From Phoronis australis (lineage: Eukaryota > Animalia > Phoronida): DNA of 64,000 bases. Positions 1 through 64,000 of this stretch are shown piece after piece. Below the pieces are notes generated by a model. That model ran no database searches. It had not been told where the DNA came from and saw nothing but the letters and a program-made list of their open reading frames with translations. Within the stretch, counting starts at the first letter, position 1. Each line of letters starts with the position of its first letter. The stretch covers positions 229,516 through 293,515 of the forward strand of contig NMRA01000202.1 in assembly GCA_002633005.1 (NCBI GenBank), in the 5' to 3' direction. The position numbers and the translations under genes were made by a program.

Positions 1-3000
1 ATACATAATTTATAATGAGGTCGATAATGAAGTTAAAGCAATCCCCCGAACCCCGTTGATTTCGATGTCATGCGGTACGTTTCAGAGCAGGCAATCATGC
101 AGACATAACGCGAACTTTAAACACTAGAGTTCCCTCATGAACAATGAATTACTAACAACACTAGAGTGTCGTTTTTTCTCTTTTGGTTGTGTACGTCACA
201 CACTGCGGGAACGATGTAAATCCAATACAAGTCATGTGGAGTTGACCGCAAGCAGGTCACGCGAAAGTCCAGTGACATCACTCTGACCTACTGAGGCCAG
301 TGACATAAGGATGCCGAGGTGTCCTCGTATGGCCGGTTGCATGAAACAGTCCCAAACAGAACTAATTTCCCTAAATATACTGCGTATTTGGGGACTTGTG
401 AAAACACTGATTGCCCATTTTTATACTGTTTTTGTTTCATTTCTAAGTCAACTTTTGGCTTTGATACAAATCGAGAGAGAACTCGACGTTGAATTCTCAA
501 TATCATTGAAAATGTGTAGGGATCTTTTCATGCAACGCTCCTAACTTAAGGACTAAGTCCCTATCTATTTCATGGAATTCAAGGCTCAATTTTTGGTTAT
601 ATTATTAGAAAATGTCTTTAGTCAAAGAGGAGTTCATAATAAAGATGAAATGATAGAAAAAGATTACATCTGTTAATAAACAAAGACACAAATATGCAAA
701 AGATTTAGGGAATTTAGTTGAGTCCTTATTTGTGACTGTTTCATGCAAGCCGGCACCGAAAGATAACTACTGCAGCGATCCCCCGACGTGGGTGACGGGA
801 TTTGTACCTCGGCATGGGGTTTGCTGTAAGTTGGTCTGGCACTGGAGCTAAGGGGTCGCTATCGGAAATTAGAGAAGGGGCCACGGAATTGTTTCTACCC
901 CTTGACACTTGCATAACATAACAAGGAATACTCGACGACTTAGAAATCATGGTAGTAAAAATATAACTTCATGTCATATGCATATTGGAAAGTGCCACTG
1001 TGCTAATTTGATGCGTCTGCGGCATGTCAGGTCTATACTCTTTCTAAATGGTTTCACTAACACTAAATTGATTCGTCTTCGACCAGGCTCAATCAAATTC
1101 TATTGCAATTCGTATAGGGTGAGTATTCCTTAACAACGATTACAAGTAGCTGAGTGCTAATAATGAACTCGAACTAGTCTGTCGTCAATATTTCTTATGT
1201 CTGTTTTATTGCTTGTTCAAAAACGCCAGTGCGTTACTTTTACGTTGTTATGTCGGACTTATTTCTGGCAACTTGGGTGGAACCACAACTTTTTATGAGT
1301 CTTAAAAGAACTGGCAATTCATGTAAGAATGTAAGTGGCCGGTCTCGTTCGAAAACACGTTCTTCATGTGAGGGAAAGCAGTTGATCATAGTTTTAGGTA
1401 ACAATTGTTCGACTAAGTTTTCTAGTGATAGTGAGGAAGACGTGTTTAAAATTAAAGGGGCATTCCGCCTCTGCTTAGCTGTCAATGTTGAATTCTTAAA
1501 CGAAGCGCTTTCGTGTTTAAAAATATTATCACACTAATCTGCCTCCGGTTCAGCAACCGGATGGGACCTCGCTAAAAACAAGACTTCGCGAGATTACGTG
1601 AAATATTGCCGTGTATCTTGAATGAGAACATGTGACTTTGGCTAGATTTTTGATAGGTCCTAGCGTTAGTGAACGCACGCCTCCCTGGCCTTATTTGTTA
1701 ACGAATGAGCCGACAACTCACAAGCAAAGCATACACGCGCCATTTTCGAGTCAGACCAACACCAACAAGCTCTGAAGTTTTTCTTGAGTAGCTGATGGTT
1801 CTGACGTTTTTGTTTCGAATCCTATCACGGTAAGGAATGTTATGAGCCCGATTTTCTGAGAGTAAAAAACTAATTTAATGTTCATTTTTAGCCAGGTAAA
1901 GTAGGCGAATTCAGTACATCTGCATACAAGTACATATTTACATTCTTCATTTGACTTTACTAATGGAGGGAGGGGCTTTCTGGGAAAATTCCCAGCAGAA
2001 AACTTCCAACTAATATTATACGCTACAAGTCACCTGCAAGACTATTTCTATCTTACAAGACCTCTCCAAGCCGTTTGTGCGCACACATAGCAGTGCATTT
2101 TCCGCGATTTTCATTTTTTTTTCAATGATACACATATCCCGCTTACATTCCACCTGTTTTGAAATTCTGGACCGGCCGCCCACCGCTTTACGCAAATTTC
2201 TCACTTTTCCTGCAGTGGTGACCTTTACTTTAATGTGAGAGGCTTAAACCTTAAGTATTACAAAATACTAATCAGAACGTGGTATCAGTTACTGACATGA
2301 TGCCCGTAAGTAGCCCGGGGAGGTCAAAGGAATGCTTGCGACAATCCAAGCACGTATCAACATAACGAAGAAAATATTAGCAAAATAGTTCCGAAATCTC
2401 AAATTAACATTTTGCGGGGCAAAGTTACTGTTTCCCAATTCCGATGTTTTTCAACTCCTCGAACTGCGATGTCGTAGGAATACAAATTATGATTGCGTGT
2501 TCACCTGATAAACTGGAAACCAAGGTCAAGGTTCAAAGGCACACTGAGACAGAAGAAACGTCACAATAACACGTTGCCATGACGGCCATAGCGACCGAAA
2601 ACGTGACACTGATATCAGCTATTAGAGGAAAGTAGAACAAATAAACAATTCCCGGTTTGCCAATAGATGAAAACGAAAATGAAACGCGGCTGATCACATA
2701 GAAAGAATTTTAATTTGTCAGCGGTGTAACCTCGTGAGAGAGCCAGACAGGAAACCTCGTGCAAAACGTGATCCTTTGTGGTTAGCTCGCTTCCGTTTAG
2801 CACAAAAGCAGCGTCGAATAAGTTTACGAAATAATAAAAGACAGAGCGGAAGAGTCAGCAATCACTCTTCAATGAAAATCAGAGATTTCCTAAATCAATG
2901 CCATCACCGGAGACTGTTTTGGAACATTCGGAAATTCGCCGAAAGAACAGTGACGTTCATACGAAAGTACTTTTGCGAGTTAATTGTAAGAAATCTATAA

Positions 3001-4116
3001 AATTCTATGCATTTTCAAAACACTTCGTTAAAACGACCTGAACACATTTAAAGGTATTGCCGGTACTACATAAGACTGGATTTTTTTCAACACCGACTTA
3101 AAATGGTGTGACAAATGTCAAAACAGCTATTTGCACGAAAAATCAGTTTACATTAAGAGCAATTATCCGCTAATGGTTTATTGGTGCTGATTAATTTATA
3201 ATGCTTGCAAAGTTATTTCCAGTCACTCCCTAATGCATGGGACGACAGAATTACCGCAAGCATGTGACCTCGCAATGGAATTGATGGGTTCACTGCACAG
3301 CTTGGTAAATCTCGTTGAGCTAAGTCTTGCCAAAGAATCTTCTTCGGGTCTGGCTAGTTTCAACTTTGACATCTTCGAGCATAACAAGATATTTACCAGA
3401 ACGTATCGGCCACGTCGGCATCACTGCATTGCATTCTCACCGCCTGTGAGCGGTCGGATTAGGTTGAAACCAGGGGATTTAACTTCCGTTCGTATCAAGA
3501 GCCTAGTGACCGCTTTATCGATTTTTCAAAAATCTCAATGACAATCTGAGGTCCGTCAGACACCAACCGGCGCCGCGCCCATGACACGCCTATAATTATG
3601 TTTACGCTGACGTCTCAGTCAGATTGTTTTCAGGCGGGAAATTTCACCAATGTCAGTTATATTTGGCAAAACTTAAGACATCTTTGAACTTCGCATCCAG
3701 CCTATTATCATTCAAATGCATGCATGGGGTTAATCAAGCGTTTACGGTTTTATCGGCAGCGTATTCAACCGCTTCAGTTCTTACTGCATTGTCAATTTAA
3801 ATTGATTTCAGTTGCCTTCAATTACCGATAAGCAACGTAATGGATACAACTATTTCCATTGAATAAGCTTCGGTCATGACAACGGGATGTCTGAACGATA
3901 GTTGTAAATTCTGTTAACGCAGAATATCGCCAAACACGGTTCGATGTAAGCCATAGCAGTTTTATAGTACATAAGGTGCTGGGATTATTATTAAAAATAT
4001 TACTCTTTGATGAGTTTAGGCTATGAATACAGAGGAACCGGAAGTTTTGCATTATTCATAACAGCGTTTTTGGAATTAGGCAACAGTTTACGCTTCTTCA
4101 TTTTTCAGCTGGTTAC

Positions 4117-4948
4117 TGAGGGGAGTACACTGGAAATTGCGGTTTGGCTGTGTACGAGGTGGTTCGTATAGGCAAGAAACACAAGAGATGAATCTTGACT
4201 AGTATATTGAAGACTGTCAACGAATGATGAGAACAACTCTCAATGCGGAGAACAAACTACTAATCAACTCATACTACTGAAGCTACTGATACTACTTAAA
4301 ATATGGTGAAAGTGATATATATAGAGACCTGAGAAACACGAATTAACCAATGAAATTAATGAACAAATAAAGGATGCACTATGCTGATGATAAACAGTTC
4401 TGGGAAAGGANNNNNNNNNNNNNNNNNNNNNNNNNNNNNNNNNNNNNNNNNNNNNNNNNNNNNNNNNNNNNNNNNNNNNNNNNNNNNNNNNNNNNNNNNN
4501 NNNNNNNNNNNNNNNNNNNNNNNGTCTACTTTTTGAGTTATTTGAGATTTACTGATAACGCTGTTCCTTTGTTGAACGCTCTTGCTGCATTCAGGTTGGT
4601 TTAGCTTCAATTGAACTAGACTGCAGCCTATTTCTTAATGATTTATGACATCTAAATTCGTCATATGAATGTTGTGATGTTGTTCATCATCGCCACCAAC
4701 ATCATCATATTCGTCATCATCGTCATCATCTTCGTCATCATCTCCGTCTTTTCCTTAATTTCGCCAAGTGTCGCTCAAGACTAGCCTTTTTCTTACTGAT
4801 TTCGGACTCCTACGTTCGTCATGTGTATGTTATTAACTTCTTTTGTTCATCCTCACCACCATCTTCGTCATATTCGTCATCTTCGTCATCATCTTTATCG
4901 TCATCTTTTTGGTTAATTTCGCCAAGGTTCGCTCCTCGGAGCGCTTTC
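4117..4948 (-). mobile_element. Possible HINE-like element with a (GAT/GAC)n microsatellite, interrupted by an N gap
   Basis: The minus strand starts GAAAGCGCTCCGAGGAGCG (hairpin) then AACCTTGGCGAAATTAA and a trinucleotide tract; this module is present twice (4680-4930). Confidence 0.4.
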
Positions 4949-5798
4949 ATTAAAAATATTACTCTTTGATGAGTTTAGGCTATGAATACAGAGGAACCGG
5001 AAGTTTTGCATCATTCATAACAGCGTTTTTGGAATTAGGCAACAGTTTACGCTTCTTCATTTTTCAGCTGGTTACGTACGAGACCATCGTGAACCCTCAT
5101 TGTTCAGTGGCGTAATGCATGCAGTTGCTGCATTTGTATGTAAGGGCAATTTGGCGACTTTTTCGCCTGGCTTCCGGTTAACAAAGTTTTTAAGAAAGTG
5201 TCTTTCATCATTTTTATCATCGCTTCATTTTTTTTACCAGTAATTGTAATTTCGCCGTGAATTTCAGTAGATATGGTTTGCATTTTTTGAACGAAAGCAA
5301 GACGCAGCAAGAGACGTGGAGGGACCACACGTAAACAAACCAATGAAAATTGGGTGCATTTCTACTGGCCCAAGAACGGCATAGAAAAATAATTGCCAAT
5401 TCACAAAACAAGGATTATCGGACAGCAGTTATGACTCTGTTTGAGGCTATGAACATATTGAATCTTGATAAAACTGACAGGTGCAAATAAGGTGAGCCGC
5501 TTACACCTGTGGCGGTATTTCATGGCTAGTGAACGCGCGAAGAAGGGCGACCGAGGTCACGGTGACAAGAATAGACGAACAACTTATGTGAATTGGGACA
5601 GCTGGGAGGGCCAGGTCAAAGTTGCATTTAAGTGAACCGATGACGAAATGTGCTGCTCGCGAGCACCTTCAAAAAGACGAAATCAGTAATAAAAGCAGAT
5701 CCAGCTTGTTTTCAAGGCCCAAAATACTGTGCAGAATGAGTCAAATCTAAACCGTATTCTCTTCCATAAAACCATGAATTTCTCGTATTCCTACCTTT

Positions 5799-7580
5799 CA
5801 GGCTTTCAAGCAGTTTCAGGCAAAAAGTAGGAAAAAGGACACATTTCCAAAAACGTAGGAACTGTGAAGTGAAAAGTAGGTAAAAGTAGGAACAAGAGCA
5901 GGCGTTCAGGAGTAGTTTTCATCGATACTTACAATGACGTTTACCTCATGTCACAGGCAGTAGCCTACAGTACTCACCATTGGTTCGAGAGCCCGGCAGC
6001 AGGACTTGATTCACGCTTTTGAGTGCAAAAGGGTTGACTGCGTAATTCTATTGTGCATCACCTACCACTGAAGGAAAGGGGCATCTTAAGTTTCACAATC
6101 CTGAGATTTGGTCTCTGGGGGGAGGGGGGGGGGAGTCCGAAAGAGAAGTCAAAATCCGTATAATTAAAATTTCGAGTGCAACATCTGTTTCAAGTTTATT
6201 TCAATCAAGTCACCCTCTTATATATTGAAATGATACAACTCGAGACGCGAAAATGACTGAGGTTATTAAGTAAAAGCACTTACCAATTCACGACGAATTA
6301 ACGACTCATTAAAACATTTAAGTGCTACAAAAAATTCTCCAAAAGATTGTTACCATATTCGATTTTTCCTGGGATTTGTACATAAGACGGAGGTTCTTGG
6401 ATTCCAAGGGATAAGAAGACCCTCAAAATGAACTAATAATAGAGGAAATACAACTGTAACTTTTTGATTGCTTCTGTGAATAAAACATTATTTCAAGTGA
6501 ACAAAAAAAAATACAAGTTGTGGTATGAAAAATTCTTGCGTTAGTAAGACACTTATTAATTAACGGCCAATTAATGATTTCTTTAAATTGTTAAGTGCAA
6601 CAAAAATTGTTTTTCTAACAGACAGTTTAGTAACTCTGGACATCATATTCACAACTTAAGACTGGATTTTCCTGGTGTTTGCAGTTAAGATGGAGGTGTT
6701 TTGACCTCTAGGGATAAGAAGACCCCCAAAACGAACTTGTTTAAAAAGAGAAAATACAACGATTTTGATGCCTACTGTGGATAAAACATATTATTTCAGC
6801 TCTCGTTTGAATGACTCCCTCTCGAGTTGTTTCTTGAAGCGTGAGTCTCTTCTGTGTTCTTCTATAACAAGTTCCCCTCCTACAACAGGGTCTTACTGTC
6901 CCCCGGGATCCAAACACCCCCATCTTATCTACAAACCCGAGGAAAATTGCCTCCTAAGTTGTGGATATGGTGTCCAGAGTCACTAAAGTATCTTTTGGAA
7001 GAGGAATTTAATTGTTGCACTTACAATTTGAAATAAATCATTAATTGGTTATTAATTATTAGGCGTCTTAATTAATAACTCCAGGCATTTACACGTCTTA
7101 AGTTGCATCGTTTTAACAATTTCAGTGGTGATTTGAATGAAATCAACTTGAAACGGACGTTGCACTCGAAACTTTAATGAAATGGATTTTTAGGCCCTAT
7201 TTTGGACTCCCCAGGTACCAAAGCTCATGATGGTGCATCTTAAGACTCTTTTTCCTTCAATGTTTAAGTTAGGTGATATACAATAAAATTTCGCACTCAA
7301 GCCTTTTGCACTAAAGAAAAAAAAAATGTGAATAAAGTCGTCCTGGCTCTCCAACTACATGGTCTTATTGTTAGCATCGCTTGTGCTGGAGGAAGTCTTT
7401 CGTGTGCTCTCCTGACAACCTGAAATGACTACTCACTAAAACAAAAGCATAACTTAGACAAAAGTTTTAGAGCTATGAGAAAAAAAGTAGGAAAAAGTAG
7501 GAAATATTAGGTATTTCAGAAAAAAAGTAGGAAAAGGACAAAAAGTAAGAAAAGTAGGAAAAGTAGGAACGCTCTAAAGC
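5799..7580. mobile_element. Non-autonomous hAT-like DNA transposon with subterminal AAAAGTAGG repeats
   Basis: Starts CAGGCTTTCAAGC and ends GAACGCTCTAAAGC (imperfect TIR, right tip apparently eroded); 8-bp CTACCTTT on both flanks; AAAGTAGG clusters at both ends. Confidence 0.65.
6000..7345. mobile_element. Foldback/palindromic element nested in the hAT-like element
   Basis: About 300-bp inverted arms (e.g. TTCGAGTGCAACATCTGTTTCAAGTT vs AACTTGAAACGGACGTTGCACTCGAA) enclosing an internal module present twice direct and once inverted. Confidence 0.75.
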
Positions 7581-7651
7581 CTACCTTTATTTAAAGCAGC
7601 AGCCACAGTTTATGGTCTCGGAATTCTCCTGACAGCCATACCGCCATGACG

Positions 7652-8050
7652 ACTGATATCGACGCGCCGTGACAAGGAAATTAGGCATATTACGAAGCAA
7701 TAACGAGCTACCAGTTCTTCTCAAGTTTAGAATTGAGTAAGGAACGAGGTGAGACCGAATTAATGACATTAAGTGGCCAAATGTAAAAGATGTCATTCAA
7801 GAGCAGGCCCGGCTTTATTACCCCTTTTTAAGGAACACACTCGGGTTTTGTGGCAACTGATATTGACGCGTCGTGTCAAGGAAATTGTGCATCTTGCGAA
7901 GCCATAACGAGGTATCGGTTCTTTTCAAGTCTAGAATTGAGTAAGGAACGAGGTGAGACCGAATTTATGACATTAAGTGGACAAATTTAAAAGATGCCAT
8001 TCAACAGAAGGCGCGGGTTTATGACCATCTTTTTAAAGGAACACGCTCGC
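7652..8050. repeat. About 205-bp tandem duplication
   Basis: Two diverged copies sharing TAGAATTGAGTAAGGAACGAGGTGAGACCGAATT. Confidence 0.9.
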
Positions 8051-8221
8051 ATACGCGTTTTTGAGACTATTGTTGGACGATATTGACTTCTTGAAGTTAT
8101 TAGCTTTGAATATAGAATAACAAAATCCGTTGTGCTTTTGTCATTCAAATACAGATCACCCATTCTCACCGTTGGTTGATCATTCACTGAAATCAAGGCC
8201 AGTGACTATTCAACAAGTGGG

Positions 8222-8417
8222 TTAAATTAGCTCGGCGCTAGCAATGCGCAGGACTGCCGATCGCTGAGGTTGCGAGTTCCATTCCGCCTTCGAAATGATC
8301 CAAGAAAACCACAGTTTTCTCCCCTATAATGTCACTTTGATTACATGTAGCTGCTTGGCGTATTACCACATCAACAAGAACTTAGTGCTCGGTGACGATC
8401 AACAAATAAAAATAAAA
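8222..8417 (+). mobile_element. Possible degenerate tRNA-derived SINE with an A-rich tail
   Basis: TAGCTCGGCG (A-box-like), GAGTTCCATTCC (B-box-like), tail AACAAATAAAAATAAAA. Confidence 0.35.
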
Positions 8418-11400
8418 TGACCTCCTAAGCCGGGGGCAGCGGAAATGACGCGTAGTTTCGTACATTTCAAATTAAAACCATTTGAAAATTTAGAATGTTT
8501 ATGAAATCGCCATTACCAAAAAGTTAGAAAAATTTTAAAACGCCAGCAGTCGAGTTTCACTGGCCGCTAAAAAACCACGGTTTTACTGAGCCAGGCGAGC
8601 TTCGCCGAAGGGGTAATACTCGCTATCAGTTACTTTGTTTCCTTAGCACCAGGATCGCTTTTAAGCGATGATTGATATTAAAACACGTTGACTTTCTGTC
8701 ATAAATTGATTGATGTGATGATGGAACAAAGGCGTCTCACCCCTGCGCATGTGTGCCAAAGTAAGCCGGTCTGACTACATAAGTGCTAGTGAAAACGCCA
8801 GTACGTTTTGGGGTAGGTTATTACAAACCCCTAGTAAAGCGCTAGTAAAAGTGACCCTTGCGACTGTTCACAATAACTGCGCTTTTGCTGCTAGCGAGTT
8901 GTAGCGAAAACCCCATGATTTTGGCGAACTCGTGAACCGGGCATTAGTTGACCAGCAAAACAGAAAAATTTTCACACGCCATCACTGCGCCACCTAGAGG
9001 TGTGACGTCAAAAGCACAAATGTAATGAGGCAGCATAAACTGAGAAGCGACTTCTGATCAATTTTTTGTGTATTCGAGGAATACCACGAATTTTGACGAG
9101 ATGCATCGACTTAATCTATCGCATGACAAAAGATTTGTCATACGATCGACGGCAGAAGTAATTTCCCGTTTTACGCCGCTAACTGATTCTTGTATGAAAC
9201 CTGGATTTGTTTGACGGGATAAGCATATTTATGAGGAATGTAAGCCACCACGAGTGAAGCTCCCCCGAGAGCTCGGCGCATGGCACGCGCTGGCTTTGAG
9301 TGGTTTCAGATTCCTTGAGGTAGTGCTCCCGAGAAGAAAATCAAAGCATTGTTTGGAGTCAAAACACATTTATTGTAGGTCTGCACATTTTTATAGACCT
9401 ATTGTTTAAGTGATCGAGACTGTTTTCTAAACATAACTTGCACACGTGTCCTGTCATCACCTGATTTAGTCACCGTGATGAGCAATTTGATTTCCTGACT
9501 TTTTCAACTAGTTACCAGGGTATCCGGTTCGCTGTTCGGATTTATGGGGCCAATTTCACTTCAGTCAAACAGTCTCCAGGCACTAATTTTGCGATTTGAC
9601 ATGCAACAGTGGCCAAAAGAATTGTTGGTTTTACACGAATCACGATAACCTCATCAGACTTTATATAATAGACGGTGCCGAATCGAAGTTTCCAAAGCAA
9701 CAGTTTCAATACCGACTCAGAAAATTTTGTTTTTAGAATGAAATGAAAGAGGTTGTTGCTGTTTAGGTTCCTGTGGAGTGAGCCCATGTTTAAGAGTGCA
9801 GAACCAAGGCGTGACCGTTACTGTAGTACTAACGATTGTGTGCCTGTTGATCCATTTGGATGAACTAAATCACGATGATAAGATAGTTGCATAATGATGC
9901 GTAGGAGGGTTTTAAATTGCCAATTATAATCTGATAAAGTGTTTTCTATTTCGTAATAACAACCATTTAACTGATAACTTATTTACCAGTTGCAATATGG
10001 TAGTTATATACTTGGTTTATTACTTCCTGATGAATAGTATCCGTGATGACAAACGGACCATAGCAAATGCGGCGACGGTCCCACAAACCCACAGCCAATA
10101 TGGCAGTCCCCAGCAAGCGTAGCCTACTGTAAGCCAACAGCTACATGTTCTCTGCCCTCCAGTTTTTCAGTGCTGCGCCGTCTATGGACAAAAGACAAAT
10201 TTATTTCCTGCTGTTCAAAAACCAGTCACACGCATTACCATCATGTAAAGAAAGTGTTCTCAGGCCTAGATATGACGAAAACTTGCACCGGCTATCCAGG
10301 CGGAGGTCTCAGTATTTAGGTATCTCACATGCCGAGATTATTGAGTAAAGTGTTCCCTATGTTGTTCGCTTGAAGTAATCTAAGTAGCCACATTCCCAGA
10401 CTCCCAGGTAACCACCGGCATATAGGATTTTGGTTGTACCACATTGAAACAAAATGACCCCGGATTTTCGTGAGAGTGGTTTTGTGTCTCTCCGGCATAC
10501 TTTAGCCCTTCAGCATTTCTTTTTTAAGACTGCTTACTTTTAAGATGAATCTTACACCTATCAAACCATGATTGGTTGAAACTTCTGGACCAACGTGACG
10601 TGAGATCACGTTACCACTGTCCGTAATAAGATCCTGCAGTGAAACTGTAAGAGTCCGCGTATTGGCACTAAACACTGCAAAGCATAGCGACTGCAGGCGC
10701 TTCCACATTTCACATAAACGACCCCACATTGTAAAAATCTCACCGCGAAATTGAAAACACCCGAGACACGGCATGATGGATGGATCGGAACACTAACGTA
10801 CATGTCCAACTGTGTAGACAGATTTCCTGAACACGTGGTCCATGAATATCCCTTTCAGCACATTCGCAAGACGTCGATACCTGTAGCACGAAAGCGGCGT
10901 CTCATAACCTGGTCAAAAACTGGTTAATATGTTCGTGCGGTTAGAAATGTGACTTACTGTCACGTTGACTGAGTTACCTCATAACTGCTTCGCGAGCACT
11001 TTTGGCCGACACACGTGCGCACGCAGGGGTAAGAGGCATTTGTGCATCATCTCATTAATAAGCTTACGTACGTCAGATAGACAGATAATGCACGTGTTTC
11101 GTCATTAATTTTCGCGTATAAGCGATTCGTTTGGTGAGAAAAAAAATCTGCTGGTGAAAATGACACTTTCGCGGACATCTCATCTGTCAGCTGGGTAAAA
11201 CGACAGGCTAGCGTTTTAGCCAGTGAAGCTGATGGAGTTCTGACACTCCTGTGAACATGCACCAGGTTCACAGGAATGTCAAAAACGATAGCGAAACGCT
11301 TAACGACTCGAAGTGGTCTTTTTCATCAGCAGCTTGTGTCCTCGCCACCCGAATCTCTTAAAGTGAATATTGACGTAAAAAAACGATCACTTTCCTCTGT

Positions 11401-11748
11401 AAATTGATCGATGCGACAATAAACAAAGGCCTATTACCACTGCTGCGTGTGTGTCCTTTGAAGCAATGCTATTGCTCATTGTTTGAAGTGAGCGGTCTGG
11501 CTATAAAAGGGCTACCAGTCACGCGGTTACACAAACCATCAGCAAACAGTAGCAAAAGTGACACTTGCAACTGGCCGTTGACGGATTAGAACTGGGGTTT
11601 TTGCTACTAGCGAAAGTAATAACGTTTTCGCCAGTTAGTCAAAGCGGAATCAGTGGCAAATAACGACTCTGACTAAATGACCTGTGGTGACTGTACCATC
11701 CGAACATACTTGTAAAACCTTCCAGTTTTTAGAGCTATAATGCGAAAG

Positions 11749-11930
11749 CATGCGCGCACCCAGCCTTCAATATGGGGGGGGGGCTCGAATTCCTGACGAT
11801 GTGGACCTTTTGGCAACAAAAAAGCGCCACCGTGAATTGCGCGTTTGTGCTTCTTCAGTGGANGCCCACTTCGCCAAATGGGGGGGGGGGCTCGTTCGAG
11901 GCCCTTGGGCCCCTCCTGGGTGCGCGCATG
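11749..11930. mobile_element. 182-bp GC-rich MITE
   Basis: Perfect 15-bp TIR CATGCGCGCACCCAG/CTGGGTGCGCGCATG flanked by the 5-bp direct repeat GAAAG; internal poly-G tracts. Confidence 0.85.
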
Positions 11931-14900
11931 GAAAGTAACGAAGAAAGTTACAACAGGCAGATGTTACACATTCAATCGTACAAAGCCGAATGTTTGAAGC
12001 AGATTTTTTGATAACTCGTTCTCTGGTATAGCTTTCCCTCGTGAGCGCCAGATTCTACTCGAGTTTTCTGTAGCCACAGACTCATCTTTTATATATATTT
12101 TGCATTTTTTTGACAAAAATGCGCTACTGACAGAGTCGATTCGAGGAAAATCAGGCAAAAAATAAGGCGGCGTCCAGACGCCAGCTTCCATAAACACTCG
12201 CGAACACGAACCCAATGGCTGCGTTTCGTAAACGCAGGAAACTCGCGCGGCACTTAGCGAAGATAAATTTTGGCTGATGGAACGAAAGCGATGAATTCTA
12301 TTACATGATTCAGCATTCCAGCCTCGCCAACCAAACACCCCAAGTCCGCCAATCTGCTATCGAACATACTCGTAAAACACGCGCCACGCACGTAAAATTC
12401 ACGATATCTCCAACCGGCAGCCGCATATTGTTTGACACTTTGAAAAAAAATGTCTCAGGAAACACACATCAAAGGTGTGGGGTGCTTTATGATTTTTTTT
12501 CAAACCAGAAATGCTAGTAAGGCATACGTGTATAAGGTAAATCAGTATAATTTCAGTATAATTTCAGTATAATTTGATGTTCTTTTCAGTGTTGCAAGAT
12601 CGCCAACAGTAGGCTACAATGAGTGCAGTACAGAACAACGCATCAAAAACACTAAGCACGCCGATACATGAATATGTACATCATCAAACAGTAGTGATTT
12701 ACAAAATTCTACACGTGACATTCGCAGCTTACATCTAGAAAATACAGCAATCTGTTGTATAAATGGTCTTGGGGATAGACAATAAAAGTTAAATATTACC
12801 GTATTCATGAACTCAACCACCAGCAATACAGCTCGCCAGCATATCACAGATGACTAAGTTATCATTACATTACCGACACCCTTGTTCGCCAGAGGCTGGG
12901 ATTTTCATGCAACTAAAGCAAAAAGGCGCAAATTTACATTAAGACCTACCCAGCGCTAATTACGTCAAGCACAGATTACAACCTTCAATAAATTAAATAA
13001 GCGGAGGCGAATCTTCCGCTTGAAACAATCAATGAACTCCTTTCCTGTCATGTAAAGTAAGGAACGCTAATTCGCCGCATGAAATGACCAAAACAAAGTG
13101 TTCCACGCAAAACGTGAGCCAAAACAATCGTTTTCAAAGATGGCATTGATAAAGATCGATTTCTTTTCTTGGTACGGGATTTTTCATTGATAAAAAGGAA
13201 GGCTTGGTTTGTTTCATTCTAGGCTAACTACTAAGCCAGTCACATTTTCCCAAAAATGGTCACAAACGATTGACTTTATTGTTAATGACAAGAAGAGTGA
13301 ATTTTCATAGGCATCAAAAATGGACCCCAACGGTCAAGAACGTGAGTCCACTGGAACCCTGTTTTGGCAATGTTGAGCGACCACTGCTGCATTGAATTAT
13401 TAGAAAAGTGAATACTTAATCTGAGTTTTTAAAAAGAAAACCATTGCTTTTAGTCCAGTTCTGTGTTTTTAACAGATAGTCACATACTGGGGTTCCCGAT
13501 TTTGAGAAGCAGTCTGATGTAGCTTATTCAGAGAAAACTGATTTTCAAAATGCAGGAGCCCTGTTACCGACCTGTAGCCCCTACTCCCCTGGCAGTTTAA
13601 TCATTAACTACCTGCAACACAGTGTAGGGAAATAATAGTCTTCTTATGAGTTTCCTAACCCAGCAGTGGAAGTAGGATAAATTCATCATCTTGTTGCATA
13701 ATCTTGTTTGTCTAGAACTCTACAGAGGAAAACCAGCACCATTATGCCAACAAGTGGGATAAACATCTACCCAACTTCACATATGCCAAAACCACAGCAA
13801 AAATATCTATTTACCCAGCAATCACTTTCCCCTTTCCTTTCCCAATTCCCTTTCATTGAGCAAATACAAAGTGACCAATGTACCACTATGTCTGTCACTT
13901 TGGTGGATCAAGGGAAGAGACAGCTCTAACACAATACAGAGAAACTGATACACTAGGTTACTCCACATGCACAAAGACAAGGGGAGCGTAAATGCACAGT
14001 CATATATTTTTTTCAACGACCCTCTTAACTTTACTTTCACCAATTTGGAACACAAAAAGTTACATCAATAGAGAGCCAACACTAAAACATTGTCGTTTTT
14101 TACTCTGGCGGGCAATTCTATCATAAAAATGGAGTTCAAAGCCATTCAACAGGGGCAGACACTTCAGCTGTGCACTACCAGAAAAAATTATTTTCAAAAT
14201 TACATAAAAAGGACAATTTCATGAAAAGTGGCTTAAGACCCTAAGTCAGAAATTTGGTCTTAGCTCCACATAATCATTACCGAAAATAATGAAATCTCAA
14301 ACAATCAAAATTAAATAGTATCCGAGACTATATCCATAACTGCTAGTGATAGTCATGGTACAGATCTTTAAAAATGTTACACCACCTATTTTGTGCTACT
14401 TATCTTGCCAGCCATATTTTGCATTAAATAAACGAGACTTTAGGGTAAGTCCAAAATGGTGGTCTTTCCCAGAATTCGCGAATTGCCCAGTACCCACATC
14501 ACGGCTTTCCCACAGGTCACCAGTTAACCCGAAACCCCTGAAAGGGCACCCTACCATGCTACTATGGACTGAGATGTCTACAAGCAGATTTCTGACAGTC
14601 TTGTCTTTAATTGCCAATGAGATCCTTCACATCTGAAGGGACTAGATCTACTAACGATAAATTAAACAACCACTCTGTCATCTGGGAATTAATCCATTAT
14701 CCAAACAACAATGTTAACCTTTTCATGTAATCCTTGAGATTTTTTGCTGTTTTGCGTCACAATGTTAAAATGCTATGCCCTCTGCAATGTTTTTTTTTGC
14801 TATCGGAGTGACAATATTTCTCACATTAATTGCATCAATACAAGCAAAATTGAACAGTGACACTTGTTTAAACAATACATGGAACAACCCAACCTAGCCA

Positions 14901-14935
14901 AGCTTGATGGGGCAAATAATTATACAACCACTGTA

Positions 14936-15340
14936 CAGGGTGTTTCAAAATCCTAGGACACTTTTAACCTTAATTTACTTAAGCATATACGCCCCTCGCA
15001 ATCGAATTGCTTATATGTGAGATGCATATAAGAGTGAACGTAGAAAATTCGCGCACAAAATCTGAAGTGAAGAACAGCCCTCAAACCATAAAAAGACTGT
15101 GAGCACACCAGTTGATGTCTTAGAAGGTAATGCAGTGACTCAGTGCCATGATAGATGAAGCAAACGAATGTTCACGTAATGGAGCCATGCATTTAAAGCA
15201 TGCAAGTTTCAAACAGTAGGCAGGCAATAACTCCCACATACAGGCTATGCTACCAATGAAAACTTTCAAACACATCTTCTCCTTTTCATGCTATTTTTAT
15301 TTATCAAATAAAATTAGTCCCAAAAGTTTGAGACACCCTG
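14936..15340. mobile_element. Tc1/mariner-type MITE
   Basis: TA|CAGGGTGTTTCAAAA ... TTTGAGACACCCTG|TA: TIRs with a TA target duplication. Confidence 0.85.
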
Positions 15341-15650
15341 TAGAGTAGGGTTAGTTATCAATAACAATGGGCATAGTTGGTACGAAATGCCTGAAACTGG
15401 AATGAAACGAAAATATGACCGTTTTACGGCAAAGCTGATACAAGTCTTGCACACTGCTATGTATGCTTTGCTAATTGTTTTTCTACAAAAATGACAATGA
15501 GCACGAGCAATAGGTTGACAAATGGCTTGTTGTTCGACTGCAGGATCAATCATATTTGATTGATGTGTCTGCCTTATCCCAGCACTGAAGCATATGCCAT
15601 TGAAACATTAACCACTTGCTGGGCCACAAGGTGACCATTCTGGATGACAG

Positions 15651-15749
15651 CTAAGAGTTTGTAAAGGAGGCCAGAACGATGCGACCTGCCTCTCTGATAC
15701 CGCTGAGATAGGCTCCTGTCACCGACTGAGGGTATCTCTCATTGGTTGC
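15651..15749 (-). CDS. KDM1B: KDM1B last coding exon ([24 protein letters not shown]...stop)
   Basis: C-terminal FAD-binding helix motif GA..SG.REA; TAG stop. Confidence 0.95.
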   Translation of the reverse strand, partial: ATNERYPQSVTGAYLSGIREAGRIVLASFTNS

Positions 15750-18700
15750 CTGCAACATAGGGAACCAGAAGCCATTAGGAGAATTGACCAATAAGCAACT
15801 CTGATAGAAAATGCCCAGATGAGATGAAGAATGTTTCTGCATTCAGTTACTGGTGACGATTGATTAGCGTTCGCATGCATGAAAACACTGTGTCCACATG
15901 GTGTAGAGTTGTCCAGTTATGACAGAGACTTTTGTCCAGTCACTCAGTGTACACAACAACACTACACACTAAAGCGCAAATTGAGTATTTGAACAATAAT
16001 ATTGGCTAATAAACATTGAATTTAGTATTCATGAACACAAAATACAAGCAGGAGTGCCAACTATTATTTACTAAAAATGCAACTCTGCAGTTGCACACTC
16101 CACATTTTCTAAAAAATCTAGTTGCGCATGACTGAGTGTCTAAACTGAAAATTCTTTGAAATGCCAACAATTCAACACAAATGCAAGGCTCATGCTATTG
16201 GACGGCAAAATTTCCTCAAATCCAAACAAAAGAATGGCCAAAATTATCATTTTTCCTGTTTCAATGCTCACAAATGTATTGCGAAAAATTTCAAAATCTC
16301 AGTGTGTGTTTGCTGGTGAAAGCAATAAATAAAATATACAGATTTCAAACAATCAGAAAAACTATCATCTTTTCTCTTACTGAAAATTTGATGAAATAAA
16401 ATTTTACTGTTCCACCATATTGTGTTCTAATTTATGTTAAAAAATTACGACACCCACTAACTTAACATAATTATCATCGGTTACACAACAATCACACCTA
16501 AAAGGTTAGCGTATACCAACTTCTGTTTTAGAGAGAATTTTTACCAAAACCTCATGAAATCGTCAATCAATATGTGGCAGGTACTCACCTCCCCAGCAAA
16601 GTAGATCCTTGACATAATATCTTCAGCAATAACACTGTATGCGTCTGGCTGGCAGCCAATTGGCATAAAACTGTAAGCTATCCCAGAATGCACATCGTTC
16701 TCCCAGCTGGTGATGAAGAAGCCAGTTGGAGATGGGACATCCTGTACAGCAAAAGTCAAAGATCACTAGGGTTGAACTTAACATGTTTTCTACACGACCC
16801 TCATGAATTGAATTGTTTGGTATGTATTACCTTGTCCACAAGTCTATGTTTGCCAAAAATATACAAAACCATAGTCAGTAAAGGACTCATTGTAAACATT
16901 TTCTGGAAGTAAATAGCCTGTAGTGTTTGATTTTTGCCTTTTTACCAATCTGGGTCATATGACCATGTCTTTTTAGGAAAATTTAGCAAAAAGAAAGGAC
17001 CACTGATAGCAAAACTAGCATGACCAAATTTTGTTCAATAACGCTGTTACAGCTTTCTAAATTGTCATTTCATTCTCGCTTAATGCAGCTGTTGATATTT
17101 TTCATAAAAATCATAAAAATCCTGCACTTTGATACGGCACCTCATACAAAAGTGGAACGACATTTCAATAGGAGTGCATAAGGCGCAGTATCTGAAAGTT
17201 GAATCCAAACGTCCATTTCTGAGACATGATGTTCCAAACTTGGGCAATTTGGACATTTTTCCAAGGTCCTGCATAACCGCCTTCCTGCTACTACAGGGGG
17301 AATAGATGACAGCGAGTTTTCTAGATTTGTAATTCCTCTTGGTAAAAACAATGACCTAGAATTTTTGTTTCTGCGTGCTTTGATAGCGTGATAGAAGAGA
17401 AAGAGTTCAGCCCCCACAAAAAAGTAACGATGTATTTTTCGCATCAATATGAGGACTAAAAATTCTGCCAATAACTTGCTTTGTCTTCACCAGCAAGCTG
17501 AAAAAATTCCAAATGCACAATGTTCTTCAATGATGAGGGTAGTGCATTTGGATTTAACAACGATATGGTAAAAAGTTTTCACTTTTTGACACGATATGGT
17601 AGTTAAGTGGAACTCCATTTTGTCAAAAGGAAATTCTCAAAGGAGTTTTTGTGTTGTTTTTAACGCAGTCTATATGTGTAAGACAAAAGACAGACAATTA
17701 ACGTTTTCTTGTCATGACGGGAATTCTGGGTCATTTTGTCTGAATACTTTTGGCTTGTACAACTGTAGCTGACACCAGAAATTTTGCAAAGTTTTGAACA
17801 CTTGCATTAACACAGCTAGTAAATGGTAATTCTACCATTAGCAGTTACCTAAGTATGTTCCACATTGAAGAGTGTCTACTGCAACATGCATATTCAATAA
17901 AGAGGTATCAAATGCATACTTTCCTTCAAAAAAAAACAACTTATGATTTATACAACTGGTCTTGCAGTGTTCCTTACTCAGTTTTGGAGTGCCCTTTGAG
18001 CGTGGACAGAACTCACTGTATGTAATTTCTTTAGAACAAGATCACTAAATTTCATGTCACGATACAGCCTCAAACTTATACAAGCTCTTTCTGGAGACAT
18101 AACAGGGTGTGGTCGATATCAAATTATGGATTTTTGAGACAAAAGGGGGGTTTGTAATTGCTTTTTATAAGCACCCCCCCCAGAAATCGCTTCCGCATTA
18201 TTTCCAGGTTCTCAGCCACCCCCATGCGTATACCCATGGGTTTATAACCACTTCAAGAGAGGTATCCACACCTACCACATCAGGAAACAACTTCTGCAAG
18301 TTGCTCATTAACAGTTCCATCATTTCTTCATCAGATTTCTTTTTCCGTAACTCCACTGCCTTACCGGATAAGTATGTTGTTAAGATACCAATGTCGAATC
18401 CCTGAGAAAATAGGAAGCATCCAGAAAACCAGCGAACAAATGTTTATAATACCGTGACTAACACCCACACTCTCACTTAGCAATTCAGCCAAAATAATGG
18501 CCTGGGGAATTTAGTCTCAGTTTGAATGTCAATGTTGAATTCGAATTTGTATCTTTAGAGCTGGCCAACCCCAATTCACTACTTGCACACTTTGGAGTTG
18601 CTACAAAAAATAACTGTTACGCATTCTTGGTTAGGACACAATGCCTTGTTTTAGCATCAAATTTTAACAACGTAAGCGTGAAAGCAAGCGTGTTCCAAAC

Positions 18701-21700
18701 ATGCAGAACCAATTTGGATACAACAACTTGTTCTCGAGCATAATGGCGAATTAGTGCAAGTAGTGAATAAACCCTTAGTTGCTGATACACTCAATGTTCC
18801 TGTTGCTATTGGAAATCAAATCCCACTATGACTGCAAGGAATATTACAGGACTGATAGTATGAGTTTAATACCGAGGAAATGTAGTTTAACCTCCCAGTG
18901 CTTAACAACTTTGAGTTATGTTTGAAAAACTCAAGCCTTTTCTGTCGAAACAGCAGAGCACAGATACCTTTTTTCTTTTGCACTAAAAATGATAGTGACG
19001 TGCCCATTACATGTAAAAATAAATAACGTATCAAATAGTTGTTTCTGAGGATTAACACATGGGAAGACTACAATTACGTAAAAGCAGGCATAGTTCGCGC
19101 TATGGTTAGATTTTTGCTCCGTGAGTCCTCTGCTTACTAACCAACCAGTGAGTCTAAAATGCTAGCCAACATAGTCAATGGTTTCAGCTATCAACAAAGC
19201 CCAACGTTCATCTGTGATTAATATAAAGCGGCACAACTAGGGCAGTGTGTTGGACAAGACAGGTAAAATTAATGGCTTACTGTCACATTTTACTAATGCT
19301 GGTGCCCTGAAAGGAAACTCAAACACGAGCATGTCATATGACAAGTGAAGCAGCCTTCTTGCACCATTTTGCATAACACCGAGAAAACAACAAACAGCAG
19401 CCAATAGTAGCAGCTTTTGACATTCACTGAGAACCCGAGGGAGAAATGCTTATCTGCCACAAGTAAGGACACCTAGTGGTGCAGGGGTTGATAGCTGTTT
19501 GAAGGAACATTAGTATTTTTGCAGTTACATGAACACCAACCAGGCAACAAGCTTTTAACTATGTTCAGAGTGATGCTTTTAATATTTATAAATAAAATTT
19601 ACATGACTGCATTCCACTGTAATGTGGAATAGACACATGCACCTCAGCTATCTTCAGTTCCCTTACCGGTGGTGATACATCGTAAAACACGCTACACAAA
19701 CCACGGACGTCGCTGTCACCAGTCACATGACCAAAGCATCCAGCATCGCCGACTTTAGAATTCCAAAATCTCTGGGGGAACTTCACGGCTATCTAAAAAA
19801 CAACACCAGATTTTTGTTGAAGGGAAACAATATGTGCAAAGGATTTCAATCTTGCGAAACTTTATAGGAGTGACCATTTTTGATGTTACAAGATGTGGTG
19901 TGTCATTTTTTTAATTGTTCGCTTTTTAAAAGAAGAAAACCCACACGAGACGAGCAAAAAATATGCAGTTATGTTTTTACTTATCGGCTAACAAACCATG
20001 CTTATGGCTTGTTTATATTATGCTTTTGCTGAAATTGATGCAGGTGTGTGTTTTTTTATTCGCTGAGCACAGGTCATAAAATAAGCCATGTTAGAAACCA
20101 TAACAAACCAGCATGCTTTTTTATCGACCTGTAAAGATATTTTCATAGTTAATTTATTGTTTCCTTGACATGTATTTACCAGCTAGCAAAAGGCTCTCAT
20201 CTTGATCAAAATAACTGACAAAGACTGCGTTCAATAGCGAGTGAATGCAGGACCGAGATGCAGGCCCTTTGTACTAATCATGTCACTCTCAATTGTTGTG
20301 TCATGGCACACCAGTGCAACAGAAATGAATGTGGGAAAATGAATTTCCAAGGTAACCAAAGATCTGACTGACAGGTATTTTTGCTAATGGTAACATTAAA
20401 AATGGTTCGATTTTCCCTTTAAGCATTTGACAAAAGTGTAAATAAAAGCAAAAACTGCAAGGGTCAACAAGTGAAGTACAGGCTCACACTAGAGAGGTAC
20501 GTAATGTAACAAGTTCAAAGGTCAAAACATTGTGAGCTCAAATATAATACCAAACAGATTTTCATTAAAATCTTTCTGTACTGAAACATCAATATTACCT
20601 GTACTTTTAAGAAATTCAAATCAGATTTGATTACCATCGTTCAATGCACTTTGGATAATGACGAGAACGTTGAAAACTCACCGAAATTCAATGCTATACA
20701 TTTCTCACTTAAGCATATAATCAATAACTGTACACTTAAAGCTGAGGTGTGTTCTTTAATTACTGCCTGTAAATTCAGCAGTGATAGGTGTTTACCTTAC
20801 AGCTTGTCTCATGAAGATACAACAAACAAAACCACAGCTTTGAGAACACAATAGGTCCAAAATTTAATGTTTTCTGTATTTCAACACACATGTTTTATAA
20901 AATCACAGTCTGGTTACAGACCGATAATTCCATGTTAGGCAAAAAAGTAAATTTGATTCCAATCTTTACCTCAACTTATTTTGAGACCTGCACTCATAGA
21001 CTAAAAACAATATAACATAAAAATGCTCGTATCGATTTCAGCCAAGGTTTAATGTTTTTTTTGAAAAGCTACACAAAGGCACGTAATATATTAGTCAAAT
21101 CCATCTGAATGAACAGAAAATGTGTTGGCATCTCTGACAATAATTCATAAGCATACTTTTATGAACATCCATCAATGAATGAGATAGATAACATGGCAAA
21201 CACAAAGAGAACCATGATTGCAACTACGGGTGCTCCAGTACAGTTGCATTCATCTCAAAATCTACACTGTTGATTGAACTCTGCTCATCATAAACGCATA
21301 TCAAAATTTCAAAGAGACCCATCAAGGAACAGCTGAATACTACACGTTCCAGATCCAATAACGTATTTAGTAAAGTAACATTTGCTGGTAGCTGTGCGTT
21401 GCGCAAATGAGACGGCATATTAAATACAATTCTTAATAAAATCTATTCAACATGACTCTGTGGTGTAGCAATAATGGAATCACAACTAAATGCAACACTC
21501 AGCCATGAGCCTACAAAATATAGGCTAAAATACACACAGGACAAGCTGAAAATATTCAGCAAAAATAACCAAGGATTCCCCGACACGATGGCTGGAGAGA
21601 AGCTGAATACATAGTCAGAGTAGCCTTCTGTTATGAGTGAGAAGGAAGAGAAATTCAGAGGAACGTTAGTGATGTGCCTAAGTTATTCTTTCCTTATATA

Positions 21701-24700
21701 ACATAATGTAATTTTCCACCTCAACAGTTATTAGCAGGAATTTTTGCTCTTAACAGAGTTAGCTTTCATGACGGGAAAATGTTTTGTCATTATTTTTGTC
21801 TTGTCCGGTATGTGCAAATACTGTACTGTCTGAGACACCTGATAATTTGAAGTGTGTTTTGAAACGCATAAATAATCAGCATTCACTGTACAATATTTTT
21901 GTACAGTATTCACTGTTACTATATCGTTGTACAGTATTCACTGTTACTATACTGTAGAGTATTCCCTGCATTATATTGTTGTACAGTATTCACTACACTA
22001 TATTGTTGTACAATATTCACTGTACTATATTGTTGTACAGTATTCACTGCACTCTATTGTTGTACAGTATTCACTGCACTACATTGTTGTGCAATATTGT
22101 TGTACTGTATTCAGTGTACAATATTGTCGTACAGTATTCACTGCACTACATTGTTGTACAGTATTTATTGTTACTATATTGCTGTACAGTATACAGTGTA
22201 CAATATTCTTGTACAGTATTCACTGCACTATATTGTTGTACAGTATTCACTGCACTATAATGTTGTACAGTATTCAGTGCACTATATTGTTGTACAATAT
22301 TGTTGTACAGTATTCAGTGTACAATATTGTTGTACAGTATTCACTGCACTATATTGTTGTACAGTATTCACTGCACTATATTGTTGTACAGTATTCGGTG
22401 TACAATATTGTTGTACAGTATTTATTGTACAACAATATAGTAAATTTAGTGATGTTTTCTTAAAAAATATTCTTAAACAATAACAATGATCTGTATGGAA
22501 TTTACTTAATTCAACCTAAATGTAAAGCAATATGTTTTGAATTCCAAAGCAAACTCAGGTTGATTTAAAACAATCTTTACTTTATATGTTACTGGTATGT
22601 CATGCTCCAGTAGATAAGGTTATAGAAGGAGTGATAAAACAAATAGCAGCAGACTTTTGAAGAATAGCTTAGTAAAAGCTATTTGACATCCTGATTGTAT
22701 CCAGCTTGAGAACAGATAATATGCTCTTCTGTATTTTATCTTTTGTATTTCACAAGTCTCAGCACTGATCAATAACAACAATATGCTAATGTACTTACAG
22801 CATTTAAAGACAAAAAGCCTTCTTATTGCCTTCCACGCATCATTAAAACCAAACTTTTTTCATTAGGAAAATGTAATTAAGAGAAGATTATGAACTCATT
22901 GAGGAAACCCCAGAGCAAACCAAAAATCTAATAAGCCAACAGGCATCATGGAAAATGAAAAACAAAAACAAAACAATACAATAGAAAAAAGTAAAGCATC
23001 CCAGCATCACAGGTCTTTCGGTCGCACTCTGCTTTTTTATATCAAATAAAGTTTGATCATGTTTTGACACCGTTGCTTCGGTATCAGAATGTACCTTAAT
23101 TTGACTTTTGCTAAACTTTACTAAAAAGGCACGGTCACGTGACCCAATCAGTGGCAGATTAGTAAAAAGTCAAAAATAGAATGCTGCAGAATTTCTACTT
23201 TCAGAAAATATGTACTTTTCAGAGTTAAATTTATAGTTTTTTATACATTTGGCAAAATAAACAAACTTGTCATTAAAGTCCTACATAACAACAGCTTGTT
23301 CTCATACCACAGTCAGTGTTTACTCATCAAACTGGCTGTGATAATGAAATGTTGATTCATTGCAGGCGCAAGTACTTAAAAATATGCCTCAGCATAGGAG
23401 GGTGATGCGCTGATTGTCCCTCCTTTCCAACTCAAGTAACGACTAAGCAGGCTGTTGCTTATTTAGACTGAATCAGTTGAACGACAGGTCAACGTCCAAT
23501 AGGGCAAAAATTTATGGTGGGTGTTGCATTAATTGTCAGTAAAGTCAATTGTATTATAGTTTTTGATTCATTCCTATTAAGCTGTAGTCATGAATTTATT
23601 TACATCACAAGAGGATGGCAGTGGAAATAGTGGTAGTGGCTGAGAGCATGTCCGTCGAAATGCGTCCAGAGGTCTCAACTGTCTTTTATTTTTTGGTAGT
23701 TGGTACAGTAACAACACCGACCACCACTAAATAAAATATTTAAAAAAATATCAAATGATTAATTCTTGAATAATAAATGATATAATTTACTATATCAGCA
23801 TCATGTTAATTGTTAACATTCACTGGACTTGCTAACAATGAATAATTTGCAAGGAGTACTTTTAATGATTTACGATTTGTCAACATAATTAAAGCTGCAA
23901 TTCACCTATTTAACTGTCAATGTGGAATTCTATGATGATAAGGATAATGAAACCAATCTCAAAACCATTAAGGCCTATCTGGATTTTCGTTTTTTGTCAG
24001 CTTAATGGAATAAAACTCACTTTTTATGTCTAAACTGTGGTGATGGTGCAAAATGAACCCATGCTTCCAATGAGACTGGCAGCTAAAAACAGAATTTTTA
24101 GGACAAATTATAGCGCAAAGGATAAAAAGGTAACAATACTGCTTATTGAAAAATTTTTAAAATATGCTGAAACCCGATGCTACACCCCATTCTTTACCTT
24201 TTCAGCAAAGCCGACCCCTAAACTTTGTATGGCCTTTGTTTTTCTCTCCGATAACTCTGGCACAAACTTGATTTTTTCTTTTTTCAAAACTGGAAGAGGC
24301 ACAGTGACCAAAACCTGAAAAGATAAAACACAAAGCATTGTGGGTATAGAATGCACGAGTCATGACACTCTTAGACTCTCTTCCATAGCAAGGATCAAAT
24401 TCTTAAATAATTTGATCAATATTTAATACTAATTTTGTTGACTTATAAGTAGTTTTTATAATACTTGATGACCACAGAATAATATTAAGTGCAAAAATGC
24501 CCAAGATGTTTGTTATCGAATCGTGACTGCATTTTTCAAGAATTTTTGAATTTTCAAGGAGATTACATTTTTTCACATGAAATTCACAAATTGTTTCTTC
24601 ATCTCTATTAGCGACAAACATTTCTTTGAGAGTTTCTTTTCAGGCCTTTATGGCTGATAATTTCGCTGTCAAAAATGAAGAGACCATCATTCCTTGAATG

Positions 24701-27700
24701 AAAAGCCTTGATTCTTAACAGTGCAATTGGGCTGACAGGCATTAATATCAAATCACACACACACTTTTTTAACTAATAGAATAAAGAAAGAAAATTTGCA
24801 AGTGGTGTACAAAAAGTTGTGTTTAGTGAAAAATAGGCTCTGTGAAAAAAAATCACACCTCATTACAAACATCTGTGCCTTGCTTTCATGCACCAAACAA
24901 GATTCTGTGATCAAGGACTTGAAATTAAATGGGTCAACGATTAACATCTAAGTAGAAATAAGTAATTCAATCCTGGTAACGAAGTTAGGCTATTACCTTT
25001 AAACAGAAATACAAACCAGACAAGTACTGGTGGTTTTAAGTTTAATTATAACCGAATATTCCGTACTTCATCAGCAGAGACAGGTAGTACGCAAGGTGTC
25101 TAGACTGCAATATCCAGTAACAATAGCTTACATCAGACAAAACAAGCCAATGCAGTGAATGGTAGCCACAATAAATAGCGACGACAATACAAACTACCCA
25201 ATGTCAGTAAATTTTAAAAATAGACAAAAACAATTAAACATTGCGAAGTGAAATATTCCAGGTAATTTTCTCATTACCAATTCCTTCCCTGCCATTCCAG
25301 CTGTTCAAAAACAATTAAAATTCACCAAAATCTGTTTTTAATAAATTTGTGACTAACTTTTTAAACGTCTAACCTCCAACATTTGACCAGTCCGTCAAGT
25401 AATCACCTCAAATACGACTATGACATACTGCAATCTCTTAACATCCTCTAAAGCAAAAAAGCCGACATGACCAAGAAATGGTGTCTTAGTAAAGGGACAA
25501 TTAACATCGTTCCATACTTCTACAATCCACTGAACACTGAATATTAATAATGACATTATTTCCTAAAAATAAATTTAATTAGACTAAGTGCAATTATTCT
25601 AAAAACACTAAAAACCACATGAGTCTACTAATTACAATGCCATTACTTTAAAAAAACGAGCGCCACTTTTTGAGCTGACGGCCGATTAAAACAGGTTATA
25701 ACTGAGTTCTCTAATGTCCCATTCTGTCCTCTACATTTTACAGTAATTGTTTATTTGGACATACATATATAGTGAATATTTGATATTTAATATGTCACCT
25801 TCTCCATGACATATTTATAGTTATTTTGTTTCAAGTACCATATGGACAATTAGCGTAGTAATGACTTAACAGCAATAACACAATGGATGAAACAAATTAC
25901 AATATTGTGCAGTCTGATACAAGAGATTTTTAACTGTTTGGCTTCTAAATTTGAATTCCTCGTCAAAAGATAGGTTGGCATCAATTTCTCTGAAGAACTA
26001 CAATCCAAATTAGCCAAAAAACATCAACAAAGTTGTGTTTGGGTTTATGGAGCATCATTTAAATCAGGAAGGAAGTGTTCACCTTAATGTAATCATCATG
26101 GGAGATAATCGGTCTGCGTGTCATGATGAGAGACAAAATACTGCAAGGACACTTAAAACCCACAGGATTGAAATCTCGAGTTTGGAAACTGTTGTGGTCT
26201 GGAGTCAAAACTAAATGAGATAATTAGCATTGACATGGTTGTCCGACCTTTCCGAACTTAATTCACTCCATGATAACCACAGGGGAACCCTCAAATCCAT
26301 TGGATGCCAGTAATCAATAAATATGATTGCAAGGGAAATTTTGAGACCAATTTTCAGAGTTAAGTAGCCTACTTAATTCATAAATCCCATTTTCAAGAGT
26401 AAATGCCCCATTTACTACAAGGCTGGCTTGGATGTGGTCACTTACAATGCAGTCAATGGCCTGCCTGGTGCATGCTTATTGTCAGCACAAAACATCAACC
26501 TCTTTTCAGCTAAGGTTTATACTCTGACAATTCACAGACTGGAGCTTTGAAATTCACTAACAAAGTCAGCTTTTCTGGTAAACAACCTTTTGAACACAGC
26601 GCTTCCATGTACAATATTTAATTACATGTGTTTGAGTAATTAATAGGATGGAATTTTAACGTGTCTCAATAAAAAAATAAGTCTCGCCACACCTAACCTG
26701 ATTACTTGTTTTTTGTTTTGAGTAAATGTGCTGTATAACACACACACACTTTCCTGACAGAAATATCCCACTAATCACTGGTTTGGGTACAAATGTGACT
26801 GAATTGCGTGCATGTCAAAACAATTCAGTTAACTTAGAAGGACCAACATCCCCTCCTCCCCCCTCCCCCTATTGCTCCATTGAATAAATAATCTGTCAGC
26901 TGATTGGTCATACACACTGTACCCAATAAATGTATGCTAAACATCATCTGTCAGTAAGAGATTACAAACAGAATAACTGCTAAAACTGATAGTTATTTAG
27001 TTTGACTACATTGAACAAATAGGCAACAAAAACTTTCATATTGTGCAATGACCACACAACCAATGAAAGCGCTCTGAAGACTGACACATGGTGAAAAAAT
27101 TAAACATTTAAACGGCAGATAGATGACAAAACCAAAAACATAAACAATAATGACACCCATGCTTATTACACTTATTTATTGATTTTAGATACCCAGTAAC
27201 GAGCTCTATTTACATACCAAATTTGAAAACGTTCGGTCAAAGGATCACCGCGCAAACATAATTTAAAAAATGGCTGTCATAGCACCATCTTGTGTCTGAT
27301 TTCAACCAAGAACAAGAGTCCTCAGTCTATTGACTAGGTAAACACTACACAAGTTTCAAGTCAATCAGACGAGAACTGCGATCTCTAGCACAAGTATGAT
27401 AGCCTAACAAAGTGCATCTATAATTTACGAGTCAACAATCAACAAAAGAGCAGTAATTTGAGCATTAAAACTCGAATATCGCTAGATCCGTCAAGGAACG
27501 CTAAAGATACGTAACGGCACAAGATATATGTTATTTGGGGAACAGTCCTCCGAAAATCTCGAACAACATGAGGATGGTAAGAACTGGAGAAAAACAAAAT
27601 ATGAGACACTTATGCTAGCACTTGGAATCTCACCACAGAACAAAAAAACAAAAAATCCGACCAGAAACAGCAGAGCTGTTGCTTCGAAACAAAAAAAAAG

Positions 27701-30700
27701 GAAAAATGGCCACCACAGCGTCATCTTGTAATAGGATTTCAACAAATAACAATAAGCTTCGAGCCTTTCACGAGACAGATGCGTAAATTTCATGTTGATC
27801 TGATAGGAATTACGATCTGTAGCGTGCGAACAAGAAACAAATGAAAAACAAACAACTTACAAATTTTATGACAAAGCAACATACTTGTATAATTTCACCA
27901 AAGAAGTAGAACTCCCTTGTGGTCTTGTTTACAATTTAACAAAACAAAGGAATATACTTTATGGCAATATTGTGCAGCTCAATGGCTCAACAATTACCTT
28001 TTTGGGAGAAACATAAATAAATATAGACACTCATGATGAGTTTAACTATCTCATGAATAACAGCTTGAACCAGAAATTGGTATATGGATGCCACAGATCA
28101 AAAGGAATTACAGTAATTATGTCTTACACAATGCACACAGGATATTTATGTTGCTAAAACAAATTTTTCCCAACTGTTGAAAGTTCATACCAAAACAGCT
28201 GTGGTGGCAGTAAACATTTCATTTTCAAATACCCAATAACAAAGCTGAACATCTGTTTAGAAAATAAAAATGAAAACAGTTGTGCAACTGCATTATAATA
28301 ACAAAACGTAGATTAAATTTAAAAACGCTCTCCCTGTTACATGAAGGCATTGTAAGGTTTTAAAGCTACAAAGCCCACCTGCCACCATGAGAAACAACCT
28401 CAGATTTAGACTACTCACGGTTATGTAAATGGTCTGAAATTGTTCCTTAGACCAATTAGAGGTGATGTCAGAGATTCAATGATAGTTCGTTGATGCTTTA
28501 AACAAGGGTCTAGAAATGACGTATGCGCCGACTATGGTCTCAAGGAATAATGAACTCTGTCAGTTCTCCACAAACCAAACGGTCTGACTAAGAGTGAAGA
28601 CAGAATGTTAGTCTTATGCTCCAAATAGCTATTTTGAAAAATAATTCAATTTCACTTCAGCAATGTGGTAAGGCTTAGAGAATAACAGAAATTTTTAATT
28701 ATTCAGAAAATTTGAATCAGTTATAGCTAAATGAGATGTGTTAGCAACTTTATTACAAAAACTGTAACAAAACGTAGTAGTGCAATGCCAAACACCTGAC
28801 TTAAGCTCCCTCCTAAGTCATGTTTCATGAAATGGGACCCAGAAATCACTTCTCAGTTGAATAAAGAACAAGACAGTTCAGACCAATTTTGTAGCGGTAG
28901 GTGGACTTAGTAAAACTTGTCTTTTTGGACAGAACATGGATTTATTGCCACTTTAGCAGCAGTCTTTGGAAATGTTTTATTAGTGAAGCAACAATCAATG
29001 TGCTGTAACCCAGCCATTAACATATTACGCAAAATAACGAATGCCACGATGCACAAGATCAGAAATCGTATACGCAATCACTAAATTTAACAATTCACAA
29101 AAACCAAACTGAACTGTAATTGAAGACAACAGAACAGATTCAAATTTTGTTCTTTCTCCAGAGTTTTTAGGTGAGAGTCATGACCCATACATAACCCTCC
29201 TTCAGATTAGCTGTCTTGAAATAATCTTACTTCAAGGAAATGCAAATTAACCACGTTTATCTTGACCACAAACAACTCACCCTTGACCCTGTGTACTCTT
29301 CACCGGAGCAGGTGCGCACCTTGATATTACATGAATCTTCGTAATTTACTTCACACACCTATCAAACAGAGGGAGAGGTGGTGACTATTGAATACAGCAT
29401 CTTAAACAATGAAAACAGTTTAAAACGGTTACCAAATTCAGTTTCCAAAACCAGTTTCTTTGTGATGACAGACATATAACTGCCTCTCTTGAGTAGAACT
29501 TTCTAAGCACCAGGGACATCTATTGGGAGTATAGTATATCATTTGAAACTATTCTGCTTCCTAAAACAACTTTGGTGTGGTCATTTAGTAACATTGACTT
29601 TATTTCTAAAATCTATTGAAGGATGATGATTCAGAGATCTAGTGCTGAGAGTGCAAGACAGACAATCCAGGGCTTTTGTTTGTCTAAGAGGAGAGGTGCC
29701 TGTGCCTTATGAGAGGGGAATTTTTTGGGGGAAGTGAAAATTCTCCCAATCAACATCAATAGTACCCCACTCCATTGTAAACCCTCTTAGGCTCTGCCTC
29801 AAATAGCCAAAGCTAACATTTTGCTATCTTTTAAATTTGTCACCTGTGTTAGTTATAAGTGATTTGAACCTTGAGGGGAATCTTTCGGTCAGTTGAGTGG
29901 AACTTTTGCATTTCACGAGGGAATTTTGCATGATTTTTCAATATTTTTCAGTCAGAGTGGAATGGAGCTGATATTCGGCCCCAATATCAAGGAATTGAGA
30001 GCCTTAGAATCAAAAGGTCTCAAGGTTCAAACTTCAAGATAATGAACCAAGAAAAATACAATTCAAGTGCCTACCATGAGTGTACAAGATACCTGTGCTC
30101 AGTTTAAAGAATGGTTGTATCACCTAAATATGGCAGGAGAAATGACTGACCAAACCAAAATGCTGTGCCAAATGTAAAAGCTAGAGTTTAGTGTAAATAG
30201 ACCAAATGAATAGAAACGATGTCTTCTATTGGGAAACAGTAATGTTTCACCCAATAACTAGTTTCCTTTATTTGACAATTTGAAAAAAACACCTTTCCCA
30301 ACCTAGTAACCGAACCCAGTATCTTCTCTCCACAGCTACGTTGACAAAAACGATTGCCTAATTAAAAACATGGTCGGTCCCCCATGCCATTGAGCTTTGT
30401 TGGCAAATCCACATTTCAGTTATGTTTTTGGTGTATCAACATGTGATATTACTGTTGCATGTAACGTGAGGTAACGATTAAGGCAAAGTTTGCAGTCAAA
30501 TGTTGGTGAATACTTTCTAGTATGTTACAAACGAACCACCATTACAAACCAACTACCAAGATGATGAAATGTCACTCGAATATGACTGGTACCTAACATA
30601 CCAACATAGTAATCGTAGCTTTCGTATTTCTAAAAACTATCTGAGAACAAGATGCAGTGTACCCACCTCACTATTCAGCTGTATATTGATTCCCTCGGCA

Positions 30701-33700
30701 AGTCTCGTTAACACAGCCAAGTAGCCCTCAGGTAATATGCCGTGATCGCCACCGAACTGGGCGTAGGTCTCGTTATGGTCCCAGCTTAGCGCCGACACAC
30801 GGCTCAAATCAGACCCAAGGGCAAATTCAAGGTTACTGATGTGGAAGTCAATTAGATGCATCTCTTCTTCACTGAACTCGATGTGAGATTCTTCGACAAA
30901 CTGCTTATGCATATCATGAATTTTATCTGAAATTAAGAGGCAAATTTTTTCCCATAACATTAAAAATACACTTCGTCACCATTTCGCTGTTGATTTTGAA
31001 TTCTTAACCGAAATGCTCTGAGACGTACTTTGCTGATATTTTGATTTTCATACATAGATTGTTCTTGTTGGTTAACCTTCCCCTGGATAAATTGATGAAA
31101 AATCTTCAAATTTTGCATAATAGTACAACTGTCATGGCATTTCAGCATAAAACAGACTGTATCTTTAAGTTCCTCAAAAAGAGAAGCTACATTCTAAGGT
31201 CTATAGCCATTGCCGCCACAGAAACACTTCATAACCACATCATGCTTCCCCAGCTATGTCTCACATCCATTTCTAGGTCCATCCCTGATTACACTTGACA
31301 CTTGAATTTCGCTGTATTTATCCACGATGCCGCAATATCTATCAAGCACTTTTGTAGTCCAGCGATTTCATGCCACAGTAGTATGTTCCTTGTTCTTGCC
31401 GTATTCTATACATTAATTACTCTTCCTTGCATTACTCTATCCGTCCTTCCAATGCCAGCAAAGTATTACTGCTATACTGAGGACTGCAACTCCGATGGGA
31501 GAAAGTTGGATAAACCTTGACAAATGTCCATGGATGGGTGATGACACATTTGTCGCCAAGCCAACGTCAATCAAAGACAAGAAAATGCGGAGCGAGTGGA
31601 TAAAGCAAGTTCCTGGGGTTGATTTTGAACCAAACAGAATCCTCTTGCTTGAACATACCTTTCAATTCCGGTACTTTAAAATGGTTGAAATGGTGTATAT
31701 TTCCATGCCCATACACCTCAAAGGTTTCCGACATGACCTTCGAAAATGTGCCTGACATTCCAAAACGAGACCAATGAAAACAATGAGGCTTTCTTACCTC
31801 CAAGACAAAGGAGAGTCCTTGGCTATTGTTGGGTAATTCAGATTACTCATTGATTGAAGTTTTCTGTTTAGGTCAGTTGGCGCGAATCTACCATGTCTGT
31901 TTACAGAGCACATAGTTGGTGAGCTGACACATTGGTCTGACGACGTTCATCTATCATATATGGGACTTTTCAAATCATAACGTGTTGATGTTTAACCATG
32001 GTCTTAACCCTTATTTTGAGTTTGGAAGGGCAAAGTAGTCTGTACAGAAACTAGGCGTTTAGCTAAGCATCAAGTGATGAAAATTTATATCCATTGTAGC
32101 AGGAGGATTTGTAGAATTCATGAATAAATCAATTTCAAAATAACAACAATTACATCAATGAAAACATATGCTGAAAATAAAACACCTTATTGTATACACA
32201 CATGCACCGCCACACATGGTTCCTACAGATAAGTATTTAGGGTAGAATACCTAGAAGACTGCAGTCTTTGCTGATGTCCTGGTCTTTCCTCCAATCAGCA
32301 ATGATATCCAGCAGTGCGTTGAAATGAAAGTCAATACGCTTGTCCGTTTCACTTGATACAACACTGCCGTCGTCTGTCATCAAAACACATTTGCTATTCA
32401 AGGGACGTAACTCCAAGCCTGCCTGAAAGTTAATGAACAAAGAACTAAATGCAACTTGCAGCAAACGTATTGAGAGGAATTCAAATTAATTAAAAGTAGC
32501 ATTCTGAACATTGCAATATTAAGTTAAATGTTATTTGTAATTAATTGAAAAACATGGATCAGTGGAGGGCATGTAACAGATAAAGTGCTGGTGAACAATA
32601 GCTGTTTCCACGTGTTGCACAGTCATAGAAACCAAGAAATGCTAATATACCTCAAGTGATGCATCTATAAAACTATCTTCTGCTAGTAAGACACACGTAC
32701 AGATGTGATGTGCGCACACTCACCTGGTCAGCAGTGCAAAGGGGCTGTTTTTTGAAGGGACTATAGCCAAAAGTTAATTTTTTGACGTTTTAACTGGCTA
32801 CAGATCTGTCTGTTGGCTTCCAGTTGTAGTCAGATTTTTCCGACTTTTGGCCTTAGCCTGATTTTAAGCCACATGTCAACAGACAGTAGACTCTTCGAGA
32901 AAACAGCCCCCTGGTCACACGTTACTGTTATGAGGGTTGTTTCTAAACCCACTCTTTAACAGTAAGCACCACATACCCATTTTGCATACTCACCTGGTCA
33001 CACAATAGTGTGATGGGGTTGTTAATACACCCGTTCACCAACTGGGCACCCCTTCCCACACAAGCACCTAAACTCCAGTCATCCTCTATACGACCTCCGA
33101 CACGACCTCGTGCCTCAAGTACTGTGACCTAAAATAAATCAAGAGAGAACGTTTGACAGACCACCATCTCAGTATGCTCTAAAAGAGAAACGCTTCTTGT
33201 TAGTGTTTTCTGTATTAATTTCATTGTGCATTAAAAGTGAAACTGAATGTAGAATTAACAAGATGTTGTAAACTATTGCTAGACTGACATCATTGCAATA
33301 TATCAGGTGTCCCAAAAAGTGACCCACTTTTTGACAAGTCATTTCTCACCAATTTACCCACTGAATGTGTTCAAATTTTCACAATGTATTTGCAGGTGTC
33401 ATCAACAAGTCTATATTGTATAATGCATCTCAGAAAAATTATGGAAGTACTGTGAAATTCAAAACAGTGGGGTGAAAAATGCAATATCATAGTGACTTTC
33501 ATCATGTCCATACTGTGCTGGCATCTGTCAGTCAAAAAAATTGCCTACCTGGATCTCATGTCTACAGTTTTTTTATTGTCAGATCTGTCCTAAATTCCGG
33601 TTTGTAAGGATGGCTTTGAGTGAAAGCGATAAATTTAGGATTGAAACCTGTTTCAAGGAGAAAGGATGGAGCAGAACAAGAATCGTAAGAAGTTCCCAGG

Positions 33701-36700
33701 AAAAGGGTAAAGTACTGCAGCTGTATCATACTTATTGCTAATGTACGCAACACAGGGTCTGTTGGATATAAAAGTGGCAGTGTGAGACCTAAGACTGCAT
33801 GTTCAAAAGAAAACGCGGATCGTGTTGAGGAACTGATTCAATCCCAGGAGGCGAGCCGGGAAACACACGCCTCTGAGAGAAGTCGCAACTGATTTACAAC
33901 TTAGTGAACAAGTCTTGTGTGCAAAGAATGGCAGAAAAGTGGAGTTAAAACTTCATGAGAATGTGGGTATCACAGAAAGATAAAAATGTTGGAAGGAAAC
34001 TCGATGCTGCCAGTCATCACATGCTAAACGTGATATTCCTCATTACTCAGCCTCTATACCGCTACAAAATCAACACAACTACAAAATGCGTCTCAAACAT
34101 CTCCACAACACAAAAATATGATTTAAATCTCCTAACACACCATTAAGTGCATCAGCGAATAAAAGCCCGTCAAAACAGTACTACCTCTCACCAAGGTTGG
34201 CAAACCCTTCCAAGACTGGGTAGCTTCAATGTCAGAATATTTGTTTTTCAACAAGCTTCTACACCAGAAACCAAAGGCCATCAAAACAGGAAAATTCAAA
34301 GAAGTATCTGTTAGAATAGTCTACAATGCCTATGTTTAGGCCACAATCAGTGAGGAAGTGCAAAATTAAATGTAATATTAAGTAATAGTTTCTAAAAAAA
34401 GAACTCATTTTCACAAAAAAGTCTCGTAAATTCAAGAAATAGTAACCAGCTCAAATTGCGACAGGCTTCATTGTTTAAAATCGACATTACTTCCCTGTAA
34501 TACCTTACTCCCATTCCCTTCTCCACACAAAATCTTGCAGTTCATACCACTGTTAATAGGCAGCCCTACATGTGACTAGTACATTTTGTATTGATCATNN
34601 NNNNNNNNNNNNNNNNNNNNNNNNNNNNNNNNNNNNNNNNNNNNNNNNNNNNNNNNNNNNNNNNNNNNNNNNNNNNNNNNNNNNNNNNNNNNNNNNNNNN
34701 NNNNNNNNNNNNNNNNNNNNNNNNNNNNNNNNNNNNNNNNNNNNNNNNNNNNNNNNNNNNNNNNNNNNNNNNNNNNNNNNNNNNNNNNNNNNNNNNNNNN
34801 NNNNNNNNNNNNNNNNNNNNNNNNNNNNNNNNNNNNNNNNNNNNNNNNNNNNNNNNNNNNNNNNNNNNNNNNNNNNNNNNNNNNNTTATGCAACACTAAA
34901 CTGGTGTTAACACATATAAGAAAATTGATGATTTTTAAATAAAAAGTATGAGGAGTAAGATAAACAAGTTCCAATATTCACTTGACATAGAAGTATAAAA
35001 GAGTTTGTGGAGACAGTTTGAGATTCATAGATCCTTATAATTGAAAAAATGTTCATTGAAATTAATAGACACATGGTGAACAGAGACACCTGGTGAATGC
35101 CAAAAGTATTGTTCACAGGCTACTTTAATTTTTGACAGTATTGGACAAGACAACTAGTTCTTGTCTGTCAATCATCTAAGTTCTTAACAGGTCCTCCTGG
35201 AGGCAGTTTGTTTGCAAGTGTTGGATTTTGTATTTTAACCTATTAAAAATAATTAAAAAATTATGGGTCATGGGTTGGAGAAATAAATGAAAATTATGGG
35301 CGGTGGGTACGAAATAAAAGTGCCTTCCCCCCCCTCCCATACAGATTTTGCTGGAACAGCCCTATGAGATAAGGGTTATCATCCACTTTAAAACCATGTT
35401 TGACCAAATAAAAAATAAATTAACTAACTTCGATTTACATCACTTTTTCAGAGGCGGTGTGACCTAGACGGATAAGTGTCCAGTTCTTGTGGTCAAGGTC
35501 ATGGGTTTGAGACCAACTGAGTCACACTGCTAGACCCTCGAGTCCAGTCTCTAGCTCCTCAGCTCGGTTTTAACTAAATATTACTAAAGCATAAAAATGG
35601 TTCCAGGTAATCATTACTATAGGCCCACTTGAGCGGCCAGACCGTCTGCAATTATTAAGATGAGAAGCGATTTGTGGGCTTGCAAAGAACTGACAGTTGC
35701 TATTGTTCGCAAACATAATAAAATAACCCGACACGAAAAGCCAACTTGTTGAGCATGGTTTCGGCAATAACGAATGTCAGTTTTTTCCTAGATAAAAATC
35801 ACCTTTTACTTAAAAAGAAACAAGCAGAGACCAATTTCATAACGGTAAGTTGTCTATATCAAGTTCACAAAAGACAGGTCAGTAGGGGCTTTGATGCATT
35901 TCTGCACCAAGACAGAAAAACAAACTAAATGGCAATAAGTAATTAAAAATTGTGCGAGTAAATATTACACGTGAAATTTGCATACTTCATGGAATCTGGC
36001 CTACGTGTAACTTCATAGAAATATGGGCTGATCTCCATACATTGATCACGGGATAGCAATGCTCTCCAGTGTCCATATCAAGATAATAAAGAAAAAGTTT
36101 GATCTAATCTTTACCCCGATTCATTCTCAACCCTGCATTCAAAAACTGAAAACCAATTTTCCATTTCTTTTGGTGAAAAGTGCAAAAACCATGTAAGCAA
36201 AGTTTGAAACACCACAGTTTGCCAAGCCACAAGTAAAAAACAACTCCTGAATTGTTTTTGCTCATTTAAGGTGGATTTTCTTTTTTGAAAAAATGTGCAA
36301 CTTGACGCAACACATTGTGACCAATAATTACAGAAGGGCACAAAAACGACTTCTGTGAGTAAATGGAAAAAATCATTGTACACTGCAGAATAGCATGTAG
36401 TGTCTTACACCAAAAAGATTGAGAAGCAATATTTGATAAAAATTATTTATTACAATTTTGAAATTTCAGAAAAATATGACAATGAATTCTAAAATCAAGA
36501 CAAACAACCATTGAAAGTATATCAGTTTACCACTATCACAAACCTACTATTCTAAGAAATTCTTAAGATTATTAACCACACACTCGACAAGAAATCTTCC
36601 AGGTTTCACCTCATTTGTTTTAGTACAAAGTACAATACACATCTACACAACACCTTAACCAACATAATATCAACTGTTCAAATTTGGACACAATTTTATA

Positions 36701-39700
36701 GTGAAAAGTGAAAACTTCAGCGTACACTGTTCCCATACATGTTAAAGTCTTTTGTCGATGTCCAAATGTTCTTATGACTTAAAATGTACAGTTTCAGAGA
36801 TATAATACACTCAAGGAGTTCCTTACGATTAGGACTTAATAGTGAAACTTTGGGAACAAGCATTTCTTCTCATGTATCTGCTGACGCATGAAGGTCTCAC
36901 ATTTTACACTCTTCTAGTAACCTTGGAAACACAATTTTATCAACCAAATTTAAACCATAAAATCATCCAACAAATTATTCCTTTTACCACACATTTTGCA
37001 TGATCCCCTGAAAAATGTTTATTCCACAGATTACGCCAATGAAACGGATCATGATGAGGAATACTCTCTTTGTTGCCAATTCATAACCATAGAAACGGAT
37101 CATGATGAGGAATACTCTCTTTGTTGCCAATTCATAACCATAGAAACGGATCATGATGAGGAATACTCTCTTTGTTGCCAATTCATAACCATAGAAACGG
37201 ATCATGATGAGGAATACTCTCTTTGTTGCCAATTCATAACCATAGAAACGGATCATGATGAGGAATACTCTCTTTGTTGCCAATTCATAACCATAGAAAC
37301 GGATCATGATGAGGAATACTCTCTTTGTTGCCAATTCATAACCATAGAAACGGATCATGATGAGGAATACTCTCTTTGTTGCCAATTCATAACCATAGAA
37401 ACGGATCATGATGAGGAATACTCTCTTTGTTGCCAATTCATAACCATAGAAACGGATCATGATGAGGAATACTCTCTTTGTTGCCAATTCATAACCATAG
37501 AAACGGATCATGATGAGGAATACTCTCTTTGTTGCCAATTCATAACCATAGAAACGGATCATGATGAGGAATACTCTCTTTGTTGCCAATTCATAACCAT
37601 AGAAACGGATCATGATGAGGAATACTCTCTTTGTTGCCAATTCATAACCATAGAAACGGATCATGATGAGGAATACTCTCTTTGTTGCCAATTCATAACC
37701 ATAGAAACGGATCATGATGAGGAATACTCTCTTTGTTGCCAATTCATAACCATAGAAACGGATCATGATGAGGAATACTCTTTGTTGCCAATTCATAACC
37801 ATAGAAACGGATCATGATGAGGAATACTCTTTGTTGCCAATCCATAACCATAGAAACGGATCATGATGAGGAATACTCTCTTTGTTGTCCATCCATAACC
37901 ATAGAAAACAACTTGGCTTTTACGTCAGCCTTAATACCAGGGATTGTGATTCTGCCAAACTCTCTGAACAAGCTATGAAAGAATACCGAGTCATCATTAT
38001 CAACCTCATCTTCGTTACCAAGATAATTACGTCGGTTACCTTGGTGATACGTGTCTAGAGACAAGGTTGAAACACTGTCATGACGTAAACTGTATGTATC
38101 GTAAACAGCTGGCATGTCATGACGTTCTTCACCATTCACAGTGTTGTCGCTGTCATGACACAAGTTGTTCGACACAAAAGCAGCATCGCCACAACAAGTA
38201 CAATGTGAACCATGACTTGCTATAGTATTAGGCTCGGGTTCAGCCTTAACAATGACATTGTCTTGCTGACACGTGTCTGACAGGGTAGAAGCATGATCAC
38301 AGCACTGGCTCTGCACCTCAGCAACTGTACTGCTGGAATCATGAGGATGAATATCAGAAATGCTGACACACAACTTTTCATGGCTTGTCTGCTGCAGATT
38401 GTTAGTTTGCCCGTATTGCTCAAAGGTGTCACTAGCCAAAGTACCGTCGCTTTCGTTGCTGACAACCGCACTTAAAGCCAACGTACCTATTCTCTGAGTG
38501 CAACTCAGGTCAATTGGTAAATCATCTCCAGGATTATCTTTACTGCCCGGGAGAACCTTGTTTATTTTTTCCACCACTACTTCACTAGATGATGGAGGCC
38601 CTTGATTGAGACCAAGTGCTTCCCCGATACAGGCCTCGTGCACAGGTTCTTTTACCAATACGTCTGATTTGTTCTTCGACGCAAGTTTTCTAGACGTTCT
38701 TCCATGTCTACGAAAGGTCCGTATCTTCTTCTGTCCTTTAACAGCAGACCTTGCCTTTGTGTTCTTCACTTCCACCAGTGCCAAATTCTTCTTCACACAC
38801 TTTCGATTTCCAGAAGTTTTCAACGTTACGCGACGCCTAAAACTGGAGTTTCTTGTGAAATGTAGCAAGCCAGACCCATTTGCACCCCAGTCCCCTGGTT
38901 CCTTACCATCTGAGAAATGCAATGGCTTTTGAAGATTTGTTTTCATACGATTCTTTCTCCTGGCAAATACTGGTAACATCACCACACGACATTGTTCAGT
39001 GACAGAATTTTGACATTCGACATCCACTCTAAAGCTTTTTCCTTTCGACAATGAGGTCACACAATCTTTTTTCTGTTTTTTCTTCTGTAAGTCATTTTCA
39101 GAAAATCGTTTGATAGAGGATTTCCGATTGGATCTTCTCGTCTGAAAACACATTAACAAGGGATTAACAAACACTTAAGATAAGATTTAAATTCAAAGAA
39201 CACCAAAAATGGACAATTTAAAAAAAAAGTTCATTATCATCCAAAGAATATTTATTTCAAGTTAAACAATCGAGATTTCAGGATTCCCCCAGCAGGTGGT
39301 GATATCAGGACTTTCACAAATAAGTATCGTGTAATTAATACTTCGTTTTCATCTTATAAATCTGACACTCGCTAATTTGACCTCAACCTGATTAAGGTTA
39401 CGCGGAACTCTCAGCACCACCATCATCAAAATGCCGGAGAAGGAATCTGATACTCGACCATGCTTAAGTTTTGCACAGAAAGCAAATAATGAAAACTTAC
39501 CCTAAGATCTGTTAAGTTTTCGGATGCTTAAAATGGTCGCAGGAAGTCCATGGGCAAAAAATTCACCCTACTCTAGGAGACTTTACAACATTCATGCCAA
39601 AAGATGTCACTACAGGTCAAATGGCGCATCGATTCCTTCTCAGGCAAACTATTCACTCGGCAGAAGGGAATCATGAACACCTCAGTACAGGCCAAAAATA

Positions 39701-42700
39701 TTGAGACACGACAGCCCATCTCCATCACGAATCTTCACATCTCATCATTCCAGCTACTACTGATGGCTAAATCCACAGCCACTTCGTCGTGACTTGCGTT
39801 CAAACGTCATGAACGCAAATCATTTTGTTAGATTATTTTTGGCATGTAATGTACGCTGTACACATCAGTAAGGTTCCACGTATCTATGGCAACAATCCAA
39901 GAATCACTACAAACACAGAATTTTCAAAAAAGATAAAGGTTGGCTCGACAGAAAATGTCTTTGCTGTTGGCCACTGATAAAATGGGATCGGTAACTTGAG
40001 CTACCATCCACAGGACTGAAAGCGAAATTCACTAACGTGTGATGGTTTGTGTATTCAAAATCTTTTTCAGACGTTACTTTTAGCCTCATTTTAGTTAAAA
40101 ACCTGCCGAATGAAATTTTAACGAAAACCAATCATGTAAAAAATTAATTGCAATGATTTTCTGTCAACATGCTATCAAATCAACTATTATCAGAAAAAAC
40201 AAAGTATTTTTTAAGTTTAGATGTTTCTTCAATTTTGGATGGTGCACAAACAAAACATCCGGCACAGTTGAATGACCCTGAACTTCATATTCTATGAAAT
40301 TACAAGTATATTTTGAACATAAAAATATCAACAATTTGGCGTGGGCAATCTGATTTATGGCCAATCTCATTTGAAGGCAATCTCATTAGTGTCAAAGAAC
40401 TTCCATCCGCCTTTCAGGAAATATTTACACCACTCTGTCCGTGGCACGGTATGAGATCGTGCTGCCCCAGACACGCTTGCAAACTCCCACTAAGAAAATT
40501 TTAGCGACATCTTTTGACTGATGAGATTTATTTCATGTTATAACATATGGTCAGTGCAAAGGATTGATAGAGTACATACTTCCAGACACTGGACACTAGG
40601 TGTCACCTCAGGCAGGATTCAAGATGCTTAAATTCACTGAGTTTCTAATAGAGTTAAACTACATTTTCTGAAAAACTATGGGTCAGAACTAACCCATATT
40701 TAGTTTCAGGAGACAAGAGCGTTAAAAAGAGTGCAGGCGGCCTAATCCTTTTGCGATACATCAGGCGTGCTTCGGCCGCAAGGCTGGACCTATTACACTA
40801 ATCACCAAGAGGATTGATGTAATACATACTCTGTTGAACTCTGGTGGTAATATGCCCGTAGTCGGAATCTCTCGGATGAGACCAGTGTTGACTAGGCCTT
40901 TCCTTGTAAGGAACATGATGATGCGGTCCACCTCCATTATGCAACGGATGCGCACGAGACCACGGCACAAGACAAACGGGGCACACTTCTCGACAGTTAA
41001 CCAATCCTGGGAAAACAATGCGTCCGTATTACGGAGAACCTCCTTGCAAACACCCACATCCCATTTAATGATGTAATGATTAGTACATATTTCAAAGACA
41101 TGCTTTTAAGAAATGGTGACAGAGATCGCAGGTTTACACAATATTTGTCAAAAAGCCGTGACACGCAAATCACCATGCACTATCAAAATAGTGTAATATA
41201 TGGATTTAACGAACTCCTTTGAAACTATTATGAAATAAACTTGAGATCGATGACATTCAAATGCATTGTTTTATTCCCTAGCCAAGATATCCTTAAACAT
41301 TAAGTGTTAGCGATAAGATTGTAGTTGACAAAAAACTCTGTAGTTGGCATACCACAAAAGCCAACAGCATTCAGACAAAATAGCCCAAAATCCCCCATCA
41401 TGACACCTTGGCAGAAGCCAAATTCATCTTCAGAGTAGTCTCCCCTGATGACTGAGAATGAAGGGGAATTAACAACAAAGTTAGTAAGGTGTCTAAGTCA
41501 TTATGTAATTAGAATTTTACCCTCATATATTGGCTATTATTCAGTTTTGCTGTTGATATAAATAGCTATCATGACAGAGAAACGATATTTTGTCCGATTG
41601 CTTTCGACCTGTAGTGTAGTATCCAGTCACAGTGTATTGAAGTGGATGTTGTGAATATTGTTTATCAATACCTCAGCAGCATTGATGAACATGTCTGTGA
41701 AGTGTGGGTGAAAACAATTAGCTACGATTACGTCTTGGAACATTTAGCTAAACAATGGGGGCCTCTTTAAGCGAGGCTTTTCAATACCTGCGCTCCTTTT
41801 CCAAGCTCAATACAACTTAAATCATTGCATGCAATACCTGGTGAGAACTGTTCCATAATGTAACAATTATGTTGCGTAGACCGATGTACATTTGTTGCTC
41901 TCTGAAAAAATAAGCAGTTCACCATGTAACATTCTGTACGTTCACCCATTGCACAGAAAATGAACTTGTAAGCACAAACACTTAATTTTGACTAGCTAAT
42001 CTCATTCATCTCCAAAACGACACACAAGACATTCTTTCAGTGTGTTAAAACAGTCCAGTGACCAAGTTTGCAGATTCTCAGGTGAGATATCTCCTGTAAA
42101 TGTGGACCGGGATCAAATACCATGGCTGGAACCAAAACGCACTAGAATGAGTCTCTAAATCCAATGGGTGGACTCTGTAAACCACACTGGCCAGAAATGA
42201 AACAGTGCATCCAGATTTACTGCAACTCACAGGAGATTGGCCAATCTGAACTACACATACATCCAAACACAACAAAAGAAACACAGAATTCTAACATGGC
42301 AAATAAGCGAAAGCGGATTTCATGATTGCCATCGCTCATGACTGGGAATTAACCACCAGTCACACAAGCTGAAGTCTCTATTCCTAAAGCTAGGATTTTG
42401 CTCTTACCAGACTTCTTTGATCACAAACAAATGATACGTTGTTACGATTACTTATGTCTACTGAGGTTCCCTGTTAAAAGATTTAATTACCTGGAGAATT
42501 CCGGAAACTGTTCAAGCTCGTCAGCTTCCATCATATCCGGACGGAGACACATGGCTTTAGTGTACTCATCTGGCTGGACAAAGGGCTGAAAGTTGGCACC
42601 AAGTTTGACCTCTGAAAGCACATCCAAAACACACTGAGCTAATGCTAATGCTAAATAACAAAGTCTGAAAAATCATTAAATATGATCGTAAGGAAAACAA

Positions 42701-45700
42701 TACGTATTGAGTTTACAATATTCATTGCCTCTTTCAATGATAATAGTACATTTTTGGGCATCCTGACCACAGTAAACCCGACAAGAGCAACGTGGGCAGT
42801 GTGTATAGAGGGGATGAACATTATTTTCCAAATTTCCTGAACTTAATAGGTATCAAGACAAATGCTAAGAAAAACATTATTGCCGCTTGAGGACTTGATT
42901 TGACCCCAAAATCCACATCAGATGTACACTCCTCAACACACGCACAAATTTCACGAAGATCATCCATCAAGGAGCTAGGTAGATATTACTCAGCCACAGG
43001 CAAAAAAAAATTGCCACTAAAAGAGGCCACAGCACTCAAGACATGTACGAAAACCATAGTCAGCCATGTACATCCCAGCAGAAACAAATGTGTCAAATTT
43101 CCTTAGTGGTTTGGCCAATAGAGGGGGCCACCAAAAGAATGACTAGAAAAATCATAACAGTCACCAAGTGGCTTAAAATATAGCAAATGTGCCTGAAGAT
43201 GAAATGGTGTTATTGTGTCTTTAACAGAAAGCTGTTTGCCAAATTTCAGAAAAATCCATCATGGAACTCCAAAGATAGAAACAAAAAGGGAATAAAGCTA
43301 AAATTGCCACCAGAGATTTTGGAGATACAGCAGCTGCGGATGCAGGACAGGGATGACAGTGCAACGTGGCCACATGTTTGTTATGCCAACAAACACTAAT
43401 CTCAACTAGCGCACCTGCGTTCTTAGCTGTTGGCATGGCACTTGTTGCACTCATTCCCACTCCATCTGGGAAGTACTGTGTCAGGTAGGGGGCAGCAGGT
43501 GAGCTCCTCAGGAGAGGCGGTTGCACCAGTGTGTTGATCCAAAATGGTTCCAGTGCTTTCTGTGCTCTCTGGAAAAAATTGATGTCTGATAATTCTTGGT
43601 TGGGATACAGTTGTTCAGAAAAATTGAACACTTTGACAGAAGTCCACAAGACTCTGTTAAATTATGACAAATTTTTAACACATTTATTTGGTTTAAAGGT
43701 TATCTCAGGCCTAATTTAGTGGCCTCCATTCTACCTCCTATATTGATTCGTTCATAAAGAACTGACAGCTCCTTATATTTTGAGACAATGCTCAGCACAT
43801 ATCATGACAGGCCATGACAAGCCAACTTGTAGAGCCTGGCCACAAATGATAACAAACTGTCAGTTGCATGAAAGCCTTGTAATAGATCAAGGAACAATTT
43901 GTGGCCAATTTCATAATGGTAAAGGCTCAAATCAAAACTAATTTTGCTTTTTTTGTGAAGAGGGGGGAGGCAGTTTGTAGCCGCTTTAACTAAGAATTTT
44001 GGGAACTTCTTCAAATCAAACTGAACTTCAACCTCATAGACAGGAATTGAGCACTTCAGCCACACTGGGTACTGCAGTAGCGGACAGAAATAACATGTTT
44101 AACATGTTGCTGCATAGCAACACTGCTAGTTATTGTCTTGAGTAGCACAACTTATTTTTGGAGGGCATCTCGATCGTCAACTAGCAATTGGCTTAGATCA
44201 CACAAACCGACAGTAACATTTCAGCTGCTAAACCCACCAACTCAAGGGTATGCCTTCGAACAGTCTTAAACTGAGGCTGTAAGACTACTACAACTTTATA
44301 TACCGATAACATTTGTGCAAAATTCACAGCTGTTATGAACTTGTACGTTATACAACAGGCACACAAACAAATTCAGAAAACCAAGCTTTTTTTCTAAATC
44401 TCAGTTAGCGGAAACTACAAGTACTTCAGTATCATACCTCATCTTCAGGGGCATCACAGTAACCCGTTCGGTCCTTGTTCACACTCTGAAAACGAAAAAC
44501 AACACAGACTTCAAATCTGGCGTTTCAGCTAACACAACCAACACTGGGGAATACAGATAACATCCAGCCAACAGGGTATTGATCAAAAGCATCCATGGGT
44601 TACATAGTTTTACTTAGATTGTACAATGCTCAGTCCGTTCCCAAAACGTTTGTTCCCACTTTCAAGATCATACTAGGCTGTGTATAGGGGCATCACAAGC
44701 AAATTATTTTGTGTTCATTTAACTTGTAGCCAAAAATCAGATTTTCCTGGTCCCTGTTCAAACCGTTTAAACTTTGTACATCAAGGCTTGAAACTGGGCC
44801 CACTCATGTAACTCATTCAGTTTATGTAGGACCCATAAAAATGAACAAATTTAGACAACATCATAACTTGGAAATGGGTGACCAGATTCAAATGAAACAT
44901 TCAGACACTAAATTTTGTGCACTGTTCTTCAAAATGACGTAAAAGATAGTTTTCAAAATGTTTCACCTTTTATATTATCGGAATAAAAAATTGGAGTTTT
45001 ATGACTTTCATGAAAAAAAATAAAGTTGTATAAAACAATTAAGAAAAGTGGAAGAGCATTTTTGAGATTTCAGTTTCATCACTTAAGTTAAACGAAATTT
45101 GAGTGCGTTGTGCTGCATGTATCAGACTGAGTGCACTTTCCTCATACCATAAACCACGGGAAAACAATCAGCAATATCTGAGGACTTTTCACACTAAACA
45201 CAATGGAGGATGACTATTGCTGCGTTTCGTTGTCCAGGTTTTACACTTATGTAATGACTAATAAATACTCGTAACTCGTAATAAGCTTTAACAAATCATC
45301 AGGTAGTGTTTGTGGGAGTTCTAATTTGACACTTTAACAACTGGCAGGGCTGTTTTATGGTGTTTTTGATATGAAACTCGTGATTTTAAAAACTTTAAAA
45401 GCGATTTACGACATTTCCAAACAGCTTCACTTGAGCTAGTTGCATGGCAACAGGCTATGGGAGCAGATGACGGTCAGGAGAGAGCTTTATGTCAAAGGCA
45501 CAAAGCATACACACCTGAGTTTTACTGTTGGACACCATGCCACACTGAAATGTGCGGACAAACTCCTCGGTTAGTTCTAAGTCCTTGGACAGCTGGCGCC
45601 ACTTGCCACAATCTGGTCGATTACACTGTATCCAGTAGGGGAGGTACCGGTCATTCATGAATGTCTTGATGCTGGCCTCTGTCCGGCCCACCGATGACCA

Positions 45701-47504
45701 CTCCTTCTTCCACTTGCTCAGCTCAGGATATCCATCTCGGTGACTAAGACATTTAGGAAAGTTGCAATGGGGTAAGCATTGTCCAGAAAATTTTGACAGT
45801 TCCCTAACTGAACAACCGGACATCACACAGAGACAAAACATTGCTTTAACGTCTCGTAAAACAATGGTCGCTGTTGTAGTTAATGGATACTTTTGTGTTA
45901 AGATTGATGCATATTTGTATTCATATCTGATTTATCAGTATCATGTTGACCACGCAACACCGACAGACAGAAACAAAAGAGACCCCTGGAAAGCGACTTT
46001 CGACGTGAGTCATAAATTTTGTCTTGCACTCTGCCGAACTATTTCCAAACAATAATTTTATTCCTTTTGAGCAAAAGAACAAGGTTGCTGAAAACACCCA
46101 TAATTACATGCTCAGATAATTTGTACAAATTATCTCTAAACTACAATGTCCTAACAATTACATGTAAAAATGTTAATTAATAATTTCCAAACAGGAAAAA
46201 AGTCAAAATTCCTGACTTAGTAACTTTTCCATGAAACAGGCCTCTATTGATTAATCTGATAGCAGAGACACCTATTGCTAGTAAATTCTAATAAAACTAA
46301 CTACAGAATACAAACATCACATGATCTGATGTTAAATGACAGTGAATATCACCAAAGCCTGTTGGATTTCACTCACCTTCTGTAGAAATAGTCAAAGCAG
46401 TCATTGCAGAAATGTTCCCCTGGCGACAGATGATACCAACGGGAGGTCATGCCACTCCCGCAACACCTAAAATGGGTCAAAGTTGAAATAGAACAGCTGT
46501 CTAGCTCAGCATAAAATCAATAACTTATCAAGCAACTCCACAAAGTACCACTTAAGGAAAACTACACTATTACTTGAATTGCTATTAGAATGCGGACCCT
46601 ATTTGTACAACCAGGTGTACTAAATTAGCTCCACTGTCATCTGCTGCAACAAGCAGACACTTGTAAATTTGCAACAGAAATTTCCTTGGAATGGAAGGTT
46701 CAAATATGAAGTCCTAGAATCACTGTACAAGTAATGTCGTAAGTACAAACTGTCCTGATTTGCCTTAAGCAGAGGCTAATCTCCAACAAAGTTCCAACTC
46801 ACAGCATTGATTTTCAAGCTTGACGAAAGTAAGCAAAGCTTGTTGGGGCAAAATACTAACTCCTTACTACGATGGGTCAAAACAGGTTGGGGAAAACACA
46901 ATTACACTAGGTGTTTTGACCAGACACAGAAGGGTGCCTACATTATAACTAAATGCCAAACTTAAAGAGGTATCAAAGTCTACTCCACAGCAAGACTTCA
47001 ATTATTTGACTTGATATGGGCCGAAATACACTCACTGATCAAGACATATGAAAGCAGGGGTAACATTGCTTGTGTTTTCTACCAATGTTCATACTATTTC
47101 ACACTACTAAAGTGAACACATCTCTACCAATGTTCATACTATTTCACACTACTAAAATGAATACACCTCTACCAATGTTCATACTATTTCACACTACTAA
47201 AGTGAACACATCTCTACCAATGTTCATACTATTTCACACTACTAAAATGAATACACCTTTTTATGGCCACACTATAGAAATAGTTTTATACTTACTTTTC
47301 TGATGCATTAGCAAAGCAGATTGGTACGTCTGCAGAACAACCGGAGCGATCACATTTCCTCACTTCTTTCACATCACCAGACGGTGTTGCAGGTTTGGGC
47401 TTTTTCTTCGCTTGCCTAACCCTTGGAGTATCACCCTTTACCTGTTGCGAGTCTTCTTCTTCCTCAATGAATTTTACAGGTCGCTTGCGCACTCTTGTTG
47501 ACAT
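15651..47504 (-). CDS. KDM1B: Lysine-specific histone demethylase 1B (LSD2/AOF1), multi-exon gene: C4H2C2 zinc finger, zf-CW, SWIRM and amine oxidase domains
   Basis: GT-AG exons with consistent phases: 47504-47296, 46466-46377, 45743-45515, 44485-44438, 43568-43415, 42611-42491, 41901-41838, 41006-40830, [one exon not visible], 33128-32994, 32422-32251, 30926-30667, 29358-29281, 24314-24198, 19792-19667, 18401-18276, 16741-16589, 15749-15651. The visible exons sum to 2358 nt (785 aa plus stop). LSD2 motifs recognised: [88 protein letters not shown]. Confidence 0.95.
16589..16741 (-). CDS. KDM1B: KDM1B amine oxidase exon ([13 protein letters not shown]...AYSF...IYFAGE)
   Basis: YS and FAGE motifs; 153 nt. 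Confidence 0.94.
18276..18401 (-). CDS. KDM1B: KDM1B amine oxidase exon ([17 protein letters not shown]...LQKLFPDV)
   Basis: ttctcag/GTAGGT, 126 nt, phase 0-0. Confidence 0.88.
19667..19792 (-). CDS. KDM1B: KDM1B amine oxidase exon ([14 protein letters not shown]...FGHV...[13 protein letters not shown])
   Basis: 126 nt, phase 0-0, canonical sites. Confidence 0.93.
21885..22440. repeat. About 27-bp minisatellite (TTGTACAGTATTCACTGCACTATATTG), about 20 degenerate units
   Basis: Direct reading; gives the repetitive YIVVQYSLH and YCCTVFTAL ORFs. Confidence 0.95.
24198..24314 (-). CDS. KDM1B: KDM1B amine oxidase exon ([39 protein letters not shown])
   Basis: VTVPL and AI..LG.G..EK motifs, ending in the conserved active-site Lys; ttttcag/GTAAAG. 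Confidence 0.93.
29281..29358 (-). CDS. KDM1B: KDM1B amine oxidase exon ([26 protein letters not shown])
   Basis: tgatag acceptor, GTGAGT donor, 78 nt, phase 0-0; fills the expected V..I.Y....V.V.T..G segment. Confidence 0.85.
30667..30926 (-). CDS. KDM1B: KDM1B amine oxidase exon ([35 protein letters not shown])
   Basis: Conserved LSD-family motif; phase 1-0. Confidence 0.95.
31452..31670 (+). pseudogene. Frameshifted THAP-domain relic, probably from a DNA transposon
   Basis: [21 protein letters not shown] / [25 protein letters not shown]...DFEPN fits the THAP C..C...P...R..W...F.P pattern; frameshift near 31515; the final C/H ligands are degraded. Confidence 0.6.
32251..32422 (-). CDS. 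KDM1B: KDM1B amine oxidase exon (AGLELRPL...[21 protein letters not shown])
   Basis: LSD2 [12 protein letters not shown] motif; phase 0-1. Confidence 0.93.
32741..32910. mobile_element. About 170-bp MITE
   Basis: Imperfect TIR GGGGCTGTTTTTTGAAGGGACTA / TAGACTCTTCGAGAAAACAGCCCC. Confidence 0.7.
32994..33128 (-). CDS. KDM1B: KDM1B amine oxidase exon ([17 protein letters not shown]...[21 protein letters not shown])
   Basis: LEA..R.GGR and GAQ flavin amine oxidase motifs; tttag/GTGAGT. Not in the ORF track. Confidence 0.95.
33303..34030 (+). mobile_element. Truncated, frameshifted Tc1/mariner-superfamily transposon (left TIR plus transposase N-terminus)
   Basis: TIR-like CAGGTGTCCCAAAAAGTGACCC; from the ATG at 33610: [21 protein letters not shown]...[30 protein letters not shown] (degenerate GRPR-type linker), with frameshifts. 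Confidence 0.75.
34599..34885. other. Assembly gap (287 N) within KDM1B
   Basis: Run of N. Other gaps are at 4411-4523 and 62845-63314. Confidence 0.99.
35451..35560 (+). mobile_element. Degenerate tRNA-derived SINE head
   Basis: A-box-like TGACCTAGACGG and B-box-like GGTTTGAGACC at tRNA spacing; no intact cloverleaf. Confidence 0.45.
37018..37023 (-). terminator. Putative polyadenylation signal for the intronic terminal exon
   Basis: AATAAA 18 nt past the end of the minisatellite, followed by GT-rich sequence (tgtgtggt). Confidence 0.45.
37041..37907. repeat. 51-bp minisatellite, about 17 units
   Basis: Unit GAAACGGATCATGATGAGGAATACTCTCTTTGTTGCCAATTCATAACCATA: 14 identical 51-mers, two 49-mers and one founder unit overlapping the ORF end. 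Confidence 0.97.
37861..39141 (-). CDS. Large terminal exon inside KDM1B (426 aa plus stop): basic region, PIDLS motif, VKAE SUMO consensus, C-terminal BESS-like motif; probable alternative last exon
   Basis: Uninterrupted 1.28-kb ORF in AT-rich DNA. The acceptor gttttcag|ACG at 39141 is phase 0, matching the 40830 donor. TGA at 37863-37861; AATAAA at 37023-37018. Confidence 0.75.
   Translation of the reverse strand, partial: TRRSNRKSSIKRFSENDLQKKKQKKDCVTSLSKGKSFRVDVECQNSVTEQCRVVMLPVFARRKNRMKTNLQKPLHFSDGKEPGDWGANGSGLLHFTRNSSFRRRVTLKTSGNRKCVKKNLALVEVKNTKARSAVKGQKKIRTFRRHGRTSRKLASKNKSDVLVKEPVHEACIGEALGLNQGPPSSSEVVVEKINKVLPGSKDNPGDDLPIDLSCTQRIGTLALSAVVSNESDGTLASDTFEQYGQTNNLQQTSHEKLCVSISDIHPHDSSSTVAEVQSQCCDHASTLSDTCQQDNVIVKAEPEPNTIASHGSHCTCCGDAAFVSNNLCHDSDNTVNGEERHDMPAVYDTYSLRHDSVSTLSLDTYHQGNRRNYLGNEDEVDNDDSVFFHSLFREFGRITIPGIKADVKAKLFSMVMDGQQREYSSS
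40830..41006 (-). CDS. KDM1B: KDM1B SWIRM C-terminal exon ([22 protein letters not shown]...[11 protein letters not shown]...PEFNR)
   Basis: Acceptor ttcccag, donor GTATGT, 177 nt, phase 0-0. Confidence 0.93.
41838..41901 (-). CDS. KDM1B: KDM1B SWIRM exon ([21 protein letters not shown])
   Basis: SWIRM Y...RN.I..LW motif; 64 nt, phase 2-0. Confidence 0.9.
42491..42611 (-). CDS. KDM1B: KDM1B pre-SWIRM exon ([33 protein letters not shown])
   Basis: Phase 1-2 exon with canonical splice sites. Confidence 0.92.
43415..43568 (-). CDS. KDM1B: KDM1B linker exon ([10 protein letters not shown]...[24 protein letters not shown])
   Basis: LSD2-type PPLL..SPAAP.L..Y.PD.VGMS motif; acceptor tttccag, donor GTGCGC. 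Confidence 0.88.
44438..44485 (-). CDS. KDM1B: KDM1B 48-nt exon completing zf-CW ([16 protein letters not shown])
   Basis: ttttcag acceptor, GTATGA donor; supplies the last Cys and the C..PED motif; phase 0-0. Confidence 0.85.
45515..45743 (-). CDS. KDM1B: KDM1B zf-CW exon ([15 protein letters not shown]...[18 protein letters not shown]...FQCGM)
   Basis: CW-type zinc-finger signature; acceptor cttag, donor GTGTGT. Confidence 0.93.
46377..46466 (-). CDS. KDM1B: KDM1B zinc-finger exon ([29 protein letters not shown])
   Basis: tttag acceptor, GTGAGT donor, 90 nt, phase 2-2. Not in the ORF track. Confidence 0.93.
47079..47258. repeat. 45-bp tandem repeat x4 with alternating A/B variants
   Basis: CTACCAATGTTCATACTATTTCACACTACTAAA followed alternately by GTGAACACATCT and ATGAATACACCT. 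Confidence 0.95.
47296..47504 (-). CDS. KDM1B: KDM1B first coding exon (MSTRVRKRP...RQAKKK...[22 protein letters not shown])
   Basis: Acceptor ttgcctgtag before 47511, ATG at 47504 in ACCATG context, donor GTAAGT at 47295 (phase 2). Confidence 0.88.
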
Positions 47505-49243
47505 GGTGTGACTACAGGCAAAAATTATACGTGAAATGACAGTGACCAAAATAAATTTTCAGGTTTTACTAAAAAAACACATCTAACATTAAAATTTCTT
47601 TGTCAGAGCAAAGCGAACTGTCACACGGACAAGTGTGTATTCATAATTTAAAACTTTCTCAGAAAAAGTTCAGAATTTGGACTCTCGATTGTTTGTAGTT
47701 TCATAATGTCATATTGGAAAGTTCATTTACTCCACATACGAATGATACCAATGCCAACAAGGAAGCACTTCCCGTAGATAGCAACTGACAAGCATTGCCA
47801 GGACCAGAAAATACCTTTAGTGCTACAAGCAAAGCAAGACCTGAGAGGAACAAAACACAACACCTGAAACACAGCCCAGGATCCAATCAAACAAGGCAGC
47901 AAGTCAACCAATTAAAATTAAGGAAAAGCTAAAAAGTTAGACCAAATCGAATTTAGCAAAGATCTAAGTTTTACAGCGGCAGATTTGAAAAGGGAAAATG
48001 AATTTGTCATCGAACAGGTTATTGCCTGGGAGTAATAGTCCTAGGTTATTGCACATTAAAGGTCAATGAAAATCAGGCTTGGTGAAATTAGGTCATTTTG
48101 AGAAATTCGATCTAAGACACACAACCAATGAGCATGGTGCCATGGCGAGGACATAGTAAAGAGAAGTCATAGCTATAAAACCTCATCAATTTAAGACACA
48201 TTCACAACTTATTACAATGCTTAGAAGCCCTTGAAAAATGAAAAAAGCGCAATTATTTTTGTCCAAAATTGGTGTGATTTTGAAGTACCTTAATGAGAGA
48301 GCCCCTTCAAATACCAACATAAGAACTTACAGTTCATTTGCAAGACATTTGAAAAAAAAACTAGTAAACAAAAATCTGACGAAAATTGAGTTAACAACTG
48401 TACACATGAATTACTGTCTTGGTGTTGAAATATTTGTTTGTACCCTTATTTTGCAGCTACATTTGTGGAGGTAGACAGGTAAAATTTGTAGAATAGTGTT
48501 TAGACAGGGCGCCGAATGCAGAAACCTGATGGAAAATAATTTAACCTAAATGCATTTTGCATATTTTTGTTTTGTAGCCATTTCATTAATAAACAAGCAA
48601 TTTGTAATTCACTTATCAGTAGACTTAACTTCAAAGTAAATTTTGTTATGGAAAAGTTATCAAAGCTGTCCCCCAATCAGTCATGTATTTCTGACTACTT
48701 CACGTAGCCAAGCATGTCCCCCAATCATGTATTACTGACCATTGCCAAGCAAAAAGTCATGTTGTTGGACCCGTACCGATTTGAATTTCACAAAAAATCT
48801 GCTGACACATGTCCTTTAATCACCAGGTATTTCTGAAATAGCACCACCCAAAGAGACCCATGGTGGCTCTTTCCATGGTTTAAAAAATTCCTCATGGGTC
48901 TCCTCTGTGATTGTTTTGTATGTATTGTACACACAGGCAAGATGTCAATATTTTCTCAGTATTTGATCTTAAATGGACCACTTAATAGCGCCATCTTGTA
49001 TTCAATTTTAACAAAAAAACCATGATTTTCAGTTACCACTAGTTAACAGAAGAATAATCAGACATCTCTTACAGTAGAAGCAAAAGTGCCAACTACATGA
49101 AATCTTCCAAACAACATCTTAAAGTGTTACACAATATGACTCTAGTATCTCAAAATAAATTTTATTATTGTATCTTACTAGATTCCAGTGCCTTTAGTAC
49201 ACAGCTCATAAAGAAACACACAAAAATTGAAAAAAAAAAATTA

Positions 49244-49926
49244 TGTACAACGTCATGGGTTGAACCCAAGTCGTTCGCCATACTGTTCGGATGAAAGACA
49301 AAGTGTATAGAGTGAAAAGAAAGCAAAGTACATATAGCGTCGAGAAGGTTCGTAGAGGGATCAAAAGATGTGTTTCCGGAGGTTGCATTAACAGCAGCCA
49401 GGCGGAGAACGTCTCGATGTTCCGAAGGACACCAAAGTTGCGCAGAAGTGGCATCGCATCGTGCGCCGAAAGAGAGTGTGGGACGTCACCGTGGACCAAG
49501 CGATTCGGTCCGGGGCCACTCTGTGTTAGTCTGCCCACATTGAGGACTCGTGTTTCGACTCCAGTCACAGGAGACGTTACGATGAAGGCCTGGTTCAATA
49601 AAGGACAATATTTATCATTCAGAAACATCAGCTCTCAATTCAGGATCGTCTGTTGGATGACTGGGTTGACTCGTCAAGCCCGAGGCCGCTTCTCTCACGG
49701 GAGGATCCAGTTCGTAAGGCTCAAAGTAGAAAAGTACGCAGCCGGAAGCACATTAAACTTGTTCTCGCTTTCGTGCAACCCCCTTTCCTCATCCTGGCCA
49801 CCATTCCCGTACGTTTAATTATAGTATTCGTTCAATTCTTGCTCGTAATCGTTGCTTTCAAATTCCCTGCTCTCCGCCGTTGTTCAATGCTAGTCACTGA
49901 TCTCGTGTTCAACCCATGATGTCACA
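49244..49926 (+). mobile_element. LTR-like element (about 680 bp), possibly a solo or 5' LTR
   Basis: TGT...ACA ends with inverted TCATGGGTTGAAC/GTTCAACCCATGA; GC-rich relative to flanks; AATAAA at 49597; followed by TGGCG (PBS-like). No target-site duplication seen. Confidence 0.5.
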
Positions 49927-50324
49927 TGGCGGGAAATGTGAAAATTGGCAAAATTGAAAGAAAAATCTAAATTTCGAGCTAATTACACAAAATAAATATG
50001 GGTTTAGCTAAATTTTAGGTCATACATTTAGTCTGTGGTCACCGGTAATTCAAAATGTGCAAAAATCCATGGTGTGTACTGTTTAAAAGTCTACACATAA
50101 CCAGTTTCAGCGTCCCACGTTAAGAAAACGCCCAACTCGCAATTGGTTGTTGGATATAATCTTAGCTCACCAATTCAGATTTGAGGTTGCCAATTTTTAG
50201 AACCACAGATGGCCGATAGGTGTCGCTTACAATGCAGCCCATTGTGATGCTTGCGCTGCCGCCAGGCGGCGGACCACGTCTAGTAGGTCACAACCAAAAA
50301 CAGTGCACAGAAACGAGACTGTTA

Positions 50325-51420
50325 CAGCCATACACTTTAAATAACTCACAGAGCATGGTCTGAACTTCTAAGTTTCATTTGTACCAACCCAACGCGATTT
50401 TGCTTGAGTCACAGAACACTTATGGTTGGTGGACAATTTTCGTCCATACGACCACGCGCTTTAAGTGACTAAGAGAACGCGTGGTGCAGACGGATAATTT
50501 TTTCCATACGACCATATGCTTTAAATGACTCAGAGAGCGTGGCAGGGGCTGTTCATTTTCATTCGTACTGACTCGTCGTGATTTTGCTTGAGTTACAGAA
50601 CGCATATGGTAGGGCGGACAATTTTCGTCCATATGACCACGTGCTTTAAGTGACGAAAAGAAAGCGTGGTCCAGACGGATAATTTTTGCCAATACGACCA
50701 CACGCTTTAAATGACTTAGAGAGCGTGGTCGGAGCTGTTCATTTTCGTACGTACCGACCCATCACGATTTTGCTAGAGTCACAGAGCGCTTATGGTTTGG
50801 TGCGGACAATTTTCGTACATACGACCACGCGTTTTAAGTGACATAGAGAACGTGTGGTCCAGACGGATAATTTTTGTCCATACGACCATATGCTTTAAAT
50901 GACTCAGAGAACGTGGTCGGGACTGTTAATTTTTGCCTGTTCTGACCAGACACGATTTTGCTCGAGTCACAGAACGCTTATTGTCAGGCGGACAATTTTT
51001 GTCCATATGACCACGCACTTAAAGTGACTTAGAGAATGCCAGACAGATAATTTTTGCCCATACAACCATGTGCTTTAAATGACTCACAGAGCGTGGTCTG
51101 GGCTGTTAATTTTCCCGCTTCGATCCGGCGAGATTTTGTTCGAGTCACAGAACGCTTATGGTCGGGCAGGCAATTTTCGTCCATACGACCATGTGCTTTA
51201 AATGACTCAGAGAGCATCGTATGGGTTGTTAATTTTCATCCGTACTGACCCAACACGATTTTGCTCGCGTCACAGAGTGCTTATGGTCGGGCAGACAATT
51301 TTCATCCATTCAGCCACCCCTTCCATTAGCAGCAAGGTCGGCGAACAATTTTCAGGCAGGACCACCACATTTAGGAGCGTGGTCCAGGCGGATAAATTTT
51401 ATCCATAATTTGAGTCAAAG
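50325..51420. repeat. Tandem array of about 185-bp units built from related ~60-bp subunits
   Basis: GATTTTG(C/T)T..GTCACAGA recurs at about 50396, 50580, 50767, 50954, 51132 and 51257; CCATACGACCA...TTTAA.TGAC recurs within each unit. Confidence 0.9.
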
Positions 51421-52049
51421 AAAGCCTTTGTAGGGTGTGGTTAGTGGAGACCACATCTTTTTCAGCGAATTTGGTAATACTGTAGCCTACATGGCACGTT
51501 TTAATATAAATCAAAGTATATGCTGGTGACATACACGACGTGTGTTCTCTTACTTTCAAATATGGCGTCAGTACGCGAGAGATTCGAATACGGGATATTT
51601 GTTCATTGTGCAACACTGGCTGTTTTGTAGCCATGGTACAAAGCTGTATATAAATATACAGCTTTGCACAGACGTGGGTAAAAAAGTGGTAAGATAAAAT
51701 CTGACACGAAATTAATGTCATTAAAAACTACAGTCTTCCTTGAGTAAACTAAATTGTTTAACTGTGTTGGAAAAAATGGCGTTCTACCGTTATTCTGCTG
51801 CTAAAGTTGTGGAGCGATCTTTAGCGACGGCTTTCGGCACTATGAAAAATTGCGTCACCTATTGGCCAGTTTCTTTTTTCGCCGATTCTTCAATCAACTG
51901 TTCTTCTTTCACGAGGTTGCATACACGTCACAACAAATTATCGAAACTGGTTTCACTTCATTATAAGTTTTTAGAATTTGGATACCAAAAAACGAATTTC
52001 AGAAGAAATTTTGCTGCTGCCAAGCTATCATCATCTCCCGAGAGATGTC

Positions 52050-52530
52050 GCAAAAATTTAGGAAATGGCACGTGCGCGTGACACGAGCGTACTGTTTTCA
52101 AAACGACAACATGCTTTTCATTGTTAGAAAAGGCGGAACGTTACGCAAGAAAATTACGTTTATTGCATTGTTTTTCACTTATACATGGCTGTAACGGGCA
52201 AGGTGGGTGTCGGTTGATTCCCAGATTTTGCATGCACCCCGTCCGGTCTTTAGCTTTACATGTTGATACAAATTTCACGGTGTGGTGACGAGCAGAACTA
52301 CCCTGGCTGTGAGCAATTTCGGTGTCTACGTAAGAAATACACGCAGTGGGACCTAGCTGTATCGTCCGGTTACCTATTGTCGTCAGGCTCCAAAGGTCGT
52401 CCGCCATCTTGTTTCGCGTGCAGCGCAACCACGCGGGACTTAGCGTTCCAATTTGGAGTGCTCGTCTGCACGTTAGGTACTAACTTATTGGAAGAGACAC
52501 GTATCAAAGTAATGAGACAAAAATCGGTGA
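52050..52530. promoter_or_regulatory. Probable bidirectional promoter and first exons of KDM1B (-) and VPS13B (+)
   Basis: Local CpG enrichment; YY1-type CCGCCATCTT at 52401-52410; outward-facing donors on the minus strand (AG|GTAACC at 52373) and plus strand (CG|GTGAGT at 52527); lies between the two divergent genes. Confidence 0.6.
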
Positions 52531-54419
52531 GTTTACCGATTGTTTTTTAAAACCACTTAAAAATCAGTAGATTTTACTAATACACTTTTTTGTGCGTTTT
52601 CAGAAGATGTTTTCGAATTTAAATTTTCTTCCGACGGGACACAAAACATGATCCAGGGTTTGTTTATGCAATGTATCTGTTTGTCCCAGGCACTAGTAGG
52701 ATCTAGAAGGCCAAAGGAAAAATCCGCAGACAAATGCGATACGCTGGGTTCTTAACATTTTTGCCTCACGTTCACCATTAAACTGCATTGAAATGTTGTC
52801 CAATTGGCTTTTATTGGAAACCACAGTGCAGAGCTCAACATCAAAACTTCAAATCGAGTTTATGTCAATAAAAACAGGCTGTTGCAATTTTCATTACTTC
52901 GTTGGCCTTTTTCTGCATGTTTCTCAGTTTTTACAAAAGGGGGCAGCATATGACGAACTTAGGTGTCACAATAAAATGGCTGCCGAAGGCAGTGCACATT
53001 TGAAATAACTCGGCACAAATTAAAGAAAACTTCCGAATCGATGAATGCGGTATATCTGTGAGAGTTAAATCGAATCCTATTCAGATCATAACTTTGAAGT
53101 GGAATAATTCGGTGAGTACAACAGCAAGTCGGTTTTATGCTTAGGCGGACGAACATTGGGTTCCCCAGTATATTTTGACGATAGTCTTCTTCATACAGCT
53201 AGCTGGCTGGCTAGCCGTTTTGTTGCACGAGTATCGTCAAGAGCAGAGTATAGCATTTGCCTAGAAATCATTGATACCCAAGACATTAACTATATTTACC
53301 GAGAAAGGTGAGACATAGGGGAGTATAAGACCCATGTTTGTCACTTTCACCGACAGATTTACACTGGTTGGACAAAGTCAAAGAGGTCCAGAGAACCAAT
53401 TAATCACTAAATAATGGGTCTGCATCTCAGCGGACGAAACGTGCTCTCTAAATCAAGGGCCACTATATACAACAAGTGCCCTACCACACAACCTCAGATT
53501 GCCTTATTCTCCACACAAAGACCAGCATATTGATATTGTCCGTGACTAGTGACACAGGCACTGACAGTTTATTCCAATTTTAAACACACGTATGCAAAAG
53601 AGGGATACTGGACCATGGGCTGCTACTGGCTAAAATTAGGCCGAAAAATGCAACTAGGATAACAAAGAATGCTTCAAATTTCTCATGACACATTTCATAT
53701 ACTTACAATGCAACGATCAAAAGCCGAAAGCGTGATCACCGACTTTTCGCGCAAATATAGCTATTTTAGTTGAAATAGGAAATACTCACAGGTTTTGTAC
53801 ATTTTCGATGAAACGCAAAATGCTTTATTTTCGTTTTTATTAAAGTTTGAGGTTTTATTGTGTTTATAAAGCTCTTATACGCTGAAATTTAAATGGTTAC
53901 TATCATTTAATGATTCATATTCTTTAACTATATTTTTATGTAATACTGTTCTGACGAAATTAGTACACCGATATACACTCACTTCACTTTCGCCGACCCG
54001 GATCAAAAACACTGTGCAGGTGACTGAGTGAGTTGGCAAAACGAACGATATTTTCTCGTGGCTGTACTTCATTGTGATCACATTTTCTAAGCTTGTTGTT
54101 GAAAAACAGTCCAATATGAAGCTTCCCAACTGATCCTGCTTTTCTAAGACTTGGTTTCTTTAATGTTCGCTAGAGAAGCTTAGTAAGTTGTCATAGTTGT
54201 TTAAGTTATGGCCCAGTGACACTTAGTCTTAGTGACACTGTCATAATGATAAAGTTAAGCAGTGCCGCCCTCTCGACTTGGCACAGTGGAGACGGTGAAG
54301 CTCCTATACTAGTCCTATAGCCGTTTTATACGCCTGAAACTTTTCAGTGCTTTATACCTCACAGTGATCAAAACCTCTTTTCGCATAGAGGAGGCACTGT
54401 GCAGTGAGGAGTGCGCTCA

Positions 54420-55255
54420 GTGTAAAAATGGCCTACTGAACGAGGGACTACTCGTAAAAAAGCTTGGTTACCGGGAGTATTTGATCAGGATGGAAGTAAC
54501 TAAAGACATTGTTGGCCTCCTAAGGTGTCCCCCTACATGCAAAATGTACTTATAGCAACATGACTTAGATGTTTTAATCAGTGTGAGGCATAATTCGCCG
54601 AGATGCTTCCGGCATACGGATCGCCTACAGGAGCTTCACCGTGTCCACTGCTGGCCATTCAAGACGGTGGTTCTGTCTAACACCGTCAATGGCATTGACT
54701 GCAGCAGAGATGGTGGCCATCGCATAAGCCTTCCTCACGCTGGAAGCTTTCCAGTGAATTAATCCTTGCCTTGATTAAACCATCCAAATCATATTGCTAT
54801 AAATACGTTTTGCACATAGGACACCTTAGGAGGCCATTTGTGTCTTTAATTCCTTCTAACTTCAACAAATACTCTGAGTCTCGTAATCAAACTTTTTTTG
54901 AGCAGTCCTTTGTTCAGTTGCCCAAATCGGCAACTGGCTCACACCAGGGGATATGATGTCATATCTTACGGTACGAGCAGTGTAAACATGGTCAGTTGTC
55001 AATTTGGGCAACTTAACGAAGGATTGTTCAAAATAAAAGATCGATTGTGGGAGAATTTGTCGGAGCTGGAAAGAGTTAAAGACATCAACGGTCTCCTAAG
55101 ATGTCCCTCTTTGTGTAGAAAATACTTACAGCAACATTTGATGGTTTAGTCAGTGCGAGTGATAATTTGCCGAAAAGCTTCCGGTATATGGAGGATCTAC
55201 GGGATGGCCACCTTCTCTACTGTGGCCACTTGAGACGGTGGTATAATCTACTGAC
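54420..55255. repeat. Three copies of an about 200-270-bp unit (direct, inverted, direct); the last two form a hairpin centred near 54965
   Basis: GGCCTCCTAAGGTGTCC (about 54513), GGACACCTTAGGAGGCC (about 54819), GGTCTCCTAAGATGTCC (about 55090). Confidence 0.85.
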
Positions 55256-56653
55256 TACTATGACCCAGGGCCAGACCATTCATCTGTTCTTTATTCAGCA
55301 GACAAAACCACTGTCAGAACTGAGCCAGCAATGTAATTTGCTTTCCTATAAAATTTTAGACCCTATCTTTTGGGATTGTGTTTTCTCTCCAAACAACGTA
55401 TCATTTGACAAGGGCGCTGGGTAACTTTGTTGCTGCTGGTAACTGAATTAGCACAGCATGAGGGACAGTTTCAAACCACTGTTTGCTGAATGCAAAACAA
55501 GTAGGGACGCATGCAGTTCTTACTACTGAAACACAGTTTGTACATTAAAAAGGTCGTGTTTAATCTCAATAATTCAAATACATTGTTGTCTAATGTTTGT
55601 TAAAAAAATACTCAAAAATGTTGCTAATGGCCATTTCATTGATAAGTAAAAATCAAAAATCAACAGTCCTTTCTGGACTAGTCACATTTACCGAAGGGCT
55701 GCCGATTGTTGCTTACTTTGAAAACAGTTTTGGATGATAATCATTTGTTTTAAAACTTAACCATAAAATGTTTGACGTAGTTTCCGAAAATACGCCCTTC
55801 TTTCCAAATAATGTCTCTGGGCAATTATTCATGTTCACTCCAAATGTCTGCACATGGGTCTATTTTCGGAAATTCCTTTTAGTATTCTTCTAGCAACTAT
55901 AATTATTTATTATTTTTCGATGTTCATTGTACTCACAGAATGTTGTTATGATGTGAGCAGTGGGTCAGTGTAGTGGCGTGAAATATGCGTCATGGTTAAG
56001 GCCAGAGTACCGAGCGATGGAAGATGAATTTCAAGGCATGGGAAAGGTAGCTCGGGCATTGTAAGTTACTAGTAGTCTCTTGTTACTATAAACACCTTAA
56101 GGTATTGCATCAACTGTTTTCTAAACTTGAACAACAATTCCTTACAAAGGTAATATTTTGATAATGTGATATTCTCTGTGTTTATCATTCGTATAGCATC
56201 CCTGGTTCATGATTATCCCATTTGGCATGAAGATACTGACGGCTTTCACTTTGTTTTCACCTTTCCAAGTTGGTTGAGTCAGTCTTAGCACTCACATTTT
56301 TGCATGTGCCCCCTGCCATTCATAGTGATGAGCATCTCATCTGTTGATCATAGGTCTGCAGTCTTTACCCAAACATGATAATGGTGGCTCAAACCATTAA
56401 AGACTTCTTCAGACCAATTTCTGCCTTTTTCTTGGGATCTAGACAGTAGTTAGTACTGCAGGTATTCTCTGCATGCTGAAATGGAACATAATCAGCATTG
56501 TTTTTTCTTTCATTCTTTAGCTGTCATTGACCTGCATCAGACTAAGTTTGAAACTTTAATCAGTGTTTTAAGTTGTCAGAGGATTATACCCATATTTTTT
56601 GTATGTTGCAGACATTGCCTTATGTTTGTGAGGTAACATCATTACGCACCACC

Positions 56654-57602
56654 ATGTTCAAGATAGAGTCGTATATCACCCCCATGATCATGTCGTATGT
56701 CGACAAGTATGTCAAACTCAAGCCCGAAGACTTCCAACTCTCACTGTGGGGTGGCGACGCTGTCCTCAACAAACTTGATCTCCGTCTCGATGTCATTGAG
56801 AGGGCACTGCATCTCCCGGTCACACTGGCTGCCGGACACATCCATGAGTTGAGACTTCACGTGCCCTGGACGAAGTTGGGCTCTGAATCAGTGACAATCA
56901 CCATCAACACCGTAGAGTGTGTCCTCAAGTTGTACGACACGTGCTCCGAAACTGAAGACACAAGCAGCTCGAAGTCGGTGAAAACCCAGCAGAGTGCGAA
57001 AAAATCGCGGCAGGGATCCAGTCGTAAACAAAACAATGTGGATTTACCACCTGGTTATCTGCAGAGTGTTATCAATCGTGTGTTGAACAACGTACATGTT
57101 GTAATAAATAACCTCATTCTCAAGTACGTTGATGAAGATATTGTTCTCTCGCTCAATGTCAAGTCGGGTGAAGTTTTTTCTGCAAGTAGCGACTGGACTC
57201 GTGCATTTGTTGACTTGACGCCTGAAGAACTGGTGCTACGGAAGATGATTGAATTGCATGATTTAACAGTGTGTCTCGACAAGCGTGACTCGAGTGGTAA
57301 AATCCATGTCTACCAAGATCCTATTGTTTACCGATGCTCTTTACTTGGTCGTGTTCACATGACCTATGATAATATAAACGCCTCAATACCAAGTCGCGTC
57401 AAATTCAATGTATTATGTGAGAAGGTGGATTTCTCATTGACAGACACTCAATTACCGATGTTCTTGAGGCTTGTTGAACTAGTGATGGCAATCTATTATG
57501 GGACATTAGAGACACCTGGTGATGCTGGGGGGAAACTCATCGACAGTGCGCCATCTGGTGAGGTAGAAGAGAAGAACTCAACAACTGAGGCTGCTCCTAC
57601 AG
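56654..57602 (+). CDS. VPS13B: VPS13B first coding exon (chorein-N)
   Basis: Acceptor ttgcag before 56612, ACCATG at 56654, donor AG|GTGAGT at 57603. Confidence 0.95.
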
Positions 57603-60600
57603 GTGAGTCAGGCACTTGCATGTCGGTCAGCCATGATGGAATTGTGCTATGTCCTGTACCTGCATTTTTGTCATTAACAATTATTCTTTGTGCAGTTTAT
57701 TTTAATTAAAGAAAATTAAAAAAAAATCTTCAAGTTTCATTTTTGCTACCATGATGATGACTTATTAAGTTCATCTTGTGTTAACTTTGTGCATGTGTGT
57801 TTTTCCAATGATCTGCTTGTAAGAACAACTGTTGTGTGATATGAATATAAAGCTACTAGAACTACTGTTATGTGATATGAATATCAAGCTGCTAGCTGGT
57901 TTAATTTTTAAAACATGATACCCAATTATGACCACTCAATGTTAAACACATGAAAAAAGCATGGAGAGTTCAGCTAGAAAGCAATCTGATTGATAGAATA
58001 ATTACTGCAGAGTATGGAAGAAATGTTCCTAAAGGCTGGTTCATGACTGTTTGGTAATGAGCAGAGAAGAAAGCTTCTGAAGAGCGGAAGATAATTTGTT
58101 AAAAATTGTTCTATTTCTGATGAGAAATTTGTTGGTAAGATTTCTTATGAACATGTTTTGACAGATGTAGTTACACCCAGCGAAGGCCAGGAGGGGTGGG
58201 CCAGTTGGGCGTGGTCCTACGTCCCACAGATCTTGCCGTCTGATCAAGAAACTGATCCCATGGCAACAAAGCGACAGCGCAAGGAACCTCCCATAATCGC
58301 TATTGGCTTCTACATTCCCAAAGCTTGTGTTTTATTCAAGGTTGGCTCAACTTTGTCACAGTTTGGTTTCTTTATGTAACATAATGATTTCTTATGCAGT
58401 AAAATTTAGCCACTCCAGATAAGTTCACATAATATGTCCCTCAAGTGAGGATTTTTGGGGTAAGTATTTTCAAAACTGATGAAGAGCTTAAGTTATATTT
58501 TGTGAAAGTATCACTGTTGCCACACTTGTGTCTGGTCAAGAACTGCTAGATCATTGAACACGAAGGCTCCATCCTGCAATCTGCAAAGTAAATGAGACTT
58601 TGTATACAAATCCCTAACTCAATGTATGCCTGTGTTGTGCACAAGGGTGGCTTACATAACAGGGGTGCAACAACAATAGTGTGGTGTTTTGATAAGATAT
58701 TCATAATTGACCAAGCTCTTTCACCAGGATCAGCATGCGCCATTTTACCTGTCCATTGCTGTTTTAGTGTTCCAGCTGACTGAGTCTTAACTGTTTCAGC
58801 TCACTGAATCCATCCATGAGGCTCCCTACTTTGGTCCGCAGAAAGTCCAGTTCAAGCCTCTGATGACCTTGTTGGCCAATGGCATCTGTCTTGAACTTTT
58901 GGTCAAAGGGATGGCCTTTTTCGATGCTCAAGTTGGAATCACTTCACTTGAGGTCAAAGGTCAAGGTGATTGTGTTTGTGGGGTCAGCAAGGTCAATTTG
59001 AGTTCAAAGGTAATGAGGTCTTTATTGTGTTGTAAGATTTTTGATAAAGTAATTATATAATTAACTTTCAATGTACAATGCAAACTACGAAATACAGGAA
59101 TCGCCAAAAATAATCTTGTCACTGCCTCAGTAGATAGACTGAACCATCACAATGGGGGTACTTTGGTTACTTTTGTCTTGTACTGTATTTCATGTGTTCT
59201 CCACATAGCAGACAAACATTGAAACATCATATCATTTGTTCATTCGCAAGAGACTCGGGGAGGGGGGATATTCCTGTTTGTTGATGTGAAAAAGTTGTTC
59301 ACACCTCAAACTCATCATTGAACTTTGATCAGTATTTTGATTTAATTTGTTGACTGTATAAAATTGCGGTTAAACATTTTTTTTTGCATTCTGAGCTCCT
59401 GATTAACATTTTCTTCCAAATATTTCAGTTAGAGACGGTATTAATTGCTAATGTTTATTTTGAAATTTAAGAACTATGAGAGTAGTTGTAACAACTTTAG
59501 TTATCATGTACTTTTCTTTATCTGGCCTTCTTGGGATTGTGTAGTTACTCTGTATAGTGTTGGGGCATGGAACCAAGTTAAGCTCTGCATTCTCCCTATT
59601 TTATGATTAATCCATTACTTATGACTAATACATCAAGGTCATGTAGGACCCTCCAAAATTGGCCAGATTTAACGAATTCTCAAACGTCATATCTCAGAAA
59701 TGGTCAATTGAATGCCGTATGGACAGACACCAATGGCAGCATAATGCACCCATGTATGAATGTGGGTGCATATTTTAAGAACTGGGCAGTGTTTTCGAGA
59801 TTTCATCTTGAACAGTTAAATCAAATAAACTTTGATACAATCATTTGTTTTGATATAGAATAAGGCTGATGTACATTTTCTTATTTTGCTAAATTTTATT
59901 TAAAAAACATAGTCATGTGTCCCAATTAATAGTGGACTGGCTTGAACTATTAAGTCAAAAATCAAATTCTACAGGCTTTATTCTTTTAGAAATACTTTAC
60001 TGATGGAATTAAAATATGTACTAGTTAATATGTAGATGCTTGACTAATACTAGTTGATAAATTCCTAATAAAACAATTAATCATTGTCATATTTCACAGG
60101 ACAGCCATTTTGCCACCTGCGGAAGTATTGGCACCAATAAACCAACTGACTTCATGGCCAACTGTTTGTTTGACATGAAGAGTCCTGAGAACCGTGGAGA
60201 GCGGACGGCGTACATCTTCGACGCTGAACAACACCGTGAAATGTACACAGAGAACTATGCACTTCGGAGATGGGGCGCCCTCTACCTTGACTATTTCTAC
60301 TTAATGCAGGAACAGACTGAGTTGTCAGGTAAATGGCTTTGCTTTATTTTTCATGATCACAGATTGCTTGTTTGTGTAGATAATTTTTTCCACAATTCCC
60401 AGAGTGGAGTGCTTCTATGAGAGCAATAGATTCCAGGACTTGTCAATACTCATCTGTTTGAAAATGACTTCTAGTATGCATACATATGCAGCTTCGTTGC
60501 TCCAGATTTAGGGTGCAGACACATTAGTATACACGAAACAAAACGTGGGCAAATCTGAGGAGCAAGCTTTTATAATACCATATAAATAAAGCATGTCTTA

Positions 60601-63600
60601 TCCACTGCAAAATTGTGACATCAATTATACTAAATTCATCCATTCAAGATGACCGTGCACATTATTTTTAATATGCTTGTATCAGTAGCCGAGTTTCATA
60701 TGCCTACATACAAAGCACATCAAAATTCAGTAAAAAAAGTTCTTGAAAATTACATTGTTTTCATTGCAGGTATATGTGATTATTTAATACACGACATATA
60801 CTTTATGGTTCAATTTTGTCTTTCTTTTTATAGCCCGTTGGTTTCTAAGTAATTTGATAAAAATGTAACTCATTTATACTAAATAAATAGTTTTGAAAAT
60901 TAATGTGCTTAATCCAATCTTTGTCTGTTAACTAGGGGTAATCTGTGTTGACAGTAGGTTGACTTCTCGTTCATCTAGTGTTCTAAATCTTCTGGCTACT
61001 AAAGAACATCTGAGCATGTGTTTCTTCCCAATGTTTCTTTCCACATGTTGTATGTTCAGGACTTAACGTAAACAAGTACTAAATGGTCGAAAATTAAATG
61101 GAAATAAGTAAAATACGAGTAGAAACTTCACGTCACTCGTATCTCTTGTATGATTGACAAGCAGAGCTTCATTTTTTTTGGTCGTCACTCTTCATGAGCC
61201 CAATCCGGGAATACTAGTGCCAACTATTTTGTCTCTCACATTTCCGAACAGGCATTCTTGCCTGTATTGAGCACTGATGTTTTTGATGCGCAAGTTTGTG
61301 CTTTAGCAAGATTCTCTACTTTTAGAAAATCTTGGTCAAAATCACGACCTACAGAATGGTCTTCTGAACAGAGATTTATTTCAGAGATTAAATATTATGG
61401 GTTGAATTATGACCTTTTTAGCATGTATTTAATACGTACCAGTTTTTTGAGTTTTTTGTTTTCTTCTAGACACAAGCAGCAAGTCCAGTACTGACAGTGA
61501 GAGTGACTCCAAGATGTTGCCACCGGAGATATCTTCAACAAAGATCCTGATTGGCCCAGGCGAGGTGAATGTGACCAGTAGCCTGGTACACAGAGTACAG
61601 AAAATGACCTTTTGTGGGGGTAACCACGACTACGAACCCTACAGCAAACCCAAGCCAGGTAAATGTTGGGTCAAACATTTGACAGTGCAATTCGGTCAGC
61701 TACAGCATTTCATTTCTTGTCATCCCAGCTCAACTATTTTTGACATAAATTCACTATGGTTCATTGTTAAGCTGTCCTACCTGACACAACAATACGTCAA
61801 AATCCTTTGGTTTATTGACAGTTTTAGCAAACATTGAACTGACAAACAGTGTGAACAGGCATGGGCTGAGCTAATTTTCTGAACATGTCTCTGTCAAGAC
61901 CTAATTTGAAAGTAAGTTTGTTTCCTCTGATGTGATCCACTGTATATTATTTGTGCGACCAGAACACTAATACTATTTTATAAAAATTTTGATATTACTG
62001 AACTTTAATTTGCATCACATAAGATAATGAAAACTTTTACCAGACAAGTCCTTCTGACCATCTCAAAGGAGTGGAGGATGGTCAGAGTTAATGATGTTAA
62101 GGATGTCCATGGCGAATTATTTTGATATTCTCAACTCATAATATTTTACAGAAATTGTTGATGAAACCCGACCGGTGCCATCTGGTGGTCAAATTCTGGC
62201 AATGGAGACATTTGTATCGACAAAGAACTTCCACATGACTTTAATTAACTGTACCATAAACGTGCTGTCGGCTGATCATCCCTACTGTGACGTCAGTAAG
62301 AATAAGGGACCAGTGGCTAGCAAGTCTCGAAAAGTAAGAAGGGTGATTTTGAATGACTTATGACCTGCTTTATAAAGGTCTTAGATTTGGTCCTAGTTAT
62401 GACAGCTGTAAGCACAAGGATTACAAACTAACATGTATCCTTAATCACTTAGCAAGCATCTTGGATCATAAGCTAATTATTGTTCAATATCTTTTATCAA
62501 AATACTTACCTGTGAAACTCTAAGCTATGCCAGTTTTTGTTGTGATGTAATGCACACCTTTGATAAAATGGCTCTATTAACAGTTCTCAAACATTTTCAT
62601 TCTCTTCTACTTTACATTTATTATGCGCCCACATATTTATATGTGGACGCATTATGCCGTCATCTCTGTCCGTCCGTCCGTCCGGGCGGCGTCCGTCCGG
62701 CGTCCGGCGTCCGCTGCTCTATCTCCAAAACCCTGTGACATACGTTCATGAAATTTGGCACATATGTTCCATTCATGAATGGGACGGCATGTGCGAACTT
62801 TCGGACGGATCCGACTACCGGTGTGCCCCCTAGTGGCAATTTTANNNNNNNNNNNNNNNNNNNNNNNNNNNNNNNNNNNNNNNNNNNNNNNNNNNNNNNN
62901 NNNNNNNNNNNNNNNNNNNNNNNNNNNNNNNNNNNNNNNNNNNNNNNNNNNNNNNNNNNNNNNNNNNNNNNNNNNNNNNNNNNNNNNNNNNNNNNNNNNN
63001 NNNNNNNNNNNNNNNNNNNNNNNNNNNNNNNNNNNNNNNNNNNNNNNNNNNNNNNNNNNNNNNNNNNNNNNNNNNNNNNNNNNNNNNNNNNNNNNNNNNN
63101 NNNNNNNNNNNNNNNNNNNNNNNNNNNNNNNNNNNNNNNNNNNNNNNNNNNNNNNNNNNNNNNNNNNNNNNNNNNNNNNNNNNNNNNNNNNNNNNNNNNN
63201 NNNNNNNNNNNNNNNNNNNNNNNNNNNNNNNNNNNNNNNNNNNNNNNNNNNNNNNNNNNNNNNNNNNNNNNNNNNNNNNNNNNNNNNNNNNNNNNNNNNN
63301 NNNNNNNNNNNNNTTATTCTTATGCTAATGTCTTTGTTGCGTCTCAGTGCGCCTTTGTTACGTGGGCATGTGGGCGCGACTGTATGTGTCGGGCACTTCG
63401 CTAGCGACAGGCTTAGGAGAAGGGTGTTTCCCTTCTTTTGCTTTCATGGAAAGTTGATCGTTATCATGTGCAAATTGAACTGAAACGAATGCCTGATGAG
63501 AGAAAATACATATTTTGAGGTTCAGTGGAGACTTGCTCTGTTACATAAGCTAATTATTGTTCAATATCTTTTATCAAAATACTTGCCTGTGAAACTCTAA

Positions 63601-64000
63601 GCTATGCCAGTTTTTGTTGTGATGTAATGCACACCTTTGATAAAATGGCTCTATTAACAGTTCTCAAACATTTTCATTCTCTTCTACTTTACATTTATGT
63701 AATATTTTTGTAACACTAGTTTGTATCTTCAGTCTGTGGTACAAAGTGTAGTCTATTTTGTCAGTGTAAAGAACATCCGTCCTCGGTCATGTTGCGTATC
63801 ATTTGTATCATTCTACAACTTTGTACTGAACTGAGCAACACTTTATTTGAAGGGTTTATCTTCCAAGTCACAGACTCTCGCTAGCTCTGCTAGTGACACC
63901 TGTCTGCAAGCATTGCAGATTCACGCGGAACGGTTCGACATGCAGGTTACTAAGCCAATGTATGCTCGCAAACTGGTGAAAATGGTCAGCAAGATGCCAG
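56654..64000 (+). CDS. VPS13B: Vacuolar protein sorting 13B (COH1) bridge-like lipid transfer protein, 5' part; continues beyond the window
   Basis: Exons 56654-57602, 58165-58340, 58800-59009, 60100-60328, 61470-61658, 62152-62333, 63853(or 63874)-64000+, all phase-consistent GT-AG. The N-terminal chorein domain MFKIESYITPMIMSYVDKYVKLKPEDFQLSLWGGDAVLNKLDLRLDVIE...GHIHELRLHVPWTKLGSE is VPS13B-type; also GWASWAWSYVP, LFD.KSPEN and PMYA..LV. Confidence 0.95.
58165..58340 (+). CDS. VPS13B: VPS13B exon (GQEGWASWAWSYVPQI...IGFYIPKACVLFK)
   Basis: Phase 1-0, conserved GW.SWAWS motif. Confidence 0.9.
58800..59009 (+). CDS. VPS13B: VPS13B exon (LTESIHEAPYFGPQKV...FFDAQVG)
   Basis: tttcag/GTAATG, 210 nt, phase 0-0. 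Confidence 0.88.
60100..60328 (+). CDS. VPS13B: VPS13B exon (NCLFDMKSPENRGER...WGALYLDYFY)
   Basis: ttcacag/GTAAAT, phase 0-1. Confidence 0.9.
61470..61658 (+). CDS. VPS13B: VPS13B exon (TSSLVHRVQK...HDYEPYS)
   Basis: ttctag/GTAAAT, 189 nt, phase 1-1. Confidence 0.88.
62152..62333 (+). CDS. VPS13B: VPS13B exon (EIVDETRPVPS...ADHP)
   Basis: ttttacag/GTAAGA, phase 1-0. Confidence 0.85.
62618..63543 (+). mobile_element. Helentron-associated non-autonomous element (HINE/DINE-1-like), interrupted by an N gap
   Basis: Begins TTATTATGCG with the hairpin GCGCCCACATA-T-TTATATGTGGACGC, then a (GTCC)n microsatellite and ATGAAATTTGGCACA, the usual HINE layout. Confidence 0.7.
63853..64000 (+). CDS. 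VPS13B: VPS13B exon, truncated by the window end (LQIHAERFDMQVTKPMYARKLVKMVSKMP)
   Basis: Open phase-0 frame. The acceptor is ambiguous between 63853 and 63874. Confidence 0.75.

Follow-up and report, generated by a model that had tools for sequence, protein, structure and literature searches.

We report that a 64,000-nucleotide stretch of the Phoronis australis contig NMRA01000202.1 (hereinafter the window) carries a KDM1B/LSD2 gene in which a 426-codon open exon (hereinafter exon X) lies between the last SWIRM exon and the amine-oxidase exons. With modest confidence, we favor the interpretation that exon X is an alternative last exon of the exon-trap type, whose use would convert KDM1B into a 790-aa, catalytically dead co-repressor scaffold. 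The earlier note on this DNA had described an intact exon of this length, on the strand of KDM1B and between these two groups of exons, and our ORF analysis agrees with that description. Its proposal that this is an alternative terminal exon holds as far as the anatomy is concerned, namely the top-ranking acceptor, the phase, the stop codon, the polyadenylation signal and the placement at a domain boundary; its further idea of a “reader-only” product does not hold, as detailed below.

The host gene was delineated on the minus strand of the window by tblastn searches with two gastropod homologues, combined with manual splice mapping (Table 1). It falls into an upstream group of eight coding exons (47504 to 40830), which encode 364 aa with 0 stops, and a downstream group of nine amine-oxidase exons (33128 to 15651), which encode 421 aa in a frame that is open up to the stop. 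Like human KDM1B/LSD2 (4GU0, 7XE1), the gene combines a zinc finger, a zf-CW, a SWIRM domain and a tower-less amine oxidase. The zf-CW was recovered by Pfam (E 1.5e-8), human LSD2 chains match the N-terminal part at E 1.5e-25, and the SWIRM exon (41006–40830) matches human LSD2 at E 5e-14; the Pfam SWIRM profile gave no match when the exons were searched singly. The N-terminal part aligns to residues 14–378 of the homologue P0012, in which SWIRM spans 284–360, and the oxidase part is 50–51% identical to LSD2 homologues over 414–420 columns with 2–4 gaps. An extra 45-nt exon (41451–41407), which would bring the N-terminal part to 379 aa, was rejected, the homologues aligning without this stretch. 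Overall, the best KDM1B homologue is only 49% identical, and hence no close relative is in reach of comparison. In a tree of 18 of 120 homologues, picked to span phyla and with the missing FAD exon (see below) entered as unknown, the KDM1B of the window falls next to Lingula without a resolved position, apart from the deuterostomes and molluscs that were sampled.

Table 1. Features of the KDM1B locus and of exon X, in coordinates of the window.
Feature	Position	Strand	Basis
KDM1B coding exon 1, ATG at 47504	47296..47504	-	
KDM1B coding exon 2, zinc finger	46377..46466	-	
KDM1B coding exon 3, zf-CW	45515..45743	-	Pfam and human LSD2 matches
KDM1B coding exon 4, end of zf-CW	44438..44485	-	
KDM1B coding exon 5, linker	43415..43568	-	
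KDM1B coding exon 6, equivalents of human E277 and R285 present; Val in place of Y273	42491..42611	-	
KDM1B coding exon 7, SWIRM	41838..41901	-	
Last SWIRM exon of KDM1B, phase-0 donor; equivalents of human L340 and I343 retained	40830..41006	-	
Strong donor after 39501, top-scoring among the 116 GT sites of 40829–39142; possible first exon of a nested transcript	39495..39503	-	
Exon X acceptor, phase 0, first of 418 AG sites of the intron; in-frame ATG inside at 39153	39142..39161	-	
Exon X, 426 codons and TGA, candidate alternative last exon of KDM1B	37861..39141	-	
Basic segment, aa 1–170, 46 K/R vs 13 D/E, predicted disordered	38632..39141	-	
PIDLS, aa 209–213, canonical CtBP-binding PxDLS motif	38503..38517	-	
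VKAEP, aa 298–302, ψ-K-x-E-P SUMO-type site	38236..38250	-	
C-terminal helix-loop-helix, about aa 380–423, BESS-like, predicted homodimer	37873..38004	-	
51-bp minisatellite of 17.1 copies (99% alike), occupying the candidate 3′ UTR from its second copy on	37041..37907	.	
AATAAA, candidate polyadenylation signal, then GT/T-rich sequence	37018..37023	-	
287-N assembly gap, likely site of the missing FAD-binding exon	34599..34885	.	
First five amine-oxidase exons	33128-32994, 32422-32251, 30926-30667, 29358-29281, 24314-24198	-	
Last four amine-oxidase exons	19792-19667, 18401-18276, 16741-16589, 15749-15651	-	

One essential piece of the enzyme, the first amine-oxidase exon with its FAD-binding GxGxxG motif (about 25 aa), was not found in any of the six frames of the sequenced window, where the best motif score was 18.5 as against self scores of 105–108. 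This exon probably falls within the 287-N assembly gap, which lies in the expected intron. The annotated fish isoforms P0017, P0018, P0038 and P0063 skip exactly the stretch bearing the FAD motif, implying that it is a separate exon in those fish. The motif stands 22 residues ahead of the motif of the next exon in 81/81 homologues in which both were matched, and of 120 fetched homologues, only 2 (P0099 and P0116) were flagged for a long interval after SWIRM. We also considered a FAD motif hidden in exon X itself or in a read-through of donor 40830, and rejected both (scores ≤9.0).

Exon X belongs to a minus-strand frame that is open from stop to stop over 437 codons (39174–37861), of which the 426 codons between the acceptor at 39141 and the TGA form the exon. 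The other five frames over it are interrupted by 17–43 stops each; at the stop rate of the flanking intron, 437 stop-free codons would arise by chance with a probability of 4e-13 per start, and the longest ORF in the remaining 15 KDM1B introns is 121 aa. With 11.4 bits, the acceptor ranks first among the AG sites in 40800–33130 and outscores 14 of the 16 true KDM1B acceptors, the matrix having been built from these same 16 acceptors, which were themselves scored leave-one-out. Donor 40830 scores 3.5 bits. As the earlier note had recognized, donor and acceptor are both in phase 0, the frame ends in TGA and an AATAAA follows downstream (37023–37018); consequently, the 364 stop-free residues of the eight upstream exons and the 426 of exon X would join in frame into the 790-aa protein that it had predicted. 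The candidate junction sits between SWIRM, which ends at residue 360 in P0012, and the Rossmann motif, which starts at 380. Inside exon X, the strongest donors (7.3–7.8 bits) are out of frame; two in-frame donors of 5.4 and 5.3 bits are within the range of the true donors (1.2–12.4), the best of them dropping to 2.7 bits with a smaller training set. The codon bias of the exon is exon-like (0.031, as against −0.19 to −0.31 in 15 intron windows), yet sets this frame little apart from its two alternatives, which score 0.006 and −0.014; over the first 71 codons it amounts to −0.169.

The candidate polyadenylation signal lies 837 nt beyond the stop of exon X, a distance that shrinks to 25 nt if the 17-copy minisatellite is collapsed to one copy; at a density of 0.75 AATAAA per kb, the odds of one within 25 nt are ~2% by our own arithmetic, done after the fact. 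Copy 1 of the minisatellite consists of the last 15 codons of exon X plus its stop. Two ORFs of 275 and 287 aa (37817–36954) were discarded as being the minisatellite read in its open frames. The sequence from 40830 to 37000 contains zero Ns, Rfam searches over 33000–41100 gave 0 matches, and no other copy of exon X was found within the window.

The full-length model of the exon X product has a pLDDT of 36 and no fold, and the chain is predicted to be disordered. It opens with the basic segment, which likely serves nuclear targeting or nucleic-acid contact, and continues with an acidic stretch (aa 171–380; 32 D/E vs 10 K/R) that includes two short motifs. One of these, VKAEP, we take to be a fit to the SUMO consensus ψ-K-x-E-P. 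The other, PIDLS, is located in a predicted disordered region (local pLDDT about 32) and corresponds to the canonical CtBP-bound peptide in the available part of PMC12236740; judged by this motif, the product is predicted to dock CtBP. In 20,000 shuffles of exon X, PxDLS arose in 0.8% and ψ-K-x-E-P in 1.0%, with both together in 2/50,000, these being motifs selected after the fact among 7 patterns; relaxed forms of the two turn up in 4.1% and 27% of the shuffles. A PxDLS string of any kind is present in 4/173 KDM1B homologues, in 0 of them in such a tail.

At its C-terminus, the product is predicted to form two helices, at residues 386–396 and 405–423 (pLDDT about 40–54 in the full-length model, 62 in a fragment model). 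The earlier note had called this a BESS motif, an assignment that fares differently by method. The Pfam search that it had suggested gives no family: PF02944 is unmatched, with 0 families at E≤1 for exon X and 0 at E≤10 for four pieces of it. What stands is a lead from the Atlas, where the top match of the tail is a BESS cluster at 0.79 (140/256 features) and 0.76, scores below 0.9 in a cluster of whose members the BESS family covers 32%, together with a predicted hairpin homodimer. Two copies of the last 57 residues reached a homodimer score of 0.65, the highest of 3 controls scoring 0.00, with runs agreeing in at least 97% of contacts and a pLDDT of at least 76; calibrated on sets of neither disordered nor predicted chains, this mark was reached by 21/30 pairs and 0/23 single chains of microbes, by 17/29 pairs (animals 7/16) and 0/30 single chains of eukaryotes, and by 1/7 eukaryotic pairs without an older solved relative. 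The modelling thus supports pairing of the tail as a homodimer. Sequences in the PDB gave 0 matches to the tail at E≤10, and a fold search with it gave 0 at E≤0.001 and 21, of no informative value, at E≤10. Taken together, it is likely that the tail functions as a BESS motif does, although the PF02944 profile does not match it. As in the MADF-BESS regulators (Stonewall and kin; available text of PMC10680830), a long disordered linker leads to a short C-terminal two-helix module predicted for protein contact; unlike them, exon X lacks a Pfam BESS match and a MADF domain (Pfam found none in exon X or in the ORFs upstream), and the N-terminal module would be the LSD2 zinc finger-CW-SWIRM unit.

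That the LSD2 zf-CW binds methylated H3K4, which the earlier note had taken as established, is contradicted by the available text of PMC5453194. CW domains as a class are capable of binding methylated histones (PMC6188137, in the part available), whereas the one in LSD2 shows no binding to the H3 peptide, its cage being filled by L340 and I343 of SWIRM; residues 19–26 of H3 instead dock at a second site, located in the linker between CW and SWIRM, aided by NPAC (PMC5453194). In the retained SWIRM exon, the positions equivalent to human L340 and I343 carry the same residues, and the equivalents of E277 and R285 are likewise kept in the retained exons, with Val at the position of Y273 (human numbering with an offset of 46, which fits all five residues named in PMC5453194). 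The retained zf-CW would not present the open aromatic cage of CW-type H3K4me readers, and since the cage-blocking residues are kept, the short form is not expected to read H3K4me. A co-repressor scaffold, with a CtBP motif and a predicted dimer tail, suits the sequence better than either a reader or a dominant negative that competes for substrate.

Accordingly formulated as a co-repressor model, the preferred reading would work as follows. At donor 40830, the spliceosome would take either acceptor 39141, with cleavage near 37000, or the downstream FAD-binding exon, a choice by which one locus would encode an eraser and a non-catalytic repressor, each at the other’s expense. The short form would retain the two zinc fingers, the linker and SWIRM, and lose the whole amine-oxidase domain. 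With the cage still blocked, it would not read H3K4me through the zf-CW; it may reach chromatin via the basic segment, the second H3 site of the linker and proteins that associate with the N-terminus of LSD2. CtBP would be bound at PIDLS, and dimerization through the terminal hairpin would bring two such motifs together, making the short form dimeric, CtBP-recruiting and demethylase-dead. In line with this, the zf-CW region of LSD2, which the short form would keep, has been proposed to carry demethylase-independent repression (PMC11241480, available part). The broader proposition, that the LSD2 locus switches by last-exon choice between an H3K4 demethylase and a lineage-specific, enzyme-free repressor with a BESS-like dimer tail and a CtBP hook, we put forward only tentatively, as a possibility that we rate as somewhat doubtful. 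In the solved structures of LSD2, the N-terminal part is packed against the oxidase domain. The truncated part may therefore fold poorly, which counts against the preferred reading.

Comparative searches bear on both halves of the candidate protein. For exon X, they returned 0 homologues at E≤0.001 among 1.84 billion protein representatives, 0/4128 among long candidates (747–2130 aa), and 0/377 and 0/26 pattern matches in metagenome and viral contigs, respectively; within 173 KDM1B proteins there was nothing beyond one chance match (E 7.1), and no annotated protein carrying exon X was found. KDM1B loci of relatives were sought in metagenome contigs, with 0/82 pattern matches confirmed. On the side of the enzyme, all 173 fetched KDM1B homologues longer than 300 aa align to the oxidase part, and among homologues of at least 617 aa, PF01593 is present in 120/120 listed of 341 and PF02944 in 0/120. 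The swapped-tail form was absent among the cluster members of 10 homologues (71 listed), a weak check because such a form would cluster apart. That all homologues examined keep the oxidase part and that exon X is an orphan without a homologue weigh against the preferred reading. The earlier note knew of no described LSD2 isoform of this kind, and a search of the openly available literature, spanning result listings and the starts of abstracts, likewise found none; in their available parts, the LSD2 review PMC11118440 is free of the words “isoform” and “splic”, and PMC11241480 names no KDM1B isoform of this type.

Alternatively, exon X might belong, as its coding exon, to a separate nested transcript that runs on the same strand from a promoter within the intron, a reading that does not exclude the preferred one and that we regard as rather unlikely. 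Such a transcript might begin with a non-coding exon that ends at 39501 and be translated from ATG 38979 (372 aa), or be unspliced at its start and use ATG 39153 (430 aa), in either case retaining PIDLS and the tail; it would encode a small adaptor that binds CtBP and pairs with itself, without an LSD2 part. The donor at 39501 (9.7 bits), the strongest in its interval, exceeds donor 40830, and an in-frame stop 9 codons upstream of 39501 rules out a coding cassette ending there, which was rejected on that ground. In the 1.65 kb upstream of exon X (40829–39175), the CpG observed/expected ratio reaches 0.73; this exceeds each of the 13 other intron windows (0.35–0.67) and the value of 0.45 in the other introns, though it is lower than the 0.8–1.4 of the main promoter region at 49–54 kb. 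Against this reading, TATA and YY1-like motifs number 0 in 40829–39142, as against two YY1-like motifs in the main promoter. Further, the frame is open for 54 codons ahead of the first internal ATG, a nested gene does not need the phase match with the KDM1B donor, and its product would be without a folded targeting domain. A screen of 73 + 46 ORFs, which could miss shorter or decayed exons, found no coding 5′ exon of another gene feeding exon X: the 73 minus-strand ORFs of at least 38 aa in 52600–39175 contain no relevant Pfam family (three chance-level matches, E 0.004–0.03), and the further 46 ORFs of the intron have 0 Pfam matches.

The same raised CpG, together with the 9.7-bit donor, suits a nested transcript or a younger insertion and to that extent speaks against the preferred reading. 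The latter possibility, which we deem improbable, is that exon X is a young, undecayed insertion, rarely or never spliced functionally, derived from part of the accessory gene of a mobile element or from a duplicated last exon of the MADF/THAP-BESS type. Its orphan status in the protein searches, the weak frame-specificity of its codon bias and the CpG raised over 41000–38000, as would be expected after less time in a methylated gene body, are all in keeping with this, and the exon-trap anatomy is a known piggyBac trait (PMC2268245, available part). Against it, no transposase or DNA-binding ORF was found in the intron, the 19 inverted pairs in 33100–41100 are short and AT-rich with 0 convincing terminal repeats, the window holds no second copy, and exon X, with a CpG ratio of 0.71, is on a level with the oxidase exons at 0.69. 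Finally, we hold it very improbable that the locus reflects an assembly artefact, or that exon X is partly used as an internal cassette spliced to the FAD exon with no truncated isoform. It is true that the intron also contains the 287-N gap, a 99%-homogeneous array and the likely place of a missing essential exon, and that exon X has in-frame internal donors (5.3–5.4 bits); however, the N-free sequence from 40830 to 37000 speaks against an artefact, and a cassette would not keep its frame open up to a stop with a structured tail and an AATAAA, nor does it agree with the constant distance between the FAD motif and the next motif and the scarcity of long post-SWIRM spacing in homologues.

The preferred reading, an alternative last exon of KDM1B, has its closest parallel in CSB-PGBD3, in which a piggyBac transposase exon acts as an exon trap in intron 5 of ERCC6 (PMC2268245, in the part available). 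Both feature a large intronic exon immediately preceded by an acceptor and followed by an AATAAA, and in both an alternative 3′ terminal exon is, or would be, joined in frame to the N-terminal exons of a gene for a chromatin enzyme. They differ in that mRNA and protein have been shown for CSB-PGBD3, which is conserved over 43 Myr, whereas exon X is known from sequence alone and encodes an orphan disordered tail with no likeness to a transposase; by this and by the lack of convincing terminal inverted repeats in 33100–41100, it does not look like a domesticated transposon. A second parallel is KDM5B-NTT (available text of PMC11241480), like the candidate an inactive isoform from a demethylase locus, in which chromatin-facing domains persist and which may either counteract or supplement the enzyme. 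There, a second start site yields an N-terminal truncation, whereas in the exon X form 426 new residues, with motifs of their own, would take the place of the C-terminal enzyme half. Relative to KDM1B/LSD2 itself, the candidate isoform would lose the oxidase domain and gain PIDLS.

An exon trap giving a dead chimeric isoform is thus a known class of mechanism; a product with an LSD2 head, a CtBP hook and a dimer tail would be new. Its reach is limited to one invertebrate genome, the annotated KDM1B proteins of other animals that we examined being without such a form. The catalytic and non-catalytic roles of LSD2 are poorly understood according to the available part of PMC11241480; if the splice is real, the locus would provide a natural separation of the two, and a case of a chromatin enzyme gaining a repressor tail via exon capture. 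If the wider proposition is also true, LSD2 would have gained its own co-repressor link without a Tower domain, and the demethylase-independent repression proposed for its N-terminus would have a natural, separately encoded form. The locus also bears a warning for annotation: a gene model built on homology would miss exon X and the gap-located FAD exon alike.

Translation past donor 40830, the phase 0 donor of the last KDM1B SWIRM exon, adds 22 residues before a stop (40829-40527, minus strand), and this read-through region holds an AATAAA at 40532; from the sequence, read-through here is a possible source of a second, shorter intronic-polyadenylation isoform of KDM1B. The FAD-binding exon of KDM1B is unsequenced and probably lies in the gap at 34599-34885. 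The exons on either side of it, both phase 0, join in frame even in its absence, and the product would be a dead enzyme. Precisely this FAD-binding stretch is left out in four annotated fish KDM1B isoforms (P0017, P0018, P0038, and P0063).

Among the homologs compared, the Babylonia KDM1B proteins (P0011, P0131-P0133) carry a C-terminal extension of ~350 aa past the oxidase domain, with a weak PF12815 repeat match; this is another lineage-specific LSD2 tail. Unlike the isoform proposed to end in exon X, the candidate alternative last exon, the Babylonia proteins add the tail while keeping the enzyme part.

At its 5′ end, KDM1B lies head-to-head with a VPS13-family gene (Pfam VPS13_N match at 56552-57709, plus strand, E 5e-58), with a CpG-rich stretch (52374-53000) between them containing two YY1-like motifs (52410 and 52980). 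KDM1B likely has a non-coding first exon, with its end at 52374 and an upstream ATG within it.

The first KDM1B intron harbors an antisense 184-aa ORF (see table) that matched no family in a Pfam search; its cysteine pattern may resemble that of a THAP finger, and the ORF is perhaps a mobile-element relic. ORFs of 195-203 aa coinciding with the 27-bp minisatellite are spurious products of that repeat. The 51-bp array at 37041-37907 is 99% homogeneous, with two copies of 49 bp and the coding copy the most divergent; this could be a 3′ UTR repeat that is young and variable in length, or the assembly may have given the array the wrong size.

Repeats and antisense ORF in KDM1B introns
Feature	Position	Strand	Remarks
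27-bp minisatellite	21877-22432		20.6 copies; intronic
45/90-bp minisatellite	47078-47258		intronic
184-aa ORF	49264-49818	+	antisense, first intron; CpG o/e about 1
188-bp tandem array	50323-51316		degenerate; about 4.8 copies; first intron
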